IMG/VR virus record: IMGVR_UViG_3300021057_000017 | Coordinates: 1-44,248 of that record | DNA length: 44,248 nucleotides | Origin: a virus | Reading direction: 5' to 3' (one strand) | In this document: piece after piece, positions 1 to 44,248 of the stretch | Layout: every line of letters begins with the position of its first letter | Position numbering within the stretch: position 1 is the first letter of the stretch | The notes under the pieces: generated by a model | What the model was told of the DNA's origin: nothing | The model's input: the letters and a program-made list of their open reading frames with translations, nothing else | The model's database searches: none | Program-made: the position numbers and the translations under genes

Positions 1-127
1 CAAGTGGATTAGGCTCTCACCAACCCCGGCAAAAGCAATAACAGCCCAAATCTGGTACAAGCGCCGCTGGATGCCTCTTCGTGATGACAACGATGTCCCG
101 CTTATTCCCTGCGCCAATGAGATTGTG
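1..127. repeat. Terminal direct repeat identical to 44122..44248 (circular-assembly overlap)
   Basis: Base-by-base comparison: the first 127 nt (caagtggattaggctctcacc...gagattgtg) recur exactly as the last 127 nt. An ORF crosses the junction in frame. Confidence 0.97.
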
Positions 128-325
128 GAGGGGGTTATTGCGGATGCTCTTTGGGAAGACGGTCAGGAAGCCGCCGCGCAAGCCAAGGAAACCAAGTTCA
201 CAAACTCCGTAACAGAGCTTTGGTATTCAAGACGCCCAAGAAATCTTATTACTCAAGCCGTTCCTGATAACGATGACACGATTAGATCTGGACGTATTTT
301 CTATAACGGACCGACTTATACCTAA
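1..325 (+). CDS. C-terminal part of wrap-around structural ORF (join 43433..44121,1..325; 337 aa); possible tail tubular A/adaptor-like protein
   Basis: The frame is open from base 2 and continues the ORF left open at the window end. Its TAA at 323-325 overlaps the next ATG (TAATG). It sits directly upstream of the gp12-like gene. The track ORF 71..325 is an internal Met of this gene. Confidence 0.6.
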   Translation, partial: KWIRLSPTPAKAITAQIWYKRRWMPLRDDNDVPLIPCANEIVEGVIADALWEDGQEAAAQAKETKFTNSVTELWYSRRPRNLITQAVPDNDDTIRSGRIFYNGPTYT

Positions 326-2496
326 TGCCCGTCTTAACCGCGAATAGAGCCAAAGAACGAGTCGCCGACTTCTCCGGGGGTCAAAACTCAGCCTCTGAGC
401 CTTCCAACCTCTTACCCAACCAAGCAGAGCTTCTAGAAAACTGCATCATCACAAAAAAGGGTAAGTGCGAACAAAGAAAAGGCCTGGCAAGGGTTGGTGA
501 CAATCCGGACACCCTTATTTCACATTGGACCTTTGACGCCTCTAGTTCCGTGGATGACAAAGAGGATAACGACGGAACTGATACGGCAATCACTTATGTT
601 GCAGGAAAATTCGGAAAGGCGGCATCGTTCAATGGGACCACATCCAAAATTACAGTCACAGCTGACACTTCGATTGACGTTGGAAGCATGGGGGATTTTA
701 GACTGTCTGCGTGGATCTACGTTGACTCTGATGGAGAAAATGACGAGGGGAGAATCTTTGACAAGTGGTCAAGCACAAATGTTGGCTACCGTCTGTTCGT
801 ATTCGGCCAATCGGCGGGCACTGTTAAATTAGACTTCGAGGTTGGGCATGCTACGACTAATACGCGGGTTATTACTTCTACCACTCTCACTACTGGCGCT
901 TGGCATAAAGTTGACGCTGTTTATAACTCTGACAAGTCTGGTGATATTTATATTGATGGCGTACTGGCTACTTACTCTACTGATACGACAGGTGTAGATG
1001 GGGTCTCCAATGACTCGGCAGTTAATCTCACAATTGGAAATAACGCCGCCTCAACGCGGACATTCGACGGTGAGCTAGACGATCTTCGCATCTACGACGG
1101 ATCATTTGTAGCAGATGATATTGAACTAAAAACAATCCTCGGAATTACCCGCTTCAATGTCGGCGCAACATACGACAAGCCTATTCGTGCCAAAGATACA
1201 GCCATACAGGAACTCAATTCAAACTTTAAAACCTGGGATAACATCACTGGCCTTACGAGCCTGACCGCAGGTCTCACGACTAACTTTGTCCAGGCCCAGG
1301 ACCGTCTTTTCATTCTTAATGGCACCGATAACGTCCATTCAATCAATACCTCCCTCACGGTCACTGATGAAGGCAACACAAACACAGATTTTCCAAAGAC
1401 AACCTTTGCGGAATGGGCCTCGAATAACCGAATGTTTGCTTCGGGCTCTCTTACCGTTGCGGATCGTGACATCGTTTGGTTCTCGGACGCGCTCGATGCC
1501 CAAACATGGAATCGATCAACTAATCTTTTCAGGGTTCGGTCAGGTGGTGGCGGGAAAGTCACCTGGCTCAAAATGTTTAAAGAGTTTGAGCTTATTATCT
1601 ACAAAAATGATTCGATCTTTGTTCTTAATCTAGATGGCGCAACTCCTCTTACCGATTGGGACCTAAAGCCCCTCTCTACTGTCATCGGGTGTCCAGCAGG
1701 CCGGACCGTTCAAGACGTTGGAAATGACCACATCTATCTTGCCAATGACGGTGTGAGGCTTCTTTCACGCACCACATTCGACAAACTTAGAGTCGGAATT
1801 ATTTCAGAACCAATCCAAGACATTATTGACGAGATTAATCAGGACGCTATTCAAAACTCAGTCGGCTTCTTCGAGAACGGCCTCTATATCCTGGGCGTTC
1901 CCATCGGAACATCCACCACCCCAAATAAATTTATGATTTGGGACTCTATCGCAGCTCTACGAAATGGAGACCCAAACTCTGCCTGGACCACCATTCCTGA
2001 TGACACATGGAACATCTCCTGCATGACTTCGTTTGGATTTGGAGACAACATTAAAACGATTATTGGCGGTGAAGCTCGCGCCCTCACTCTCTGCTACAAA
2101 GTCCTATCAGGCAATACCGATAACGGCGCAACAGTAAACCAAACCATCATCAGCAAAGAGCACGATTTTGGAGACCCTATCCTTCAAAAGATATTTGACC
2201 CCACTCAGTTTATAGCCGAGACAGGATCGGATGCGGTCTATAACTACTCAATGGACCTTGATAGAGCTGGATTCGCGGCTATCTCAAGCTCAGACACCCT
2301 CTCAGGCGGCCTCTCAACTCCATTCACTACCCCTGCAACGACAGGCGGGTCAGATGAAGAAAGAAACAATGAGCGCACAAAGTTCTTAGGAAGGGGTAAC
2401 ACCGCAAGAGTCAAAATCACGAACACAACCTACAACAAGCGCCCTACATTTTTGGAGTACACCATTCATGCTAGACCGCTACAAGGGAGAATCTAA
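325..2496 (+). CDS. Tail tubular protein B (nozzle)-like protein with inserted LamG/concanavalin-like domain
   Basis: 723 aa. The N-terminus ADFSGGQNSASEPSNLLPNQ...QRKGLARVG resembles the GG-SQQP..Q..KR N-terminal motif of T7 gp12-type proteins. Residues ~65-265 look like a LamG jelly roll (FNGTTSKITV...WHKV...IYIDG...FDGELDDLRIYD). The rest reads as repetitive beta-strand blades. Confidence 0.65.
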   Translation: MPVLTANRAKERVADFSGGQNSASEPSNLLPNQAELLENCIITKKGKCEQRKGLARVGDNPDTLISHWTFDASSSVDDKEDNDGTDTAITYVAGKFGKAASFNGTTSKITVTADTSIDVGSMGDFRLSAWIYVDSDGENDEGRIFDKWSSTNVGYRLFVFGQSAGTVKLDFEVGHATTNTRVITSTTLTTGAWHKVDAVYNSDKSGDIYIDGVLATYSTDTTGVDGVSNDSAVNLTIGNNAASTRTFDGELDDLRIYDGSFVADDIELKTILGITRFNVGATYDKPIRAKDTAIQELNSNFKTWDNITGLTSLTAGLTTNFVQAQDRLFILNGTDNVHSINTSLTVTDEGNTNTDFPKTTFAEWASNNRMFASGSLTVADRDIVWFSDALDAQTWNRSTNLFRVRSGGGGKVTWLKMFKEFELIIYKNDSIFVLNLDGATPLTDWDLKPLSTVIGCPAGRTVQDVGNDHIYLANDGVRLLSRTTFDKLRVGIISEPIQDIIDEINQDAIQNSVGFFENGLYILGVPIGTSTTPNKFMIWDSIAALRNGDPNSAWTTIPDDTWNISCMTSFGFGDNIKTIIGGEARALTLCYKVLSGNTDNGATVNQTIISKEHDFGDPILQKIFDPTQFIAETGSDAVYNYSMDLDRAGFAAISSSDTLSGGLSTPFTTPATTGGSDEERNNERTKFLGRGNTARVKITNTTYNKRPTFLEYTIHARPLQGRI

Positions 2497-3561
2497 ATGG
2501 GAATTGTAAACCTCCCAGCTTTCGGAACAGATCCTGTAACCGTAAATGCCGCAAACCTCGATGGAAAAGTGGACCCTCTGGCGAATGAGTTTAACGGCGG
2601 GATTGATAACGACAACATTGATTCTGCGGCGGCAATAGCTAATTCAAAACTAAATCTTGCTTCTATCTCACAGTCAGTCGCCATGTCTTCAAAAGACTTC
2701 TCTGAAGCCAAGGGCGCTGACGTTGCGTCTGCCGCAACGACAACGATATGGGCTACAGATGGCAATTTTATCCACATTACCGGAACCACAACGATTACGT
2801 CTTTTGGCACTGCACAGCAAGCCGGAGACGAAAGAACCATTGTTTTTGACGGAGCCCTAACCCTCACCCACAACGCCACAAGCTTAATTCTTCCCGGGGC
2901 CGCAAATATCACCACCGCCGCAGGAGATCGGGCGATTGTACGGGCCGAAACAACCACAAACGCCCGCGTGATTGCCTATACGAAGGCTGATGGCACTGCC
3001 ATTGTGAGTGCGGGTGGCTCAATTCCTAACGGTGGGTACTTTGTTGGAACTCGGTACTACTACGGCTGGCCCTACGCCTCAACCTCAAGCTCTGCCGCAG
3101 TTGTGGCAGACAGACTTTACGCAAGACCCTTCTTAGTTGGTAAAACCACAACCTTTGACCGAATCGGCGTTGAAGTTACGACGGGTGCGGCAAGCACCAA
3201 TGTAAGGCTTGGGATCTATAACTTCGTCAACGGCCTTCCGACATCGCTTGTGTTAGACGCCGGAACCATTGACTCAGCCTCAACGGGCGTCAAGGAAATC
3301 ACGATTTCTCAGTCCCTAACGGCAGGCGTCTACGCATTCGCATACGTCTCAAACGGCACCCCGACTCTAAGAAACTGTGTCGCCCCAGGCCACAACGACT
3401 CGGAATACTTCTTCGGTGCACCGGACACCTCAAGTGGCGATACAAAGCGACTTGTTTATTACGCCTTTACCTACGCCGCGCTCCCTGCAAGCTACAGCGC
3501 ATCCGTGACGTATGACACAACCAATAACCCCCATGCTCAGTGGCTTAGAGTTTCGGCGTAA
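2497..3561 (+). CDS. Tail fibre / receptor-binding protein
   Basis: 354 aa, abutting the nozzle gene. The N-terminus (NLDGKVDPLANEFNGGIDNDNIDSAAAIANSKLNL) matches a common phage fibre N-terminal pattern. The rest is S/T/G/A-rich. Confidence 0.6.
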   Translation: MGIVNLPAFGTDPVTVNAANLDGKVDPLANEFNGGIDNDNIDSAAAIANSKLNLASISQSVAMSSKDFSEAKGADVASAATTTIWATDGNFIHITGTTTITSFGTAQQAGDERTIVFDGALTLTHNATSLILPGAANITTAAGDRAIVRAETTTNARVIAYTKADGTAIVSAGGSIPNGGYFVGTRYYYGWPYASTSSSAAVVADRLYARPFLVGKTTTFDRIGVEVTTGAASTNVRLGIYNFVNGLPTSLVLDAGTIDSASTGVKEITISQSLTAGVYAFAYVSNGTPTLRNCVAPGHNDSEYFFGAPDTSSGDTKRLVYYAFTYAALPASYSASVTYDTTNNPHAQWLRVSA

Positions 3562-3570
3562 GGAGAAACC

Positions 3571-3888
3571 ATGAAAATTGAAACCTTCGACAATAACGGA
3601 AACCTGTTAAGCAGGGTTGATCTAAGAACTGTAAGTGCCACATCAGAACTCTGTCTCTGTCGCTTTAAAGAACGCTGTGAGCTTCTACTTGAGAAGCTTG
3701 ATTTTGACTGGCACCTAAAGCGCCAGGCCGCAGGAATCGCACTCCCGGATGATGTGAAGACAAAAGCCAAGGCTTATTTCGATAGATACGACGCCCTAAA
3801 AGCGCAAATTGATTCAATCACACTCGATGCCAAAGACGGCGACAAAACCGTCTGCGACGAAATCGAGTGTCTAACCTGGGAGGCCTGA
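3571..3888 (+). CDS. Hypothetical protein
   Basis: 105-aa track ORF with GGAGA 5 nt upstream of the ATG, in an operon with the fibre gene. Confidence 0.5.
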   Translation: MKIETFDNNGNLLSRVDLRTVSATSELCLCRFKERCELLLEKLDFDWHLKRQAAGIALPDDVKTKAKAYFDRYDALKAQIDSITLDAKDGDKTVCDEIECLTWEA

Positions 3889-3889
3889 A

Positions 3890-4033
3890 ATGAAGTCTAA
3901 ACGCGCACTACTGCCGCTTATCGTCCCGTTCCTTGGGCTGGTGGTCTTTTTTCTTAGTAAGGGATGGATTGTTCCGCTTCTTCTCGTTGTAGCTGGTTTT
4001 TCGTTCTTTGCCGTGAAGGTTATTCGTAGTTGA
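3890..4033 (+). CDS. Small two-TM membrane protein (holin-like candidate)
   Basis: 47 aa, below the track cutoff: MKSKRALLPLIVPFLGLVVFFLSKGWIVPLLLVVAGFSFFAVKVIRS. The ATG lies 1 nt after the upstream TGA. There are two hydrophobic helices. Confidence 0.5.
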   Translation: MKSKRALLPLIVPFLGLVVFFLSKGWIVPLLLVVAGFSFFAVKVIRS

Positions 4034-4323
4034 TCTCAAGTATCAAAGACGAAGAAGGAAAAGTAATCGCTTATGTTTGCTGGAAGCAGGTTGGAAAGTC
4101 TGGGTTTGAAAAGTTCCAAGGTGAATACGTTTACCTTGAAGATCTTTGGATTCACGACGCCTACAGAGGAAAAGGCCTCTTGCAACGCCTGATCGCGGAT
4201 GTGCTGGAAAAAGCACCAGAAGCCCAATACGGCTATTTTACACGTGAAAAATATGGACATAGAATGTCCAAACTTTTTAAGAGAAGTTCCGTTGAAAGGA
4301 TAGCAAATGTCTTCGTCAAGTAG
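4030..4323 (+). CDS. Mini GNAT-like N-acetyltransferase (97 aa)
   Basis: The TTG start overlaps the upstream stop. VYLEDLWIHDAYRGKGLLQRLIADVLEKA matches GNAT motif A (R-x-x-G-x-G plus following helix). The ORF is only about half the length of a normal GNAT. Confidence 0.5.
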   Translation: MISSIKDEEGKVIAYVCWKQVGKSGFEKFQGEYVYLEDLWIHDAYRGKGLLQRLIADVLEKAPEAQYGYFTREKYGHRMSKLFKRSSVERIANVFVK

Positions 4324-5071
4324 CCCAGCGCCCGCGCCTCCCCCACCCGCGCCCTCAGCAAGTGAAACATCAGCACAAGCGATCCAGGCTCAGATCGACG
4401 CCCTGCCGAAGATCCTTGCGGCACAAGAGCAGTATGGTCCAGGATTCTCACAGCAACAGCTAGAAGCCTTACAGACCTTTGGTCCAAAATTCGCAGAGAC
4501 AGCGCTTGATCTACAAAAGAAGTACGGACCCGCCTTCGCCGAGGTGGAAAGAAGCCTTTCCCCAGAGCTCGCAGGCGCACAAAGCACACTCGCAAATTTT
4601 CTTTCACAAACAGATGACCAGGAGTACGAAGCCTTAAAACCAGGACTTCTTCAAGATGTCCGCTCTGCTCAGTCTGTTCGTGGACTAGGAGCTGTCTCCC
4701 CTCTTGGCTCGATTGATGAATCAGTTCAGCTCGCACGCCTAAGACAATCCCTAAAAGACAGACGTATTAACGTTGCTCTCTCTACAGCCGGACGAGTACC
4801 TATTTCATCCATGCCAACGATTCAAGGTCAGACCGGAACAGGCCAGCTTGTGAATAACGTCTCGCCATCTGATATGTTTTCGTACCAATCTGGTTTGAAC
4901 CAGTTCAATAGCTCTATTTTCGGGCATCAGGCTAATTTATTTAGCAACTCACAAGCTAATGCTACTGCTCGCAGAGGCCAGAACATGACCGCCGCGACGA
5001 GCATTTTGGGCACAGTCTTTGCAAAGCCCGCACAAACAGACATCTGGAATGTTATGGGTTCAAATCCGTAA
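4307..5071 (+). CDS. Hypothetical virion-module protein (internal/ejection protein candidate)
   Basis: 254 aa with a Pro/Ala/Ser-rich N-terminus (SSSSSPAPAPPPPAPSAS). Its position after the fibre gene parallels the gp13-16 slot of T7-type order. Confidence 0.5.
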   Translation: MSSSSSPAPAPPPPAPSASETSAQAIQAQIDALPKILAAQEQYGPGFSQQQLEALQTFGPKFAETALDLQKKYGPAFAEVERSLSPELAGAQSTLANFLSQTDDQEYEALKPGLLQDVRSAQSVRGLGAVSPLGSIDESVQLARLRQSLKDRRINVALSTAGRVPISSMPTIQGQTGTGQLVNNVSPSDMFSYQSGLNQFNSSIFGHQANLFSNSQANATARRGQNMTAATSILGTVFAKPAQTDIWNVMGSNP

Positions 5072-5096
5072 TGGTTTTTATTAAAGGGACAGAATA

Positions 5097-6005
5097 ATGG
5101 GATTGCCTGAAATAGCTCAAAGAGTTAAGCAGTTCATTGCTGGAGAGGTTTCAGCAGAGCAGAAAAATCAAGCTTTTGACACTATCGAAAAGACGACAGG
5201 CGTGAAGATTGATGAACAACAGCGGAAGGCAATGATTAAAGCTAATGTTCCAGTCGATAAACTTATTACTGCTTTTACGCTGAGACAAATTCAATCTGCG
5301 GCAAGCAACGCAAGAGCAGGCGGTTTAATTGGCGAAATGCAAGATGGCGGTTTCAGTGAAATCCAAAATCAAATGCCTGGTGGTGGAAGTATTTCTCAGG
5401 GTGGAGTAACAGCAACCATTCCAGCATCTAGAGAATATAAGACAAGAGAAGCTATTCTTGACCAGCAGGCAAAATCAGCCCAAGAAAAGGAAAAAAAATC
5501 TCTGGTAGCCGAAGAGACATCAAAGGGTACTTATAGGTTTCTTCAGCAATTTAATCGCTCTTACGAAGAGTTGAAAGCTTTTGACCCTGAAGTAGATGCT
5601 ATTGGCGTTGGTGGTTTCCTTACCAGGAAGACAGCGAAGCTTGCAGAATTTCTAGATGAACTACCTGAAACAAAGACTCTAAAAACAGAAGTGCTTCCTA
5701 TGGCTAACGAAATAGCAAGAGAAGTAGAGGGTGGAAAGGTTACGGACCAAGATAGAAAAATTTACGCCGACAGATTTGCCTCTGCCATAAATTTCCCAAC
5801 AAAGACAAACGTCAGGCTCATGTCTAATCAGATTATCAATTTGATTGATAAGGGCGGTGACAAAAATGGCGCAATAACAAATCAGCTAAAACAACTGGTT
5901 AGTACCAAATCAGATATTTTTAACTCAGTAGTCGAGCAGGTAATCATTGAATTTCCAGACATGGCTAAGAAATTATTTGGTGATGATTTCGAGGTTTCCC
6001 AATGA
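5097..6005 (+). CDS. Hypothetical virion-module protein
   Basis: 302-aa track ORF with an A-rich RBS region (aagggacagaataATG). Function unknown. Confidence 0.55.
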   Translation: MGLPEIAQRVKQFIAGEVSAEQKNQAFDTIEKTTGVKIDEQQRKAMIKANVPVDKLITAFTLRQIQSAASNARAGGLIGEMQDGGFSEIQNQMPGGGSISQGGVTATIPASREYKTREAILDQQAKSAQEKEKKSLVAEETSKGTYRFLQQFNRSYEELKAFDPEVDAIGVGGFLTRKTAKLAEFLDELPETKTLKTEVLPMANEIAREVEGGKVTDQDRKIYADRFASAINFPTKTNVRLMSNQIINLIDKGGDKNGAITNQLKQLVSTKSDIFNSVVEQVIIEFPDMAKKLFGDDFEVSQ

Positions 6006-7210
6006 AACTAATAAACAAAAAAACTGGAGAAGAGATAGATTTATCTCCTAAGAAAGAACAGCCAAAAAGCCCTCAGGAAAAAACGCAAGAAAGGATTCAA
6101 GAAAGAGGCAAGATTCAGGATTCAATTAAGAGGGTTGCCACAGAGAAGTCAGGGATAAAAAAGGCTATCGCTGTTTCAGAGGTTGTAGATGCCCCATTCG
6201 CCGCAATCGAGTCTGCTATTGCTAACCCAAGCCTTGAGTTTCAAAAGGGTAATTTTAATCCACAGAATGCAGTAAAAGAAGCCATTCTTGGTCTATCATT
6301 GCAAAAGCAGGGCCAGTATGGCGATGTTATGAAAAATGCTGGCTACAACCCTGTGATAGCAGACACGCTTGGTCTTGTTCTGCATCTATCCCCTGTCAAA
6401 GTTTACACAGAAGTATCCAAAACATTTGGAGCCATTTCAAAACTATCAGACAAAGCCATGCTTAAGGCCGGGGACAATCTCCTTGACGCTGTGAATCAAG
6501 CAAAGACAGCCGCAGGAACAAAAGTTACTGAGGAATTTGCCAAACATGCTGATAGCGTCCCGGTCGATGGTTTTAAGTTTATAGAGGATATTTCAAAGCT
6601 TCCTGAGCCAGTAATGAAAAGAGCTGAGATTGTATTCGGAGATCTTGCGGATTTTGCTAATGGCTTGACTGTAGGAAAGGTAAGGGAGTTTAAAAGATTT
6701 CTAGGAAAAGTAAAACCCAACTCTTACGGGCAGGCAGAGAGAGGAATACAAGAGAATCTCGACGTTCAGGATCTGAATAAAGTTTATTCGAATTTGAAAA
6801 CCAGAATGGAAAGCACACTTTCTGATGCGGCGTCTGGGGTTGATAAGAAAACCGTTCAATACCTTATGAAGCTTGAAGAAGCTTATTCGGAGGTTGTGGA
6901 TGCTGGGAGATATATCAGAAAACAAATTGTAGACCCCACATTGGAAGTTCCAAGCAAGGTAGGTCAGTTCGCTAAGAAGGTTGTTTCAGATGAGGATATG
7001 TCAGGAAGAATAGCTTTAACAAAAATAAAGAAGACCAGTGGCGAAGCTATGAAAAGAATTAATAGCGCGATGAAACAAATCGAGTCTTTTAATTCAAATC
7101 AGAAGATTAAACAGGTTGCTGGCAGAGCTATTAATACAGCTATTTGGGGAGGAGCTGTTGGTGGTGCGGCAGGCGGGTCAATAGCAAGAAGGATTAGAGA
7201 GTCCGAATAG
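6002..7210 (+). CDS. Hypothetical virion-module protein with Gly-rich hydrophobic C-terminus
   Basis: 402 aa with an ATGA overlap to the upstream gene. C-terminus AIWGGAVGGAAGGSIARRIRESE. Confidence 0.55.
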   Translation: MKLINKKTGEEIDLSPKKEQPKSPQEKTQERIQERGKIQDSIKRVATEKSGIKKAIAVSEVVDAPFAAIESAIANPSLEFQKGNFNPQNAVKEAILGLSLQKQGQYGDVMKNAGYNPVIADTLGLVLHLSPVKVYTEVSKTFGAISKLSDKAMLKAGDNLLDAVNQAKTAAGTKVTEEFAKHADSVPVDGFKFIEDISKLPEPVMKRAEIVFGDLADFANGLTVGKVREFKRFLGKVKPNSYGQAERGIQENLDVQDLNKVYSNLKTRMESTLSDAASGVDKKTVQYLMKLEEAYSEVVDAGRYIRKQIVDPTLEVPSKVGQFAKKVVSDEDMSGRIALTKIKKTSGEAMKRINSAMKQIESFNSNQKIKQVAGRAINTAIWGGAVGGAAGGSIARRIRESE

Positions 7211-7343
7211 CCAAAAATGGATCAGGCCAATTGTATGTATGAGCCAAATAAACATATGCCCAAAAACAAACTGCACACACAGTCGCGATGATAATAACTG
7301 TCGACCAACTTAAATATAAACCTTTAAAAATCTCTCTAAGCAT
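7194..7343 (-). CDS. Small membrane protein (49 aa)
   Basis: Not in the track: MLREIFKGLYLSWSTVIIIATVCAVCFWAYVYLAHTYNWPDPFLAIRTL. GGAGGC lies 8 nt upstream. The gene converges on, and overlaps, the end of 6002..7210. Confidence 0.35.
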   Translation of the reverse strand: MLREIFKGLYLSWSTVIIIATVCAVCFWAYVYLAHTYNWPDPFLAIRTL

Positions 7344-7435
7344 ATTATGGAGCCTCCAATTTACCGGATAACACCTATGAACGTTGCTATTTTCAACTCA
7401 TTGTCATTTAATCCAAACATTTACGGCTCCCATGG

Positions 7436-7645
7436 TTACAGCCCGAGAAGCTTCGACACCAATAGCCCGACGAATAATACAGGCGCAAGATACAAGACAA
7501 CCTGAATGAGCTTAGCCACTAAAAATCCAAGCGTAGACTCACTTTCAATATCAGGAAGAATGGTTACAAAACCATTGCTTTTTTGTCTATCTTCCATATC
7601 GGCGCGCATTTTTATGAGCTTCTCTTCGGGCTCATCAAACTGCAT
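7436..7645 (-). CDS. Small protein with C-terminal TM helix (69 aa)
   Basis: An internal Met of track ORF 7436..7726 has GGGAGG 6 nt upstream. That start overlaps the upstream stop by 11 nt. The product is MQFDEPEEKLIKMRADMEDRQ...VVLYLAPVLFVGLLVSKLLGL. Confidence 0.45.
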   Translation of the reverse strand: MQFDEPEEKLIKMRADMEDRQKSNGFVTILPDIESESTLGFLVAKLIQVVLYLAPVLFVGLLVSKLLGL

Positions 7646-7937
7646 CCTTGGCCTCCCTAAGCTCAGATTCATTAGCAACGATCGGTTCTCTAAGCATAAT
7701 ACCGCCATTCTGAATATCATAAACAATCCAAATCATTTTATTAGACGCCTCATCCTTCACTGTCAACTCGTAAAAAATTCCGTTTTCTGTATCAAGGAAA
7801 GATTTTGTTTTTTCATCCATTCTGGCTGGAACAAACTTACCAACAGAACTTTTCTGCTTTACGTAAGTAACCTCATTCAAAGCCCCAAAAGCTGGGGATG
7901 TTATGCCTAAGGCTAAAACAAAAAACAGGACTCTCAT
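7635..7937 (-). CDS. Secreted protein (signal peptide)
   Basis: 100 aa. MRVLFFVLALGITSPAFGA|LNE is a classical Sec signal. The gene abuts 7938..8180. Confidence 0.6.
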   Translation of the reverse strand: MRVLFFVLALGITSPAFGALNEVTYVKQKSSVGKFVPARMDEKTKSFLDTENGIFYELTVKDEASNKMIWIVYDIQNGGIMLREPIVANESELREAKDAV

Positions 7938-8180
7938 TTACGAGTTATCTGACCAAGTATACCCGCCAGTTAAATTCTGTCTGGAGGTGGCTTGATACCC
8001 ATTGCTTCCGGTAACGGTGTATCCGCCCGTCAGATTTTGTCTAGAGGTATAAACATCTCCGCTAGAACTTGTGGTTGTGTATCCGCCAGTCAGATTGCGA
8101 CGGGTGGTGTATGTCTCAGCTGAAACAGGCGCACACGTGATTAAAAACAACCCCAACGACAGCATTGCTACTAGCTTCAT
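7938..8180 (-). CDS. Secreted (possibly lipo-) protein made of three ~20-aa S/T/G/Y repeats
   Basis: 80 aa. The signal is MKLVAMLSLGLFLITCAPVSA. The mature part is TTRRNLTGGYTTTSSSGDVY / TSRQNLTGGYTVTGSNGYQA / TSRQNLTGGYTWSDNS. Confidence 0.65.
   Translation of the reverse strand: MKLVAMLSLGLFLITCAPVSAETYTTRRNLTGGYTTTSSSGDVYTSRQNLTGGYTVTGSNGYQATSRQNLTGGYTWSDNS
7941..8108 (-). repeat. Three diverged ~60-bp tandem coding repeats
   Basis: Plus-strand units are gtatacccgccagttaaattctgtctggaggt, gtgtatccgcccgtcagattttgtctagaggt and gtgtatccgccagtcagattgcgacgggtggt. Confidence 0.8.
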
Positions 8181-8268
8181 TTACTACCTCCCATGACCTG
8201 GATAAACGTCTCAACGACGTCCAACCCTTTGAACTTTACAAAGCATTTCTGCGGAGCAACCACATCCA

Positions 8269-8664
8269 TCACGATAACCTCTCAAGGACACCAATATCAA
8301 AATTTATCTTTGACTTGCACTTCAGGCAATCAAAATACGAGCCTCTATGTTGCCAAATAACGTGAATTGGAACTCGATCATCATTAAAGCATTTTGGACA
8401 GAAAAACTGTTTTGTGCCTCTCAAGCGATAAAGAGCCGAGAATTGAGCATCTTGCACAAGATCATATTTAGCCTTTTCTTCTTCCCAGCGTGCGTGATTG
8501 GCTATCTCCGTCTCAAGGTGCCTTATCTTGTGCATAAGGCTCGCATTCTCTTTATTAAGCTCGGCATTTCTTCGTTCAAGATCAATCAGGTAGGAATTAA
8601 CCTCAACCATTTCGGAAGGATTAATGCCCCTTGATATTAGAGAAACAAGTTCTTTGTAATCCAA
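8269..8664 (-). CDS. Coiled-coil protein with C-terminal zinc ribbon
   Basis: 131 aa. The N-terminal half is helical (LERRNAELNKENASLMHKIRHLETEI). The C-terminus carries CPKC...CLKC. Confidence 0.6.
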   Translation of the reverse strand: MDYKELVSLISRGINPSEMVEVNSYLIDLERRNAELNKENASLMHKIRHLETEIANHARWEEEKAKYDLVQDAQFSALYRLRGTKQFFCPKCFNDDRVPIHVIWQHRGSYFDCLKCKSKINFDIGVLERLS

Positions 8665-8683
8665 GATCAGCCTTAAATGAAAA

Positions 8684-8714
8684 CGCCCGCATCACGGCCA
8701 AGTGAGAGCGGGCG
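8684..8714. other. Intergenic hairpin at the boundary of the antisense island
   Basis: cgcccgc (8684-8690) and gcgggcg (8708-8714) form a 7-bp GC stem with a 17-nt loop. No adjacent U-tract. Confidence 0.35.
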
Positions 8715-8806
8715 CTAAGGGATAACCCTTAAAAAAACTTTGAAATTGTCATTGGCCGTGACGAGTAAAGAATACCAAACGAAGCCTAAAAAGGCAAGGA
8801 AATAAG

Positions 8807-9082
8807 ATGGCAGAAACCTCAGCATTCCAGTTTGAAAAGATTGAAGCAACGGATAAACCAAAGGCCCTCTCCTCTTCCTTATATCAGGGTGCGGAAAAGG
8901 CGTTTCTTACCTGCGAGGGTGAGTGCCGATTCCGGTATGACGGACAAGACCCAACCTCATCCGAAGGGCATCATCTCCGTGACGGCGCACACCTCATCCT
9001 TAAAGGTATCTGCCAAATACAAAGTTTTAGATTCATTAACTGCGGAGAACCCGCAATCCTACAAGTCAGCTACGAGAGGTAA
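8807..9082 (+). CDS. Hypothetical small beta-rich structural-module protein
   Basis: 91 aa; a purine-rich aaggaaataag lies immediately upstream of the ATG. Preferred over the overlapping 8832..9155 frame because 9085 follows directly. Shares a loose pattern with 9672..9977. Confidence 0.5.
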   Translation: MAETSAFQFEKIEATDKPKALSSSLYQGAEKAFLTCEGECRFRYDGQDPTSSEGHHLRDGAHLILKGICQIQSFRFINCGEPAILQVSYER

Positions 9083-9084
9083 CT

Positions 9085-9675
9085 ATGGAAACCGGATTAA
9101 ACGGTCACAAAACAGTTCGCGAGGTTGTGTCAGGGGTAAAGATTGTCGAGTCTGAGTACCGCATTCAAAAGCCTGTCTTTGAAGACGTGAAGATTGAACG
9201 TCCCGTCTATACCAATAAGCAGATCGAGATCCCGGTTGGCATGGAAGCCGCGCTCGATAAGGTGGCGCTTCTTCTCTATGAGAAGCTTCTTAACCGCCTC
9301 CAAGACACCTTTGATAAGCGCCTGGAAGAGTCCATTTCAAAGCGCCTCGCTCAAATTGAGGCCCCCAAGATCATCTACAAAGAAGAATTAAACATTATAA
9401 AAAAAGACGTTGAGGTCATTAACCCAATCCTTAAAGACATGCCCGTCAATAACGCCATCGTAACTGACGTTCCGGTCAATAACGCCGTCGTAAAGGATGT
9501 TCCCGTAGTCAATGCTGTCATTAAGGACATCGAAGTCACAAATGCCATTCTTAAAGACCGGGTTGTGATTCAGCCTATTTTTGAGGAAGTTGTTATTCAA
9601 AAGCCAAAGTGGGTTGAAAAGGAAGTCACGGCAATCCACATCAAATACGTTGACCCGAAAGGCAACCCTGAATGA
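9085..9675 (+). CDS. Structural-module protein with tandem decapeptide repeats
   Basis: 196 aa. Repeat units are DMPVNNAIVT/DVPVNNAVVK/DVPVVNAVIK/DIEVTNAILK/DRVVIQPIFE. Confidence 0.6.
   Translation: METGLNGHKTVREVVSGVKIVESEYRIQKPVFEDVKIERPVYTNKQIEIPVGMEAALDKVALLLYEKLLNRLQDTFDKRLEESISKRLAQIEAPKIIYKEELNIIKKDVEVINPILKDMPVNNAIVTDVPVNNAVVKDVPVVNAVIKDIEVTNAILKDRVVIQPIFEEVVIQKPKWVEKEVTAIHIKYVDPKGNPE
9436..9585 (+). repeat. Five tandem 30-bp coding repeats
   Basis: Units gacatgcccgtcaataacgccatcgtaact and gacgttccggtcaataacgccgtcgtaaag, then three progressively diverged units. Confidence 0.8.
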
Positions 9676-9977
9676 TTACCGCAGACCAAACAGCAAAACT
9701 AACCTTTACGGCAGGAGGCAAATCCCTCACGAATGCAACGGCTGGTGTTGCCCTGGACACAGACACAGCCTGCGACTACGTAGACATTACGTGCGCCGGA
9801 GGGCTTATGGCGATTGGGGACTCCACAGCTGTAAGAGCGGACTCAACTGCCACAGGTCTTATTCTCACCCCAGGCTCCACGTTTTACAGGATTTATTGCA
9901 CGAACCTAAACCAAGTTTACGTTTCTGGAGCTACGGGAACTAGAGCCGCTTATGTCTATTGGACCAAAACTACATAA
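9672..9977 (+). CDS. Hypothetical small beta-rich structural-module protein
   Basis: 101 aa with an ATGA overlap to 9085..9675. Confidence 0.5.
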   Translation: MITADQTAKLTFTAGGKSLTNATAGVALDTDTACDYVDITCAGGLMAIGDSTAVRADSTATGLILTPGSTFYRIYCTNLNQVYVSGATGTRAAYVYWTKTT

Positions 9978-11301
9978 ATTAATTTTCTTAATATTCATTC
10001 TTGTTTTTATCCCAACTCATTCTTTCGCTCTTATTTCAGCCGTGGAAGAGGAAGACGGCTCCCCCTCTACATTCCCCTGGAAGATTAAATTCGCAAACGG
10101 AAACGTTACGGATAACGGAGACGGAACAGTTTCTATTGCTGACCAGACAGGTGCAGGCGGAGGTGACGCGATAACCGTAAACGCCGTGGCTGTCACAGAC
10201 CCCGACTTTGCCGACAGCATCTATACCGACATTACAAATAGCTCCAATACTCTTAACTGGAAGTTTAACTATAACGCCGCATCCGGTGACCTGGGCCTCG
10301 CCGCCAACGAAGTCGCATTCTCTTTAAATGGGCTTACATCCGAGGGCGCAACCGCCAACACCATTGAAGGGCGGTTCGTGTTTCCTGATTGGGCAACCGC
10401 AGACAAAGACATCACCTTCCAGGACGCCACCCATACCGTCGTCGGGCGCGACACGACCGACACGCTGACGAATAAGACCCTTAACTCAGCCGATAACGTC
10501 ATTCATGCGGATACGTCCGTCGCTCTGGCCGCCAATGGCTCGAACTGTTCAGCCGGCCAGGCCGCCGGTGGAGTAAATGCGTCGGGAGCCGCGGAAGATT
10601 GCACAGCGTATCAAGCCTCAGACGCTACTCTTACAGCCATCGCCGCCTATAACACAAATGGCCTTCTAACCCAGACCGCCGCCGACACTTTCGCAGGGCG
10701 CACCATCACAGGAACAACAGGCGACATCGCCGTCACGAATGGGAACGGTGTCTCAGGAAATCCAACCCTCGAAATTGACGATCACACGGGGTCCATCTGG
10801 CTAGGTGTCAACGCTGGAACTTGTCGCACGGACAATGGTTGTACAGACTCTACGAAGGCAGAGACAGCCACCAATAAAATCAATTACTACTCAGCCTCCT
10901 TTGCCGCGGATGCGGACGACTTCTGGCAAACAATCATTAAGCTTCCATCAAATTACAACGCTGGAACTTTTACGGGTCGGGTGATCTGGACTGGCACGAC
11001 CGAAGCCTCAGCCACCGTTGTTTGGGGTATCCAAGGAGTATGTCTCGCCGATGATGATGCGCTTGATACAGCCTTCGGAACCGCTGTCACTGTATCAGAT
11101 GATGTGACAGTCACAGGTGACTATCAAGTGACGGCGGAGTCTTCTGCCATCACGTTTGGAAACACTTGCGCGGCCGGGGATACGGCGGTCGTTCAAGTCT
11201 ACCGTGATCCTGACAACGCATCTGATGACGCGACCAACGCCGCCAAGATGATTGGAGTTCTATTGACGTACACAAAGACTCAGCTTTCGACTGGTGATTG
11301 A
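9952..11301 (+). CDS. Tail-fibre-like protein with N-terminal signal peptide
   Basis: 449 aa. MSIGPKLHKLIFLIFILVFIPTHSFA is signal-like. Fibre-type motifs are DTLTNKTLNS and TGDIAVTNGNGVSGNPTLEI. Confidence 0.6.
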   Translation: MSIGPKLHKLIFLIFILVFIPTHSFALISAVEEEDGSPSTFPWKIKFANGNVTDNGDGTVSIADQTGAGGGDAITVNAVAVTDPDFADSIYTDITNSSNTLNWKFNYNAASGDLGLAANEVAFSLNGLTSEGATANTIEGRFVFPDWATADKDITFQDATHTVVGRDTTDTLTNKTLNSADNVIHADTSVALAANGSNCSAGQAAGGVNASGAAEDCTAYQASDATLTAIAAYNTNGLLTQTAADTFAGRTITGTTGDIAVTNGNGVSGNPTLEIDDHTGSIWLGVNAGTCRTDNGCTDSTKAETATNKINYYSASFAADADDFWQTIIKLPSNYNAGTFTGRVIWTGTTEASATVVWGIQGVCLADDDALDTAFGTAVTVSDDVTVTGDYQVTAESSAITFGNTCAAGDTAVVQVYRDPDNASDDATNAAKMIGVLLTYTKTQLSTGD

Positions 11302-11666
11302 TGAAACTTATTTTTTTCTTAGTTCTATTTCTTGCCTTCTGCCAGAACTTACGTGCTGAAGACGTTTCTCTGAAGATTGCTGAAGTCATAGAGCCTGACG
11401 GGCGAACCAGGTACGACCTTCATTTTGACGGTGGATTCCATTCGTTTTGGAGCTTTGAAGAACTAGAAAAATTTGGCACCCATAAAGAAAAAGGATGTGA
11501 ATTTGACTGCTCAGATGATGAAGCCACAAAGAATCGTCGGCTGATCATGAAATCCTATATTGAAGCCAACGGCGTAAGCAAAACAGTCTCTGACCTTAAA
11601 ACTAAGGAAAAGACTTTTACTGTATTAAAGTCCGAACCCATTGTTCAGGAGAAACTAAGTGTTTAA
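11298..11666 (+). CDS. Secreted protein (signal peptide)
   Basis: 122 aa. MMKLIFFLVLFLAFCQNLRA|EDV. ATGA overlap with the upstream gene. Confidence 0.6.
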   Translation: MMKLIFFLVLFLAFCQNLRAEDVSLKIAEVIEPDGRTRYDLHFDGGFHSFWSFEELEKFGTHKEKGCEFDCSDDEATKNRRLIMKSYIEANGVSKTVSDLKTKEKTFTVLKSEPIVQEKLSV

Positions 11667-12801
11667 GATTTTCATTTCAGTTCTATTGCTAACCATTTCG
11701 CCATGCGTGTTTGCTAACGATGCCCCTTGGGGGGGTGGACCTGGTCGGTTTGCTGTTGGATTTGGTGATGCTGGTACAGCTACTAGCACAACCATAAACA
11801 CAAACTTCGTCAAAGACACATCTGGTCAGTTCATAGGGGTTCATTTTTCATCCCCTGTAAGCCAGACAAGTGGGAGTTTAACGTGGTACGTCTATTGCAC
11901 TGCACAGACTGGTACTACGGACCTAACTGCCGCAAAGATTTATCCAGGACCAACGGGGACTGAAGACGATGATAGGCCAGCAGTCGGAGCAAGCGAACTA
12001 GCCACTTCTGGAACTGTAGACGCTTCAGGTTGCGGTACGGCTCAATGGCTTACCTACTCATTTACCGGAGTGACTCTTACTCAAGGTAATCATTATTGGT
12101 TAGGTGTCTACAACACTGAAGCTGATCCAGTAAATAATACTGTTTCTATTATGACAAGAGGCTTAGATGATGGATTTCTAACCAATGCCACATTTACTAC
12201 ATGGGGAGTCATGACAACCTCTGACGGTTTCGCAACAGATTCAGTCAATAGCGCAACTCAACTGTCCCCAACCGTTCTAAAGTTTAATAATGGTTCAGTT
12301 TTCGGTATGCCTTATGTGGCAGCTGGAGCGGCCCACGCAAATAACACAAATATGCGTGGGATGAGGGTGTATTTCACGGAAGATGTCAAGGTTGGGTGCG
12401 TTGATATGCAAGCGACGGACACTTCTTTCAATTTCAATACATTTGAAATTTACGATGGAGCAAACTCCATAAAGTCTATCACATGGGACCGTTACTCAGA
12501 AGCCAATAGCGGTGAATTGTGTTTTTCTTCCGTTACCTTGACTGGTGGTGTTGATTATGACTTTGTTGTCACATTCTCTGCCGCTGACAACGCCGGGACG
12601 ACTCACACGATGGGGAACAACCCGCCAGCAGATGTCCAGGTCATAGGCCAAAACTGGACTTACGTTGATGGGGCTACGGCTGGCTCTTTAACAGAGGCTA
12701 CAACTACAGCATGGTTCGGAACGATCATTCTTGATGACAATCCAGCTATTTCTTCAAGTAGTGGCACAAACGCCAATCAATCTGTGGCGGTGGGGTACTG
12801 A
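11659..12801 (+). CDS. Secreted S/T/G-rich beta protein (fibre/adhesin-like)
   Basis: 380 aa with a GTG start. FKIFISVLLLTISPCVFA|NDAP is a signal peptide. The composition resembles the C-terminal half of the 2497..3561 product. Confidence 0.6.
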   Translation: MFKIFISVLLLTISPCVFANDAPWGGGPGRFAVGFGDAGTATSTTINTNFVKDTSGQFIGVHFSSPVSQTSGSLTWYVYCTAQTGTTDLTAAKIYPGPTGTEDDDRPAVGASELATSGTVDASGCGTAQWLTYSFTGVTLTQGNHYWLGVYNTEADPVNNTVSIMTRGLDDGFLTNATFTTWGVMTTSDGFATDSVNSATQLSPTVLKFNNGSVFGMPYVAAGAAHANNTNMRGMRVYFTEDVKVGCVDMQATDTSFNFNTFEIYDGANSIKSITWDRYSEANSGELCFSSVTLTGGVDYDFVVTFSAADNAGTTHTMGNNPPADVQVIGQNWTYVDGATAGSLTEATTTAWFGTIILDDNPAISSSSGTNANQSVAVGY

Positions 12802-13001
12802 TGAGCGACCCAACCTTAAGCGTTATTAACCAAAAGATAGACATCCTGATTGATCGGCAGGCGGCGATTAAGACTCAGGTTGAGAAGACGAACGGCAGAG
12901 TCACGGTCTTAGAGCGCTTTATGCACATCAGCATGGGGGGAGCCATCGTCTTCTCCGCCATGAGTCTTCCGAGGCTCGTACAACTTTTACTAGGTAGTTA
13001 A
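12801..13001 (+). CDS. Small protein with C-terminal TM helix (lysis-module candidate)
   Basis: 66 aa with an ATGA-type overlap. C-terminus ISMGGAIVFSAMSLPRLVQLLLGS. Confidence 0.45.
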   Translation: MSDPTLSVINQKIDILIDRQAAIKTQVEKTNGRVTVLERFMHISMGGAIVFSAMSLPRLVQLLLGS

Positions 13002-13015
13002 AAAAGGAGGAACAA

Positions 13016-13186
13016 ATGGACTTCATTATGGATTTAGGCAACAAGCTCGCACCCTGGGTCGCGGTGCTTTGGTGCGTTGATGCGCTCCTTAAGACGCTGG
13101 CACCCCTCACGCCCACGAAGATTGATGACAACGTAGCCGACGTTTTGGGAAAGATTCTGGCTAAGTTTTTTCGTAAAGGGCAGTAA
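13016..13186 (+). CDS. Small membrane protein, holin-like candidate (56 aa)
   Basis: Not in the track. AAGGAGG lies 5 nt before the ATG. The product is MDFIMDLGNKLAPWVAVLWCVDALLKTLAPLTPTKIDDNVADVLGKILAKFFRKGQ. Confidence 0.5.
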   Translation: MDFIMDLGNKLAPWVAVLWCVDALLKTLAPLTPTKIDDNVADVLGKILAKFFRKGQ

Positions 13187-13241
13187 TAAGCCTACTGCCG
13201 GACTAAGGCGTGTCATCGCCTTACTTCAGCTGATAGAAGGA

Positions 13242-13448
13242 GTGCGGATTGAGCGGGGAAGGTTGATAAGTCCTAGCGGAATTGAATACCTAGGATTCAA
13301 GGTCACGATAGGCGCAACTGACCCCGCTGATACGAAAAGAACGTATGAAGACATTGAGAAGATTTTCAAGTCTAATCAACAGACTTATCATACGTTTGAA
13401 GAGCGTACTGAAAAAGGCACCTTTAAAAGGTACATCGTCGAAACTTGA
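13242..13448 (+). CDS. Hypothetical protein
   Basis: 68-aa track ORF. The GTG start directly abuts aaggag, so the true start is uncertain. Confidence 0.35.
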   Translation: MRIERGRLISPSGIEYLGFKVTIGATDPADTKRTYEDIEKIFKSNQQTYHTFEERTEKGTFKRYIVET

Positions 13449-13633
13449 ACGAAACTATCCTGATGGGAAAGGTTGAGATAAATATGCGCCCCATGAGGGT
13501 TAAAGTCTATGAGATTCAGGACGAATTAAACCAGCTTGATCAGAAGATCTTTAAGATTAAGACAGAGCAAAAACTTCAAAACGAGATTCGCGATCAACTT
13601 AAGGTGATTAGGAAGCTTCTCAATGCGCTGTGA
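13445..13633 (+). CDS. Hypothetical coiled-coil protein
   Basis: 62-aa track ORF with a TTG start. Internal ATGs are alternative starts. Confidence 0.35.
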   Translation: MNETILMGKVEINMRPMRVKVYEIQDELNQLDQKIFKIKTEQKLQNEIRDQLKVIRKLLNAL

Positions 13634-14376
13634 CTAAGACAGTTTGGCTCTACGACTCGCATTGCCCCTACAATATCCCGCTTAAGCCCCTTATTTCCTA
13701 CCTGAAGGATGAACAGCCACAAGTCTTCGGCCTTGGCGGTGACAACATCGACTTCGGCTGCATCTCCCACTGGAACGATGCCAACTTTAGACACATAGGC
13801 TTCGATCAAGTCCGCAAGAATCTAAAGCACGAGGCTGGACTCTTCAGGGAGCAACTAGCCGCCTTTAGACGCGCCCTACCCAAGTCCGACATCATCTACA
13901 TCCCCGGCAACCACGAAGCCTGGCTTACAGGTTTCTGTGAGAAGTACCCACAGATGGGCGAAGGTATGGACCTAGAGTCCCTGCTAGGTCTTAAGAAGCT
14001 TAAAATTAAGCTCCAGCCTAACCGCGCCTTCTACAAGCTAGGTAAGCTCTACTTCTGCCACGGGGATCAGGTGTCGGGCCAGAAGCCAGCCGAAAAGTTT
14101 GTAACCCGTTATCAGAGAAACATCGTCTTTGGTCATTTTCATTCCTGCGAGATTGCGCCCAACTACTCTCCCCTAGACTCTAAAAATAGACACATGGCAA
14201 TACAGGTTCCTTGTTATAGAACCTTAGAAGCCGATTACATGAACGGAAAGGCGACTAAGTGGTGTCATGGGTTCTTTTGGGCGCACATAAGACCTTCGGG
14301 GAACTTTACGGCGGGACTTCAGTTCGTGTCCCCGGATGGGGCGTTTATTACTCAGTCAGGCAAAGAGTACAGATAG
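13630..14376 (+). CDS. Metallophosphoesterase (calcineurin-like phosphatase/nuclease fold)
   Basis: All five signature blocks occur in order: DSH, GGDNID, GNHE, CHGD, GHFH. Confidence 0.8.
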   Translation: MTKTVWLYDSHCPYNIPLKPLISYLKDEQPQVFGLGGDNIDFGCISHWNDANFRHIGFDQVRKNLKHEAGLFREQLAAFRRALPKSDIIYIPGNHEAWLTGFCEKYPQMGEGMDLESLLGLKKLKIKLQPNRAFYKLGKLYFCHGDQVSGQKPAEKFVTRYQRNIVFGHFHSCEIAPNYSPLDSKNRHMAIQVPCYRTLEADYMNGKATKWCHGFFWAHIRPSGNFTAGLQFVSPDGAFITQSGKEYR

Positions 14377-14378
14377 TA

Positions 14379-14657
14379 CTAAAGCCTTGGATTCGTTCTC
14401 TCGCCTCTTAACTGCTTTTTAATCGCATCTGGGTGGTGGGCGTTTCTAGAGTGCTTCTGACCATACAGGCTGGGTTTTCGGTGTTTAAGTAGCGCCTGGT
14501 CCTCCGCTCGCCTTAGCTCTTCCCCGCTTAAAAGCCTCTCTTCGACTATCTTTACCTTTCTGAGTTCGATGCGCCTTTCTTTCTTAATTTGAGACCTGAC
14601 CAGTGCGAAGAGACTTAGCTTGCTTTCAAGGACGGAGATGAACGCTTGCTTAAGCAC
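14379..14657 (-). CDS. Hypothetical basic protein
   Basis: 92-aa track ORF, last gene of the minus-strand block, convergent with 13630..14376. Confidence 0.45.
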   Translation of the reverse strand: MLKQAFISVLESKLSLFALVRSQIKKERRIELRKVKIVEERLLSGEELRRAEDQALLKHRKPSLYGQKHSRNAHHPDAIKKQLRGERTNPRL

Positions 14658-14725
14658 CTTTTATATGCCTTTCTTTTGCGTTTTAAAGCCCACCATGACG
14701 TTTTAACCCTATAACCCATGCCTGG

Positions 14726-15133
14726 CTATGGAACGAACGTTCTAGAGGTCTTTGGGGCGCACCTATCCTTTTCGGAGATAATGTGCGGCTCAGAAGGCCA
14801 CAAGTGAAAATTTGTCCAGTGTAAGCTTTTATCCGTCTCAGGATTGTATTGGCCCTTGATTTTATAGATGATGAGAGACGGCTCTAGGGCTAGAAAGCCG
14901 TGATAAGACCCTTCGTGGCAAAGCATCGTTTCTTTCGGAGAGAGTTCTGCATAGATGTTTCTTTTGGGGCCCAAAACAACATCAAATATTCTTCCTGAAA
15001 GAACCGTTATTTCTTTTTCCTGGGTGCCATGAAAACCTCTCAAGACACCTTTATGCGAGAAAGACGCACAGTGACGATAGGTGCCGTCAAATAGCAACTC
15101 CACGAAATAACCCCTATCGTCTTTGTGTATCAA
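14726..15133 (-). CDS. dTDP-4-dehydrorhamnose 3,5-epimerase (RmlC)-like cupin, N-terminally short
   Basis: DDRGYFVE, SHKGVLRGFHG, RIFDVVLG, EGSYHGFLAL, IIYK and SEKD align in order with RmlC blocks (DERGFF, KGVLRGLH, FDVAVD, GFAHGF, Y, SxKD). The catalytic His, Lys, Tyr and Asp are retained. The TTG start sits right at the DRG motif. Confidence 0.8.
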   Translation of the reverse strand: MIHKDDRGYFVELLFDGTYRHCASFSHKGVLRGFHGTQEKEITVLSGRIFDVVLGPKRNIYAELSPKETMLCHEGSYHGFLALEPSLIIYKIKGQYNPETDKSLHWTNFHLWPSEPHIISEKDRCAPKTSRTFVP

Positions 15134-15161
15134 TTCTTATTCTTCCTCTTCTTCCTCTTTG

Positions 15162-15190
15162 GTTTGGGTGTGCGGGTCATGTGATATAAT
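15162..15190 (+). promoter_or_regulatory. Candidate extended -10 promoter for the plus-strand microgene
   Basis: TGATATAAT at 15182-15190 is a perfect TGnTATAAT. The -35 is weak (gtttgg). Confidence 0.4.
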
Positions 15191-15215
15191 TCCCTTGAAC
15201 ACGAAAGGAATGCCC

Positions 15216-15353
15216 ATGGGTAAGAAACCTGAAACAAGCCTCAAGGGGCGCGATGCAAAGAATGGTCAATTCATTCCGGTGAAAGAAGCCAGAAGCCGCA
15301 AGAATACCGCCGTTGTCGAGCGCGTTCCCCTGCCAGGAAAAGGTCGGAAGTAG
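15216..15353 (+). CDS. Small basic protein (45 aa) on the opposite strand inside the early block
   Basis: MGKKPETSLKGRDAKNGQFIPVKEARSRKNTAVVERVPLPGKGRK, with GAAAGGA upstream. It is the internal Met of track ORF 15123..15353. The GRDxxxGxFxxVKEAxxxxxTxVVE pattern recalls a widespread small bacterial protein family. Confidence 0.5.
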   Translation: MGKKPETSLKGRDAKNGQFIPVKEARSRKNTAVVERVPLPGKGRK

Positions 15354-15355
15354 TC

Positions 15356-15760
15356 TCATAAGCCTTCGCTTTTTATTAGTCGGTAAAGATAAGACTGGTA
15401 ATAAGTGAAGGCTTCCTCCGAAGCCCTCGTAAGCTCAATTCCCGCCGACTCCATGACCCAAAACGTTGCGTGAAGAAGCTCATGCATGAGGTGAATAGTT
15501 TTGTCCTCGCTCCAGATAACGCCAACTTCCTGGCCCGATCGTTTAATCACGTAAAACTTCCCGTCCGAGCCTGATGGGTTAAAATCCACGCCCAACTCTT
15601 TCTTGGCGATCTTCAAAAACTTTGAGTTCGGCACCCCTGCTATAACGTAAAAATTCCTTGTATAGACAGGACAGAAGATGTGGAGAATGTTCTTAAACTT
15701 TTTGCAGACGTACTTACCTCCAGCCCTCTTCCCCTCTTTGGTGCGCCTCATGGCTTCCAA
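15356..15760 (-). CDS. Small HExxH-motif protein (putative zinc metallopeptidase)
   Basis: 134 aa with IHLMHELLHATFWVME. An alternative start at 15751 makes an ATGA overlap with the upstream microgene. Confidence 0.55.
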   Translation of the reverse strand: MEAMRRTKEGKRAGGKYVCKKFKNILHIFCPVYTRNFYVIAGVPNSKFLKIAKKELGVDFNPSGSDGKFYVIKRSGQEVGVIWSEDKTIHLMHELLHATFWVMESAGIELTRASEEAFTYYQSYLYRLIKSEGL

Positions 15761-15849
15761 CTAAAAATGATTCCAAAAATAACTTTAATAATGATGTATC
15801 CGATAACGAATGCTCCTACTGCCGCAAGGAACCTTTCAAGCTCCGTCAT
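15748..15849 (-). CDS. 33-aa single-TM microprotein
   Basis: MTELERFLAAVGAFVIGYIIIKVIFGIIFSWKP, with ATGA overlaps at both ends. Confidence 0.4.
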   Translation of the reverse strand: MTELERFLAAVGAFVIGYIIIKVIFGIIFSWKP

Positions 15850-16091
15850 CCAAAAAGCTCCTCTATGTTCTTAATCATTTGGGTGCGCGCATCGTTCCAA
15901 CCATCACATTTACCAGGGCGGTCACCATATTTATATCCACAACCATTACACTCCTCCGGCACCGCCCCCATCACTAAGGCTTTGAGGGAGGCGATTGTGT
16001 CCTCTGTGCTTACGTAGCTTCCTTCATCATCGAATGAGCCTACATACTGACTTTCACCCCACTTAAAGAGAATTTCCTTAACCTTATTCAT
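15846..16091 (-). CDS. Hypothetical protein
   Basis: 81-aa track ORF, coupled to its neighbours. Confidence 0.5.
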   Translation of the reverse strand: MNKVKEILFKWGESQYVGSFDDEGSYVSTEDTIASLKALVMGAVPEECNGCGYKYGDRPGKCDGWNDARTQMIKNIEELFG

Positions 16092-16749
16092 GTGCGCCCC
16101 TTATCTTCTTAAGTGCGGCCTGGGCTTTTCCGACTATTTCCTCGGCATCCAAACACTCAGCGAATGTTAAATGTTTGCGGCTGGCGATAAAATCAAGCGC
16201 CTCCTCCGCGCACTCCAAAGCCTTCTGTAGAGAGGTAATTTTCTTCTGGAATGTCTCGTAATCACAAACCTGGCAATCACCATCCAGAGTGTTTTCTTTG
16301 TGAGACTCAATCTCCTTCTGTAGAGCCTCTTTCTCTTGGAGGTGGGCGGCGATCTGCGATTCAAGCTCATCGCATTTCTCAGCATAGACACGTTCGCCGA
16401 CAAACTGTTCATAGTGACGAACTTTTTCGGCAAGCTCCTTATTCTCAATCATGTAGGCATCGCCTCTGGCCTGTAACTTTGGAATCAAACAATGCGGACA
16501 AGAAACATGAATAACAGATCTAGGGGCGTAAAACTTCTTGGTGCATGTCGTGCAGATAGCAATATCTGCGCGCTCAGCCTCAGCCTTTTCCAATGCGCCC
16601 CCAAGCTCCTCCCTCACCTTCCTATCTGTGTCGAGGAGGGCGGCGGCTATGATGGCTAACTTCTCATCCTCCCAAGATTTTGAAATCATAGTTGCTTCTG
16701 GAAAAACCTTGTAGAGTAGCTCCTTCGCTACTTGTTCATAGGGGGTCAT
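16084..16749 (-). CDS. Coiled-coil protein with central zinc ribbon
   Basis: 221 aa with CTTC...CPHC flanked by long helical segments. Confidence 0.55.
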   Translation of the reverse strand: MTPYEQVAKELLYKVFPEATMISKSWEDEKLAIIAAALLDTDRKVREELGGALEKAEAERADIAICTTCTKKFYAPRSVIHVSCPHCLIPKLQARGDAYMIENKELAEKVRHYEQFVGERVYAEKCDELESQIAAHLQEKEALQKEIESHKENTLDGDCQVCDYETFQKKITSLQKALECAEEALDFIASRKHLTFAECLDAEEIVGKAQAALKKIRGAHE

Positions 16750-16934
16750 TTAGTATCCTTCGCACAAGATGGGCAAGGCTCTTTGATCTGCTCAGAACCA
16801 AAAACGACTTGCGATCCTTCAATGTCAGGGTCTTGGGCATCTAAAGCCATATCCCTGGTGACAGTTTCATAATGCGGGACTTCACGATAGATAAAACCCT
16901 CGTCGCCACAAACTACGCATTTATACTGACTCAT
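16746..16934 (-). CDS. Zinc-ribbon microprotein
   Basis: 62 aa with CVVC...CPSC and an ATGA overlap. Confidence 0.5.
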   Translation of the reverse strand: MSQYKCVVCGDEGFIYREVPHYETVTRDMALDAQDPDIEGSQVVFGSEQIKEPCPSCAKDTK

Positions 16935-16965
16935 CTGCCCACTCCTTCTGTGTGTGGTGCGCGTC

Positions 16966-17190
16966 TCAATAATGAATATTGACCGAAAAAACTTTTTCTT
17001 TCACAAACTTTGTCCAGAATCCATGACACTTGATATACTCCCACTCCTCCCCGTCTTTAAGCATATTGTTCTTACAGTTAACGCATTTCTTAGGGTTTTT
17101 ATGATGTTCAACAGCCACTTCCCAATCTAGGAAATCTTTATACTCTAGGCGGCATCTATAAATCTCTCTAATTAGGTCTCTAACGTTCAT
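16966..17190 (-). CDS. Hypothetical Cys-containing protein
   Basis: 74-aa track ORF with GGAGGGAGG upstream. Confidence 0.5.
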   Translation of the reverse strand: MNVRDLIREIYRCRLEYKDFLDWEVAVEHHKNPKKCVNCKNNMLKDGEEWEYIKCHGFWTKFVKEKVFSVNIHY

Positions 17191-17214
17191 TCCGCCTCCC
17201 TCCGTCAGTAGAGG

Positions 17215-17340
17215 TCAAGGTTTGCGCGCCCCACATTTGCATTTGAGTTTTAAGCACGTGTAATAATAATTTTTACATCCCGTGCAATGAACATAGCGGT
17301 GACGATGCGCCCCCTTCTTCCTCGCGCTTGAGTTCTTCAT
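17215..17340 (-). CDS. Cys-rich basic microprotein (41 aa)
   Basis: MKNSSARKKGAHRHRYVHCTGCKNYYYTCLKLKCKCGARKP, with an ATGA overlap to 17337..17561. Confidence 0.4.
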   Translation of the reverse strand: MKNSSARKKGAHRHRYVHCTGCKNYYYTCLKLKCKCGARKP

Positions 17341-17561
17341 GGCGTGTCAAACTCCGAACCCTGGAAAGTCCTCTTGATGCAGAAGTGTTTAGCCGTCTCT
17401 GCCAGGCCCGTCGCGGCTACTGAGCCTCCATGAAAGTTCACCTCGACCACCGGATCTCCGGCATCCTCGTGTTTCAGGGTTACTATTAACGCGGTACTTG
17501 ACCTCTGGTAAATCTCTTGTCTTAAGTCCTCAATCGGCACAAGGGACAAGTCAATGCTCAT
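17337..17561 (-). CDS. Hypothetical protein
   Basis: 74-aa track ORF, preceded by repeated regulatory element copy A. Confidence 0.55.
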   Translation of the reverse strand: MSIDLSLVPIEDLRQEIYQRSSTALIVTLKHEDAGDPVVEVNFHGGSVAATGLAETAKHFCIKRTFQGSEFDTP

Positions 17562-17612
17562 TAGGTATTTCCTTCTGTATTTAGTACAGCTTGATTCTGT
17601 ATATCTATCATG
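17562..17612 (-). promoter_or_regulatory. Repeated regulatory element, copy A (palindrome CTGTATTTAGTACAG at 17575-17589)
   Basis: The minus strand reads CATGAtAGATATAcagaatcaagCTGTAcTaAATACAGAAgGAAatACCTAATG. It is about 75% identical to copy B and sits in the same position relative to the ATG. Confidence 0.6.
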
Positions 17613-17634
17613 GGGGCGCTTGAGTTATTTGGCA

Positions 17635-17928
17635 TCAGTGGCACCGACAGTTGCATTTAGGTTCCTGAATTTCTTCTGGGGCGTGATTTAATAACTCCAA
17701 GAAAAGCGTCCTATGGCCTGGACATAAACCGCTCCACTCTCGGCCTACCTGATTAGCGCTGAACATGCATTTGAGCGGGTTATTCTTGTCCATGTGGTTG
17801 TATTCCGCGCCTTTAGAATCCTGGCAGTTTGGCAAAAACGGTCCTGAGTAAAAATTACGGGCCAGATCATGGTTAAAGATTTGCTTTAAAAGTGTGCTTG
17901 CCTTCTTAGCCCAGACTACGAGTTCCAT
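17635..17928 (-). CDS. Hypothetical protein with Cys/His-rich C-terminus
   Basis: The start is taken at the internal Met with AAGGAGAGAGGG upstream. The track ORF extends to 17964. C-terminus KCNCRCH. Confidence 0.5.
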   Translation of the reverse strand: MELVVWAKKASTLLKQIFNHDLARNFYSGPFLPNCQDSKGAEYNHMDKNNPLKCMFSANQVGREWSGLCPGHRTLFLELLNHAPEEIQEPKCNCRCH

Positions 17929-17960
17929 CCCTCTCTCCTTCCCTCCGTCTTGGGGTGGGG

Positions 17961-18101
17961 TCATGGCTGGAATCCAACGCCTTCTTCAGGCATAGATTTA
18001 TTACCGCTTTTCTCAAACCTCTCAAAGCACCTTAAGTGTTCAGACTTTTGAACACACTGATAGCAGTAACCGACAAGTCCATGTTCACATTCCTTACTCA
18101 T
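17961..18101 (-). CDS. Cys-rich microprotein (46 aa)
   Basis: MSKECEHGLVGYCYQCVQKSEHLRCFERFEKSGNKSMPEEGVGFQP, with AGGAGAGGG upstream and ATGA overlaps. Confidence 0.45.
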   Translation of the reverse strand: MSKECEHGLVGYCYQCVQKSEHLRCFERFEKSGNKSMPEEGVGFQP

Positions 18102-18271
18102 TCACCCTCTCCTTTTTGGTGCGTGATCTTAAACACTTCAAGTCCTCCGGTAAGATAGCCTTCGAGTCTATCTAGTGCCGACTTCGTAAGACTCTCCCGT
18201 GTCAGATTCTTTACTGCTTTCACCTGGATGAGTGCGCCTTCGATGAACGATTTGAATCTAGGTTCGGTCAT
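18098..18271 (-). CDS. Hypothetical protein (57 aa)
   Basis: MTEPRFKSFIEGALIQVKAVKNLTRESLTKSALDRLEGYLTGGLEVFKITHQKGEGE, preceded by regulatory element copy B. Confidence 0.5.
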   Translation of the reverse strand: MTEPRFKSFIEGALIQVKAVKNLTRESLTKSALDRLEGYLTGGLEVFKITHQKGEGE

Positions 18272-18322
18272 TAGGTGATTCTTTCTGTATTGAATACAGT
18301 TATATTAGATATATCCTTCATG
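18272..18322 (-). promoter_or_regulatory. Repeated regulatory element, copy B (palindrome CTGTATTGAATACAG at 18285-18299)
   Basis: The minus strand reads CATGAagGATATAtctaatataaCTGTAtTcAATACAGAAaGAAtcACCTAATG. Confidence 0.6.
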
Positions 18323-18780
18323 GTGCCCTCTAGGCCGGGCGGGCCTAAAACTTGGGGTCTGCAGAGTCGAACTGCTCTTGCGGAATCACATCCGCTGTGC
18401 TCGGTCAACCTCCCGTTACACTAAGACCCGGATTCCTTCTGTAACTTAGTGTCAGCCGTCGCCATGACTGACTCTCGGATTTTATGAGCGCCCATCATCT
18501 AGTGTCTGGCTTATTTCCTCTAGACTACTTGGCATCCGATTTCCGCCTTCCTGTTCTCTCTGGTGGACCGAACCCACCTTCATATGCGAGAACGTCAGCG
18601 GCACAACTTACTGACTAGGCAGGACTGGCTACCTGCATGAGGTGTCTGTTCCGTGCTCTTTTTCGTTTCAGGGCAGTGTCCTTACTCCTACTTATCAGCA
18701 TCGACCACCTCGTAGGCCCGGATTTAACGGATTCTACGCGTCTTGGGTTACGTTCCCTTCCGCCACTAGTCATTCTTTTC
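18323..18780 (-). other. ORF-free, hairpin-rich island (candidate structured ncRNA and/or replication origin)
   Basis: All three minus frames are broken by stops. The island holds many 5-8 bp GC stems, four copies of CGGATT plus variants, two 22-nt hairpins of the form GTCAGC-N10-ACTGAC, and a degenerate third copy of the operator element at 18433-18455. Confidence 0.5.
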
Positions 18781-19059
18781 CTAATCCTTTGTGCGCTTAA
18801 AGTGGTCTTCTGCGATCCTTGCCAGACCTTCGTACATATCGCTTCCAGCGTAAGGAAGATATTCTCGGAACTTCTGAGCCAACGTCTTCTCCTTCGGTCT
18901 AGGTGTGCCGCAGATGGGGCAGAGGTTCCAACTTGTCGTTAGATATGTCACGCTATCCTCATCTTTAAATCTGTAATCCGGCTTGCACATGGGACTGTAC
19001 TGACCATATTCAATGTGTTTGCACCATTGTTCTTTTCTGTTGAAAGACAGGTCAATCAT
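18781..19059 (-). CDS. Hypothetical zinc-ribbon-containing protein
   Basis: 92-aa track ORF with AAGGAG upstream and a CPIC motif. Confidence 0.55.
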   Translation of the reverse strand: MIDLSFNRKEQWCKHIEYGQYSPMCKPDYRFKDEDSVTYLTTSWNLCPICGTPRPKEKTLAQKFREYLPYAGSDMYEGLARIAEDHFKRTKD

Positions 19060-19094
19060 GTAGTCTCCTTGGGGCGTTCAGACGCCACGCGGGT

Positions 19095-19364
19095 TTAAAC
19101 CTGAACCCGCGCACGTATCGACTGTATGCGCTGAATCAGTCCCGAGAGTCTAAACACAATCTCTGATGCTGGCGCGCTTGGATCACAAGCCAGTTTTTTC
19201 TCCGTATCAGGAGTAAGGACAGGCCGAAGTGCTTGCTCAAGCGTTTGTAGTTCCTGATAGGCCGCCTCTATAAGCTCGAACGCAATAGATGGTGCTAATG
19301 GCTGAACAGCCTCGCATGTTGCAGTTAATCCGTTTACGGGTCTTCCGTATCCGACTGTGTTCAT
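19095..19364 (-). CDS. Hypothetical protein
   Basis: 89-aa track ORF. An 8-bp hairpin (cgcgggtt/aacccgcg, 19088-19111) overlaps its 3' end. Confidence 0.5.
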   Translation of the reverse strand: MNTVGYGRPVNGLTATCEAVQPLAPSIAFELIEAAYQELQTLEQALRPVLTPDTEKKLACDPSAPASEIVFRLSGLIQRIQSIRARVQV

Positions 19365-19559
19365 TCACTCCTCCTTGTTAAATATCGCGCACCCAACACC
19401 CGCCCTCTCGCACTCCATCATTACCCTAGCTTTATAAAGTGCCTCTAAATTCAATCTTCCGCTTACGTCCTTTGTTTTCCTCTGAAAAACAGAACTACCA
19501 AGACCAGAAAAATCAGATAACACGCGAACCACATCGCTTCTCCTAGTTGAACATCCCAT
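19365..19559 (-). CDS. Hypothetical protein
   Basis: 64-aa track ORF abutting 19364. Confidence 0.45.
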   Translation of the reverse strand: MGCSTRRSDVVRVLSDFSGLGSSVFQRKTKDVSGRLNLEALYKARVMMECERAGVGCAIFNKEE

Positions 19560-19992
19560 TTAATTGACACGTTATTTGTTCCAGCTCTTCAAGTGTCCAT
19601 TTCTTCGGTTGTGCGCGTTTCTCGAAAAGATAATCAAACGTCTCGCGCCCTTCCCGGTCTATGACAACTGCCGCAATCTTCTCAGCCGCCCCATGCCAGC
19701 CATTCGCTTTTGCTTGATTAAGCCCATTACAAACAAGTGTTCCGTTTCTAGGGTCTAGGAATGTCCAGGAGTGGGTGCGCGTCCTGCAATGATCGGCTTG
19801 CTTTGGGAGTGCGCACGACGGACCGTGAACCTGGCAGATCCCCTTATCGCGCCTATAAATTGCCTGTTTCCATGCTTCCTCTGCGGCTTTTAGGGCCTGA
19901 TCGAGGAGCGATTTTCTCGATCTTTTCTTTTTGAGAGGCTTTCTTTTCTTAATCGCGCCCCCAGGATGCCCTTTTTTACGCATTAGAGCCAT
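19543..19992 (-). CDS. NinG/Rap-like protein (putative structure-specific nuclease)
   Basis: 149 aa with a basic N-terminus. CQVHGPSC...ADHCRTRTHSWTFLDPRNGTLVCNGLN recalls the Cys/His core of lambda NinG-family proteins. This is a weak call made from memory. Confidence 0.4.
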   Translation of the reverse strand: MALMRKKGHPGGAIKKRKPLKKKRSRKSLLDQALKAAEEAWKQAIYRRDKGICQVHGPSCALPKQADHCRTRTHSWTFLDPRNGTLVCNGLNQAKANGWHGAAEKIAAVVIDREGRETFDYLFEKRAQPKKWTLEELEQITCQLNGMFN

Positions 19993-20254
19993 TTCTAGGC
20001 CCCTTTCTCGTCTGGAACGATCGTTCTATCAGACTTGGCGACAAAAAGAAGTCTAGAGGCTGTTTTAGAACCCTTGCAATAATCAGCATCTCGCCGATAT
20101 CAGGCTCGGTTTCTCCACCTTCGTACCGAATCCATGTCTGCCTGGATAACTCAAGCCCCTCGCTGTAAAGCTCTAGGACTGTCTTTTCCTGGCTCCAACC
20201 AAGGGTTGCTCTGGCATCTTTCAGACGCTTGCAATTAAACCGCTTCACGCGCAC
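19976..20254 (-). CDS. XRE/Cro-type helix-turn-helix regulator
   Basis: 92 aa. LKDARATLGWSQEKTVLELYSEGLELSRQTWIRYEGGETEPDIGEMLIIARVLKQPLDFF is a typical HTH_3 layout. Confidence 0.7.
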   Translation of the reverse strand: MRVKRFNCKRLKDARATLGWSQEKTVLELYSEGLELSRQTWIRYEGGETEPDIGEMLIIARVLKQPLDFFLSPSLIERSFQTRKGPRNGSNA

Positions 20255-20640
20255 CCCTCGAATTGTCTTAGTCTTTCGTTTATTTTTTGGTGCGACAAAA
20301 AGTCGCCCTCGGGTATGTCTTTCTTGGCGTCTTTCAGCCAGTGGATCTTTGCGGCGTTTGAGTTCTCAGCTTGGCGGCAGGCCTTGAAATACGCCGAAAT
20401 CGCCTCATCATTGCCGATTTTTAGCTTCTGCTCCTGACTCAGCCTGTCATACCCATCCATCGCCGTAGGTCGAGTAGGCTTGTACTCAGGTACAACCTCG
20501 CAAAAAACCTCGTCCTGGAGAAGCATGTAAGCCATTTCTCGGTTTAGCTCGGCCTCCGTGATTTTGCCCTTGAGAAACAGGTCGAGTTGCTTGGTGCAGA
20601 GTTTTGCGATCTCGGTTTTTGCTTCAGGCATGACGAGCAT
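20245..20640 (-). CDS. Hypothetical protein
   Basis: 131-aa track ORF, coupled to the replication-organizer-like gene. Confidence 0.5.
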   Translation of the reverse strand: MLVMPEAKTEIAKLCTKQLDLFLKGKITEAELNREMAYMLLQDEVFCEVVPEYKPTRPTAMDGYDRLSQEQKLKIGNDEAISAYFKACRQAENSNAAKIHWLKDAKKDIPEGDFLSHQKINERLRQFEGCA

Positions 20641-21400
20641 TTTTGGCCTCCATTCGGGCGAGAATTGCCGCCGCTCCTGTGAGATTTGACGGGCCGCCCC
20701 CCTCGTCCTCCCAACCTTTCGCGTTAAGCCAGGTCGCGGGGTAGGGGATAAACCTACCGCCGTCTCGTAGCCACTCCGCCGAAGTCTTGGCCTGCTCTAC
20801 CGCACGTAGAATGCGGTCTTGGAGCTGCTCGTTCGGGGCTATGGCTCTCCAGGCTTTCTCGGCCTGGCCTTTGCTTTTACGCTTTGGGTACGAAGACCAA
20901 AAACTCTCAAACCCTTGGGGGGTAGGGGGGTGTTCTTTTGGTTTGGTTAGGTTAGGTAAGGTTAGGTTATGTAGGGTCGCCTTTAGGTCGCCATTAGGTC
21001 GCCAATCTCCTCTTTTCGTATGTTCTTGTGTTTGCCCATACTTACGTCCATGTTTTGCCCAGATCATTTTCAGCTTTTTTTTGTAGTGCGAAGAATATTT
21101 TTTGATGAGGTACTTGCCTGCGTAATCAACCCAATCGTGAATTAAGCCGTTTTTGGTGATGAGATAAGCGGCCTTTAAATGCTCCAAAAGGGTGTCCGGC
21201 GGGATGTTTTTATCAAGCCTTGAAAGATACTGATCTGGGCTAAAACGGCTTAGATCGCCGTCCTCTGCGTACTGTAGCGCCCACCACCAAAGCCTCATTA
21301 ACTTCCCTATTGCCTCGTCCTGGTTCCAATTAGTTAAAGCGCAAATCCTTACCAGTTTTGGATGTTCTTCTAGGCTTTGATGAGATTCAATCCATGCCAT
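20624..21400 (-). CDS. Replication initiation/organizer-like protein
   Basis: 258 aa. The N-terminus is WIESHQSLEEHPKLVRICALTNW...LMRLWWWALQYAEDGDL. The C-terminal block FESFWSSYPKRKSKGQAEKAW...GGRFIPYPATWLNAKGWEDE is a pattern common in phage replication proteins. Confidence 0.5.
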   Translation of the reverse strand: MAWIESHQSLEEHPKLVRICALTNWNQDEAIGKLMRLWWWALQYAEDGDLSRFSPDQYLSRLDKNIPPDTLLEHLKAAYLITKNGLIHDWVDYAGKYLIKKYSSHYKKKLKMIWAKHGRKYGQTQEHTKRGDWRPNGDLKATLHNLTLPNLTKPKEHPPTPQGFESFWSSYPKRKSKGQAEKAWRAIAPNEQLQDRILRAVEQAKTSAEWLRDGGRFIPYPATWLNAKGWEDEGGGPSNLTGAAAILARMEAKNARHA

Positions 21401-21690
21401 CCGTGCGCTCTCCGATATTCAGCCCAGTTAAAGTTTTCAGCACCTTTACTCGTATTGCAGAACGCGCACAACGGTTGCAGGTTATCTACTCCGTCACTAC
21501 CCCCCTGATAAATTGGAATTATGTGATCTTTGAATAAGAAGTATTCGTCGGTGCCACAGCGAACGCACCGCCCGAACTCGGCTTTCAGGGCTTCCCACTG
21601 CTCTTTAGTGTGAGAGCCTTTCTTCCTGGCGGCGTCTAATCTCCTCTTTCTTTTTCTTTGGTTCAACCGCTTCAAATCGGATTCGTACAC
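21370..21690 (-). CDS. HNH endonuclease
   Basis: CVRCG...DHIIPIYQGGSDGVDNLQPLCAFCNTSKG is a canonical HNH beta-beta-alpha-metal motif. Confidence 0.85.
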   Translation of the reverse strand: MYESDLKRLNQRKRKRRLDAARKKGSHTKEQWEALKAEFGRCVRCGTDEYFLFKDHIIPIYQGGSDGVDNLQPLCAFCNTSKGAENFNWAEYRRAHGWHGLNLIKA

Positions 21691-21740
21691 TAGTTAGCCT
21701 TCTTAAAAAAATTGTTTAAATTTAAGGAGCAAAAAAAATC

Positions 21741-21956
21741 TTAAAACAGCGAAAGCTGACGTTCTTGCGGTACAAGCTGATACCAATGCTTCCTGTGGTC
21801 CTCCTTGTCCTGGAAGCTTTCAATCTGGTAGCCCTTTTGTTTAAGCTCTGAGATCCTAGCGGCGTACCGGATCATTCCGGTCTTTTCGTGAATCTCGAAG
21901 TTTGAGTGAGGCTTACGATCAAAGAGAAGATCAAGCAACTTCTGCTTCTGTGTCAC
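21741..21956 (-). CDS. Winged-helix DNA-binding protein (71 aa)
   Basis: GTG start with GGAGG 6 nt upstream. IRYAARISELKQKGYQIES is a common wHTH pattern. The long track version 21741..22112 has an implausible N-terminus overlapping 21931..22176. Confidence 0.5.
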   Translation of the reverse strand: MTQKQKLLDLLFDRKPHSNFEIHEKTGMIRYAARISELKQKGYQIESFQDKEDHRKHWYQLVPQERQLSLF

Positions 21957-22176
21957 CGAACACCTCCGTGTATATGGCTTGCAGGCGTTGAATCTCCTCC
22001 CAGGAAATAAGATCAATAAGCTTGATTTCTCTGAGAGACTTCGGATCGCTCTTGTCGTAGTAGCCGTCCATGTACTCCATGAGATAACCGATAAAGCTCC
22101 GGTCTCGCGCACTCAAAGAGTCAAACTTCTTAGATTCGCGCACCTCGAAAACCTTGTCAGCCAACGTTTTCTTCAT
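21931..22176 (-). CDS. Hypothetical acidic protein
   Basis: 81-aa track ORF. Confidence 0.5.
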   Translation of the reverse strand: MKKTLADKVFEVRESKKFDSLSARDRSFIGYLMEYMDGYYDKSDPKSLREIKLIDLISWEEIQRLQAIYTEVFGDTEAEVA

Positions 22177-22570
22177 AACGAGTGCTCCCGAATTTAGCCT
22201 CCCAAGTTTCCCTCATCGCCTTAAGTTCTAAGCCGATCCTAGATAGGGCGGAGGCAATAGCCGTGAGTTGGAGATCTAAATTTGAGCCATTGCCGTTTAG
22301 AGTCACCGTTGGGGCCGTAGGCAACTTAACTTCCGTGGCACCTAAGATTCTCTTTGCCGCAGGCACCCCACCGGACTCCTTAAGAGCCTGCTTTACCCCT
22401 TTATCAGAGCGCGAATTGATAATCGCGTTCGCTTCATCCACGATCTTTTGATTAGACGCGCCCCATTTAGGATCGTGGACATCGGTGTTTTGGACGAGCC
22501 AGAATAGATAGTCCGTCGGGCACTCCGACATATCTTTGCCCTTGTACTTTCCGAATTTGACGATAGACAT
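22157..22570 (-). CDS. Hypothetical protein with FGKYKGK..YLxWL N-terminal motif
   Basis: 137 aa. IVKFGKYKGKDMSECPTDYLFWLV is a motif frequent in phage proteins (DUF3820-like, recalled from memory). Confidence 0.5.
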   Translation of the reverse strand: MSIVKFGKYKGKDMSECPTDYLFWLVQNTDVHDPKWGASNQKIVDEANAIINSRSDKGVKQALKESGGVPAAKRILGATEVKLPTAPTVTLNGNGSNLDLQLTAIASALSRIGLELKAMRETWEAKFGSTRYEENVG

Positions 22571-22579
22571 TTTCTCTCC

Positions 22580-22771
22580 TTATCCGATGTAAACGGGTTG
22601 TGTGATGTGCGAGTTGACCATGATCTTTGTTTTGCCGACTGTGACGGGCACATAGCCGTTAATTGGTGACTTGATTTCAGCCACAACCTTAATATTCGAG
22701 GTGCCAAGTTTCTTGCGCCTCATGTACTCACGCATATAAAGAACTTTCTTTGACGGTCTGACTCGTTTCAT
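22580..22771 (-). CDS. Hypothetical basic protein (63 aa)
   Basis: Internal Met of track ORF 22580..22960 with AAGGGGGA upstream. The longer form overlaps the nuclease gene. Confidence 0.45.
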   Translation of the reverse strand: MKRVRPSKKVLYMREYMRRKKLGTSNIKVVAEIKSPINGYVPVTVGKTKIMVNSHITQPVYIG

Positions 22772-22835
22772 ACATCCCCCTTTTCTTCTGTTTGCCAGTA
22801 AGACATCATTTCCCACTCTTTGTATGTCGGTTCCA

Positions 22836-23594
22836 TTAGAGGCCGAACCTCGCCTTAAACGCGCCCCGATCCAAAAGAAACGCCTCCCAACCAAGCTGGA
22901 AGTTATCGGATTTAAGATCGAGAACTTCGAGGACGCACTTTTTAAGATCGAAAATTGCAAGCTGATCGACTTTGATGTCGCACTTCTGATAAGCGATTAA
23001 CTGCCGCCACTTCCAAGAGCCTGTTTTCCAATCGGCTAAGGTCGGTTTGCCATCGACGGCGCAAATAATGTCAATCGCGCCAGAATACATATAGCGTTCG
23101 TTAAAGACTTCCCTTTGGCGTTCGCACGAAGCAAAATCAATACGCTTGCCGAACTTTTCAAAAAACTCTTTGTATCTCACATCCTCGAACTTCAAGTTTT
23201 TAAGTGAAACGGTAGGCTTCTCCCATTTACCCGAATCAATAAAGACATTGATGAGCCGTTCAACCTCGGTGCCACGAAGCCCATACTCAGGATCGCCCGT
23301 ATAAGGCTCTGGATTAATGATGGAGGTTACGGAAGGGTAGTTTTTGCCGTCTTTTTGGCGCACCCTGAGATCCGCTAAAGACGCCTTGATTTTGCCCCAC
23401 TCGGCATCAGCCCTTTCGTCTATACGCGCCTTTAAAGCGTCATACTCACGCTTTTCGATTTCTAGAACTTCGGCAGGCGTCTCGCCGTTTAGCTCAAGCG
23501 TGACCTTCTCATGCCACATAGGGGCATCTTGCTCGTAGTTGCCTTTGTTGAACTTTAAAGACCGTCCGTAATTAAGCTCTAGTGTTCGTTTCAC
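22836..23594 (-). CDS. PD-(D/E)XK-family exonuclease-like recombination protein
   Basis: 252 aa. YSGAIDIICAVDGKPTLADWKTG fits a D...(D/E)xK nuclease core. Confidence 0.55.
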   Translation of the reverse strand: MKRTLELNYGRSLKFNKGNYEQDAPMWHEKVTLELNGETPAEVLEIEKREYDALKARIDERADAEWGKIKASLADLRVRQKDGKNYPSVTSIINPEPYTGDPEYGLRGTEVERLINVFIDSGKWEKPTVSLKNLKFEDVRYKEFFEKFGKRIDFASCERQREVFNERYMYSGAIDIICAVDGKPTLADWKTGSWKWRQLIAYQKCDIKVDQLAIFDLKKCVLEVLDLKSDNFQLGWEAFLLDRGAFKARFGL

Positions 23595-23929
23595 ATGCCC
23601 CCCTTAAAATCCTCTTCGTAATCTGGGCCGATGGAATTAAAGTCCTCGGCCAGATAGTCCTGGAAATCCAGTTGTATGTCGTATAACTCTGGAACGTCTT
23701 TATTCATCACGCCCCTGACGTAATTCCAGGCCGCATCGCCGCACTCTTCAGGACAAAGAGGAAGGCGCACAAAACCACTTTCGGCGTAGTTACAAATCCG
23801 CTCCCACGCGCTAGAGTGGCGCACCAAGAAACACTCTAAAAGCCCATCCTTTGTTTCCTCATCAAGATCAATGAGCCAATCCCCAAAATCTCTTTTGGGC
23901 GCAAAGTTAATCATTGAGGCACCGTTCAA
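23591..23929 (-). CDS. Hypothetical acidic protein
   Basis: 112-aa track ORF with an ATGA overlap. Confidence 0.5.
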   Translation of the reverse strand: MNGASMINFAPKRDFGDWLIDLDEETKDGLLECFLVRHSSAWERICNYAESGFVRLPLCPEECGDAAWNYVRGVMNKDVPELYDIQLDFQDYLAEDFNSIGPDYEEDFKGGM

Positions 23930-24104
23930 ATTGAGCGTTCATGTTCTTAACGCTGTCAACGTAGCCTGAGACATAAGACGCCCGGCAAAACTCATGTTCA
24001 AACGGTGTCAGCGGCGCACCCTTAATCTGTTCAAGAGTCTCTTTCCACGCGCCCCACTTGGAAGAAAGTTCTTTCTCAAGCTCATTTTGTAAGTACATTT
24101 TCAA
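23907..24104 (-). CDS. Hypothetical protein
   Basis: 65-aa track ORF. Confidence 0.45.
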   Translation of the reverse strand: MKMYLQNELEKELSSKWGAWKETLEQIKGAPLTPFEHEFCRASYVSGYVDSVKNMNAQFERCLND

Positions 24105-24246
24105 TCTCCTGTCTTAAGTGTTCGGCAAGGTGATACGCCACCGTCTTTTCAAACCATAAAATCTCAGGCAGAAGCGAGTACCACTTGGGCTTATGGATGA
24201 AGGATTCCCGGCATGACTCGCAGTAGTAATAGAGGAAGGCTTTCAT
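24082..24246 (-). CDS. Hypothetical microprotein (54 aa)
   Basis: MKAFLYYYCESCRESFIHKPKWYSLLPEILWFEKTVAYHLAEHLRQEIENVLTK, with an ATGA overlap to the RlpA-like gene. Confidence 0.35.
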   Translation of the reverse strand: MKAFLYYYCESCRESFIHKPKWYSLLPEILWFEKTVAYHLAEHLRQEIENVLTK

Positions 24247-24620
24247 TTGACACGCTCAATGGAGATAGGAATGATGCCGTCTTTTAAGTTGGCAATACGG
24301 GAAAAGGCGGCCTTAGAAAGGTCCACAGCGCGGCCCTTGGCAACAAGCCGCCGGGCAGGGCCAAGGTCGTTATGGCGCACCAAGACTGACTTTTTATTCT
24401 TAAGGTTAGTTACTCGGTAGATACCGCCGAAGTGGCGGGAAGGAAGGGCGCAGGTAAGATCGTTCTCGTTGAAGCGTTCGCCAGAGGCCGTATAGACGCC
24501 AGAAGTCCCCTCGCGCCTACATGACTCATAAGTGTAGTAAGAGGCAGTTAAAGTCCTCGCCTCTACATTCGCGCACAAACTAAGCGCAACTAAGCCTAAC
24601 CAAGCGTATTTCAGTCGCAT
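24243..24620 (-). CDS. RlpA-like double-psi beta-barrel lytic transglycosylase with signal peptide
   Basis: The signal is MRLKYAWLGLVALSLCANVEA. ASYYTYE...GVYTASGERFNENDLTCALPSRHFGG..RVTNLKNKKSVLVRHNDLGP..GRAVDLSKAAFSRI matches the RlpA/DPBB consensus (ASWYG..TASGE.....LTAAH..LP.G..V.VTN..NGRSV.VRVNDRGP...R.IDLS.AA). Confidence 0.8.
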   Translation of the reverse strand: MRLKYAWLGLVALSLCANVEARTLTASYYTYESCRREGTSGVYTASGERFNENDLTCALPSRHFGGIYRVTNLKNKKSVLVRHNDLGPARRLVAKGRAVDLSKAAFSRIANLKDGIIPISIERVK

Positions 24621-24782
24621 TGAGCCCCTTTCTCAATGCTTCTGAATCCAGCTAGGTCTTAAGAGACTTTATAGTCTAATCTGACCTAACTTTTTAACAC
24701 GCCTAATGTACGTTATGTCAGGTTGCCCATAGGGGCCGCTAACAGGACGTATTCAGGCGGGATGATTCAGAAGCAAAAAAGA

Positions 24783-24857
24783 AGCCAACCATGGACGCAC
24801 GGTCTAGGTGCCCGACGCCTTGCGGCGAGGGTTTTCCATGATTGGCTCGATTTTTTT
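24783..24857. terminator. Long hairpin flanked by T-runs on both strands (bidirectional terminator candidate)
   Basis: agccaaccatgga (24783-24795) pairs with tccatgattggct (24835-24847) with one mismatch. An inner cgcc/ggcg stem is present. TTTTTTT follows on the plus strand and cttcttttttgc on the minus strand. Confidence 0.5.
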
Positions 24858-24895
24858 GTGGGTTACTAGACCGTGCTAAAATCATAAGTCTCTTT

Positions 24896-25258
24896 CTAAA
24901 CCTTTTCCGGTAGATTGTCAACATTAATTTCTTTTAATTTATTTTTGATAAAATGCGTATAACAATCTCGATCCATGAATTGATCTTCGCACCAAATTTC
25001 CTCGCCAAGAAATTTCCTCTCATCCTTGACCGGAACGTACAAAAATAAATCTTCATAGCGCATCTTTGTTTCGTTCACGATGAAGCCGACAAAGTTGCCG
25101 GAGATATTACACTGGTTATGAATAATTTGGCTGATGTAGGATGGCTTTACGCCGTACTTCTCAGCCAAGTATTTCTGATTGTTGCGAGTCAATTTGAGCC
25201 ATTTTTTGACAATTGGCCCTCTTATGAGTAGCATGTTTTCATTTACCTCCAGCTTCAC
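24896..25258 (-). CDS. Helix-turn-helix regulator (repressor candidate)
   Basis: 120 aa, AT-rich. LTRNNQKYLAEKYGVKPSYISQIIHNQ is an HTH. A terminator-like hairpin follows, suggesting an isolated transcription unit. Confidence 0.6.
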   Translation of the reverse strand: MKLEVNENMLLIRGPIVKKWLKLTRNNQKYLAEKYGVKPSYISQIIHNQCNISGNFVGFIVNETKMRYEDLFLYVPVKDERKFLGEEIWCEDQFMDRDCYTHFIKNKLKEINVDNLPEKV

Positions 25259-25380
25259 TTTACCTTGCTAAATTCGCCTCGTAGTTTATGAATAGATATA
25301 AGTCCGTGTTCTTGAGGCGTTGAAAGTTAAAGCATGAAAGGTTTCTTTGTCATGCGACAAAAGAGAGGGCAAAAAAAATC

Positions 25381-25545
25381 TTAGATTAACTTCTCTATCT
25401 CTTCGCGTGGAACAAGAATAGTTTTCCCGGCCAGTTTGTAATCCACCTTGCGCGTCTTGACGAGATAGAGAATCGCTTGCCGCGTTTTTCCATGAAGCGC
25501 GGCAATCTCTGAAACCGTTAGATAGTCTTTGAGTGTTGTGTCCAT
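25381..25545 (-). CDS. Excisionase/MerR-type (HTH_17-like) DNA-binding protein (54 aa)
   Basis: Not in the track: MDTTLKDYLTVSEIAALHGKTRQAILYLVKTRKVDYKLAGKTILVPREEIEKLI. This is the classic Xis/AlpA-like layout, and it replaces the out-of-frame 125-aa track ORF. Confidence 0.7.
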   Translation of the reverse strand: MDTTLKDYLTVSEIAALHGKTRQAILYLVKTRKVDYKLAGKTILVPREEIEKLI

Positions 25546-25727
25546 AGGTAATCAGATTCTCCGCTCTAGCCATTGGCATTGCGCCAACAATCGCACCAGA
25601 ACGGCTGACCCGCTTGACGCGGATTGTGCCGGAAAGAATATTCATAATATTATAGTCGCTCATTGTAGGATTTCAAGCTAAATTTGTGAATGACCAGATT
25701 CCCCTTTTTCCTGACCTTTTGCGCACC

Positions 25728-25931
25728 CTAAATAGACTCTTTTGTGTGAGGCTCAATTACTTCAATGGTGATACGGATTTTAATAGCTCTTTCTTGAGGC
25801 AACCAAAATCCTTCTTTCTGTGTGAAAGCTCCAAGCATTTCTATTGCTCCGCCTGGGCATGGATAATCTTTATCTAGCCAAGCTGATTCAGTTGTCCATC
25901 CTATTAATTCTTTCTTTGAAGGCGCACCCAC
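25728..25931 (-). CDS. Hypothetical protein
   Basis: 67-aa track ORF with a GTG start immediately after the upstream TAG. Confidence 0.45.
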   Translation of the reverse strand: MGAPSKKELIGWTTESAWLDKDYPCPGGAIEMLGAFTQKEGFWLPQERAIKIRITIEVIEPHTKESI

Positions 25932-26177
25932 CTAAACACCCTCCTTTGTGCGTGTCTTGAATCCTTCGAATAGTTCTAAATCCTCTTCTTTTGGCATTAG
26001 AGAGAAGCCGCTGACTGAATAAACAATTCCTGGTGGAACGCCAAAAAACTCCTCAAACTTAATATGAATCGATTCAATCCGTCCTATTGATACCGCTTTA
26101 TGTGACGGATTAAAGTGAAACTCGTCATTCATTATTACAATATCCCCTATCTTAAACTTTGGTTTCCGCGCACCCAT
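25932..26177 (-). CDS. Hypothetical protein
   Basis: 81-aa track ORF. Confidence 0.5.
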   Translation of the reverse strand: MGARKPKFKIGDIVIMNDEFHFNPSHKAVSIGRIESIHIKFEEFFGVPPGIVYSVSGFSLMPKEEDLELFEGFKTRTKEGV

Positions 26178-26180
26178 GAT

Positions 26181-26543
26181 TTAACCCTCTGCCTTAGTGA
26201 TAGCCTGTTTAAGCTGATGAATCAAATTCCCAGCACCATTAAACGGGGATTCTTCGCACCCTTCGGACGGATGCTTTGAATAGTCGTAGCGATCTTCTAA
26301 TTGTAATAGCGCCTCTTTACACGCCTCTAACAGCGCCTCATGATTATTCACCGCTTTGACGATGTATGCGGCGTTTGCGTTAATTAAGTCCTTATCATCA
26401 GCGATTGTTCCCCATTCAACACCACAGTCAGCGATAATATGACCTTGTTCGGAATAAACCGCATAGACTTTTTCGTTCGATTCATCTTTCCACATTGTCA
26501 TTAACAGCTTCCACGGTGTAGCAGTATGTTCGCGCACCCTCAT
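26181..26543 (-). CDS. Hypothetical protein, paralog of 27499..27819
   Basis: 120 aa. TATPWKLL...NANAAYIVKAVNNHEALLEACKEAL parallels TPGPWEVY...KNAALIAAAPELLEALI. Confidence 0.55.
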   Translation of the reverse strand: MRVREHTATPWKLLMTMWKDESNEKVYAVYSEQGHIIADCGVEWGTIADDKDLINANAAYIVKAVNNHEALLEACKEALLQLEDRYDYSKHPSEGCEESPFNGAGNLIHQLKQAITKAEG

Positions 26544-26905
26544 TCTCCTTTAGGCTCATACTTAGCTTTTAACCTTGCAAGCTCGTCTCTTTCTGTTTTC
26601 TCTTCCATTTCCTTGCGTAGCCGCTCATTTTCTTTTCTATTGGCATCAGCTTCCTGGTGATTGCGCCACCATAGCTGCATTTCAAGAGAGCAGTTTTTTA
26701 CATTAATGCTTTGGAGTTTGACACATAGCTCTGATACTTTGGTATCTAGAGTTTCCTTATTAGCTCTGCAATAGGCTCTATTGTCATAGCCATCCCATGC
26801 TTTTTTGTCTATATTCTTGCCTTCAAGCTCATCGAGTAGCTGGTAAACACGGCTCAGTTCAATTTCTAGGCCGTTAGCTTGTAAATAATCAGAATTACAA
26901 GGCAT
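26540..26905 (-). CDS. Hypothetical coiled-coil protein
   Basis: 121-aa track ORF with an ATGA overlap. Confidence 0.5.
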   Translation of the reverse strand: MPCNSDYLQANGLEIELSRVYQLLDELEGKNIDKKAWDGYDNRAYCRANKETLDTKVSELCVKLQSINVKNCSLEMQLWWRNHQEADANRKENERLRKEMEEKTERDELARLKAKYEPKGE

Positions 26906-27028
26906 TTATTTATCTCCTTTAGGCGCGGTTTGCGCCCCATCTATCGTTAAAGCACCACAAAAGGCTAGGTGTTCGTACCAGTCTTTGCGTGATGCAAATA
27001 TTTCGTTAGGACAATTAAGACACTTCAT
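26906..27028 (-). CDS. Cys-containing microprotein (40 aa)
   Basis: MKCLNCPNEIFASRKDWYEHLAFCGALTIDGAQTAPKGDK. Its stop abuts the next ATG. Confidence 0.4.
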   Translation of the reverse strand: MKCLNCPNEIFASRKDWYEHLAFCGALTIDGAQTAPKGDK

Positions 27029-27201
27029 TTTGAGTACACCTTTTCCGCTGAATCATAGATTTCTTTTACGCCGCCATCAGCTCTTAATTCTGAAACGTGC
27101 CATTCTCGCTCTCGCCCATCATCAGCTATGACTTTCGCCCAGCCTTCGGCATCAATCGAGAGAATCTTTGTTATTGGAGTCTCGAATCGTGTCCAGATCA
27201 T
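27025..27201 (-). CDS. Hypothetical microprotein (58 aa)
   Basis: MIWTRFETPITKILSIDAEGWAKVIADDGREREWHVSELRADGGVKEIYDSAEKVYSK, with AAGGGGGA upstream and an ATGA overlap. Confidence 0.45.
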   Translation of the reverse strand: MIWTRFETPITKILSIDAEGWAKVIADDGREREWHVSELRADGGVKEIYDSAEKVYSK

Positions 27202-27238
27202 CTATTCCCCCTTTTCTTTACCCGCGCGGAGCGCACTG

Positions 27239-27403
27239 TTAATAACGCTTTGTGTAAACTCTTTCAGAACAAGTATTGCAATACCAGGCTCTTAGACTTG
27301 GCGTATGGCTTTGCCCCTCTTGCCAGTAATGCGTATGTTTCATCGAGCGTGTAAACCATCCAACGCACCATCCAACAACACTACCGATAACAAAATCAAG
27401 CAT
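27239..27403 (-). CDS. Microprotein with N-terminal TM helix (54 aa)
   Basis: MLDFVIGSVVGWCVGWFTRSMKHTHYWQEGQSHTPSLRAWYCNTCSERVYTKRY. Confidence 0.4.
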   Translation of the reverse strand: MLDFVIGSVVGWCVGWFTRSMKHTHYWQEGQSHTPSLRAWYCNTCSERVYTKRY

Positions 27404-27506
27404 TGCGATTTAACTCCCTCAACGCGCACACAAAATCTGACCAGTCCTCTATCACGTTAGTTTGGTACTCCCTCCATAGCCTGTCAACCTGCTCAGTCCT
27501 AGACAT
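27396..27506 (-). CDS. Hypothetical microprotein (36 aa)
   Basis: MSRTEQVDRLWREYQTNVIEDWSDFVCALRELNRNA, with 8-nt overlaps at both ends. Confidence 0.3.
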   Translation of the reverse strand: MSRTEQVDRLWREYQTNVIEDWSDFVCALRELNRNA

Positions 27507-27819
27507 TGCGGCCCTCGGCTTTGGCTATTACACCACATTGAAAACAGCTCTCACCCTCTTCGGTACGTCCTTTTGCGCACTCTTCAGGATCGTGCGATAG
27601 GATAAGAGCCTCCAAAAGCTCCGGCGCGGCGGCGATTAGAGCGGCATTTTTTTCGTCTAGCGCATGAGGATAATAAGTTTCATTGTTGCAGATAGTCTCC
27701 CCACTATCTTTTGATCTAACGCCGACACCTTTGCACTCGTCAGCTTCATGTGAACGCTCGAAATAATAGACTTCCCACGGTCCAGGCGTATGTCGCGCAC
27801 CACTCTGTTTAGTCTCCAT
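27499..27819 (-). CDS. Hypothetical protein, paralog of 26181..26543
   Basis: 106 aa with HTPGPWEV...NAALIAAAPELLEAL, a motif pair seen in many phage hypothetical proteins. Confidence 0.55.
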   Translation of the reverse strand: METKQSGARHTPGPWEVYYFERSHEADECKGVGVRSKDSGETICNNETYYPHALDEKNAALIAAAPELLEALILSHDPEECAKGRTEEGESCFQCGVIAKAEGRNV

Positions 27820-27840
27820 TAGCGTATCCTCCTTAGTGCT

Positions 27841-28245
27841 TTAAACTTCAATCCCTGCCCGATCAGCTAGCCGTCTAGCTGTTTCCTCGAACGCGTACCA
27901 CGCCATAAGGTTTTCAAACTGATCGGTCCCGCCTACATTCTCGGTCCCGTTAAGAATGGCAAGCATTTCAAATACGTTCTTATGCCCAACTTCTTCGGCC
28001 TGTTCGATTGCCAAATCCCATATATCGTCTTTATGGTCTCTATAGAAGGCTATCGTGTCGGAGTAGTAGATAAGATCACTTACAAAACCGGACGCGCACC
28101 CGCCATGAAACAAGTCCTCAAGAACGCCCTTGATACCGCTATCATAATCAGTGGCCTTTTCATTCAGCCAATTAAAAACGAATTTCTCCAGATCGTTTTC
28201 TGTGCTGACTTCCAATTTAGTTACGACTTTGGTATTCTTTTTCAT
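27841..28245 (-). CDS. Hypothetical acidic early protein
   Basis: 134 aa with GAGGAGA upstream. Conserved-looking core GGCASGFVSDLIYYSDTIAFY. Function unknown. Confidence 0.55.
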   Translation of the reverse strand: MKKNTKVVTKLEVSTENDLEKFVFNWLNEKATDYDSGIKGVLEDLFHGGCASGFVSDLIYYSDTIAFYRDHKDDIWDLAIEQAEEVGHKNVFEMLAILNGTENVGGTDQFENLMAWYAFEETARRLADRAGIEV

Positions 28246-28279
28246 GGGTCAATCTCCTCTTTAGGTTGACTGCTACTAC

Positions 28280-28314
28280 CCCGACAGCGTTAGCGCGCTG
28301 ATCGGGCTTTTTTT
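28280..28314 (+). terminator. Intrinsic terminator oriented on the plus strand inside the minus-strand block
   Basis: cccgacagcg (28280-28289) pairs with cgctgatcggg (28296-28306) in a 10-bp stem with one bulge, followed by c+TTTTTTT (28308-28314). On the minus strand the run is A7 upstream of the stem, so the element is not functional there. Confidence 0.55.
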
Positions 28315-28349
28315 ATGCGCTTTCGCGCCCCTCCAATAAAGGTTATAGG

Positions 28350-28496
28350 TTACTTGACCGGAATTACCCAAAGAGTCCATTTACCGACTAAATTCTGTTC
28401 GACATACTCCAAAGCCGCATAATCGTTAGGGGCTTTGAAATGGTGTTGCTCTAGTGCTTTTCCTTGCTCGTGCTTCATTGCCGTGTAACAGATCAT
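28350..28496 (-). CDS. Hypothetical microprotein (48 aa)
   Basis: MICYTAMKHEQGKALEQHHFKAPNDYAALEYVEQNLVGKWTLWVIPVK, with AAGGGGGGA upstream. Confidence 0.4.
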   Translation of the reverse strand: MICYTAMKHEQGKALEQHHFKAPNDYAALEYVEQNLVGKWTLWVIPVK

Positions 28497-28566
28497 CTTA
28501 TCCCCCCTTTGTTATCCCTAGACGCTCTTTCGAGCGTTTCGCCGGCCCACCGGCTCGTCAGTAGGG

Positions 28567-28743
28567 TTAAAGTCTAATGTCTTTAACGTCAATCAAGTCT
28601 ATTTCATCCATTTTTTGAAGCGTGCAATTATAGAATCTGTAGAATCGTCGGACACCATCAAAGCGCGATTTGTCGTTCTCCTGACAATATTCAATATTTT
28701 CAGATCTAATACGATCGCCGTCTTCGGTATATATAATGTGCAT
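28567..28743 (-). CDS. Hypothetical microprotein (58 aa)
   Basis: MHIIYTEDGDRIRSENIEYCQENDKSRFDGVRRFYRFYNCTLQKMDEIDLIDVKDIRL, with GAGGGGAGAGG upstream. Confidence 0.4.
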   Translation of the reverse strand: MHIIYTEDGDRIRSENIEYCQENDKSRFDGVRRFYRFYNCTLQKMDEIDLIDVKDIRL

Positions 28744-28812
28744 CCTCTCCCCTCTTTCCGCGCTATTCGCGCTGTTTATATTGTGTGTGTGTCAACAAGA
28801 GACACAAAAAAA

Positions 28813-28941
28813 CTACTTAGACTTCTCTGTCTCTTTCGCCCATTCATGCCCACAACGACGACACATGAATGTTTTCGACTTAATCCTGTAATACACTGTT
28901 TCACATTTACATTCTGGGCATTGTGGTTTCATGCCCGACAT
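28813..28941 (-). CDS. Zinc-ribbon microprotein (42 aa)
   Basis: MSGMKPQCPECKCETVYYRIKSKTFMCRRCGHEWAKETEKSK. It starts 1 nt after the SprT-like stop. Confidence 0.45.
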   Translation of the reverse strand: MSGMKPQCPECKCETVYYRIKSKTFMCRRCGHEWAKETEKSK

Positions 28942-28942
28942 T

Positions 28943-29293
28943 TTAGCTTGTTTGCGTGTGAGTGTCAACATTTTTCAAGCGCGTCCTTTTATGGTAGCTC
29001 TTTAGCAATCCCGGAACAGCATCAAGTGTACCGCCAATGCGAAGGACAGTTTCGCGCCATTTATCATCATGCCCACTCTCAGAAATAACGTGCGCAACCT
29101 CATGCAACATTAGCTCATTTGAATCTAAGCGGCGTTCTGATAAGAAGCAAATCCAACCTTTGTAATGGCCTTTAATGTGTGAGTGAGCCTTTGCCCGAAA
29201 GCGTGAGCCTTCGCCGCGCTCTACGCACCCACCAACAAAGATCCCTTTTACTTCAGGATGCTTTGATTTAATTGGATGAACAACTACGCCCAT
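28943..29293 (-). CDS. SprT-like HExxH zinc metalloprotease-fold protein (first gene of the early block)
   Basis: LMLHEVAHVISESGHDDKWRETVLRIGG fits the SprT pattern HExxH...GH...W. The start is taken at the Met with AAGGGGGA upstream; the track ORF extends to 29332. Confidence 0.6.
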   Translation of the reverse strand: MGVVVHPIKSKHPEVKGIFVGGCVERGEGSRFRAKAHSHIKGHYKGWICFLSERRLDSNELMLHEVAHVISESGHDDKWRETVLRIGGTLDAVPGLLKSYHKRTRLKNVDTHTQTS

Positions 29294-29332
29294 TATTCCC
29301 CCTTTGTTGAGTAAATTATAGCACACACACAC

Positions 29333-29478
29333 AAACAGTCAATGTCTTATTTCCACTATTTTCTGTCCTAATTCCACCTAGGCCTTTGGCGCGGTTTTGA
29401 TAAAAGAGCGCCTCCCTAAGACTTTTGCGCCCCTAAAAGCTTGACCTTATACTAAGAGAGGAATAAACAATGTAAGTA
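29333..29478. promoter_or_regulatory. Divergent intergenic control region between early (minus) and late (plus) blocks
   Basis: 146-bp gap between divergent first genes. It contains TTGACC at ~29440 and small stems (cttttg..aaaag, ggcgc..gcgcc). No promoter could be assigned with confidence. Confidence 0.35.
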
Positions 29479-29973
29479 ATGGAAGAGCCCATAATCCCCG
29501 AACCGATTCAAGAAGCAATCAACCAAATACCCGAAATCGCGCACCCAAAAGAACCTAAAGTATCTGCTATAGGAAGCACTATAGAGAGGAATAAGAGGAT
29601 ATTAGAGAGGTATTGCAAGGGCGATAAGATTATGGACATTGCTAACGAGCATGGAATCTCACAAGTTAGAGTATGGCAAATCATTGGGAAGAATAAGGCT
29701 CTTGTTAAGTTAGACAAAGAGGTAGAAAAGGTTCGACGGATCAACAGGCTGAAGAAGCTGGAACAGATGGCCCCAAAGAACCTTGCGCCCAAGGATGCAA
29801 AGGATCTTGTAGCCGTTTTAGAGGCCCAAAGGAAGGAATTAGAGCCCGAGAATGACCCTAGACCATCTCAAACCATCAATGTGCAGATAAACGCCCTGCA
29901 AATCGATGGTAAAAGCCAATCGGAGCTATGGGAAATGACCAGGAAACTAATCGAAGGAACTCCAAATACTTAG
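29479..29973 (+). CDS. terS: Terminase small subunit candidate (HTH DNA-binding protein)
   Basis: 164 aa, located upstream of terL (separated by the 259-bp gap 29974..30231). MDIANEHGISQVRVWQIIGKN is a sigma-region-4-like HTH, followed by a coiled-coil tail. Confidence 0.5.
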   Translation: MEEPIIPEPIQEAINQIPEIAHPKEPKVSAIGSTIERNKRILERYCKGDKIMDIANEHGISQVRVWQIIGKNKALVKLDKEVEKVRRINRLKKLEQMAPKNLAPKDAKDLVAVLEAQRKELEPENDPRPSQTINVQINALQIDGKSQSELWEMTRKLIEGTPNT

Positions 29974-30231
29974 ATTTCTAATGTCCTCAAAGTATACTTA
30001 TGTAAGCTATTATGCTAGAGGGCCTTACATGTTAATAGAATACATGTCACAAACCACAACTAATGGTAGGAAATAACTAAGTGTTGGTGATTGTTAAGCG
30101 AATGGATTATGGGAGAGAACCACACCAAGGGGACGGGTACCCCCCTAGAGGCGGGGGTGGGTGATTACTGATAATGCTCTCTCCCAACTTTTATATAATT
30201 TTTTTAATATTCCTCTATTTTCTCTATTAAC

Positions 30232-31848
30232 ATGGAAGTGAATATCAAACAAGAAGTCAATCCAGTCTCATCCCCATCTCCAGATGCCCCCGCAACTGTA
30301 AATAAAGACCCGTACGCGAATGTTTTGTATAGAACGAAGGTTCTATACCATGCCCTGAATAAACCAGAGCTCCAGGCCATACAAATCGCAATGTGCCGAA
30401 AAGATGTTCTTTATTGGGTCAACACCTTCTGCTCAACCTACAATCCGAGGAAAACCCCATCCGTGATTCCATTCATCACGTATGAGTACGAAGACAAACT
30501 CATTCTCGACCTCGTAGACCACATTAGAGGCCAAAAGGATCTTCTCATTGATAAGTCAAGGGACATGGGGGTTACGTGGTGCGTTCTTCTGGCCTTTACG
30601 TGGTTATGGCAGTTTGGAGACGAGGGATCGGATTTCTTAGTAGGAAGCCGTAAAGAGCAGTACATCGACGTTATGGGCAATATGGACACCCTTCTTGAGA
30701 AGGTGCGCTTTCTTATCCGAAACGAGCCTGTTTGGTTAAGGCCCAAAGGCTTCGATTTTAAAACCCACTCCAATTACCTAAAGATCGTGAACCCTGAGAC
30801 CAAAAGCACCATTACGGGAGAAGCCACGAACAATAACTTCTCTAGAGGCGGTAGGCGTAGAGCTATCTTTTTTGACGAATTTGCCTTCTGGGAGTGCGAT
30901 CAAGCTGCGTGGCGTGCTTCTGCCGACTCCACTAACTGCCGGATTGTGGTCTCTACCCCATACGGGTTCAATAACCAGTTTGCGAAATTAAGACACTCAG
31001 GCTCTATTGACGTGAGGTCTCTTCACTGGACACTTCATCCAGAGAAAGACAAGGCCTGGTACGACAACGAGTGTAAGCGCAGAAATAACGACGCCGTTGA
31101 AATCGCGCAGGAACTGGACATTAACTACGAGGGCTCAGAGGAAGGGGTGCTTTTCGAGTTCTCAGAGCTTAAAGGCGCGGTTAAAAATGAGCCTCTAATG
31201 AGCCCGGACCGGAAAGTCGTCGCACTCGACCCCGCAGGCGAAGGAGATGATGAGGCGGTCTTTTACGTCTCAAATAACGGAAACATCGTAGAGCGCAAGT
31301 TCATCGCAAAATCAAACGACATGGAGCTTGCCGCAGAGAGTGTGAGCCTCATCAATAAGCACAAGGCCCAGGTTTTTATCGCAGACGCTATTGGTTCCGG
31401 TGTTATCGGGATAGTCACGAACCTACTCGGCAAGAATGAAAGAAACGTTAAGATCATCGCCTTTAAGTCCTCAGAGAAGGCCAAAGACCCCGTTAAGTAC
31501 TACAACAGGCGCGATGAGGTCTACCACCAGGCCGCCCAGCAGATGAAGTCCGGCAATGTTCAAGTCGATGATGACTACACGCTCATGAAGCAGTTAAACG
31601 CCACTAAGTACAAAACAGACAATGGCAGAATCTACATTTCGCCCAAAGAGGAGATTAAGGCGGCCGTCGGCTCCTCCCCTGACCGCGCTGATGCCTGGGT
31701 TTTGGCGGTAGAAGGGCTTAAATACACCCACTCTCTACGCGAAGTTTTATCCATCGACGCTTTCCGTCAAGGCCCGGGTTTTCGGGATCTCCAAGGGGTC
31801 CGGAGCGGCGAAGAGTACGGCGACTGGCAAGATACCCTTGATAACTAA
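30232..31848 (+). CDS. terL: Terminase large subunit
   Basis: 538 aa. Walker A-like LIDKSRDMGVTW and Walker B AIFFDEFAFWE are present. The C-terminal RNaseH-like nuclease block is VVALDPAGEGDDEAVFYV...ADAIGSG...DRADAW. Confidence 0.9.
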   Translation: MEVNIKQEVNPVSSPSPDAPATVNKDPYANVLYRTKVLYHALNKPELQAIQIAMCRKDVLYWVNTFCSTYNPRKTPSVIPFITYEYEDKLILDLVDHIRGQKDLLIDKSRDMGVTWCVLLAFTWLWQFGDEGSDFLVGSRKEQYIDVMGNMDTLLEKVRFLIRNEPVWLRPKGFDFKTHSNYLKIVNPETKSTITGEATNNNFSRGGRRRAIFFDEFAFWECDQAAWRASADSTNCRIVVSTPYGFNNQFAKLRHSGSIDVRSLHWTLHPEKDKAWYDNECKRRNNDAVEIAQELDINYEGSEEGVLFEFSELKGAVKNEPLMSPDRKVVALDPAGEGDDEAVFYVSNNGNIVERKFIAKSNDMELAAESVSLINKHKAQVFIADAIGSGVIGIVTNLLGKNERNVKIIAFKSSEKAKDPVKYYNRRDEVYHQAAQQMKSGNVQVDDDYTLMKQLNATKYKTDNGRIYISPKEEIKAAVGSSPDRADAWVLAVEGLKYTHSLREVLSIDAFRQGPGFRDLQGVRSGEEYGDWQDTLDN

Positions 31849-32002
31849 ACAGCGCCAAAAACTCTCTAATCTGCTTGACCTTGTAGAGTCCTCCAATGAA
31901 TATATGATTGAACTTAAGGCCGAAAGAGAATTTTTGCTTGACGTTTTTCATACCTACAGACATTTTTTGAATGAGCTGGAGAGAAAGAGCGCGAAGCAAT
32001 AA
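31838..32002 (+). CDS. Possible small coiled-coil protein (54 aa)
   Basis: TTG start overlapping the terL end: LITKQRQKLSNLLDLVESSNEYMIELKAEREFLLDVFHTYRHFLNELERKSAKQ. No clear RBS. Confidence 0.25.
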   Translation: MITKQRQKLSNLLDLVESSNEYMIELKAEREFLLDVFHTYRHFLNELERKSAKQ

Positions 32003-32069
32003 GTTTTAAGTCATAAGATCCGCCGTTGCAACGGCCCTTGTGACCCCCGATAGCATTAAAAGCCTAGCT

Positions 32070-32110
32070 AGGCAGGTGCGGTTTAAAACCCGTGTCTGCC
32101 TATTTTTTTT
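32070..32110 (+). terminator. Intrinsic terminator between terL and portal
   Basis: aggcag (32070-32075) pairs with ctgcct (32096-32101), with inner ggttt/aaacc pairing, followed by aTTTTTTTT (32103-32110). Confidence 0.55.
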
Positions 32111-32135
32111 GCTATCGGGACACCTTTAGGAGCGT

Positions 32136-34271
32136 ATGGAATACAGAGAAGAAAAGAAAAAAGCGTTCATCAAAAAGCTTGCCGCGAAAGTCCGACAGGA
32201 CGATCAAGACAGGCAGGTATGGAAAGATAAGCAAGTTGTCGCCCACAACTCGCGTTTAGGTTTAAGACGCAGAACTAACCGCCCCTACCCAGGTGCCGCA
32301 GAAGTCCCGATTCCAATCACAGACAAATTCATCACAAAGCTTAAAAGCATGTTTGTGTCCGTTGCGACACTCATGCGTAAGCAAATCATCGTGACCCTAG
32401 ACGATGACGAAGTAAACACCCCCGAAACAAAAGCCTCCGCCGAGAAGATAGAACGCGCCCTCAATAACCTAATCCGTAAGCGCGACTTCCAGTGGACCAA
32501 GAAAGTCACCCTCTTCGTTGACTACTTTCTCGAAAACGGCCAGGCGATTTTTAAGATCATCGAAAAGTTCTACACAAAAACCTCAAACGTCGAAGTTGAT
32601 ATGGATAACTTCACAGATGAGCAGAAAAAACAGTTAAAGACGCTCAAAAAAGATGAGCTTCGCATCGTTATCGCCAATCGTCACGAAATGGACCTTGATG
32701 ACAAAGACGATCTTAAGCAAATCGACAAAGCCATTGAGCAGATAAAAGCTGGCAAGAAAATAATCAAGTTCACCAAAAAGACCGCCTACACCGAGCCCAC
32801 CGTGCTCCCCGAGAGAGGTCTCCGTATCATTGTCCCCTCCACTGGTACGGAGACCCAAAGGCTTCCACGCATCACCCATGACATGTGGATGACCTACCAG
32901 GAATTAAGAGACAAAGCCGACAAAGGGATTTACGACAAATCTGTGGTGGATGCCCTAGATCCGGATGCAGGAACCTCCGATAATTCGGTTACAAATAATT
33001 CCTGGTCTAATTCGGAAGGGGTGTCCACCCTCTCTTCTAGAAGCGAGCTCTTCAACGTTCGGGAATGCCAGACTTGGTATGAAGGAAAAAAATGGGTTTT
33101 TACGTGGATTGAAGAATCGGGTGATGGAGGACAGATTGAAAAAGAAGACGGCGAAACGACAAACGACATCAAAGTCCTTCAAGACATCGAACACCCATAC
33201 GACCACGGAATGTGGACCTACGTCAAACACGACTACGAGCTCAAAAACACCCGCTGGTACGCCTCACGCGGGGTGCCGGAAAAAATCAGGGGCCTGCACC
33301 AAACAATCGAAAAAATGTACAACACTCGTCTCATCCGAGACGAATACAACAACGCCCCAATGTGGCGTGTATCCAAACAGCTCGGCTGGTCAGGCGATGA
33401 AATTAGAATGCGCCCGGGTCAAGTTGTCCAAGCTGAAGCAGGAGAGATTGAACAGATTAACAAGGGAGTCACAGCGGATGTCTCAAGCGAACGGCTGGAG
33501 CAGCAGGCCAAGGCCTATGCGGAAGAGTATCTCTCTATCACTGATTTTAGTAATCGCAACGCTGTTAACCCTGGCGGGAGTCGCACTGCTACTGAAATTC
33601 AGGCCATAAACCAAGCCTCAACCCGTCAGGTGAATATGGATATCGCCCTATTCCTTGACACTCTAAGCGAAGTCGCAAACCACCTCTACCTCATCCTAAA
33701 GCAAGGGGTCCAGACTCCACGCAAGGTTGCGGGCGTCATGCTTGCCCCAGAAGACTTTCTCGTCAAGGTTAGCGTTGCGTGGGTTGGCTCACTCGACGCT
33801 ACCGACAACGATCTTCAGATGCAACGCGCCCAGGTAAGGCTCCAAACGTTAGCGCAGATAGGCCTTCCTCTTGGCGTGGTCACTCCAACCAATATCTACA
33901 ACATGCTTTCGGACATCCTCGACAAGGACCCTGATGTCGAGTCCCCCTCTCGCTTCATCACCTCCCCAGAGGATGTCCAGCTTTCTGAAATAGAAGAACA
34001 GCAATCCGAAATCATCAGAAACATGAACGGGTTCGATGTGCCCGTTCACCCTGATGACAATGACGCGGTTCACTTACAAGTTATCGAAGAGTTTATGAAC
34101 ACCCAGGTGGGTCAGGCAAAGCTACAGGCAGATCCAAACTTCGCCGCCCTGCTTGAGAAACACGCAAACATGCACATCCAATCGGAGGCATTAAAGAATG
34201 GCATCAAAGCGCAAAACTCGCAAGGTGCACAAGGTCAAAAAGGCGCAAGCCGGATTAAAAAAGCGGGCTGA
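32136..34271 (+). CDS. Portal protein
   Basis: 711 aa with AGGAG upstream. The call rests on position between terL and scaffold/capsid and on size. No motif was verified. Confidence 0.65.
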   Translation: MEYREEKKKAFIKKLAAKVRQDDQDRQVWKDKQVVAHNSRLGLRRRTNRPYPGAAEVPIPITDKFITKLKSMFVSVATLMRKQIIVTLDDDEVNTPETKASAEKIERALNNLIRKRDFQWTKKVTLFVDYFLENGQAIFKIIEKFYTKTSNVEVDMDNFTDEQKKQLKTLKKDELRIVIANRHEMDLDDKDDLKQIDKAIEQIKAGKKIIKFTKKTAYTEPTVLPERGLRIIVPSTGTETQRLPRITHDMWMTYQELRDKADKGIYDKSVVDALDPDAGTSDNSVTNNSWSNSEGVSTLSSRSELFNVRECQTWYEGKKWVFTWIEESGDGGQIEKEDGETTNDIKVLQDIEHPYDHGMWTYVKHDYELKNTRWYASRGVPEKIRGLHQTIEKMYNTRLIRDEYNNAPMWRVSKQLGWSGDEIRMRPGQVVQAEAGEIEQINKGVTADVSSERLEQQAKAYAEEYLSITDFSNRNAVNPGGSRTATEIQAINQASTRQVNMDIALFLDTLSEVANHLYLILKQGVQTPRKVAGVMLAPEDFLVKVSVAWVGSLDATDNDLQMQRAQVRLQTLAQIGLPLGVVTPTNIYNMLSDILDKDPDVESPSRFITSPEDVQLSEIEEQQSEIIRNMNGFDVPVHPDDNDAVHLQVIEEFMNTQVGQAKLQADPNFAALLEKHANMHIQSEALKNGIKAQNSQGAQGQKGASRIKKAG

Positions 34272-34644
34272 AGAGACAACCTCACAAGAGGTAGAAAGAT
34301 CTCCAGAAGAACAGATTCGATACAACAGAGATTTGGTCCAAGATTTTTTTAGTTCAGTTTTTTACCACGAGATTTACTACCCGCTCCTTGAAGAGTGCAA
34401 GGCAAGTGTTTCAGGTCGATTCACCAATGGCCGTTTTTATAAGGGCGACCTGACGTTAAAGCCTGAATCCAACCGCGACTTACTTGCGGGCTACCAGATG
34501 GCACTTGAGGACTTTCACAACCGGATTCACGACTTTATCGTTTTCGCCAATAACCTTGAAAAAAGGCAAAAAGAAGAACAGGCAGAAAAAGGCATCGAAG
34601 TAATTAACCCATTCTTGGATGACGCCAATGACGAGACAAACTGA
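34198..34644 (+). CDS. Hypothetical head-module protein
   Basis: 148 aa with GGAGG 9 nt upstream. It overlaps the portal 3' end by 74 nt in another frame. Confidence 0.45.
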   Translation: MASKRKTRKVHKVKKAQAGLKKRAEETTSQEVERSPEEQIRYNRDLVQDFFSSVFYHEIYYPLLEECKASVSGRFTNGRFYKGDLTLKPESNRDLLAGYQMALEDFHNRIHDFIVFANNLEKRQKEEQAEKGIEVINPFLDDANDETN

Positions 34645-34810
34645 AGAATACGAGTTCGCTAGAAAAATAATGAAGCGTGAAAAGAAGAACCCTAGCGTTT
34701 ATACGCCCAACAGAAAAGAAGCCATGCTTCAAAGAATCAATAAAGAGTTTGGCGAAAAGGGCCTCAAAGAGTTCGTCAAGGAGTTCAAGAAAGATCTGGG
34801 ATTTAAATGA
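34619..34810 (+). CDS. Hypothetical protein
   Basis: 63-aa track ORF. Confidence 0.4.
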   Translation: MTPMTRQTEEYEFARKIMKREKKNPSVYTPNRKEAMLQRINKEFGEKGLKEFVKEFKKDLGFK

Positions 34811-35007
34811 TTCCGAGAAAGCTTACACAGGAAATTGAACGCTGGATCAGGGAATCTAAGTTTGGAAATTTACAGATTAATTTCGTCGGCGGAAAGATTA
34901 CGAACGTCAATCGCACAGAATCACTGAAAGTCGAATGTATCGGTAACGCTGAGAGCATCTCAGCCAATTCAACCAACGTCTCCGAAGACGTTAATCTCGA
35001 GAAATAG
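34807..35007 (+). CDS. Hypothetical protein
   Basis: 66-aa track ORF with an ATGA overlap. Confidence 0.4.
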   Translation: MIPRKLTQEIERWIRESKFGNLQINFVGGKITNVNRTESLKVECIGNAESISANSTNVSEDVNLEK

Positions 35008-35038
35008 TTTCTGCGAACTATAAACGCTGGGAGAAGAA

Positions 35039-36028
35039 ATGACAAATGAAGCAAAGGTAGTCAGCGAGAGTCCTGAGGCAATTCCTGATGTTTTGACGGA
35101 AACGCCCGAATCCACTCCTGGTAGTGAGGCAATTAACAGCCGTGACGCGATCAGAAAGTCCATTGAAGAGCGCGTGATTGAAGAAAACGAGAAGCCAAGC
35201 AAAGAGGTTAAAGAGGAAGTTCCTGTAGAGGCTAAGAAAGAAGAAGAGTCTAAGCAGGAAAAGCCTGTAGAAACCTCAGATCTGGCTATCGCGGAGAAGG
35301 TCAAAGAGCGCATCCAGAAGCGCATCGACAAGGAAGTTGCAAAGCGTAAGACCCTTGAAGAACAGCTTGCTGAAAAGGAAGCCGAGCTTCAAGCCTTACG
35401 CAACTCTAAGCCAGAGGCCGAAACAAAGAATGTCGAGCCCACCATCGAACAGTGTGAGGCTTACATTATCAAGTGCCGGGAAGAAGGCGACGTTAAAAAC
35501 GAAGTTGCCGCAATGCGCTATCTCGTGAAACTTGAGAAAGAGGCCGCAATTAAGGCTGTTAAAGAGGAGCAGGAAGCTCGGGCGCGCCAAACGACCGAAG
35601 TCACTGCAAAGCAACAAGCCGATTGGATTGCACTTAATCGGGATTACGAATCTCCCGAACCTGATCTCAATCTCGCCAACCAAAATGGACTTCTCTACAG
35701 AGAGGCCATGAAGCTTTTTATGGACCCGGATCTTAGGGAGGTTTATTCAGACTCCGACAGAATCCAGGGATTCCGTAGAGCCGTGCATGACTCTTATCGC
35801 TACATCATGGAAAACGGCCTCCATAAGAAGTCTCCCAGTAACACCGTTGAGACCCTAGACACGACTCCAAGAGTGAAGCCGAAAGCGGTTCTCGCAGACC
35901 CATCGACTGACTCTGCTGAGGAAACGGGACGAACGGTCTCTAAAAACCTATCAGACGCCGAAAAGGTGAAAGAAGAAATTTTAGCTAGAAGGAAACTTCG
36001 GTATCACCCGAAAAGCCTTCAAACCTAA
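35039..36028 (+). CDS. Scaffolding protein candidate
   Basis: 329 aa. It is E/K-rich and helical (EEVPVEAKKEEESKQEKPVE...LEEQLAEKEAELQAL) and lies immediately upstream of the capsid gene. Confidence 0.6.
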   Translation: MTNEAKVVSESPEAIPDVLTETPESTPGSEAINSRDAIRKSIEERVIEENEKPSKEVKEEVPVEAKKEEESKQEKPVETSDLAIAEKVKERIQKRIDKEVAKRKTLEEQLAEKEAELQALRNSKPEAETKNVEPTIEQCEAYIIKCREEGDVKNEVAAMRYLVKLEKEAAIKAVKEEQEARARQTTEVTAKQQADWIALNRDYESPEPDLNLANQNGLLYREAMKLFMDPDLREVYSDSDRIQGFRRAVHDSYRYIMENGLHKKSPSNTVETLDTTPRVKPKAVLADPSTDSAEETGRTVSKNLSDAEKVKEEILARRKLRYHPKSLQT

Positions 36029-36038
36029 GGAGCTTTAA

Positions 36039-36968
36039 GTGGGACAGCAGTTATTTGCCACTAATTCTTTGGGTGGCTTCCTAACCAATAACTCTCTCTC
36101 TAAACAGCTTCGGTTCCGTTCGCAGACGATGCAACGGTTCCGTCAGTTCTGTGATGACGAGAGCTACGCGGGTAAAAACCGTGGTAACAAGGTGTTCTTT
36201 GACAAAATCTCGAACATCTCTACCGCTGGTGGCACCCTTATTGAAACGGAAACCATCCCGAAGCGTAATTTCACGATCACCCAAGGGACGATGACGATCA
36301 CGGAGTACGGTAACTCAATTCCGTTCACCGCGAAGTTAGAGAACCTTTCGGATATGGATGTCTCGGAGTCCGTTCGTACCGTTCTTATGAACGATATGAA
36401 AGTTGTTCTGGACTCTGCGGCGGCCACGCAGTTTAAGACGAACGACTACATCGCCACGATCACGAATACGGCGACAACCACGTTCGGCACTGCGGGTCTT
36501 GCTCTTGCTACGGCAGGTGCCAACATGTCCGACAAAAACGTCCGCGACATCGTGGATCAGATGAAAAGACTGAATATCCCTACCCGGGATAACGATGAGT
36601 ATGTCTGCATCGGTTCCACGAACTCGATCCGGGGTCTTTATGACTTCTTCGAGTCGAAAGCGCAGAACACCGTTATGACCCCGCTCTATCGCGGCGAAAT
36701 CGGCTCGTACTACAAGTGCCGTTTCGTTGAGGAAACGAACTTCCTCTCAAATGCCGATGGATCGAATGGTCTGTATGGTGAAGCTGTGTTCTTTGGTGCG
36801 GATGCGGTTCGCCAGGGTATTGCGCTCCCAGAAGAAATCCGGGTTGCGATCCCCACGGACTACGGACGTGACAAAGGCATCGCTTGGTACGCCCTCCTTG
36901 GATTCCAGCAGGTCTGGGATTTCAGCGCGGATGGTGAAACTAGAATCATCGTTGTCGATTCCCTGTAA
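36039..36968 (+). CDS. Major capsid protein
   Basis: 309 aa with a GTG start and AAGGAG 6 nt upstream. It follows the scaffold-like gene and is itself followed by a small protein and a strong hairpin. An HK97-type fold is assumed, not verified. Confidence 0.75.
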   Translation: MGQQLFATNSLGGFLTNNSLSKQLRFRSQTMQRFRQFCDDESYAGKNRGNKVFFDKISNISTAGGTLIETETIPKRNFTITQGTMTITEYGNSIPFTAKLENLSDMDVSESVRTVLMNDMKVVLDSAAATQFKTNDYIATITNTATTTFGTAGLALATAGANMSDKNVRDIVDQMKRLNIPTRDNDEYVCIGSTNSIRGLYDFFESKAQNTVMTPLYRGEIGSYYKCRFVEETNFLSNADGSNGLYGEAVFFGADAVRQGIALPEEIRVAIPTDYGRDKGIAWYALLGFQQVWDFSADGETRIIVVDSL

Positions 36969-36986
36969 GAAAGGAGAGCTAATCTA

Positions 36987-37394
36987 ATGTCTAAAGGTGG
37001 CAGAAGCTATAGCGATCCGTCTTACGGGTCTATCAAACAGCTGTCTTTTGAAACTGTGACGGCTGGAACTCGTGCGACGGCTCTGGTTGATACGGTGAAA
37101 GTGATGAACCCCATCACTGTTACCGATTGGAACATGTCGAATATGACCCTCGGAACGGGTGGTTCTTCGCAGTGGGTGCTTGCGGCTACTTCAGCCAATG
37201 GCACTGCGGCGCTTGGAACCATCATTTTCGTTGGTACACATGCGGCAGGTATTACGATTGACGGTTCTGTTACGGAGACCACAATCGCGGCGGGCGGCAG
37301 ATTAGATTTCTATTCTGTCCTCTCGACGGCGGCTGGTCTTACTGTCAAACCGACAGTCAAGTATCGTGAAGCGTTCGACTCTAGCGATAACTAA
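36987..37394 (+). CDS. Small S/T/G/A-rich head-module protein (decoration protein candidate)
   Basis: 135 aa with AGGAGAG upstream. It is beta-rich and is the last gene before the hairpin and cassette. Confidence 0.45.
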   Translation: MSKGGRSYSDPSYGSIKQLSFETVTAGTRATALVDTVKVMNPITVTDWNMSNMTLGTGGSSQWVLAATSANGTAALGTIIFVGTHAAGITIDGSVTETTIAAGGRLDFYSVLSTAAGLTVKPTVKYREAFDSSDN

Positions 37395-37400
37395 GTAAGA

Positions 37401-37437
37401 AATATGGGATGGGGCCTAAAAAACCTCATCCCATATT
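37401..37437 (+). other. Strong hairpin closing the head gene set
   Basis: aatatgggatgggg (37401-37414) pairs with cctcatcccatatt (37424-37437) in a 14-bp stem with one G-T pair. An A-run rather than a T-run follows on the plus strand. Confidence 0.5.
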
Positions 37438-37460
37438 AAAAAACCTTAAAGAAAGGTTGA

Positions 37461-38717
37461 ATGTTTAAAAAAGTAATTTTTTGCAGAATCTGCAATAGCA
37501 CTAACCTCGAAAGATACCTCGATTTTGGCTCGCATCCTCTCGCAAACGATCTCCAAGAAGGCGTAAATCTCTACCTTAGAAAATTTAGTCTCGAAGTTCT
37601 TATTTGCGAAAACTGCTTTCTTTCGCAGCTAAGCGTTGTGGTGGACCCTGACATTATGTTCAAAGAATACGCCTACCACTCCTCTATTTCTCAAACGTTC
37701 AAAGACCACTGCTACCAGATGGCTCTTAAGCTAAAGGCCGAGTTCCAGTTCGAGTACCCGCTTGTCGTGGATATAGCTTCAAATGACGGATGCCTACTCA
37801 ATGAATTTAAAAGGGCGGGTTATAAAAGATTCTTGGGTTTCGAGCCAGCAACCAACCTATCCGCGCAACCCTACGGATGGATAGACGGAAAGCCTGGAGA
37901 TGAGCTTGGGATTCCGGTTGTAAATTCTTTCTTTACGGAAAAGATCGCAATGTCTACCCGTGGGGATAAAGCAGGCCAGGGCGCAAGCATCGTAACGGCC
38001 CAAAACGTTTTCGCTCACGTAAATGATCTCCATGACTTTTTAAGAGGAGTTCATTGGATGTTAGATGACAATGGGGTTTTTATAGTAGAAGTCCCATATC
38101 TTCCAAATCTCATTGAGAATAATGAGTTCGACACCATCTACCATGAGCATATTTCGTACTTTCTCCTCAAGCCTCTTGTAAGGCTTTTTAAAGACTGTTC
38201 CCTCCCCATTTTCAGAGTCGAGAAATACCCTATTCACGGCGGTTCTATTCGTATTTATGCATCCAAAGATTTTTACCAACTAGAAGACTCCGTTGAACTG
38301 TTTCTGGACGAGGAAGATCAGGAAGGCTTTTATGACATCAATATCTACAGAGCTTTTGCCAAAAGAGTCGAAAAGACAAAGATCGAGTTTCAAACGCTCA
38401 TGGAGCTTCTCTATCGATCAAATAAGAAAGTGATGGGTTATGGGGCCTCAGCCAAAGGCATCAGCCTTATAAACTACTGCGGCATACCAAAAGAATATAT
38501 CCACTCCATCGTGGATGACACGCCCGCAAAACAAGGGAAGTTGACACCCGGAAGCTATGTACCCATTGTCGATTTCTCGCATTTCGATAAAGAGAATCCT
38601 GATTTTATCCTTCTTTTGGCCTGGAACTTTGCCAAAGAGCTGATAGAAAAAACCGCGCACCACAAAGAACGTGGAGCCTATCACCTCGTCCCTATCCCCG
38701 AGTTTAAGATCGTATGA
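37461..38717 (+). CDS. NDP-hexose C-methyltransferase (TylC3-type; Zn-ribbon + SAM-MTase + C-terminal domain)
   Basis: 418 aa. Features in order: CRICNS...CENC zinc ribbon, FKEYAYHSSISQT, VVDIASNDG (SAM motif I), VFAHVNDL, YHEHISYF, HGGSIR, GYGASAKG. This is the full signature order of the sugar C-methyltransferase family. Confidence 0.85.
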   Translation: MFKKVIFCRICNSTNLERYLDFGSHPLANDLQEGVNLYLRKFSLEVLICENCFLSQLSVVVDPDIMFKEYAYHSSISQTFKDHCYQMALKLKAEFQFEYPLVVDIASNDGCLLNEFKRAGYKRFLGFEPATNLSAQPYGWIDGKPGDELGIPVVNSFFTEKIAMSTRGDKAGQGASIVTAQNVFAHVNDLHDFLRGVHWMLDDNGVFIVEVPYLPNLIENNEFDTIYHEHISYFLLKPLVRLFKDCSLPIFRVEKYPIHGGSIRIYASKDFYQLEDSVELFLDEEDQEGFYDINIYRAFAKRVEKTKIEFQTLMELLYRSNKKVMGYGASAKGISLINYCGIPKEYIHSIVDDTPAKQGKLTPGSYVPIVDFSHFDKENPDFILLLAWNFAKELIEKTAHHKERGAYHLVPIPEFKIV

Positions 38718-39700
38718 AAACCTGCTTTATCTCTCGTCTTGGCGGAGCAGGCGATTTGCTCCACGCCGCGCACCTACCGCGCCTCATTAAAGAACATTAC
38801 GGCGTGACTCACCTGACCTGGGAAACCAACTACCACGGGATGCACATTTTGGAAGGCAACCCCTACATAGATAATTTGATCTTTCTTGATGTAAATAAAA
38901 TTACCCATAACCGGATGGTTAAGAATCTTGAGTGGGCCCGCCAGACTTATGACTTAGTATTCGACTTCTCAAACACCATCGAAAAAGCCTACTGCACCAA
39001 TGAGAATGACTGGCGTTACTACACCTCCGATAGGTGGCGTAGAGAGAACCTTGGAAAGAACTACTACGATGTTATGACTGATGCGGCCGGACTCCCTGAA
39101 TCTTATTATGGAAACCGAGGGCAACTCTATTACACCAACGAAGAGCACAAATCTTGCCAGGAATGGATTGATAAAAAGCATGAAGTGTATGAAAAGGTTA
39201 TTTTGGTCAATCTCTCAGGCTCCACGCTTCACAAGAAGTTTATTCAGGCTGAAAGCGTCTGCCGGAAGATCCTTGAAAAATACCAAAAAGTTCTAATCAT
39301 CCTGACAGGAGATGAGTTTTGTAAAGAGCAGGTTTTTGAGCATGAGCGCGTCATCTCTTACGTCGGGAGTAAGACAAACGGCTTTCGATCAGTAGCTTTA
39401 AAGTGTAAGTACGTCGATCTTACAATCAGTCTTGAATCAGGCCTAATACTCGTCGCGCATTCCTGGGACGCGCCCGCCTTACAACTCCTAACCGCCGCCT
39501 CCTGGGAAAACCACATAAAGTACGCCAAGAACGCCTATTGGCTACAGGCTCCAGTCCCCTGCTCTCCATGCCATAAAAACCCAAGAGATTATTATGGGTG
39601 CCCGATTCGAGACAAGCACCCCGAATGTATTTGGTTTGACGAAAACGTAATCATGCAAAAGGTTGAGGAAGCCCTTGAGTATAGCCAAGTCCTTGCCTGA
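38714..39700 (+). CDS. GT9-family (heptosyltransferase-like) glycosyltransferase
   Basis: 328 aa with an ATGA overlap. N-terminus ISRLGGAGDLLHAAHLPRLIKE, then NLSGSTLHKKF, then a C-terminal Cys cluster CSPCHKNPRDYYGCPIRDKHPEC. Confidence 0.6.
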   Translation: MKTCFISRLGGAGDLLHAAHLPRLIKEHYGVTHLTWETNYHGMHILEGNPYIDNLIFLDVNKITHNRMVKNLEWARQTYDLVFDFSNTIEKAYCTNENDWRYYTSDRWRRENLGKNYYDVMTDAAGLPESYYGNRGQLYYTNEEHKSCQEWIDKKHEVYEKVILVNLSGSTLHKKFIQAESVCRKILEKYQKVLIILTGDEFCKEQVFEHERVISYVGSKTNGFRSVALKCKYVDLTISLESGLILVAHSWDAPALQLLTAASWENHIKYAKNAYWLQAPVPCSPCHKNPRDYYGCPIRDKHPECIWFDENVIMQKVEEALEYSQVLA

Positions 39701-40106
39701 CGTTCACCCATCCTTCATTCAAGATTGTCCCCTCTGCGGACGAGCAAACCGGGTAGTTGTGAAGGGCACCTACAAGCTAGGAGACAAACTAGAGCTTCAC
39801 CCTGACATGGGGTATTCCTTCTGTAACTGTAAAGCCATCTTCTACACGCGCCCCGAAAACGTCTTGGAACCTGCAAGCTATGAACCCGACGAAAACGGAG
39901 TTATTACACTCCCAGACCCATTCTTCGCCTGGCCCAATCCTTACGACTTCCACTACTGGGATGTCAGGAAATACGGAATTATTTGGGACATAACCTCACT
40001 TTGCGAGCACCTCGAATCTAAAGGCTACGAAATCCTATCATCCGAAAGGGATTTTGATGTCTACTCAGAAACTCCTCAGCACTTTCATATCAAAGTGAAA
40101 ATATGA
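39663..40106 (+). CDS. Hypothetical zinc-ribbon protein (possible methyltransferase remnant)
   Basis: 147 aa with CPLCGR...CNC. It overlaps the upstream gene by 38 nt. No SAM-binding motif was seen. Confidence 0.4.
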   Translation: MRKPLSIAKSLPDVHPSFIQDCPLCGRANRVVVKGTYKLGDKLELHPDMGYSFCNCKAIFYTRPENVLEPASYEPDENGVITLPDPFFAWPNPYDFHYWDVRKYGIIWDITSLCEHLESKGYEILSSERDFDVYSETPQHFHIKVKI

Positions 40107-40903
40107 AAAAGATCTGCGTCATTATCCCAATGTACGGCAAGGAAGAATACACAAGAAAGTGTATTGAGTACTGCCGTAAAAATGCCGGGATTGACCACCA
40201 TATCCTCGTTGTAGATGACGGCTCAGAGACTCCCTATTACGACCCGCACACTGAAACCCTAAGAATCGAGGAAAACTCTGGATTCACAAATGCAGTTAAT
40301 CAAGGCATTCTCCACTGCTCAGATCACTTTGACTACATCCACCTATTAAATAACGACACCGAGCCTGAGCCTGATTTCCTGAAAATTCTTTACGATTTCA
40401 TGGAAGCCAATCCAGTTGTGGGAATTGCAGGTTCTGCCAGAATCCTCGAAACAAACGCGCCCCACTGCATTGAACTCTACGGAGCCGATCTTATCCGTGG
40501 ATTCCAAGTCTGCACCGATGGGAATATTTCAAACGAAGTTATCTACACCCACTGGATTCCACTCTGCTCCGCACTCCTAAGACACGAAATGATCCGCTAC
40601 ATAGGTCTTTTAGACAGACGAATGAAGATATGGTGCTCGGATAATGACATGTGCATACGCGCTAACTTTAGCGGCTGGAACGTAGCCTTATGCGTTAAGT
40701 CCAAGGTTAAACATAAACACGCCGTAACCACCGACAGCATCCAGAAAGAAAGAAAGTACTCACCCGAGAACGACCAAAGGATCTTGATTGAGAAGATGGC
40801 GGGCATGCAATACGCAGAGCTTATGAAACAACTGCCTCTCGATGCCGAACAGCAGGTGTACGGAAAGCTTGAGTTTTCGACCTACAAAAAGGAGTTAAAG
40901 TGA
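40103..40903 (+). CDS. GT2-family glycosyltransferase
   Basis: 266 aa. KICVIIPMYGKEEYTRKCIEYC...ILVVDDGSE...GFTNAVNQGI...LLNNDTE is a canonical GT-A/GT2 N-terminal layout. Confidence 0.85.
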   Translation: MKKICVIIPMYGKEEYTRKCIEYCRKNAGIDHHILVVDDGSETPYYDPHTETLRIEENSGFTNAVNQGILHCSDHFDYIHLLNNDTEPEPDFLKILYDFMEANPVVGIAGSARILETNAPHCIELYGADLIRGFQVCTDGNISNEVIYTHWIPLCSALLRHEMIRYIGLLDRRMKIWCSDNDMCIRANFSGWNVALCVKSKVKHKHAVTTDSIQKERKYSPENDQRILIEKMAGMQYAELMKQLPLDAEQQVYGKLEFSTYKKELK

Positions 40904-41883
40904 AGCTCCTAATTCATAGGTCTGGGGCGTTTGGAGACTGTCTCATAATTACCCCCATTCTTCGCTACCTGCACAACAAGGGGCACGAAATTGTTCTTAG
41001 ATGTAACGAGCGAGGGGCGCAGATATTTAAGAATAACCCGCACATCAAAACTTTGATTGAGGAGCCAACAGATTCCGTAAAAGTGGACATTCTTGGAGAC
41101 CATCTTGAGTGGCTCAGAAAAAAGTATAAGTGCGAAAAGTTAATCGACTTCTCTGAAAGCATCGAAGTGGCCCTTTCCCAGCACCCACGCTCCCCAAACT
41201 ACAAACTGCCGAAAAATGAACGTTTTAAGTTGTTTAACAGAAACTTCTATGAGTTTACCTTTGAGTGGGCCAAAGAGGACTGGCAGGGCCGCGATTTAAA
41301 GCCTGAGCTTTTCCTGGAAGAATCAGAAATAGAAGAAGCCAGAAAGTACCTAAAAAAAGAAGCTTTCAACATCCTTATCGGCATGTCCGGTTCTGGAACC
41401 AATAAGACATGGCCTCACACCGAAGAGCTTTGCGCTCGAATCCTTGACCAGATCCCAAACGCGCACATCATCACCGTTGGAGACGCCAGGGCCCAAATGA
41501 TAGAGCCCCAAATGGAGCGCATTACAAACTTGTCAGGCAAAACCCCAATGCGTATAAGCATGGCCCTCACAGGCGTTGTAAACCTAGTTATTTCGCCCGA
41601 CACAGGCCTTTTGCATGCTTCCGGATGCTACCCAACCCCTAAGATTGGGATTTTGGGGCACAACACGATTGAGTGCATCACCAAGCACTTTGAAAACGAT
41701 TATTCGGTAGAGTCCGACCCAAGTCTCGCTGAGTGTTCCCCATGCTTTTTCCTCGTTTATAACAAGGGGCTTCAGTGTCCTTTAAACGATGACTACGGCG
41801 GGGCAAGCCTCTGCATGGCAGACGGCATACCCTGTAAACGAGTATTAAGCCAGGTCTTAAATGTCTACTCCAGAAAAAACTAA
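40900..41883 (+). CDS. GT9-family (heptosyltransferase-like) glycosyltransferase
   Basis: 327 aa with a GTGA overlap. LLIHRSGAFGDCLIITPILRYL, IGMSGSGTNKTWP, ISPDTGLLHAS and C-terminal ECSPC...C...LCMADGIPCKRVLSQV match the WaaC/WaaF-type pattern. Confidence 0.75.
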   Translation: MKLLIHRSGAFGDCLIITPILRYLHNKGHEIVLRCNERGAQIFKNNPHIKTLIEEPTDSVKVDILGDHLEWLRKKYKCEKLIDFSESIEVALSQHPRSPNYKLPKNERFKLFNRNFYEFTFEWAKEDWQGRDLKPELFLEESEIEEARKYLKKEAFNILIGMSGSGTNKTWPHTEELCARILDQIPNAHIITVGDARAQMIEPQMERITNLSGKTPMRISMALTGVVNLVISPDTGLLHASGCYPTPKIGILGHNTIECITKHFENDYSVESDPSLAECSPCFFLVYNKGLQCPLNDDYGGASLCMADGIPCKRVLSQVLNVYSRKN

Positions 41884-42625
41884 AGAAGATCTAAAAGTAT
41901 CGGTTGCCGAGTGCCCTATTTGTACTTCTTTCTGTCAGCACATGTATTACATGGAGGATGCCAAAAGCCGCAGGAAGTCAAAATGGCACTCCTGCGCGTG
42001 TGGAGTCATTTTTCAGAAAGATAAGCCCGAAGGCGTTTATGACGCGGCTTACCTCAAGAAAGAGTCAGATCCTGGCGAAAAGTACAGGCTCGCCGCCCAA
42101 TACCCAGTCAGAATTTATGCCCCACTTATCGAAGAGCTGACCTACGGGCGAAAGGCCCTCGTTGTCGGCACACCTACATTTAGGCAGGTAGAAGCCTTTA
42201 AAGACAGGGGCTGGGTTACTTACTCCATCGACAAGAACCTTGAATACCTACCCTCCTCCAGACACTTTCAAGGCGACTTTGAAACCTACGATTTTGGCGA
42301 CCAGAAGTTCAACCTAATCTGGATGTATAGCGTTCTTGAGTGTTTCTTAAATCCTAAGGAAACTCTAAAAAAATGCTTTACCTTGCTACCCGAAGATGGG
42401 ATTCTTTTCATAGCAACACCAGATACTGATTTCGTTTATACGCGTTCCTCCGCCGCTTTTGTCCACTGGCGACCCGAATACAACAATGTCATGTGGAATA
42501 AGCGAGCACTGACCTCCCTCCTAGAATCCCTAGGCTTCCAAACGATAATGTGCAGGCGAAACTTAGAACAGAGATTCCCTGCCGTTGATGACGTTCATGG
42601 AATATTCCAGAAGCGTTATTACTAA
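41861..42625 (+). CDS. Class I SAM-dependent methyltransferase with N-terminal zinc ribbon
   Basis: 254 aa with CPICTS...CACG. KALVVGTPT is a degenerate motif I. FNLIWMYSVLECFLNPKETLKKCFTLLPEDGILFIATP is the typical post-II/III block. Confidence 0.6.
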   Translation: MSTPEKTKEDLKVSVAECPICTSFCQHMYYMEDAKSRRKSKWHSCACGVIFQKDKPEGVYDAAYLKKESDPGEKYRLAAQYPVRIYAPLIEELTYGRKALVVGTPTFRQVEAFKDRGWVTYSIDKNLEYLPSSRHFQGDFETYDFGDQKFNLIWMYSVLECFLNPKETLKKCFTLLPEDGILFIATPDTDFVYTRSSAAFVHWRPEYNNVMWNKRALTSLLESLGFQTIMCRRNLEQRFPAVDDVHGIFQKRYY

Positions 42626-42638
42626 AAAAGGAGCTTAG

Positions 42639-42809
42639 GTGTACCCAAGAGGCACTTACCCCAGAACCGAACAGCATAAGCAGATCACCTCTGCTGGCCT
42701 AAAGAAATTTTATGCTGACGGCGGCAAGGTATGGTCTGAGGGTAAGAAGTTCTCAGACACCCATCGCGCACAAGTAAGAAAACCACAGGAGGTGCTTTAC
42801 GGCAACTAA
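42639..42809 (+). CDS. Small basic ORF (56 aa), possibly the N-terminal part of a frameshifted gene
   Basis: GTG with AAGGAG 5 nt upstream: VYPRGTYPRTEQHKQITSAGLKKFYADGGKVWSEGKKFSDTHRAQVRKPQEVLYGN. The TEQHKQITS and KKFSDTHRAQV segments loosely resemble NUMOD3-type repeats. Confidence 0.4.
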   Translation: MYPRGTYPRTEQHKQITSAGLKKFYADGGKVWSEGKKFSDTHRAQVRKPQEVLYGN

Positions 42810-43257
42810 AACTATTACCATCGACACAGCAGAATGGCTTTATCCTGACAGATTTGGCATTACCCACGAAGTAAATAACGCTCAAACCTTCACGTTTGAA
42901 CTCACCGATGGCGGCGCTTCAGCCGTCACTTACGCCCAGAACAACGCAACTTCAGTCACCTGTACAGACGGTTCGCGCATTACTTTCCGGCCCCAGGTAG
43001 GCCTTTCACAGCCTGGCGCGGAAGTCGCTAATGGCAATAGACGCACCTTTGGCCCTACGGCTGACGCTCAAGATGCTACGGCTGTATATGGGCTCGCTGG
43101 GGAATTTGTGGCTGAGTGCCCTGTTTCTGGTGCTATTCAGTACTGGAAGCCAGTGCACATGACCGTCGATGATGTTGATACCCCAACCGCAATTAGTGGT
43201 CGATTTGAAGATCAGTTCGGGAATACGTTTACCTGGACTACGGTTACGGTGTCCTAA
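42778..43257 (+). CDS. Beta-rich structural-module ORF lacking any canonical start codon in its first ~105 codons
   Basis: 159 open codons run from the TAA at 42775 to the TAA at 43255. The first ATG/GTG/TTG in frame is a GTG at about codon 107. AGGAGG (42787-42792) lies 6 nt before an in-frame ACG (42799). The stop overlaps the next ATG (TAATG). Confidence 0.5.
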   Translation, partial: ENHRRCFTATKTITIDTAEWLYPDRFGITHEVNNAQTFTFELTDGGASAVTYAQNNATSVTCTDGSRITFRPQVGLSQPGAEVANGNRRTFGPTADAQDATAVYGLAGEFVAECPVSGAIQYWKPVHMTVDDVDTPTAISGRFEDQFGNTFTWTTVTVS

Positions 43258-43433
43258 TGGCGGCTTACGCAATCACAAAATACATCACCGAGGATTACGA
43301 CCCTACGGTTGTCGCCGCAAACCTCGAAACGCACATTGAGACTCTTGACTCTACAAATAACCCGATAGTTTTGTGCGACATAGTTTACAACGCAAAAACA
43401 GGGAAGTTTGTAGGGATTGTTCTCGCTGATTAA
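43257..43433 (+). CDS. Hypothetical small protein (58 aa)
   Basis: MAAYAITKYITEDYDPTVVAANLETHIETLDSTNNPIVLCDIVYNAKTGKFVGIVLAD, with TAATG overlaps at both ends. Confidence 0.45.
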   Translation: MAAYAITKYITEDYDPTVVAANLETHIETLDSTNNPIVLCDIVYNAKTGKFVGIVLAD

Positions 43434-44248
43434 TGACAAATGACACCCTAAAACGCATCTGTGTACGTGCTCAGGCGATGGTGCAAAACACCTCGACTAG
43501 CACGTCCAATGCCAATGACATTCTCCCCAAGGTTAAAGATTGGGTCCGCACACGATACGACAGGATCTTAAGGAGCTTTCCTTGGGGAGAGCTGACACGT
43601 ACCTACAATCTTTCCGTCACAGCCTCAACCCGCGATTACTCGCTCCGTTACGATCTTGAGCAAATCATTAAGATTTGGGACACGACAAATGGAACCGAGT
43701 TAATCGAAAAGTCTATTCAAGACCATATCCGGTTCACCGCTATAAATCTTGAGGTGTCTGGAAATGTCCAAACAGGATCACCTGAGACCTACGTTGACAT
43801 TGGGTCAAAATCAGTCTCAGCTCTTCTTTCTACAGCAGATCAGGTTCAAGTTCTCTCAACCTCAGTGTCTGATGTCACCCCTAAAATTATTCGTATTACA
43901 GGCGAAGTTAGCGGAATGCTTGTTTCAGAAAACCTGACCCTTAACGGCACGTCAGCGGTTACATCCACAAACACCTATGATTCTGGCTCCGAGCTTATAG
44001 TTTCAGCCGGAACTTCAGATGGCACCTTATCCGACCTTTCGGGCGTCGTTACGGTTAGAGAGCAAGACACAACCTCAAATGTCTTAGCAAAGCTTGCTCC
44101 AAACGAACGCGCCCCCTTCTACAAGTGGATTAGGCTCTCACCAACCCCGGCAAAAGCAATAACAGCCCAAATCTGGTACAAGCGCCGCTGGATGCCTCTT
44201 CGTGATGACAACGATGTCCCGCTTATTCCCTGCGCCAATGAGATTGTG
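43433..44248 (+). CDS. N-terminal part of wrap-around structural ORF (continues at 1..325)
   Basis: The ATG at 43433 is followed by 272 open codons to the window end. The frame continues through the terminal repeat to the TAA at 323-325. Confidence 0.6.
   Translation, partial: MTNDTLKRICVRAQAMVQNTSTSTSNANDILPKVKDWVRTRYDRILRSFPWGELTRTYNLSVTASTRDYSLRYDLEQIIKIWDTTNGTELIEKSIQDHIRFTAINLEVSGNVQTGSPETYVDIGSKSVSALLSTADQVQVLSTSVSDVTPKIIRITGEVSGMLVSENLTLNGTSAVTSTNTYDSGSELIVSAGTSDGTLSDLSGVVTVREQDTTSNVLAKLAPNERAPFYKWIRLSPTPAKAITAQIWYKRRWMPLRDDNDVPLIPCANEIV
44122..44248. repeat. Second copy of the 127-bp terminal overlap
   Basis: Identical to 1..127. Confidence 0.97.

Follow-up and report, generated by a model that had tools for sequence, protein, structure and literature searches.

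A tRNA-His-like cloverleaf in an untranslated island of a phage early operon

What does a tightly packed phage genome hold in a stretch of several hundred nucleotides that carries no recognisable gene? The locus that raises this question was analysed within a window comprising the whole of an IMG/VR phage record of 44,248 bp, which is complete and has a terminal sequence repeated at both ends. From ~14.7 to 28.3 kb all genes lie on the minus strand and are closely packed, many of them with AGGAG-type ribosome-binding sites. Positions 18323-18780 form the largest non-coding gap of the genome (~460 nt). The initial annotation had described this gap as an ORF-free, hairpin-dense island representing either a structured non-coding RNA locus or the replication origin. 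The features of the island and its surroundings are presented in Table 1. The protein encoded by the upstream 92-aa gene is also found, in identical form, in four other contigs.

Table 1 Positions and properties of features in and around the untranslated island.
Feature	Position	Strand	Description
Untranslated island	18323..18780	-	From the stop of the 92-aa gene to control element B
92-aa gene	18781..19059	-	Upstream neighbour of the island; conserved CPICGTPRP motif
57-aa gene	18098..18271	-	Downstream neighbour of the island, beyond control element B
52-aa ORF	18615..18773	-	Very basic; AGGA-5 nt-ATG; codon score -0.27; judged spurious
Twin hairpin 1	18594..18615	-	GUCAGU-AAGUUGUGCC-GCUGAC; arms as in hairpin 2, loop unrelated
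Twin hairpin 2	18451..18472	-	GUCAGU-CAUGGCGACG-GCUGAC; z = -2.3
tRNA-His-derived cloverleaf (77 nt)	18354..18430	-	Minimum free energy (MFE) fold and tRNA comparisons
Acceptor stem	18424-18429 / 18355-18360	-	6 bp, C.C at position 1:72
D arm	18397-18421	-	Stem GUGU/GCAC, 17-nt loop with internal 3-bp helix
Anticodon arm	18380-18395	-	GCGGA-UGUGAU-UCCGC, 6-nt loop closed by A-U
T arm	18361-18375	-	4-bp stem, loop UUCGACU
GC-rich hairpin	18329..18349	-	Core UAGGCC-CGCCC-GGCCUA; -11.6 kcal/mol, z = -1.4
Control element B	18272..18322	-	Contains CTGTA-N5-TACAG palindrome; 3' boundary of the island, outside it
Iteron-like array	20937..21004		Within the replication-initiator gene, outside the island; better origin candidate

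The claim that the island contains no gene was upheld. No credible open reading frame was found between 18323 and 18780: TAA, TAG and TGA are mixed in all six frames across the island, and a codon-usage log-odds score trained on 31 genes of this phage was negative in every frame. Because stops of all three kinds occur in each frame, recoding would be unable to open one, and stop-codon recoding was rejected on this basis. The neighbouring small genes that were checked scored at or above zero in frame, with the exception of 17961..18101 (-0.03) and 17215..17340 (-0.22). The 52-aa frame is the sole ORF of the island with a plausible ribosome-binding site. Its predicted product had no match among 1.84 billion representative proteins, and the possibility of a small protein was rejected on the combination of a negative codon score and the lack of a homologue. 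Comparison with related loci by tblastx also yielded no remnant of a protein gene. These results show that the minus-strand early operon contains a real untranslated region of ~460 nt at this position.

Relatives of the phage were searched for a counterpart of the island. None was detected by blastn, nhmmer or tblastx in ~190 related loci, which were taken from around relatives of the 92-aa, 57-aa, initiator and terminase proteins, nor in a phage collection searched in near and distant modes, in plasmids or in the whole records of 10 relatives. The 49 loci encoding the C-terminal domain of the initiator and the 26 loci encoding the terminase (at most 78% amino acid identity) contained no island-like DNA or structure, and a search of IMG/VR with the pattern of the twin hairpins described below returned no homologue. 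Two complete relatives have further ordinary genes directly after their homologue of the 92-aa gene. An intact gene at this position in related genomes would, according to the initial annotation, have marked the island as a decayed pseudogene; no gene matching the island was found there, and no pseudogene either. A terminase search of species genomes identified neither a prophage relative nor a host. Judged from these sequence comparisons, the early region of this phage appears to be almost unique.

Structure and repeats were then compared with shuffled sequence. The island holds 11 hairpins with stems of at least 6 bp, compared with 7.2 +/- 3.6 in shuffles, so the description as hairpin-dense did not hold, and the folding energy of the whole island is ordinary on both strands (z = -0.5 and -0.4). 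Among individual stems that had been listed, taggcc/ggccta was found at 18331-18347 as claimed, and ggtgg/ccacc is present at 18562-18578, one base away from the coordinates originally given. A scan in 120-nt segments placed only 18320-18439, the segment with the cloverleaf described below, under z = -2 on the minus strand (z = -2.3). The two longer direct repeats that had been proposed gave an alignment score of 32, compared with 29.6 +/- 5.7 in shuffles. As this alignment is not significant, an internal duplication of the island was rejected. A CsrA-type GGA sponge was also rejected, the GGA count being equal to that of the shuffles.

The two 22-nt hairpins with common arms were confirmed. 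Both 6-nt arms are identical between the twin hairpins while the 10-nt loops are unrelated; such an identical-arm pair arose in 2 of 3000 shuffles, and GTCAG-N12-CTGAC occurs at only these two sites in the genome. In both copies, position six of the arms is mismatched (C/A) as DNA but forms a U.G pair as minus-strand RNA. Since this position pairs only as RNA, an RNA reading of the twin hairpins is favoured. Hairpin 2 is separated by 20 nt from the 77-nt cloverleaf downstream of it, and by 21 nt from the first acceptor pair. The combination of the same stems with unrelated loops suggests that one factor specific for the stem probably recognises both hairpins. TGGCGAC, present in the loop of one of them, also forms the core of the initiator-gene repeats.

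The proposal that the island is the replication origin, in which the initiator, encoded 1.9 kb upstream, would bind CGGATT iterons and unwinding would occur at 18296-18316, was found to be very improbable. CGGATT does occur four times within 305 bp (18429, 18476, 18719 and 18728, the last having been placed at 18729), of 16 sites on that strand genome-wide, the initiator gene belongs to the same operon, and the TGGCGAC motif is shared as noted above. However, when the island was shuffled with dinucleotides preserved, some hexamer was present four times in 51 of 500 sequences, and CGGATT is seen 26 times across the genome against 24 expected, so that the number of sites is at chance level. The distances between successive sites are 47, 243 and 9 bp; with the variants included they become 48, 47, 59, 184 and 9 bp, an irregular spacing without helical phasing. 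No repeat array was identified in the island by TRF. The AT-rich stretch at 18296-18316 belongs to control element B, which is duplicated before another gene. The GC content of the island (~51%) is above the genome mean of 46.8%, and the cumulative GC skew has no inflection at the island.

A textbook-like array is instead located in the initiator gene, the product of which matches phrog_9474 (7.5e-43). At 20937-21004, TRF and a repeat search identified GGTCGCCATTA in 2.7 copies at 11-bp spacing together with six copies of GGTTA. The linker-coding middle of the gene carries three 11-bp repeats of the TGGCGACCTAA type, the six GGTTA and an adjoining A-rich run. This arrangement is like that of ori-lambda in gene O, where 11-bp-phased tandem repeats lie in the initiator linker with an A/T-rich run adjoining. 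The island differs from ori-lambda in having neither phased repeats nor an AT-rich unwinding element of its own, and the three or more phased direct repeats of ~11-22 bp that, with such an element, characterise an iteron origin are absent from it. The origin reading is weak because this lambda-O-style array lies inside the initiator gene. The island is probably not the replication origin and was dropped as a candidate, and attention shifts to the iteron array in the initiator gene.

Several features at the 3' boundary of the island were accounted for by control element B, the 51 nt directly before the 57-aa gene, which over 52 nt is 75% identical to 17562-17613, the element upstream of 17561 (E = 4e-4). 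The sequence GAGGGCACCA, noted earlier alongside the T-loop-like motif, is no CCA end: it represents the 5' edge of element B and can be aligned with copy A, which lies upstream of 17561. The degenerate third operator copy, which had been proposed to drive a short untranslated transcript, amounts to a 13-nt match (GATTCCTTCTGTA) that lacks the left palindrome arm. Paralogy of the island elsewhere in the genome was rejected, as only the control element is duplicated.

Besides the twin hairpins, a signal beyond chance was obtained for the 77-nt unit that includes the T-loop-like sequence GCAG-TTCGACT-CTGC. This motif had been reported on the minus strand and was confirmed there; it constitutes the T arm of a cloverleaf that lies on the same strand as every neighbouring gene. 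The minimum free energy structure of the unit is the four-arm fold, with an energy of -30.8 kcal/mol and 73% of the ensemble, and all 22 base pairs are standard despite insertions and deletions. The folding z score is -3.2, for a segment picked after inspection. ARAGORN called no tRNA gene in the genome at its default setting. Upon stepwise relaxation the cloverleaf was the first and sole call in the genome, at 92% of the threshold (-ps92), although this sub-threshold call uses a different and poorer fold than the one described here. Shuffled genomes (n = 60) gave 0.35 calls per 44 kb on both strands at -ps92, which corresponds to a chance of ~0.002 of one call in the 458-nt island on the transcribed strand.

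The likeness to tRNA was also evident from a covariance model constructed from the single sequence of the cloverleaf and its fold. Run on a 2-kb E. coli stretch with four tRNA genes, this model recovered tRNA-Pro (E = 8e-4) and tRNA-His (E = 5e-3) at full length and with every arm in register; tRNA-Arg gave a weaker match. The same model gave no match over 480 kb of relatives.

The isotype was indicated by the anticodon arm, which is the tRNA-His arm minus one U when compared with E. coli hisR. A scan of IMG/VR with a canonical His arm and T loop pattern returned at least 120 contigs, and a scan with the one-base-shorter version of this pattern returned none. As a comparison set, 417 unique viral tRNAs were called in 80 of the contigs with the His pattern. 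The best 12 of the 417 by global alignment to the cloverleaf were all tRNA-His, in a set gathered by the His-arm pattern and with His genes that are interrelated. When only the 5' third of the cloverleaf was considered, which had not been used in gathering the set, 8 of the 10 best viral matches were still His, the same interrelatedness applying, and UUAGUGUAACGG within this third has an exact match in several viral tRNA-His genes.

In an alignment of the cloverleaf with nine viral tRNA-His genes, 31 columns are invariant. Compared arm by arm with the ARAGORN-called tRNA-His genes of four viral contigs, it has in common with them U8-A9, the D stem GUGU/(G/A)CAC and the AACGG with which the D loop starts, as well as GUG-A-U on the anticodon stem (C)GGA/UCC(G), and UUCGA(C/U)U in the T loop. 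What is retained from tRNA-His is the D stem and, in the D loop, the initial UAGUGUAACGG, together with the GUG anticodon on its stem and the T loop UUCGACU. The sequence elements of a tRNA elbow are present, namely the T arm G-UUCGACU-C, which follows the T-loop consensus, and a GG in the D loop. The occurrence of GUG within a GGA/UCC stem, together with similarity outside the anticodon arm, places the unit in the tRNA-His lineage. On these comparisons of sequence and fold, the cloverleaf descends from, or copies, a tRNA-His gene. No further tRNA remnants were found when the remaining 380 nt of the island were compared with the 417 viral tRNAs.

The cloverleaf departs from a decoding tRNA at several positions. 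Its anticodon loop has 6 nt, UGUGAU, compared with UUGUGAU in viral and E. coli tRNA-His, and a 7-nt loop with U33 and a purine at position 37, as expected of a decoding tRNA, is absent. The D loop is 8-9 nt longer than in viral tRNA-His, with the extra nucleotides forming a small helix. The T stem is reduced to 4 bp by the loss of one base on each side, and the acceptor and T stems stack to 10-11 bp, compared with the canonical 12 bp (7 + 5). A C rather than a G precedes the acceptor stem and a C follows the 6-bp helix, but the register of the G-1:C73 position is ambiguous because the acceptor stem is shortened. Unlike viral tRNA-His genes, the cloverleaf has no clear G-1:C73 pair or CCA end, and it scores under the ARAGORN and Rfam thresholds. 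Given the 6-nt anticodon loop, the long D loop, the 4-bp T stem and the 6-bp acceptor stem with its C.C, decoding is implausible and the unit would be a non-decoding one. The intact pairs and the symmetric loss from the T stem are only a hint that the structure was maintained. On its 3' side the cloverleaf is followed, in order, by an AAGUUUU trailer, the GC-rich hairpin and the internal control element. The hairpin has no U tail and was not called by the terminator scan.

Known RNA classes were screened for in parallel. All 4227 Rfam families were run against the island and gave nothing at the gathering score or at E <= 10; this includes the C4 family. The tRNA model (RF00005) gave nothing at E <= 10 over the whole genome. 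A tmRNA was rejected because ARAGORN -m reported none even at -ps70 and no Rfam tmRNA family matched. A resemblance of AAAUCCGGGC and ACAGAA..CCGGGUCUUA to the CR-I and CR-V regions of RNase P RNA proved to be a false lead, as RF00010 gave nothing at E <= 10, while the same model produced matches in 11 of 14 control genomes. An attP site or host tRNA fragment was rejected, no integrase having been found and a 22-mer that runs across the T arm and the acceptor stem being absent from 185,579 species genomes and from viral contigs. Overall, the non-coding RNA reading of the initial annotation is retained for the final ~110 nt, which contain the stable tRNA-His-derived cloverleaf, and abandoned for the other ~330 nt, where no structure or repeat signal beyond shuffles was observed apart from the twin hairpins. 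This rest of the island may be spacer.

The role tentatively favoured for the cloverleaf, at somewhat less than a probable level and from a single sequence, is that of a module within the early transcript, a tRNA mimic serving for processing or as a decoy. The unit would be transcribed within the early polycistronic RNA and would be recognised as a tRNA mimic by host tRNA-processing enzymes. RNase P would cut at its 5' side, RNase E or RNase Z would cut in the AAGUUUU trailer, and the GC-rich hairpin could shield the new 3' end. Such cuts would divide the early mRNA shortly before the internal control element at 18272-18322, and the stable small tRNA-like RNA set free might capture a tRNA-binding factor in the manner of a decoy or sponge. 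The phage regulatory RNAs c4 of P1 and P7 and CI of P4 are processed by RNase P, and tRNA-shaped elements are known within longer transcripts. By analogy with these systems and with other tRNA-like mRNA signals, an RNase P cut at the proposed unit could free a small RNA or separate cistrons; such elements, in contrast to the tRNA-His-like cloverleaf, are not known to resemble a particular tRNA isotype in sequence. Against the processing module, the acceptor/T stack of 10-11 bp may suit RNase P and the CCA-adding enzyme poorly, the Rfam tRNA model is silent and ARAGORN responds only below its default setting. No homologue of the unit was found, and the complete relatives carry ordinary genes at the corresponding position. 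A non-decoding cloverleaf with perfect pairing that standard detectors miss suggests that tRNA-derived regulatory or decoy RNAs may be hidden in the "empty" spacers of phages.

The insertions and deletions in the cloverleaf would also be expected of a decaying pseudogene, and a dead relic is nearly as likely as the tRNA-mimic module. On this account, which we regard as possible, a former working tRNA-His gene, of the phage or of DNA that it captured, is decaying and the other ~380 nt are junk, derived from illegitimate recombination or a decayed gene and serving only as spacing. The unit has four independent defects relative to tRNA-His and goes undetected by Rfam and default ARAGORN, the ~330 nt beside it carry no signal beyond chance, and none of the relatives has the island, their genes being closely packed at that spot; no tRNA genes were found in the five relatives searched. 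However, 22 of 22 pairs are standard, the T stem is shortened symmetrically, which is unlikely under neutral decay, and the cloverleaf dominates the folding ensemble. The twin hairpins, with identical arms and unrelated loops at a frequency of 2 in 3000 shuffles, point to selection on the arms, and the leftover coding signal or protein similarity of a decayed gene is missing. Compact phages with overlapping genes rarely retain 460 nt of junk, and the present genome, at 44 kb and with gene overlaps of 1-8 nt, is of that kind. If the relic account is true, the island is a record that this lineage once had a tRNA gene. A more specific form of the tRNA-mimic module, in which a functional and deliberately disabled tRNA-His mimic is made early and excised by the host as a decoy or sponge for a tRNA-recognising host factor, with the twin hairpins in the same module, is unlikely on present grounds. 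Phage tRNAs are now viewed as a counter to host tRNA-cleaving defences, beyond the matching of codon usage, and candidate targets of the decoy would be a defence nuclease cleaving tRNAs with GUN/QUN anticodons, a modification enzyme or Ro60. If true, phages would possess a novel kind of RNA for counter-defence or host takeover, invisible to standard tRNA finders.

Bacterial Y RNAs are tRNA mimics able to act as adaptors, and an adaptor of this kind, in which the tRNA-like domain and surrounding stems would bind the host Ro60/Rsr protein in the way of bacterial and phage Y RNAs, was considered and appears highly improbable. Like the cloverleaf, YrlA (RF02553) and Yrn1 are non-decoding with a tRNA-like domain (T arm and D arm), and the closest relative by terminase (G007) encodes a YrlA-like RNA ahead of an rsr gene. 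The arm order of YrlA (T arm, acceptor-like hairpin, D arm), on the other hand, is circularly permuted relative to tRNA, whereas that of the cloverleaf is the normal tRNA order. Membership of the YrlA type was rejected on this arm order, on the lack of a RF02553 hit to the island at E <= 10 (G007, as positive control, scored 43 bits) and on the lack of a TROVE gene in this phage (PF05731, whole genome, E <= 1). By sequence reading, the Ro-binding motif GNCGAA(N)G is also absent from the flanks of the cloverleaf. The early region of G007 shares no protein with that of the present phage, and YrlA occurs in only 1 of 30 relatives. The 6-nt loop on a 5-bp "anticodon" stem in D. radiodurans Yrn1 does resemble that of the cloverleaf (PMC4201824).

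The twin hairpins can alternatively be read at the level of DNA, as GTCAG-N12-CTGAC palindromes that bind a phage DNA-binding protein and thereby control read-through or firing of the control element, the tRNA-like unit being incidental. The restriction of the palindromes to this part of the genome, the identical arms with unrelated centres that are typical of operator half-sites, the position of the island directly upstream of a duplicated palindromic control element and the HTH regulators encoded nearby are all consistent with such a region. The half-sites, however, are 17 bp apart centre to centre, a distance that is unusual for HTH dimers, and the C/A at the sixth arm position of both copies fits the minus-strand RNA rather than the DNA. 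A promoter scan gave nothing above chance, and the tRNA-His-like unit is left unexplained. The regulatory region is accordingly rated as quite unlikely, and the tRNA-mimic module in the early transcript is retained as the preferred account of the cloverleaf. Candidate binders of the palindromes under the DNA-level reading are the HTH proteins encoded at 19976..20254 and 24896..25258.

An iteron-like array lies within the replication initiator gene itself, in the part encoding the linker. The array consists of three 11-bp repeats of the TGGCGACCTAA type and six GGTTA units, and is adjoined by an A-rich run. By analogy with the placement of repeats in lambda O, it is a candidate origin. Near-copies of the iteron core also occur elsewhere in the early block: TGGCGACG, which is the core TGGCGACC with one base changed, is found in the loop of one of the two island hairpins with identical arms and at one further position. 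Across the whole genome, TGGCGACS sites were observed six times versus 1.9 expected, a count of six being reached in 3 of 100 shuffles. Coordinates are collected in the table below.

Features of the phage window and of two relatives (L091, part of record G007; L008)
Feature	Location	Strand	Remark
Iteron-like array	window 20937-21004		within linker-coding part of initiator gene 20624..21400
TGGCGACG	window 18457-18464	minus	in loop of twin hairpin 2
TGGCGACG	window 16901-16908	minus	one further copy in early block
16-codon reading frames	window 18272-18322 and 17562-17612	minus	one per control-element copy
92-aa protein gene	window 18781-19059	minus	
Ro60/Rsr protein gene	L091:359-1663	minus	TROVE and vWA_Ro60 domains
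YrlA-like Y RNA	L091:1841-1949	minus	43 bits, E = 1e-7
ORF-poor gap, ~280 nt	L008:11401-11680		two genes downstream of 92-aa gene homologue

Both copies of the duplicated control element contain a short reading frame, MKDISNITVFNTERIT and MIDIQNQAVLNTEGNT, with 9 of 16 residues identical; in each, the TAA stop overlaps the downstream gene's ATG start codon (TAATG). The shared codons are all the same in nucleotides, so the match does not demonstrate that the peptide itself is conserved. Besides an operator, a coupled leader ORF is a possible role for this element.

The 92-aa protein bordering the island belongs to a small family with members from soil and groundwater metagenomes and an invariant, zinc-ribbon-like motif, W-C-x-H ... 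CPICGTPRP-x-EKTLA-x-KF. The homologue in relatives is fused to longer N-terminal parts (ORFs of 189-240 aa). The gap in L008, the relative whose initiator C-terminus is most similar, showed no sequence similarity to the island; it holds a long GGGCG...CGCCC stem.

The relative with the most similar terminase (76% aa) is G007 (IMGVR_UViG_3300021062_000039); there the Ro60/Rsr gene is preceded by the YrlA-like Y RNA and by a further ~180 nt devoid of ORFs, which may represent a second Y RNA. This module was present in only 1 of 30 relatives.

Follow-up and report, generated by a model that had tools for sequence, protein, structure and literature searches.

Chi-rich phages are the closest described systems. 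[quoted passage not shown] The window, i.e., the whole 44,248-nt stretch of virus DNA that was analysed, has a short word that resembles Chi of LLS and MD8 in polarity, in terminase-distal clustering and in top octamer rank (PMC12315714), and that, as Chi does, has degenerate variants (PMC5959072). Because this layout matches that of the published Chi-rich phages (PMC12315714), a Chi-like role is the best fit among the four roles suggested in a preliminary description, and the best explanation, which we put forward tentatively, is that a helicase-nuclease of the host may read the word as a Chi-like signal not described before. Against this, no published Chi was matched on either strand, and no record of the word was found in the literature.

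A DNA-level word and its family

In an exact count over the window, GCGCACCC was found in 10 copies on the plus strand and in 2 copies as the reverse complement, and all 12/12 coordinates and orientations given in the preliminary description were exact. The over-representation claimed there was borne out, as only 1.09 plus-strand copies are expected from an order-3 Markov model (P = 2e-7). Dinucleotide-preserving shuffles gave 0.77 +/- 0.80 copies over both strands and never more than 4. The octamer ranks joint first among the 29,674 distinct octamers of the window, and CGCGCAC is the second commonest heptamer. The core GCGCAC, put earlier at about 25 copies against about 4 expected between 14.7 and 29.6 kb, occurs there 25 times on the plus strand (11 as the reverse complement; naive expectation 3.6). 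Other octamers are equally exceptional (plus:minus), namely ACGCGCCC (10:0), CGCGCCCC (9:1) and TCGCGCAC (8:0).

GCGCACCC is the strongest member of a family of degenerate words, written CGCGC[A/C]C for the plus strand, with a site length of 7–9 nt and flanks that are not conserved. When the sites were kept from inflating the background, the family numbered 35 on the top strand (3.6–4.3 expected) and 7 on the bottom strand (2.5–3.1 expected) of the whole genome. A length of 7–9 nt is typical for signals of DNA-scanning enzymes.

The word is a nucleic-acid-level signal and not a conserved peptide, as had been proposed, because synonymous-codon shuffles abolish it, late sense-strand copies included. 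In the early block the shuffles reduced GCGCACCC from 9 to 3.6 +/- 0.95 copies and 0/500 reached 9, the residual 3.6 being sites in junctions left unshuffled. In late block C, where plus-strand genes carry the copies on their sense strand, the family has 11 members against 2.5 after shuffling (0/500), so that the reported confinement to the early block is true of the exact octamer but not of the family. The word falls in 3/3 reading phases, the phases and peptides described earlier (MGARK, V/M-GAPS, (M)RVREH and GCA*) being right, and in conserved late proteins it is built by synonymous codons which relatives do not choose (Table 1).

Table 1. Copies of the word, zones and neighbouring landmarks in the window (strand is that of the sequence as listed)
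Feature	Position	Strand	Context
GGGTGCGCG	19386..19394	-	octamer 19387-19394; 21 nt before end of gene 19365-19559; ~23 nt upstream of next gene start
GGGTGCGCG	20248..20256	-	octamer 20249-20256; gene junction, overlaps TGA stop of 20245-20640 and GTG start of 19976-20254
GGGTGCGC	23358..23365	-	within gene 22836-23594 (exonuclease-like), phase 1
GGGTGCGC	24014..24021	-	within gene 23907-24098, phase 2
GGGTGCGC	25721..25728	-	overlaps last base of the TAG that ends gene 25728-25931; promoter-like sites at 25.69-25.65 kb lie downstream
GGGTGCGC	25922..25929	-	begins at G of GTG start codon, gene 25728-25931
GGGTGCGCG	26167..26175	-	begins at G of ATG, gene 25932-26177 (MGARK)
GGGTGCGCG	26531..26539	-	4 nt past A of ATG, gene 26181-26543; at ATGA overlap with gene 26540-26905
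GGGTGCGCG	28093..28101	-	within DUF7222 gene 27841-28245, phase 0
GGGTGCGCG	29538..29546	-	antisense, 5' part of terS-like gene; positional homologue, L017 site 8852
GGGTGCGCG	15881..15889	+	reversed copy of distal early zone; antisense to gene 15846-16091
GGGTGCGCG	19773..19781	+	reversed copy, antisense to NinG/HNH-like gene 19543-19992; no further plus-oriented copy before orientation switch
GGGCGCG	2077..2083	-	antisense, late gene 325-2496; GTGCGCG at homologous L017 position
GTGCGCG	3902..3908	-	late gene
GGGCGCG	4348..4354	-	late gene
GGGCGCG	10444..10450	+	1 of only 2 plus-oriented copies outside distal early zone
GGGCGCGT	13870..13876	-	gene 13630-14376
GGGCGCG	15246..15252	+	distal early zone
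GTGCGCG	16207..16213	-	distal early zone
GTGCGCG	16957..16963	+	intergenic, distal early zone
GGGCGCG	17225..17231	-	distal early zone
GTGCGCG	19108..19114	-	distal early zone
GTGCGCG	19611..19617	+	NinG/HNH-like gene
GGGCGCG	19644..19650	-	NinG/HNH-like gene
GGGCGCG	19954..19960	-	first copy, strictly polar zone
GTGCGCG	21463..21469	-	HNH gene 21370-21690
GTGCGCGA	22106..22112	-	gene 21931-22176
GGTGCGCGA	22137..22143	-	gene 21931-22176; 24 nt from copy at 22106..22112
GGGGCGCGT	22457..22463	-	
GGGGCGCGT	22860..22866	-	
GGGGCGCGT	24048..24054	-	
GTGCGCGA	24570..24576	-	DPBB gene 24243-24620
GTGCGCGT	27423..27429	-	small gene 27396-27506; positional homologue, L017 site 7920
GGTGCGCGA	27794..27800	-	19 nt past start of gene 27499-27819
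GGGGCGCGA	28324..28330	-	intergenic
GGGCGCGT (plus-strand ACGCGCCC)	32454..32460	-	portal gene, conserved ERAL codons; CGC GCA C at this place in L017 portal gene
GGGCGCGT	33825..33831	-	portal gene
GGGCGCG	35580..35586	+	sole plus-oriented copy of late block C
GGTGCGCG	38654..38660	-	methyltransferase gene; plus-strand codons ACC GCG CAC
GGTGCGCG	38767..38773	-	synonymous A-A-H codons GCC GCG CAC; other codons in relatives
GGGCGCGT	39469..39475	-	D-A-P codons GAC GCG CCC; GCC CCC, GCC CCG and others in relatives
GGGGCGCGT	39847..39853	-	T-R-P codons ACG CGC CCC; ACA CGG CCT, ACG CGA CCT in relatives
GGGGCGCGT	40456..40462	-	GT2 gene
GTGCGCGT	41460..41466	-	GT9 gene
GTGCGCGA	42765..42771	-	
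GGGGCGCGT	44108..44114	-	intergenic; core word at homologous L017 position
Distal early zone	14379..19900		both orientations enriched, family 5:5
Orientation switch interval	19781..19954		within NinG/HNH-like gene
Zone of strict polarity and highest density (early genes next to terS)	19901..29450		family 15:0, octamer 8:0, ~1.6 sites per kb
NinG/Rap/HNH-like nuclease	19543..19992	-	common only to window and L017, 33% identity
Iteron-like tandem arrays	20940..21004		(GGTTA)x6 and GGTCGCCATTA x2.7, inside replication-initiator gene
Exonuclease-like protein (weak)	22836..23594	-	syntenic with Cas4/RecE-like exonuclease of L017
HTH repressor-like protein	24896..25234	-	common only to window and L017, 45% identity
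terS-like gene	29479-29973	+	
Large terminase	30232-31848	+	

Polarity and zoning of the sites

The strand bias reported earlier stands for the wider family (35:7 top:bottom, p ~6e-4 against strand-specific backgrounds) and is marginal for the octamer alone (10:2, p = 0.09). With terS and the large terminase as the reference point for a lambda-style layout and the genome linearised before terS, the strictly polar zone of 9.5 kb, just upstream of the packaging genes in the window, becomes the rightmost 22%, and 8/10 octamers lie within it (P = 1.6e-4; Kolmogorov-Smirnov p = 5e-5). Late block C is also strongly polar (family 11:1), and the distal early zone holds 5/7 of the plus-oriented family copies of the whole window.

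The polarity is independent of transcription: the orientation of the word stays on the same absolute strand where transcription flips. This speaks against binding sites for a regulator, as do the shortness of the word, its unconserved flanks and the mostly intragenic position of its copies, and this role is disfavoured; no association of the word sites with promoters or terminators was found in the window. Boundary sequences promoting module exchange were the third role suggested. The four copies said to lie at gene junctions or starts have the contexts described, and start codons are overlapped by the full octamer in 4/9, above chance (P = 0.003), an overlap that was also counted against the Chi-like reading; the intragenic and late-gene copies are left unexplained by a boundary role. 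A restriction target, the fourth role suggested, is contradicted by the over-representation of the word. Among 4-bp palindromes GCGC shows the highest enrichment, and true restriction-type palindromes are strongly avoided.

Independent accumulation of the core word in a second phage

The sample contained a second phage, L017, whose TerL is 72% identical to that of the window and whose early region has almost no DNA similarity to the early region of the window, with none found by blastn. L017 carries the core too, zoned as in the window and enriched about 10-fold genome-wide, with 12:0 in the terS-proximal zone, reversed copies in the distal early zone (4:9, against 5:5 in the window) and 14 copies in late genes against 2.1 after codon shuffles (0/300). 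The sites of the two phages are mostly not positional homologues, and the core word has accumulated independently in each. Both orientations are enriched about 10-fold in L017 (30:15) and the overall polarity is not significant; the evenly spread ACGCGCCC of the window is absent from L017; and the restriction-avoidance profiles of the two are no closer than with motif-less relatives. These three observations were counted against the Chi-like reading.

The word was lacking in more than 150 relatives other than L017, its distribution within one phage family being patchy, and no enrichment was seen at 80 genomic loci of relatives distant in TerL, a point counted against the Chi-like reading although these loci are not the host's. 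Since the HTH repressor-like protein and the NinG-like nuclease are confined to the two carriers and missing from other relatives, a phage-encoded reader of the word, for which either protein is a candidate, fits the phylogenetic pattern just as well and is a serious rival to a host enzyme.

A possible Chi-like signal

If the word is Chi-like, a host helicase-nuclease of RecBCD or AddAB type, acting at double-strand ends, would recognise this short, asymmetric sequence on a single strand; that the reader is a host enzyme is inferred. By hoarding the word the phage may have its exposed DNA ends spared and channelled into recombination instead of degradation. With entry at the terminase-distal end, a feature of lambda and LLS that is assumed here for the window phage, the active reading would be plus-strand 5'-(T)CGCGCAC(CC)-3' / 5'-GCGCACCC-3'. 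To our knowledge all known Chi are G-rich, whereas the active strand of the window in the LLS geometry would be C-rich (CGCGCAC). Moreover, the reversed copies in the distal early zone of both phages mean that a simple model of entry from one end fails there. It is alternatively conceivable that DNA ends arise at a replication origin at ~20–21 kb, as rolling-circle tails or broken forks, in which case the G-rich minus-strand 5'-(GG)GTGCGCG-3' would be directed outward to either side of the switch. The iteron-like arrays, which lie about 1 kb away from the orientation switch, are a putative origin.

Gene content bears on the Chi-like role as well. In lambdoid phages Chi richness accompanies absence of a recombination or anti-RecBCD module, and the patchiness in the family of the window is similar. 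The exonuclease-like protein is the sole recombination-type function recognised in the window, and neither an annealing protein nor an SSB nor an inhibitor of RecBCD was found among its genes. Only a nuclease is seen in the word carriers, which in this are like the 'Tritos' class, where Chi numbers 21/6 to 7/2. Relatives without the word may handle the host nuclease otherwise, e.g., by a recombination module or inhibitor of their own, and the motif-less L024 has an exonuclease, a Sak4-like annealing protein and a weak SSB match.

Counts, codon context and polarity of the word

The octamer GCGCACCC, with the core CGCGCAC on the plus strand (GTGCGCG on the minus strand), is found at exactly the ten plus-strand positions of the preliminary description and as its reverse complement at 15881 and 19773. 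These 12 copies compare with 0.77 +/- 0.80 on both strands of dinucleotide-preserving shuffles, none of 100 of which reached 12, and the ten plus-strand copies with 1.09 expected under an order-3 Markov model, so the reported over-representation holds. GCGCACCC shares rank 1 among the 29,674 distinct octamers of the window, and CGCGCAC is its rank 2 heptamer. The plus-strand expectation climbs smoothly with Markov order, from 0.5 at orders 0-2 to 8.7 at order 6, which indicates that the information is spread over the whole octamer and stems from no single sub-word. The 25 plus-strand copies of GCGCAC between 14.7 and 29.6 kb, the occurrence of the octamer in all three codon phases with the corresponding peptides, and its four junction contexts were likewise recovered.

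The observation is real, and it is stronger and wider than first reported. The signal had been described as confined to the early block, but an unbiased k-mer scan returned the equally exceptional octamers ACGCGCCC (10:0, copies on the top and bottom strand), CGCGCCCC (9:1) and TCGCGCAC (8:0), which in minus-strand reading align as (G)GG[G/T]GCGCG[A/T], and the family CGCGC[AC]C (G[G/T]GCGCG on the minus strand) is enriched in the late genes too. The family has 46 sites in the window, a density of about 1 per kb. The conserved information amounts to about 7-9 nt; the flanks are unrelated, which rules out a longer repeat around the octamer. On the minus strand, GTGCGCG and GGGCGCG top all 64 xxGCGCx contexts, on both strands and in every segment of the window, and since G[G/T]GCGCG alone is exceptional among these contexts, a general richness in GCGC does not account for the word. 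That G is preferred as the next base behind G[G/T]GCGC follows from the nearly complete avoidance of the palindromes TGCGCA and GGCGCC. ACGCGCCC, which reads GGGCGCGT on the minus strand, is spread evenly and mostly in late genes. Neither it nor GGGCGCG(T) is enriched in the second carrier phage described below. With its even spread it acts like an additional word peculiar to the window, and it could be either a signal in its own right or one form of the main motif.

A restriction or modification target had been listed among the possible roles. The word is 5-10-fold enriched, while other words (GAATTC, TTCGAA, GGCGCC) are avoided, which speaks against that role. The avoidance of 6-bp palindromes in the window is strong, with GAATTC 0 vs 18.5 expected, TTCGAA 2 vs 20.6, CTCGAG 1 vs 11.4, GGATCC 0 vs 9.8, TGGCCA 0 vs 9.6, GGCGCC 0 vs 8.3 and ACCGGT 0 vs 6.6.

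The window is a complete or nearly complete phage genome of ~44.2 kb, and its sequence was assembled from several samples at 99.98% identity with differing contig start points. The late genes (blocks A and C) lie on the plus strand and run from terS/TerL (29.5-31.8 kb) to the window end and on to 14.4 kb; the early block holds ~45 small genes on the minus strand, from 29.3 to 14.4 kb, with sigma-70-type promoters. Its products include HTH proteins, two HNH-type nucleases, a replication initiator, a DPBB protein and a weak exonuclease match, and most early proteins have no assigned function. The window is without a recognisable integrase, partition protein, DNA methyltransferase, annealing protein, SSB or known nuclease inhibitor, the absence of a recombination module being judged on recognisable matches only. 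No tRNA, Rfam family, immunity module or lysogeny module was found in it. The early block is tightly packed apart from an ORF-poor stretch of ~500 nt with scattered imperfect inverted repeats. Sugar-modification genes, which are kept in relatives, lie in or beside the structural block (a C-methyltransferase of the Methyltransf_13/14/23 type, a GT2 glycosyltransferase and a GT9 heptosyltransferase-like protein) and, in the case of an RmlC-like dTDP-sugar epimerase, at the distant end of the early block; this set could serve virion glycosylation or host-surface modification.

That the word is a signal in DNA and not a conserved peptide, as had been proposed, was borne out by codon-shuffled controls in which synonymous codons were permuted within each of 84 genes, keeping the protein and the per-gene codon usage. 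The word was lost on shuffling (Table), and the shuffled residue for GCGCACCC in the early block represents sites in unshuffled junctions. In conserved late proteins the word is built from synonymous codons absent from relatives (A-A-H as GCC GCG CAC, D-A-P as GAC GCG CCC, T-R-P as ACG CGC CCC). Most copies are intragenic, and the portal and other structural genes hold copies made by synonymous changes. The codon-usage-preserving shuffles and the codon choices of relatives together rule out an origin in codon usage or in a peptide. In late block C the absolute orientation of the word is unchanged; as the genes there run on the plus strand, it falls on their sense strand. The sense strand thus carries GTGCGCG in early genes and CGCGCAC in late genes, which makes an RNA-level function unlikely, and a signal in RNA was rejected on this ground. 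A promoter or terminator element was rejected as well: the word lies outside promoters with no fixed spacing to them, and in the window it has no link with terminators and forms no inverted pairs acting as such.

Polarity was assessed against order-1 and site-masked order-3 backgrounds, because strand expectations differ and the order-3 model is inflated by the sites themselves. The strand bias first noted is marginal for the octamer alone (10:2, p = 0.09) and is carried by the wider family (Table); linearised before terS, the window has 19:4 copies of CGCGCAC. Five of the seven plus-oriented copies, i.e., those with the G-rich word on the plus strand, fall in the distal early zone, and the orientation switches between 19,781 and 19,954, about 1 kb from a putative origin. 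If the genome end is assumed to lie beside terS, the rightmost 22% of the linearised window holds 8 of 10 octamers (P = 1.6e-4; Kolmogorov-Smirnov p = 5e-5) and 15 of 35 family copies (P = 0.005).

Four of nine early octamers lie within 12 nt of a start codon (P = 0.003), but among the family copies this is true of only 3 of 20, which is not significant, and the late-gene copies are internal. Overlap with start codons may be least-cost placement, as the word begins with G or GTG and first codons are weakly constrained. Repeated motifs at gene boundaries are known from the start-associated sequences of Cluster K mycobacteriophages and from T4-type early promoter/stem-loop cassettes. The motif resembles these in lying at gene starts and junctions of a hyperplastic early region; it differs in being mostly intragenic, in having late copies on the opposite coding sense and in lacking a promoter or stem-loop context, and it overlaps the start codon instead of holding a fixed place upstream of it with the ribosome-binding site.

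Coordinates of the features and zone counts of the word (top:bottom strand) in the window, in the second carrier L017 and in two motif-less relatives
Genome	Feature or zone	Position	Word	Count	Expected or shuffled	Significance
Window	Whole window		CGCGC[AC]C	35:7	3.6-4.3 and 2.5-3.1	polarity p ~6e-4
Window	terS-proximal early zone	19.9-29.45 kb	CGCGC[AC]C	15:0		p ~0.002
Window	Distal early zone	14.4-19.9 kb	CGCGC[AC]C	5:5	enriched in both orientations	
Window	Late block C		CGCGC[AC]C	11:1		p ~0.013
Window	Late block A		CGCGC[AC]C	4:1		
Window	Early block, codon shuffle		GCGCACCC	9	3.6 +/- 0.95	0/500 reach observed
Window	Early block, codon shuffle		CGCGC[AC]C	20	7.3	0/500
Window	Late block C, codon shuffle		CGCGC[AC]C	11	2.5	0/500
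Window	Late block A, codon shuffle		CGCGC[AC]C	4	1.1	5/500
Window	Region list, plus strand	2077, 13870, 22457, 22860, 24048, 32454, 33825, 39469, 39847, 40456, 44108	ACGCGCCC			
Window	Positional homologues in L017	29539, 27423, 32454, 2077, 44108, 13870				
Window	Predicted sigma-70-type early promoters	29.34, 28.97, 25.69-25.65 kb				
Window	HNH-type nuclease	21370-21690				
Window	HNH-type nuclease, NinG/HNH-like	19543-19992				
Window	HTH repressor-like protein	24896-25234				
Window	Replication-initiator gene	20624-21400				
Window	Iteron-like arrays	20,940-21,004				
Window	Opposite-strand pair	19611+/19644-				
Window	ORF-poor stretch	18100-18615				
Window	Inverted repeat (example) in ORF-poor stretch	18250-18269 with 18566-18585				
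Window	Sugar-modification genes	37461-41883; 14726-15133				
L017	terS-proximal early zone		core	12:0		
L017	Distal early zone		core	4:9		
L017	Late genes		core	14:6		
L017	Opposite-strand pair	967+/1002-				
L017	Inverted pair	967-1008	GTGCGCG-N28-CGCGCAC			
L024	Recombination genes	1820-4404				
L007	Tyrosine integrase	5224-6135				

A second carrier and the two-zone layout

Among 26 IMG/VR relatives with 61-78% TerL identity a single one carries the motif. This phage, L017, is 44.5 kb long, comes from the same JGI sample as the window and has 72% TerL identity to it; its genome is 92% assembled (contigs L017, L244, L365 and L366). The core CGCGCAC/GTGCGCG occurs 30:15 in L017, each orientation about 10-fold above expectation at about 1.1 sites per kb in all, and the overall polarity is not significant. 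Codon shuffles upheld the enrichment in every zone of L017. The proximal and distal early zones differ in orientation in both phages (Fisher p = 0.0047 in the window and 0.00046 in L017), and the pooled core is 22:0 in the proximal and 7:13 in the distal zone (Fisher p = 3e-6).

The early region of L017 has no blastn similarity to that of the window, yet it is colinear with it. Five colinear early proteins with 29-55% identity, among them an HTH protein (45%) and the NinG/HNH-like nuclease (33%), are common to the two phages and absent from the loci of other relatives. Only a handful of sites are positional homologues (Table), which indicates that most copies arose separately in each lineage; one of the positionally conserved sites lies in the terS and early-promoter control region. 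The preferred word also differs slightly, as the window adds a GGG extension and GGGCGCGT and L017 favours GTGCGCGA. L017 encodes a Cas4/RecE-like exonuclease, and no annealing protein, SSB or inhibitor is recognisable in it.

The layout around the switch raises the possibility of a polar replication or translocation signal, of the KOPS type or as a priming or loading site on one template strand, although we consider this improbable. The switch lies about 1 kb from iteron-like arrays, (GGTTA)x6 and an adjacent GGTCGCCATTA x2.7, which are followed by a GC dip and, placed inside the initiator gene, look like a lambda-style origin. The zones recur in both phages, the density is about 1 site per kb, and the cumulative GC skew drops steadily from one end of the window to the other, as would fit replication that is largely unidirectional. 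Nothing of origin or terminus type was seen at the switch itself. Against a replication or translocation signal, the window showed no primase, no translocase and no Xer/dif-like element, and it is also without integrase and partition genes. In L017 the orientation switches in another gene context, at the 5' end of the exonuclease gene, an origin was not found in the 92% assembly, and the late genes are weakly polar. Primase sites are ~3 nt long, and KOPS act on chromosomes and prophages. The word has some likeness to the XerC arm of dif/psi (GGTGCGC...), but the sites are not followed by its conserved ATAA part.

The presence of both orientations in L017 at such a density, which is typical of uptake sequences (USS/DUS), would suit an uptake-type or otherwise orientation-independent signal in double-stranded DNA, or else a functionless GCGC mutational or repair bias of the lineage. 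No other 4-bp palindrome is as enriched as GCGC in either phage, and the 3' G preference is accounted for by palindrome avoidance. We nevertheless regard these readings with considerable doubt. Uptake sequences occur equally in both orientations, often as inverted pairs in terminators, and saturate the host genome. The proximal zones of both phages are strictly one-sided, with significant zone differences, and neither inverted terminator pairs nor a link to terminators was seen. A neutral bias is opposed by the exceptional standing of G[G/T]GCGCG among the xxGCGCx contexts and by its removal in codon-preserving shuffles, and an uptake signal would bring no obvious gain to a lytic-type phage. 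Some relatives avoid GCGC about 10-fold (0.1-0.4 per kb).

It is still less probable that the copies are strand-specific nick sites cut by a phage HNH-type nuclease, as in T5 or phiKMV-type phages. The single-strand interruptions of T5 lie in a Pu/GCGC context, and the short GCGC-containing word on one strand, over 25 kb and in most of the genome, together with two encoded HNH-type nucleases, one of them common to L017, resembles that situation. However, opposite-strand copies lie only 33-35 bp apart in both phages, where nicking of both would break the genome, and copies on the other strand number 7 in the window, itself an assembled sequence only, and 15 in L017. Known nick sites are few per genome compared with ~40 here, and selection for many copies would be left unexplained. 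The L017 pair is a perfect 7-bp inverted repeat that stops directly upstream of the ATG of the NinG/HNH-like gene. The ribosome-binding site of this gene lies between the two halves, which could mask it as an mRNA hairpin; a weaker analogue lies inside the homologue of this gene in the window.

A possible host or phage reader

The preliminary description had named a Chi-like signal first among the possible roles, and recognition by a host double-strand-end helicase-nuclease is still the most likely reading. It is unproven and we hold it tentatively, somewhat short of calling it probable: the layout and the statistics are observed, and from them we infer the enzyme and the active strand. A Chi-like signal would account for selection at the DNA level, a short site without conserved flanks, a polarity that does not depend on transcription, the clustering at one end, the separate build-up of the word in two phages and its patchiness within the family. 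Two geometries are conceivable. In the first, the enzyme would enter from the terminase-distal end, as in phages lambda and LLS, and the C-rich plus-strand word 5'-CGCGCAC(CC)-3' would be active. In the second, ends would arise at an origin near 20-21 kb, from rolling-circle tails or broken forks, and the G-rich word 5'-(GG)GTGCGCG-3' would face outward on both sides of the switch; this geometry would account for the reversed copies of the distal zone as well.

Phages rich in the Chi of their host are known among lambdoid phages without a recombination or anti-RecBCD module (Zheng et al., 2025; PMC12315714). The E. coli phage LLS has 23 sites of Chi (GCTGGTGG), 1 per 1.86 kb, of which 20 against 3 lie on the sense strand of the late genes and are active for RecBCD entering the terminase-distal right end, and the P. 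aeruginosa phage MD8 has a 32:0 distribution of GCTGGCGC; more than half of 314 lambdoid phages have at most one Chi, and a 'Tritos' class has 21/6 to 7/2 (PMC12315714). The window resembles LLS and MD8 in that an asymmetric octamer is among the commonest of the genome, at about 1 per 1-2 kb, in its one-strand bias (10:2 for the octamer, 35:7 for the family), in the patchy occurrence of the word among close relatives, and in its concentration in ~22% of the genome adjoining and upstream of the terminase end, the position of that end being assumed here. In the two carriers a nuclease can be recognised but neither an annealing protein nor an inhibitor, which would place them near the 'Tritos' class, most of their early proteins having no assigned function. 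L017 shows a strand bias of the LLS and MD8 type only in its terS-proximal zone. In this comparison the class, phages that hoard a polar host-type octamer, is a described one, and the word and the phage group are new, with an unexplained two-zone orientation pattern.

Chi words are short and diverse, including GCTGGTGG in E. coli, AGCGG in B. subtilis, GCGCGTG in Lactococcus and Streptococcus, GAAGCGG in S. aureus and GCTGGCGC in P. syringae, and variants with one mismatch (7+1) are partly active (PMC5959072). The word shares with them a length of 5-8 nt, asymmetry, GC-richness and a degenerate family, and lactococcal Chi also has a GCGCG core; that GTGCGCG is lactococcal Chi in backward spelling has no biological meaning. 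A literature search for the words returned nothing relevant.

Several observations stand against a Chi-like signal. First, the word is identical to no described Chi on either strand, and its recognition by a helicase-nuclease is presumed. Second, in the LLS geometry the active word is C-rich. Third, the distal early zone holds reversed copies and L017 is enriched in both orientations, which differs from LLS and MD8. Fourth, the phages belong to an unrelated, uncultivated family, and the comparison covers phage sequence alone. Fifth, four of nine early octamers overlap start codons, the carriers have an HTH protein and a nuclease in common, and their avoidance profiles are no closer to each other than to those of motif-less relatives.

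Some of these observations would suit a site of a phage-encoded DNA-binding or DNA-cutting protein that recognises GTGCGCG or GGGTGCGCG, with the HTH repressor-like protein or the NinG/HNH-like nuclease as candidates, a possibility that we take seriously but regard as unlikely. Motif and five colinear early proteins are confined to the same two phages, motif-less relatives probably infect similar hosts (shared TTCGAA avoidance; profile correlation r = 0.54 vs 0.41), slightly different words are expected from co-evolution of protein and site, one conserved site lies in a control region, and the octamer overlaps start codons above chance. Dozens of dispersed asymmetric sites beside an encoded HTH repressor-like protein, whose binding is a prediction only, recall the stoperators of mycobacteriophage L5 (13 bp, bound by gp71) and the C1 operators of P1 (17 bp). 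Such sites are conserved throughout and, in the case of stoperators, fixed in orientation to transcription. The present copies have about 7-9 nt of information and unconserved flanks, too short for a regulator, which hundreds of chance sites in the host genome would titrate; they keep their absolute strand when transcription flips from the minus-strand early to the plus-strand late genes (Table). They lie mostly in coding sequence and arise by synonymous changes even in the portal and structural genes, with no fixed relation to the predicted promoters and no lysogeny module.

It is also conceivable, though doubtful in our view, that the word is a signal of the phage sub-lineage itself and not a host Chi, read by the HTH protein, the NinG/HNH-like nuclease or one of three small uncharacterised proteins common to the carriers. 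The role of such a signal would be to label or order phage DNA around an internal switch point, with polarity and zone specificity, e.g., for self-recognition against phage or host nucleases or as a device that orients replication or recombination. We know of no described counterpart of a short, polar, phage-autonomous signal of this genome-wide kind, and if phage-autonomous the word would represent a new one.

If the word is Chi-like, on the other hand, it would be a candidate for the sequence that the RecBCD or AddAB of an uncultivated host recognises. To our knowledge, the Chi words described so far are very few and all come from cultured Proteobacteria and Firmicutes. A Chi-like word would also extend the strategy of hoarding host Chi, in place of having a recombination or anti-nuclease module, beyond the lambdoid phages, and it could serve to tag phage-host links in metagenomes.

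Host hints and words of other lineages

The motif was absent from 49 replication-protein relatives, 80 metagenome TerL relatives and 80 genome loci, and a two-copy pattern scan of IMG/VR gave, among the matches listed, only chance hits in high-GC contigs. The HTH protein has two weak IMG/VR matches and no indexed homologues. There is no near match to the window among GenBank phages, and its TerL is at most 34% identical to that of isolates. The nearest TerL relatives in sequenced genomes (L082-L161) have 40-50% identity over the N-terminal half; their loci, which show no motif enrichment, are mostly prophage-like and lie in genomes or MAGs of Vampirovibrionales, Melainabacteria and Cyanobacteriota, several on contigs of 100 kb to 2 Mb (e.g., V. 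chlorellavorus NCIMB 11383 and Vampirovibrio sp. OL03a). The TerL family thereby gives a weak hint of a host among the Vampirovibrionales or Cyanobacteriota. A host strain shared by the two carriers is unsupported by restriction-avoidance profiles, as the window and L017 correlate at r = 0.41 compared with r = 0.54 between L017 and the motif-less L007 and L164. L017 avoids partly different palindromes (CGATCG, GAGCTC, CCGCGG, CGGCCG and TGCGCA all 0; GAATTC and TGGCCA not avoided), and TTCGAA avoidance is common to most of the phage family.

The family is mixed in lifestyle and recombination genes. In the motif-less relative L024 an exonuclease is accompanied by a Sak4-like annealing protein, a RusA-like resolvase and a weak SSB match, and L007, with 76% TerL identity and from the sister JGI sample 3300021062, has a tyrosine integrase.

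Words with many copies and a polar distribution seem to be widespread in the early regions of phages and have received little study. Six motif-less relatives (L007, L164, L014, L015, L028 and L031) have weaker lineage-specific early-region words of their own that are early-promoter-like, e.g., TTGACA-17 nt-TATGCT with repeated (GG)AGTATGC in L014 and TTAAAAGC after T-rich stretches in L007 and L164. Many of the unrelated contigs found through the replication protein (L033-L081) have their own extremely strand-specific octamers, such as GCCAACCT in L064 (19:1), AACTCCTC in L040 (11:0), CAGCCGTC in L065 (12:0) and AGCAGCCC in L069 (12:0).

Follow-up and report, generated by a model that had tools for sequence, protein, structure and literature searches.

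Head-block setting of the cassette

The question raised by this locus is what six co-oriented genes, most of them for sugar-modifying enzymes, do in the head gene block of a phage. The window, which is the whole 44,248-nt stretch analyzed, was assembled as a circle and carries a terminal repeat of 127 nt, and the six plus strand ORFs (O1 to O6, positions 37461–42625; Table 1) lie exactly where the initial annotation had placed them. ATGA/GTGA overlaps at 38714, 40103, and 40900, together with overlaps of 38 nt and 23 nt at the remaining two junctions, couple them translationally. The cassette had been described as an AT-rich insertion, but its GC content of 0.458 versus 0.467 for the genome is ordinary (22nd percentile among equal-sized windows, and merely 2.7 points below the upstream head genes). 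It also occupies the same site between the capsid and adaptor genes in all close relatives for which sufficient sequence is available (L003–L006, L008, L009, L011–L014, and L079). It is therefore ancestral to the clade and not a recent insertion. An origin by capture of part of a host LPS locus lacking expression signals likewise fits poorly, since the ORFs are translationally coupled, intact, and conserved in more than ten divergent relatives (35–82% protein identity).

Upstream of the cassette lie the genes for the major capsid protein (76–80% identity in close relatives) and for p135, which is kept at 63–87% identity in at least 120 homologs with conserved Ser/Thr residues. The all-beta AF2 model of p135 (pLDDT 82) matches small phage virion proteins and fibre knobs in Foldseek (E 1e-5) and, more weakly, TNF-like folds and a cyanophage Pam1 capsid chain. 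Profile comparison relates p135 to proteins of ~134 aa that distant loci encode 3′ of the capsid gene (80–87% probability), and many distant loci retain the GT9-like gene described below but lack a p135-like protein. p135 probably decorates the capsid or is otherwise a surface protein; both it and the major capsid protein are candidate glycosylation acceptors.

The 66-nt spacer between p135 and O1 folds at −25.6 kcal/mol, and the 14-bp stem-loop recognized at the outset is real. Hairpins of 12–15 bp and differing sequence occupy the same position in 10/10 relatives examined, with a T-run in L011 alone, and the element is probably an attenuator or RNA-stability element that sets the enzyme genes apart from those for the abundant head proteins. 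Most of the relatives examined (L003–L006, L009, L013, L014, and L079) have a counterpart of the smaller hairpin that follows, likewise ahead of their first cassette gene, and it may be regulatory. No promoter or terminator signals rose above chance; late expression is assumed from the position of the genes.

The cassette had been placed directly before the tail genes, but a conserved 152-aa gene and a 58-aa ORF intervene ahead of the adaptor. Among the 10 close relatives with a homolog of the 152-aa gene (including L003, L004, L006, L008, L009, L011, L012, L014, and L079), identity is 37–67% in the nine compared by tblastn. In the seven relatives whose start was inspected it follows an AGGAG-type Shine-Dalgarno sequence and is ATG in six and TTG in L003; the window and its sister contig L080 share an ACG start.

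Elsewhere in the genome, the RmlC-like epimerase and small GNAT reported initially are both present, the former in the early arm, whose strand is opposite to that of the cassette, and possibly a partner of O1. As in the initial annotation, no nucleotidyltransferase, dehydratase, flippase, or polymerase was found in the genome by searches in which Pfam sensitivity is low for this phage. This supports the earlier view that the cassette falls short of a full O-antigen cluster and depends on sugar nucleotides from the host. Integrase genes, DNA-hypermodification genes, and defence-system matches were also not found in the genome. Phage glycosyltransferases of the GT-A and GT-B types, sometimes with methyltransferases, do hypermodify DNA with diverse sugars (bioRxiv 10.1101/2023.12.21.572611), and this precedent would allow the cassette to glycosylate the phage's own bases and so evade restriction. 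However, the window yielded no 5-hydroxymethylpyrimidine-forming enzyme, whether a TET/JBP-type dioxygenase, a C5-cytosine methyltransferase, or a homolog of thymidylate synthase, the cassette lies in the head block and not with nucleotide or replication genes, and the fold is GT9 rather than T4 beta-GT-like, which together make DNA glycosylation highly improbable.

Table 1 Features of the cassette and its surroundings in the window.
Feature	Position	Strand	Basis
Small GNAT	4030–4323		presence confirmed
RmlC-like protein, dTDP-4-dehydrorhamnose 3,5-epimerase fold	14726–15133	−	Pfam PF00908, 1.1e-15
Major capsid protein, HK97-type, Phage_capsid_4	36039–36968	+	Pfam PF25209, phrog_1357
p135, 135 aa, 26% Ser+Thr, predicted all-beta jelly roll	36987–37394	+	AF2 model, homologs
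14-bp stem-loop directly after p135 stop codon, no U-tract	37401–37437	+	RNA fold
Small hairpin ACCTT-aaaga-AAGGT, pairs Shine-Dalgarno of O1	37442–37458	+	sequence, relatives
O1, NDP-hexose 3-C-methyltransferase (TylC3/TcaB9/KijD1 type)	37461–38717	+	Pfam Methyltransf_13+23+14, E 6e-47
O2, GT9-like glycosyltransferase, paralog a	38714–39700	+	BLASTP to O5
O3, 147 aa, core-deleted paralog of zinc-ribbon methyltransferase O6	39663–40106	+	alignment to O6
O4, soluble GT2 (GT-A) glycosyltransferase	40103–40903	+	Pfam PF00535, 3e-17
O5, GT9-like glycosyltransferase, paralog b, C-terminal Cys4 finger (C279, C282, C293, C305)	40900–41883	+	Pfam PF01075
O6, zinc-ribbon class I SAM methyltransferase	41861–42625	+	Pfam Methyltransf_23, 8e-12
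152-aa gene, probable virion protein	42799–43257	+	homologs in 10 close relatives; ACG start here

Folds and catalytic motifs of the cassette enzymes

The C-methyltransferase, GT9, and GT2 assignments made earlier are upheld by Pfam and PDB matches, that of O2 through its paralogy to O5. O1 aligns over its full length with solved sugar 3-C-methyltransferases (PDB 4rv9, E 8e-69; TcaB9, 3ndi, 3e-65), including the N-terminal CxxC...CxxC and YHEHxSY motifs, and is missing from L004 and L009. O4 contains no hydrophobic segment and is 45–74% identical in relatives. O3 had been taken for a zinc-ribbon orphan but is a shortened paralog of O6; it matches O6 at the N-terminal CxxC ribbon and the C-terminal third, lacks the SAM-binding core, and from its sequence is probably not catalytic. 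It begins with TTG (the JGI call is shorter, 115 aa); the short form is kept in seven relatives, and its slot in L004 and L009 holds a full-length Methyltransf_23 protein of 279–285 aa. Elsewhere (P0280, P0298), GT9-like domains carry an O6-type domain fused at their C-terminal end.

O5 matches Glyco_transf_9 (PF01075) at 1.4e-10, over the Pfam gathering cut-off, and has a predicted GT-B/GT9 fold (AF2 pLDDT 94). O2 is 26% identical to O5 (BLASTP, E 7e-23) and 35–82% identical in relatives (L003 35%, L004 and L009 ~49%, others 59–82%). It matches TIGR02193 weakly (1e-5, under cut-off) and, like the fused distant GT9-like members, goes unrecognized by Pfam. It nonetheless retains R7, G12, D13, K169, and the Cys4 cluster (O5 numbering), which are invariant in the GT9-like family. 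D13 (D13 in WaaC, D110 in TibC) and K169 (K192 and K230, respectively) are present in 18/18 diverse members, and an invariant CxxC-x10-C-x11-C follows 110 residues past K169. Motifs and model thus support catalytic competence, with DTGxxH kept in O5 and replaced by ESGL in O2-type paralogs. Taken with the missing methyltransferase core of O3 and the dodecameric rings into which TibC assembles (PMC4358343), that replacement could suggest that the GT9-like proteins are non-catalytic chaperones or ring-forming head-completion factors and the remaining genes an unrelated moron. The invariance of the catalytic Asp and Lys, and the constant co-occurrence of sugar-nucleotide tailoring enzymes with intact active-site motifs, leave this only a slim prospect.

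The O5 model is closest to the GT9 protein 3tov (2.5e-15) and the LPS heptosyltransferases HepII (1psw, 1.8e-14) and WaaC (2.5e-11), followed by TibC (4rap, 3e-8). This ranking favors the main rival of virion glycosylation, in which O2 and O5 would be analogues of LPS-core heptosyltransferases that act with the GT2 at the inner membrane, modifying an LPS or other lipid-linked acceptor on its cytoplasmic side, so that the receptor is altered against superinfection or progeny are kept off debris. NCBIfam models for heptosyltransferases I and II also give weak matches, but all fall far under the equivalog cut-offs (25–30 versus 135–185 bits), and WaaC and WaaF are not known to have the invariant Cys4 finger. 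Transmembrane-like segments are absent from all six cassette proteins, which points to a cytoplasmic acceptor, where virions assemble; LPS heptosyltransferases are likewise soluble or peripheral, and WaaC-type enzymes likewise lack transmembrane segments, so solubility is compatible with a lipid-linked acceptor as well.

Synteny of GT9-like and capsid genes

A GT9-like gene, in most cases as a fusion with a methyltransferase, is found 1–3.5 kb past the capsid gene in ~50 distant viral contigs whose capsid proteins are 40–45% identical, and lies downstream of the capsid gene in 21/25 loci from the genome collection. In L101 and L103 it stands directly 3′ of an unrelated 650-aa protease-capsid fusion within a tape-measure (siphovirus-type) gene set. 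The synteny is thus fixed across two phage morphotypes. MT-GT9 fusions occur in the distant loci, and GT9-ZnMT and GT9-MT-GT9 fusions elsewhere; no phage record in INPHARED, the phage collection searched, has a GT9-like gene beside the capsid gene. Accessory enzymes differ between relatives (a CmcI-family rhamnosyl O-methyltransferase at 3e-52, a TylF-type O-methyltransferase, an extra GT2, O1 present or absent), and such variable tailoring is what a surface glycan under diversifying selection would show.

These data bear on where the sugar goes. Distant relatives in Gram-negative assemblies (mostly MAGs, some probably binned phage contigs, and one isolate, Pseudothauera rhizosphaerae) favor envelope remodeling, and, because prophages may be among them, lysogenic conversion is a conceivable role in those cases. 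Yet the GT9-like gene is tied to the capsid gene in both morphotypes and not to lysogeny or early modules, and the genome lacks a flippase, GtrA/GtrC, an acetyltransferase partner, and an integrase. LPS made late in the lytic cycle would also have little time to reach the surface. We consider host envelope remodeling unlikely. Less likely again is a different cytoplasmic target outside the virion. This could be a protein of the host, modified for takeover or anti-defence, a phage protein that is non-structural, for example the scaffold, or a small molecule. The enzymes are soluble, the virion acceptors are candidates, two cellular homologs (L100 and L102) occur in non-phage, metabolic contexts beside TauD and MFS genes, and cytoplasmic GT-B enzymes of bacteria, EarP among them, modify host proteins. 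Host-takeover functions are, however, normally early and the early arm here is on the opposite strand, the lasting adjacency to capsid genes across lineages would go unexplained, and the variable tailoring set suggests an exposed glycan.

Proposed virion glycosylation and known systems

Virion decoration, proposed in the initial annotation, remains the leading idea because of the capsid synteny in two morphotypes, the soluble enzymes, and the variable tailoring; the function itself we infer, and we put at about even odds that enzymes made alongside the head proteins add methylated or branched sugars to a protein on the virion surface. Given that relatives retain the cassette at the same place, its enzymes probably coat the particle with a methylated sugar, and the benefit might be shielding or altered virion surface properties. 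The cassette would act as a late-expressed cytoplasmic glycosylation module of the head gene block, in which O2, O5, and the GT2 put sugars on the surface protein either ahead of assembly or in its course. The major capsid protein or p135, encoded just upstream, is the most likely acceptor. Glycan tailoring would fall to the methyltransferases: O1 may convert the host dTDP-4-keto-6-deoxyglucose pool to a 3-C-methyl-6-deoxyhexose nucleotide, probably together with the RmlC-like epimerase and RmlA/B/D of the host, O6 may methylate the transferred sugar, and O3 could serve as a non-catalytic partner of O2. The hairpin 3′ of p135 and the sequestered ribosome-binding site would hold the enzymes well below structural-protein levels. 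The repeat proteins at 7938 and 9085, earlier named as acceptors, gain no supporting evidence; they have no homologs in the relatives' loci examined, and the one at 7938 is encoded on the minus strand with a signal peptide.

Among known systems, the GtrABC/Oac lysogenic-conversion cassettes share a phage GT2-family enzyme (weak phrog_841 "GtrB-like" match, 3e-5), but here there is no GtrA flippase, GtrC, membrane segment, or integrase, and the genes sit inside a structural operon. O1 resembles TylC3, TcaB9, and KijD1 of antibiotic deoxysugar pathways in its full-length homology, zinc site, and catalytic motif; unlike them it is phage-encoded and lacks the usual 2,3-dehydratase, aminotransferase, and ketoreductase partners, the RmlC-like protein being the sole other phage-encoded sugar-nucleotide enzyme. 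WaaC/WaaF and 3tov (CAZy GT9, PF01075) outrank TibC in Foldseek and have GD, GSxxxK, and DTGxxH motifs in common with the phage enzymes, which differ by their extra Cys4 finger, head-module context, and sub-cut-off NCBIfam scores.

The suggested link to autotransporter heptosyltransferases gains some support as far as the enzymes go, and none for repeat-protein acceptors. With the BAHT enzymes TibC and AAH, the phage proteins share a GT-B/GT9-related predicted fold (TMq 0.64–0.65), the catalytic Asp and phosphate-binding Lys, a soluble cytoplasmic nature, and a Cys4 cluster (CxxC...C...C) ~110 residues past the Lys. The iron finger of TibC, C339-x2-C342-x15-C358-x11-C370, begins 109 residues past K230 (eLife 2014, PMC4358343) and touches the protein acceptor (PMC4358343), so Cys4 position and modelled fold lend some support to a resemblance to this protein-acceptor enzyme. 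Unlike the BAHT enzymes, the phage proteins show no sequence-level match to TibC, which neither an O5-alone sequence search nor a profile search recovered, and no N-terminal beta-barrel, the catalytic GD motif being at residues 12–13. Their genes adjoin the capsid gene and not an autotransporter gene, and they usually come with a SAM methyltransferase, as a pair or as a fusion.

To our knowledge, virion sugar coats have so far been demonstrated just for a few mycobacterial phages, and we know of no report of GT9-like and methyltransferase pairs from that system. Mycobacteriophage glycosyltransferases are reported to decorate virion proteins, capsid and tail-tube subunits (Freeman et al. 2023, Cell Host Microbe, as summarized in PMC12619734), and the working model here likewise has phage-encoded glycosyltransferases acting on virion proteins. 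Hosts there are Actinobacteria, whereas the placeable relatives here are in Gram-negative assemblies, and the genes here are embedded beside the capsid gene. If the model is correct, an uncultured 44-kb phage outside the mycobacteriophage cases glycosylates its own virion.

Gene order around the capsid gene

An exact 127-nt direct repeat at positions 1-127 and 44122-44248 shows that the window is circular, and it represents a complete phage assembly of 44,121 bp. Six enzyme genes (O1-O6, here the cassette) lie between the head genes and an SU10-type adaptor. The ATGA/GTGA overlaps described in the initial annotation at 38714, 40103, and 40900 are present, and the overlaps at the remaining two junctions measure 38 and 23 nt.

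Features of the head-adaptor region of the circular phage genome
Feature	Position	Strand	Remarks
Terminase	30232-31848	+	
Portal	32136-34271	+	
Probable scaffold	35039-36028	+	
Major capsid protein	36039-36968	+	Phage_capsid_4, phrog_1357
p135	36987-37394	+	135 aa
14-bp hairpin	37401-37437	+	between p135 and the six cassette ORFs
O1	37461-38717	+	sugar C-methyltransferase
O2	38714-39700	+	GT9-like
O3	39663-40106	+	core-deleted paralog of O6
O4	40103-40903	+	GT2
O5	40900-41883	+	GT9-like
O6	41861-42625	+	SAM methyltransferase
152-aa conserved gene	42799-43257	+	3′ of the cassette
58-aa ORF		+	between the 152-aa gene and the adaptor
SU10-type adaptor		+	spans the window end (circular junction)
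Nozzle protein	325-2496	+	723 aa, next after the adaptor

Pfam scans of the other ORFs in the window revealed no integrase, DNA-modification, nucleotidyltransferase, dehydratase, or flippase gene, with a sensitivity that is limited here, since the terminase itself was missed. The same scans recovered both the RmlC-like gene (PF00908, 1e-15), which lies 22 kb away from the cassette, and the small GNAT gene that had been assigned elsewhere in the genome. PADLOC returned no match to any defence system, and promoter and terminator scans gave nothing above chance level. The early arm (14379-28245, minus strand) consists throughout of small ORFs of at most 258 aa, among which DNA polymerase, primase, helicase, and integrase were all undetectable by Pfam. 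The batch covering this arm and some plus-strand ORFs returned only HTH, HNH, DUF7222, and DPBB lytic-transglycosylase domains, not assigned to individual ORFs. Residues 104-266 of the nozzle protein form a Laminin_G_3 (concanavalin-A-like lectin) domain.

The 152-aa gene, overlooked by ORF finders and by the JGI gene caller, carries ACG (AGGAGGtgcttt ACG GCA ACT AAA...) at the codon that is ATG in six of the seven inspected relatives and TTG in the seventh, L003. The identical ACG occurs in L080, a sister contig assembled independently from another sample, which implies either non-canonical initiation or a population-wide loss of the start codon. Relatives, in which about 20 nt separate O6 from this gene, have no counterpart of the 56-aa ORF (42639-42809) that lies between the two here. 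The sequence of this ORF resembles NUMOD3-type repeats, suggesting a putative homing-endonuclease remnant. Relative to L080 the window diverges only at 42660-42755, with an identical cassette upstream and 13 mismatches in approximately 2.2 kb downstream.

Enzymes encoded in the cassette

Profile searches upheld the earlier assignments of a C-methyltransferase (O1), a GT2 (O4), two GT9-like enzymes (O5 by profile, O2 through paralogy), and a SAM methyltransferase (O6). All three parts of O1 (418 aa) score above their Pfam cut-offs (PF08421, zinc; PF13489, SAM; PF08484, C-terminal Methyltransf_14), and the protein aligns over its full length with solved sugar 3-C-methyltransferases (4rv9, E 8e-69 over residues 4-417; TcaB9, 3ndi, 3e-65; 5t64, 9e-59). 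Its N-terminal CxxC...CxxC and 'DTIYHEHISY' (DTIYHEHxSY) align with characterized TylC3/TcaB9 members, and we take the zinc-binding cysteines and the catalytic YHEH motif to have the roles of their TcaB9 counterparts. The substrate of O1 would presumably be an NDP-4-keto-6-deoxyhexose. O4 is a GT2 (GT-A) enzyme (PF00535, 3e-17; 63.5 bits against a cut-off of 23.3) with its DD and xxD motifs present ('VVDDGS' and 'NNDTE').

O6 belongs to the class I SAM methyltransferases and has a zinc ribbon at its N-terminus. O3, previously labeled an orphan, aligns to O6 at the ribbon and the C-terminal third while missing the SAM-binding core, and its slot in the relatives L004 and L009 is filled by a full-length methyltransferase of 279-285 aa. 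O3 is therefore a conserved, core-deleted paralog of O6, and the cassette comprises two pairs of a GT9-like protein and a methyltransferase(-like) protein, plus a GT2 and a C-methyltransferase.

O5 exceeds the Pfam Glyco_transf_9 cut-off (41.3 bits vs. 22), while O2 has no Pfam match and joins the family only through its paralogy to O5 (E 7e-23). The AF2 model of O5 (pLDDT 94) is a GT-B fold of two Rossmann domains nearest to heptosyltransferases. Foldseek searches with this model, the check proposed for the GT9 assignment, placed GT9 structures on top (3tov, 2.5e-15; then 1psw, 6dfe, and 2h1h), and the LPS heptosyltransferases HepII and WaaC rank before the bacterial autotransporter heptosyltransferase (BAHT) TibC, which matched at 3e-8 (TMq 0.64-0.65) with the lowest rmsd. 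The LPS heptosyltransferase I/II equivalogs TIGR02193 and TIGR02195 (NCBIfam) were not reached, with 24.7-30.2 bits against cut-offs of 134.6-185.3. Remodeling of host LPS or another envelope glycan by the cassette, which would agree with the nearest structural neighbors of O5, is in our assessment rather unlikely.

Eleven residues are invariant in 18 diverse aligned members (O5 numbering: R7, G12, D13, E89, R108, G164, K169, C279, C282, C293, and C305). D13 lies in an N-terminal GD motif and K169 in a C-lobe GSxxxK motif, the same motifs that in WaaC and TibC contain the catalytic base and the lysine that binds phosphate. By motif alignment, we take these residues to be equivalent to WaaC D13 and K192, and the TibC counterparts are D110 and K230 (PMC4358343). 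A non-catalytic role for proteins that keep these active-site motifs has only a very slight chance of being correct. The four invariant cysteines of O5 form a cluster, CxxC-x10-C-x11-C (C279/C282/C293/C305), that starts 110 residues past the lysine; compared by sequence spacing, the iron finger of TibC (C339-x2-C342-x15-C358-x11-C370) starts 109 residues past K230 and has a role in dimerization and contact with the protein substrate (PMC4358343). This likeness, as judged from spacing in the sequence, is suggestive, short of proof of BAHT membership. TibC was found neither by a search with O5 alone nor by a profile search of PDB sequences, so the link to TibC/AAH is one of fold and motif only.

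None of the six proteins contains a transmembrane-like segment. Soluble enzymes could also serve some other cytoplasmic target, a reading that we consider improbable. Glycosylation of the phage DNA (hypermodification), in turn, was set aside as very improbable because its partner genes are missing: a 5hmC/5hmU-forming enzyme was not detected in the window by Pfam, with the limited sensitivity already described.

Conservation beside the capsid gene across phage lineages

The cassette had been regarded as an insertion, AT-rich by eye. Its GC content of 0.458, compared to 0.467 for the genome, is only 2.7 points under that of the head genes and falls in the 22nd percentile of equal-sized windows, and the cassette occupies the same site in close relatives. 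Recent horizontal acquisition was rejected, given this ordinary composition and the conserved synteny. No match to the cassette emerged when 50,697 phage records (INPHARED) were searched by megablast, and tblastn of O5 and of a fused methyltransferase-GT9 (MT-GT9) protein against the same records recovered no GT9-like match, only methyltransferase-domain matches in cyanophages. IMG/VR contigs exist with a capsid protein 76-80% identical to that of the window. The search for the same gene position in relatives, as had been recommended, located the cassette in the same place in every such relative with enough sequence (L003-L006, L008, L009, L011-L014, and the NCBI contig L079), with proteins 45-82% identical. 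Its tailoring enzymes vary: L004 and L009 are missing O1 and carry an additional GT2 together with the full-length methyltransferase, L006 and L008 have an added CmcI-family rhamnosyl O-methyltransferase (E 3e-52), and a TylF-type O-methyltransferase is present in distant loci. L004 also encodes a tRNA-Thr(TGT) (8492-8564) between the p135 homolog and the cassette, while the window contains no tRNA gene, and L079 has an additional 228-aa Laminin_G_3 protein (12229-12915) directly before the adaptor.

In approximately 50 viral contigs whose capsid protein is only 40-45% identical, a GT9-like gene is located 1-3.5 kb downstream of the capsid gene and just 5′ of the SU10-type adaptor, usually as a single protein of 460-550 aa with an N-terminal Methyltransf_11 and a GT9-like domain; like O2, these fused members have no GT9 match in Pfam. 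Scanning prokaryotic genomes, one per species, uncovered 25 loci, and in 21 of them the capsid gene lies upstream with an unchanged gene order. These include a locus in a cultured isolate, Pseudothauera rhizosphaerae CC-YHH848 (contig22, about 64-81 kb), and loci in Accumulibacter, Rhodocyclaceae, and Janthinobacterium MAGs. Another two of the 25, the betaproteobacterial MAG contigs L101 (5400-8969) and L103 (5387-8963), encode a siphovirus-type module of portal, 650-aa protease-capsid fusion (phrog_617), MT-GT9, tail terminator, minor tail protein, and tape measure; the GT9-like gene is thus found 3′ of the capsid gene in two morphotypes. Several distant loci (L075, 7034-8778; L076, 131-1875; L092, L093, L095, and L105) have the capsid gene in two matching pieces approximately 0.4-1 kb apart; in the two with both pieces mapped (L075 and L076), the break falls near residue 180. 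This arrangement points to an intron in the capsid gene or to the insertion of a homing endonuclease.

When 1.84 billion cluster representatives were searched with a profile, E<=1e-30 was reached by 341 members and E<=1e-10 by 1,783; the family comprises at least 341 clusters at 50% identity at the stricter threshold. Fusions among its members (MT-GT9, GT9-MT-GT9, and GT9-ZnMT, where ZnMT is a zinc-ribbon methyltransferase) tie both activities together. Five multidomain homologs (P0256, P0272, P0280, P0298, and P0304) illustrate a GT9-like domain followed by a zinc-ribbon methyltransferase (586-591 aa), GT9-MT-GT9 (856 aa), and MT-GT9 followed by more glycosyltransferase-like and methyltransferase-like regions (779-1038 aa). 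MT-GT9 homologs 34-36% identical also occur at the last two of the 25 loci, in the large alphaproteobacterial contigs L100 (6282-9005) and L102 (6311-10159), beside TauD dioxygenase, MFS transporter, and TauE genes, in surroundings where phage genes were not detected. These loci look cellular, and the family is therefore not strictly viral; lying among such genes, they gave no help in deducing function.

Candidate acceptors, proposed function, and known systems

The p135 protein contains 26% Ser+Thr, with many of these residues invariant, and is 63-87% identical in relatives, above the conservation of the enzymes. Its predicted fold is an all-beta jelly roll (pLDDT 82), similar to fibre knobs and small virion proteins from phages (E 1e-5) and, weakly, to a cyanophage Pam1 capsid chain and to TNF-like folds. 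Profile comparison linked p135 to proteins of about 134 aa encoded after the capsid gene at many distant loci. Since p135 is not universal, the capsid protein remains the only constant neighbor of the GT9-like gene. The hairpin 3′ of p135 is in the same position in 10 of 10 relatives examined, with unrelated sequences, and in most of these the first cassette gene has its ribosome-binding site paired within a second, smaller hairpin; the two hairpins would fit a lower expression of the enzymes than of the head proteins.

The initial annotation had also proposed two repeat proteins as glycosylation targets, whose homologs were not found among the relatives' loci examined. One, at 7938-8180, is an 80-aa protein encoded in a short minus-strand island within the tail gene region; it has a signal peptide or lipobox-like N-terminus, indicating secretion, and three 'SRQNLTGGYT' repeats, each with one N-L-T sequon. 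The other (ORF 9085-9675, 196 aa) contains a 30-nt tandem repeat (3.4 copies, 9402-9503) that encodes 10-residue KDVPVNNAIV-like repeats.

We consider cytoplasmic glycosylation of a virion surface protein, with a methylated glycan, to be the most likely function of the cassette, at about even probability. What is observed in its favor is the gene content, folds, active-site motifs, cross-lineage synteny, fusions, solubility, and variable tailoring enzymes; the acceptor, donors, timing, and benefit to the phage we infer. The sugar could be drawn from host dTDP-4-keto-6-deoxyglucose, on which O1 and the RmlC-like protein would act. A wider proposal, made tentatively and with somewhat less confidence, is that a large family of TibC-like protein glycosyltransferases, mostly in phage and prophage contexts, paired or fused with SAM methyltransferases and locked genetically to the capsid gene, coats the HK97-type capsids of phages, apparently those infecting Gram-negative bacteria, with methylated and, in this clade, C-branched sugars, and that the glycan varies among close relatives as in a virion-surface arms race.

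To our knowledge, mycobacteriophages are the only phages with demonstrated glycosylation of their particles, and there the glycans shield the virions from antibodies. In the literature searched, no GT9-like or heptosyltransferase gene is described as linked to phage capsid genes. If correct, the wider proposal would describe the first capsid-glycosylation system outside actinobacteriophages. The glycosylation of mycobacteriophage virions has been documented (summarized in PMC12619734); should the module described here act likewise, virion glycosylation would be widespread in environmental phages through a different enzyme family, BAHT-like protein glycosyltransferases would reach beyond virulence factors into viruses, and enzymes for building methylated and C-branched sugars on proteins would become available.

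GtrABC lysogenic-conversion systems of temperate phages combine a membrane GtrB with the GtrA flippase and GtrC, whereas the cassette proteins are free of transmembrane-like segments; Pfam found no GtrA, GtrC, or integrase in the window, where the only hit was a weak phrog_841 match. In virion glycosylation of the mycobacteriophage type, the glycan is carried on capsid or tail subunits and depends on phage glycosyltransferase genes; for the cassette, it is gene context that supports such a role. Compared to the BAHT enzymes, the phage proteins are missing the N-terminal beta-barrel of TibC (residues 1-97): O5 and O2 begin at the glycosyltransferase core, with the GD motif at residues 12-13, and distant members have a methyltransferase domain in place of the barrel. 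Unlike BAHT genes, those of O2 and O5 have no adjacent autotransporter substrate, and their neighbors are instead the genes of the capsid and the adaptor.
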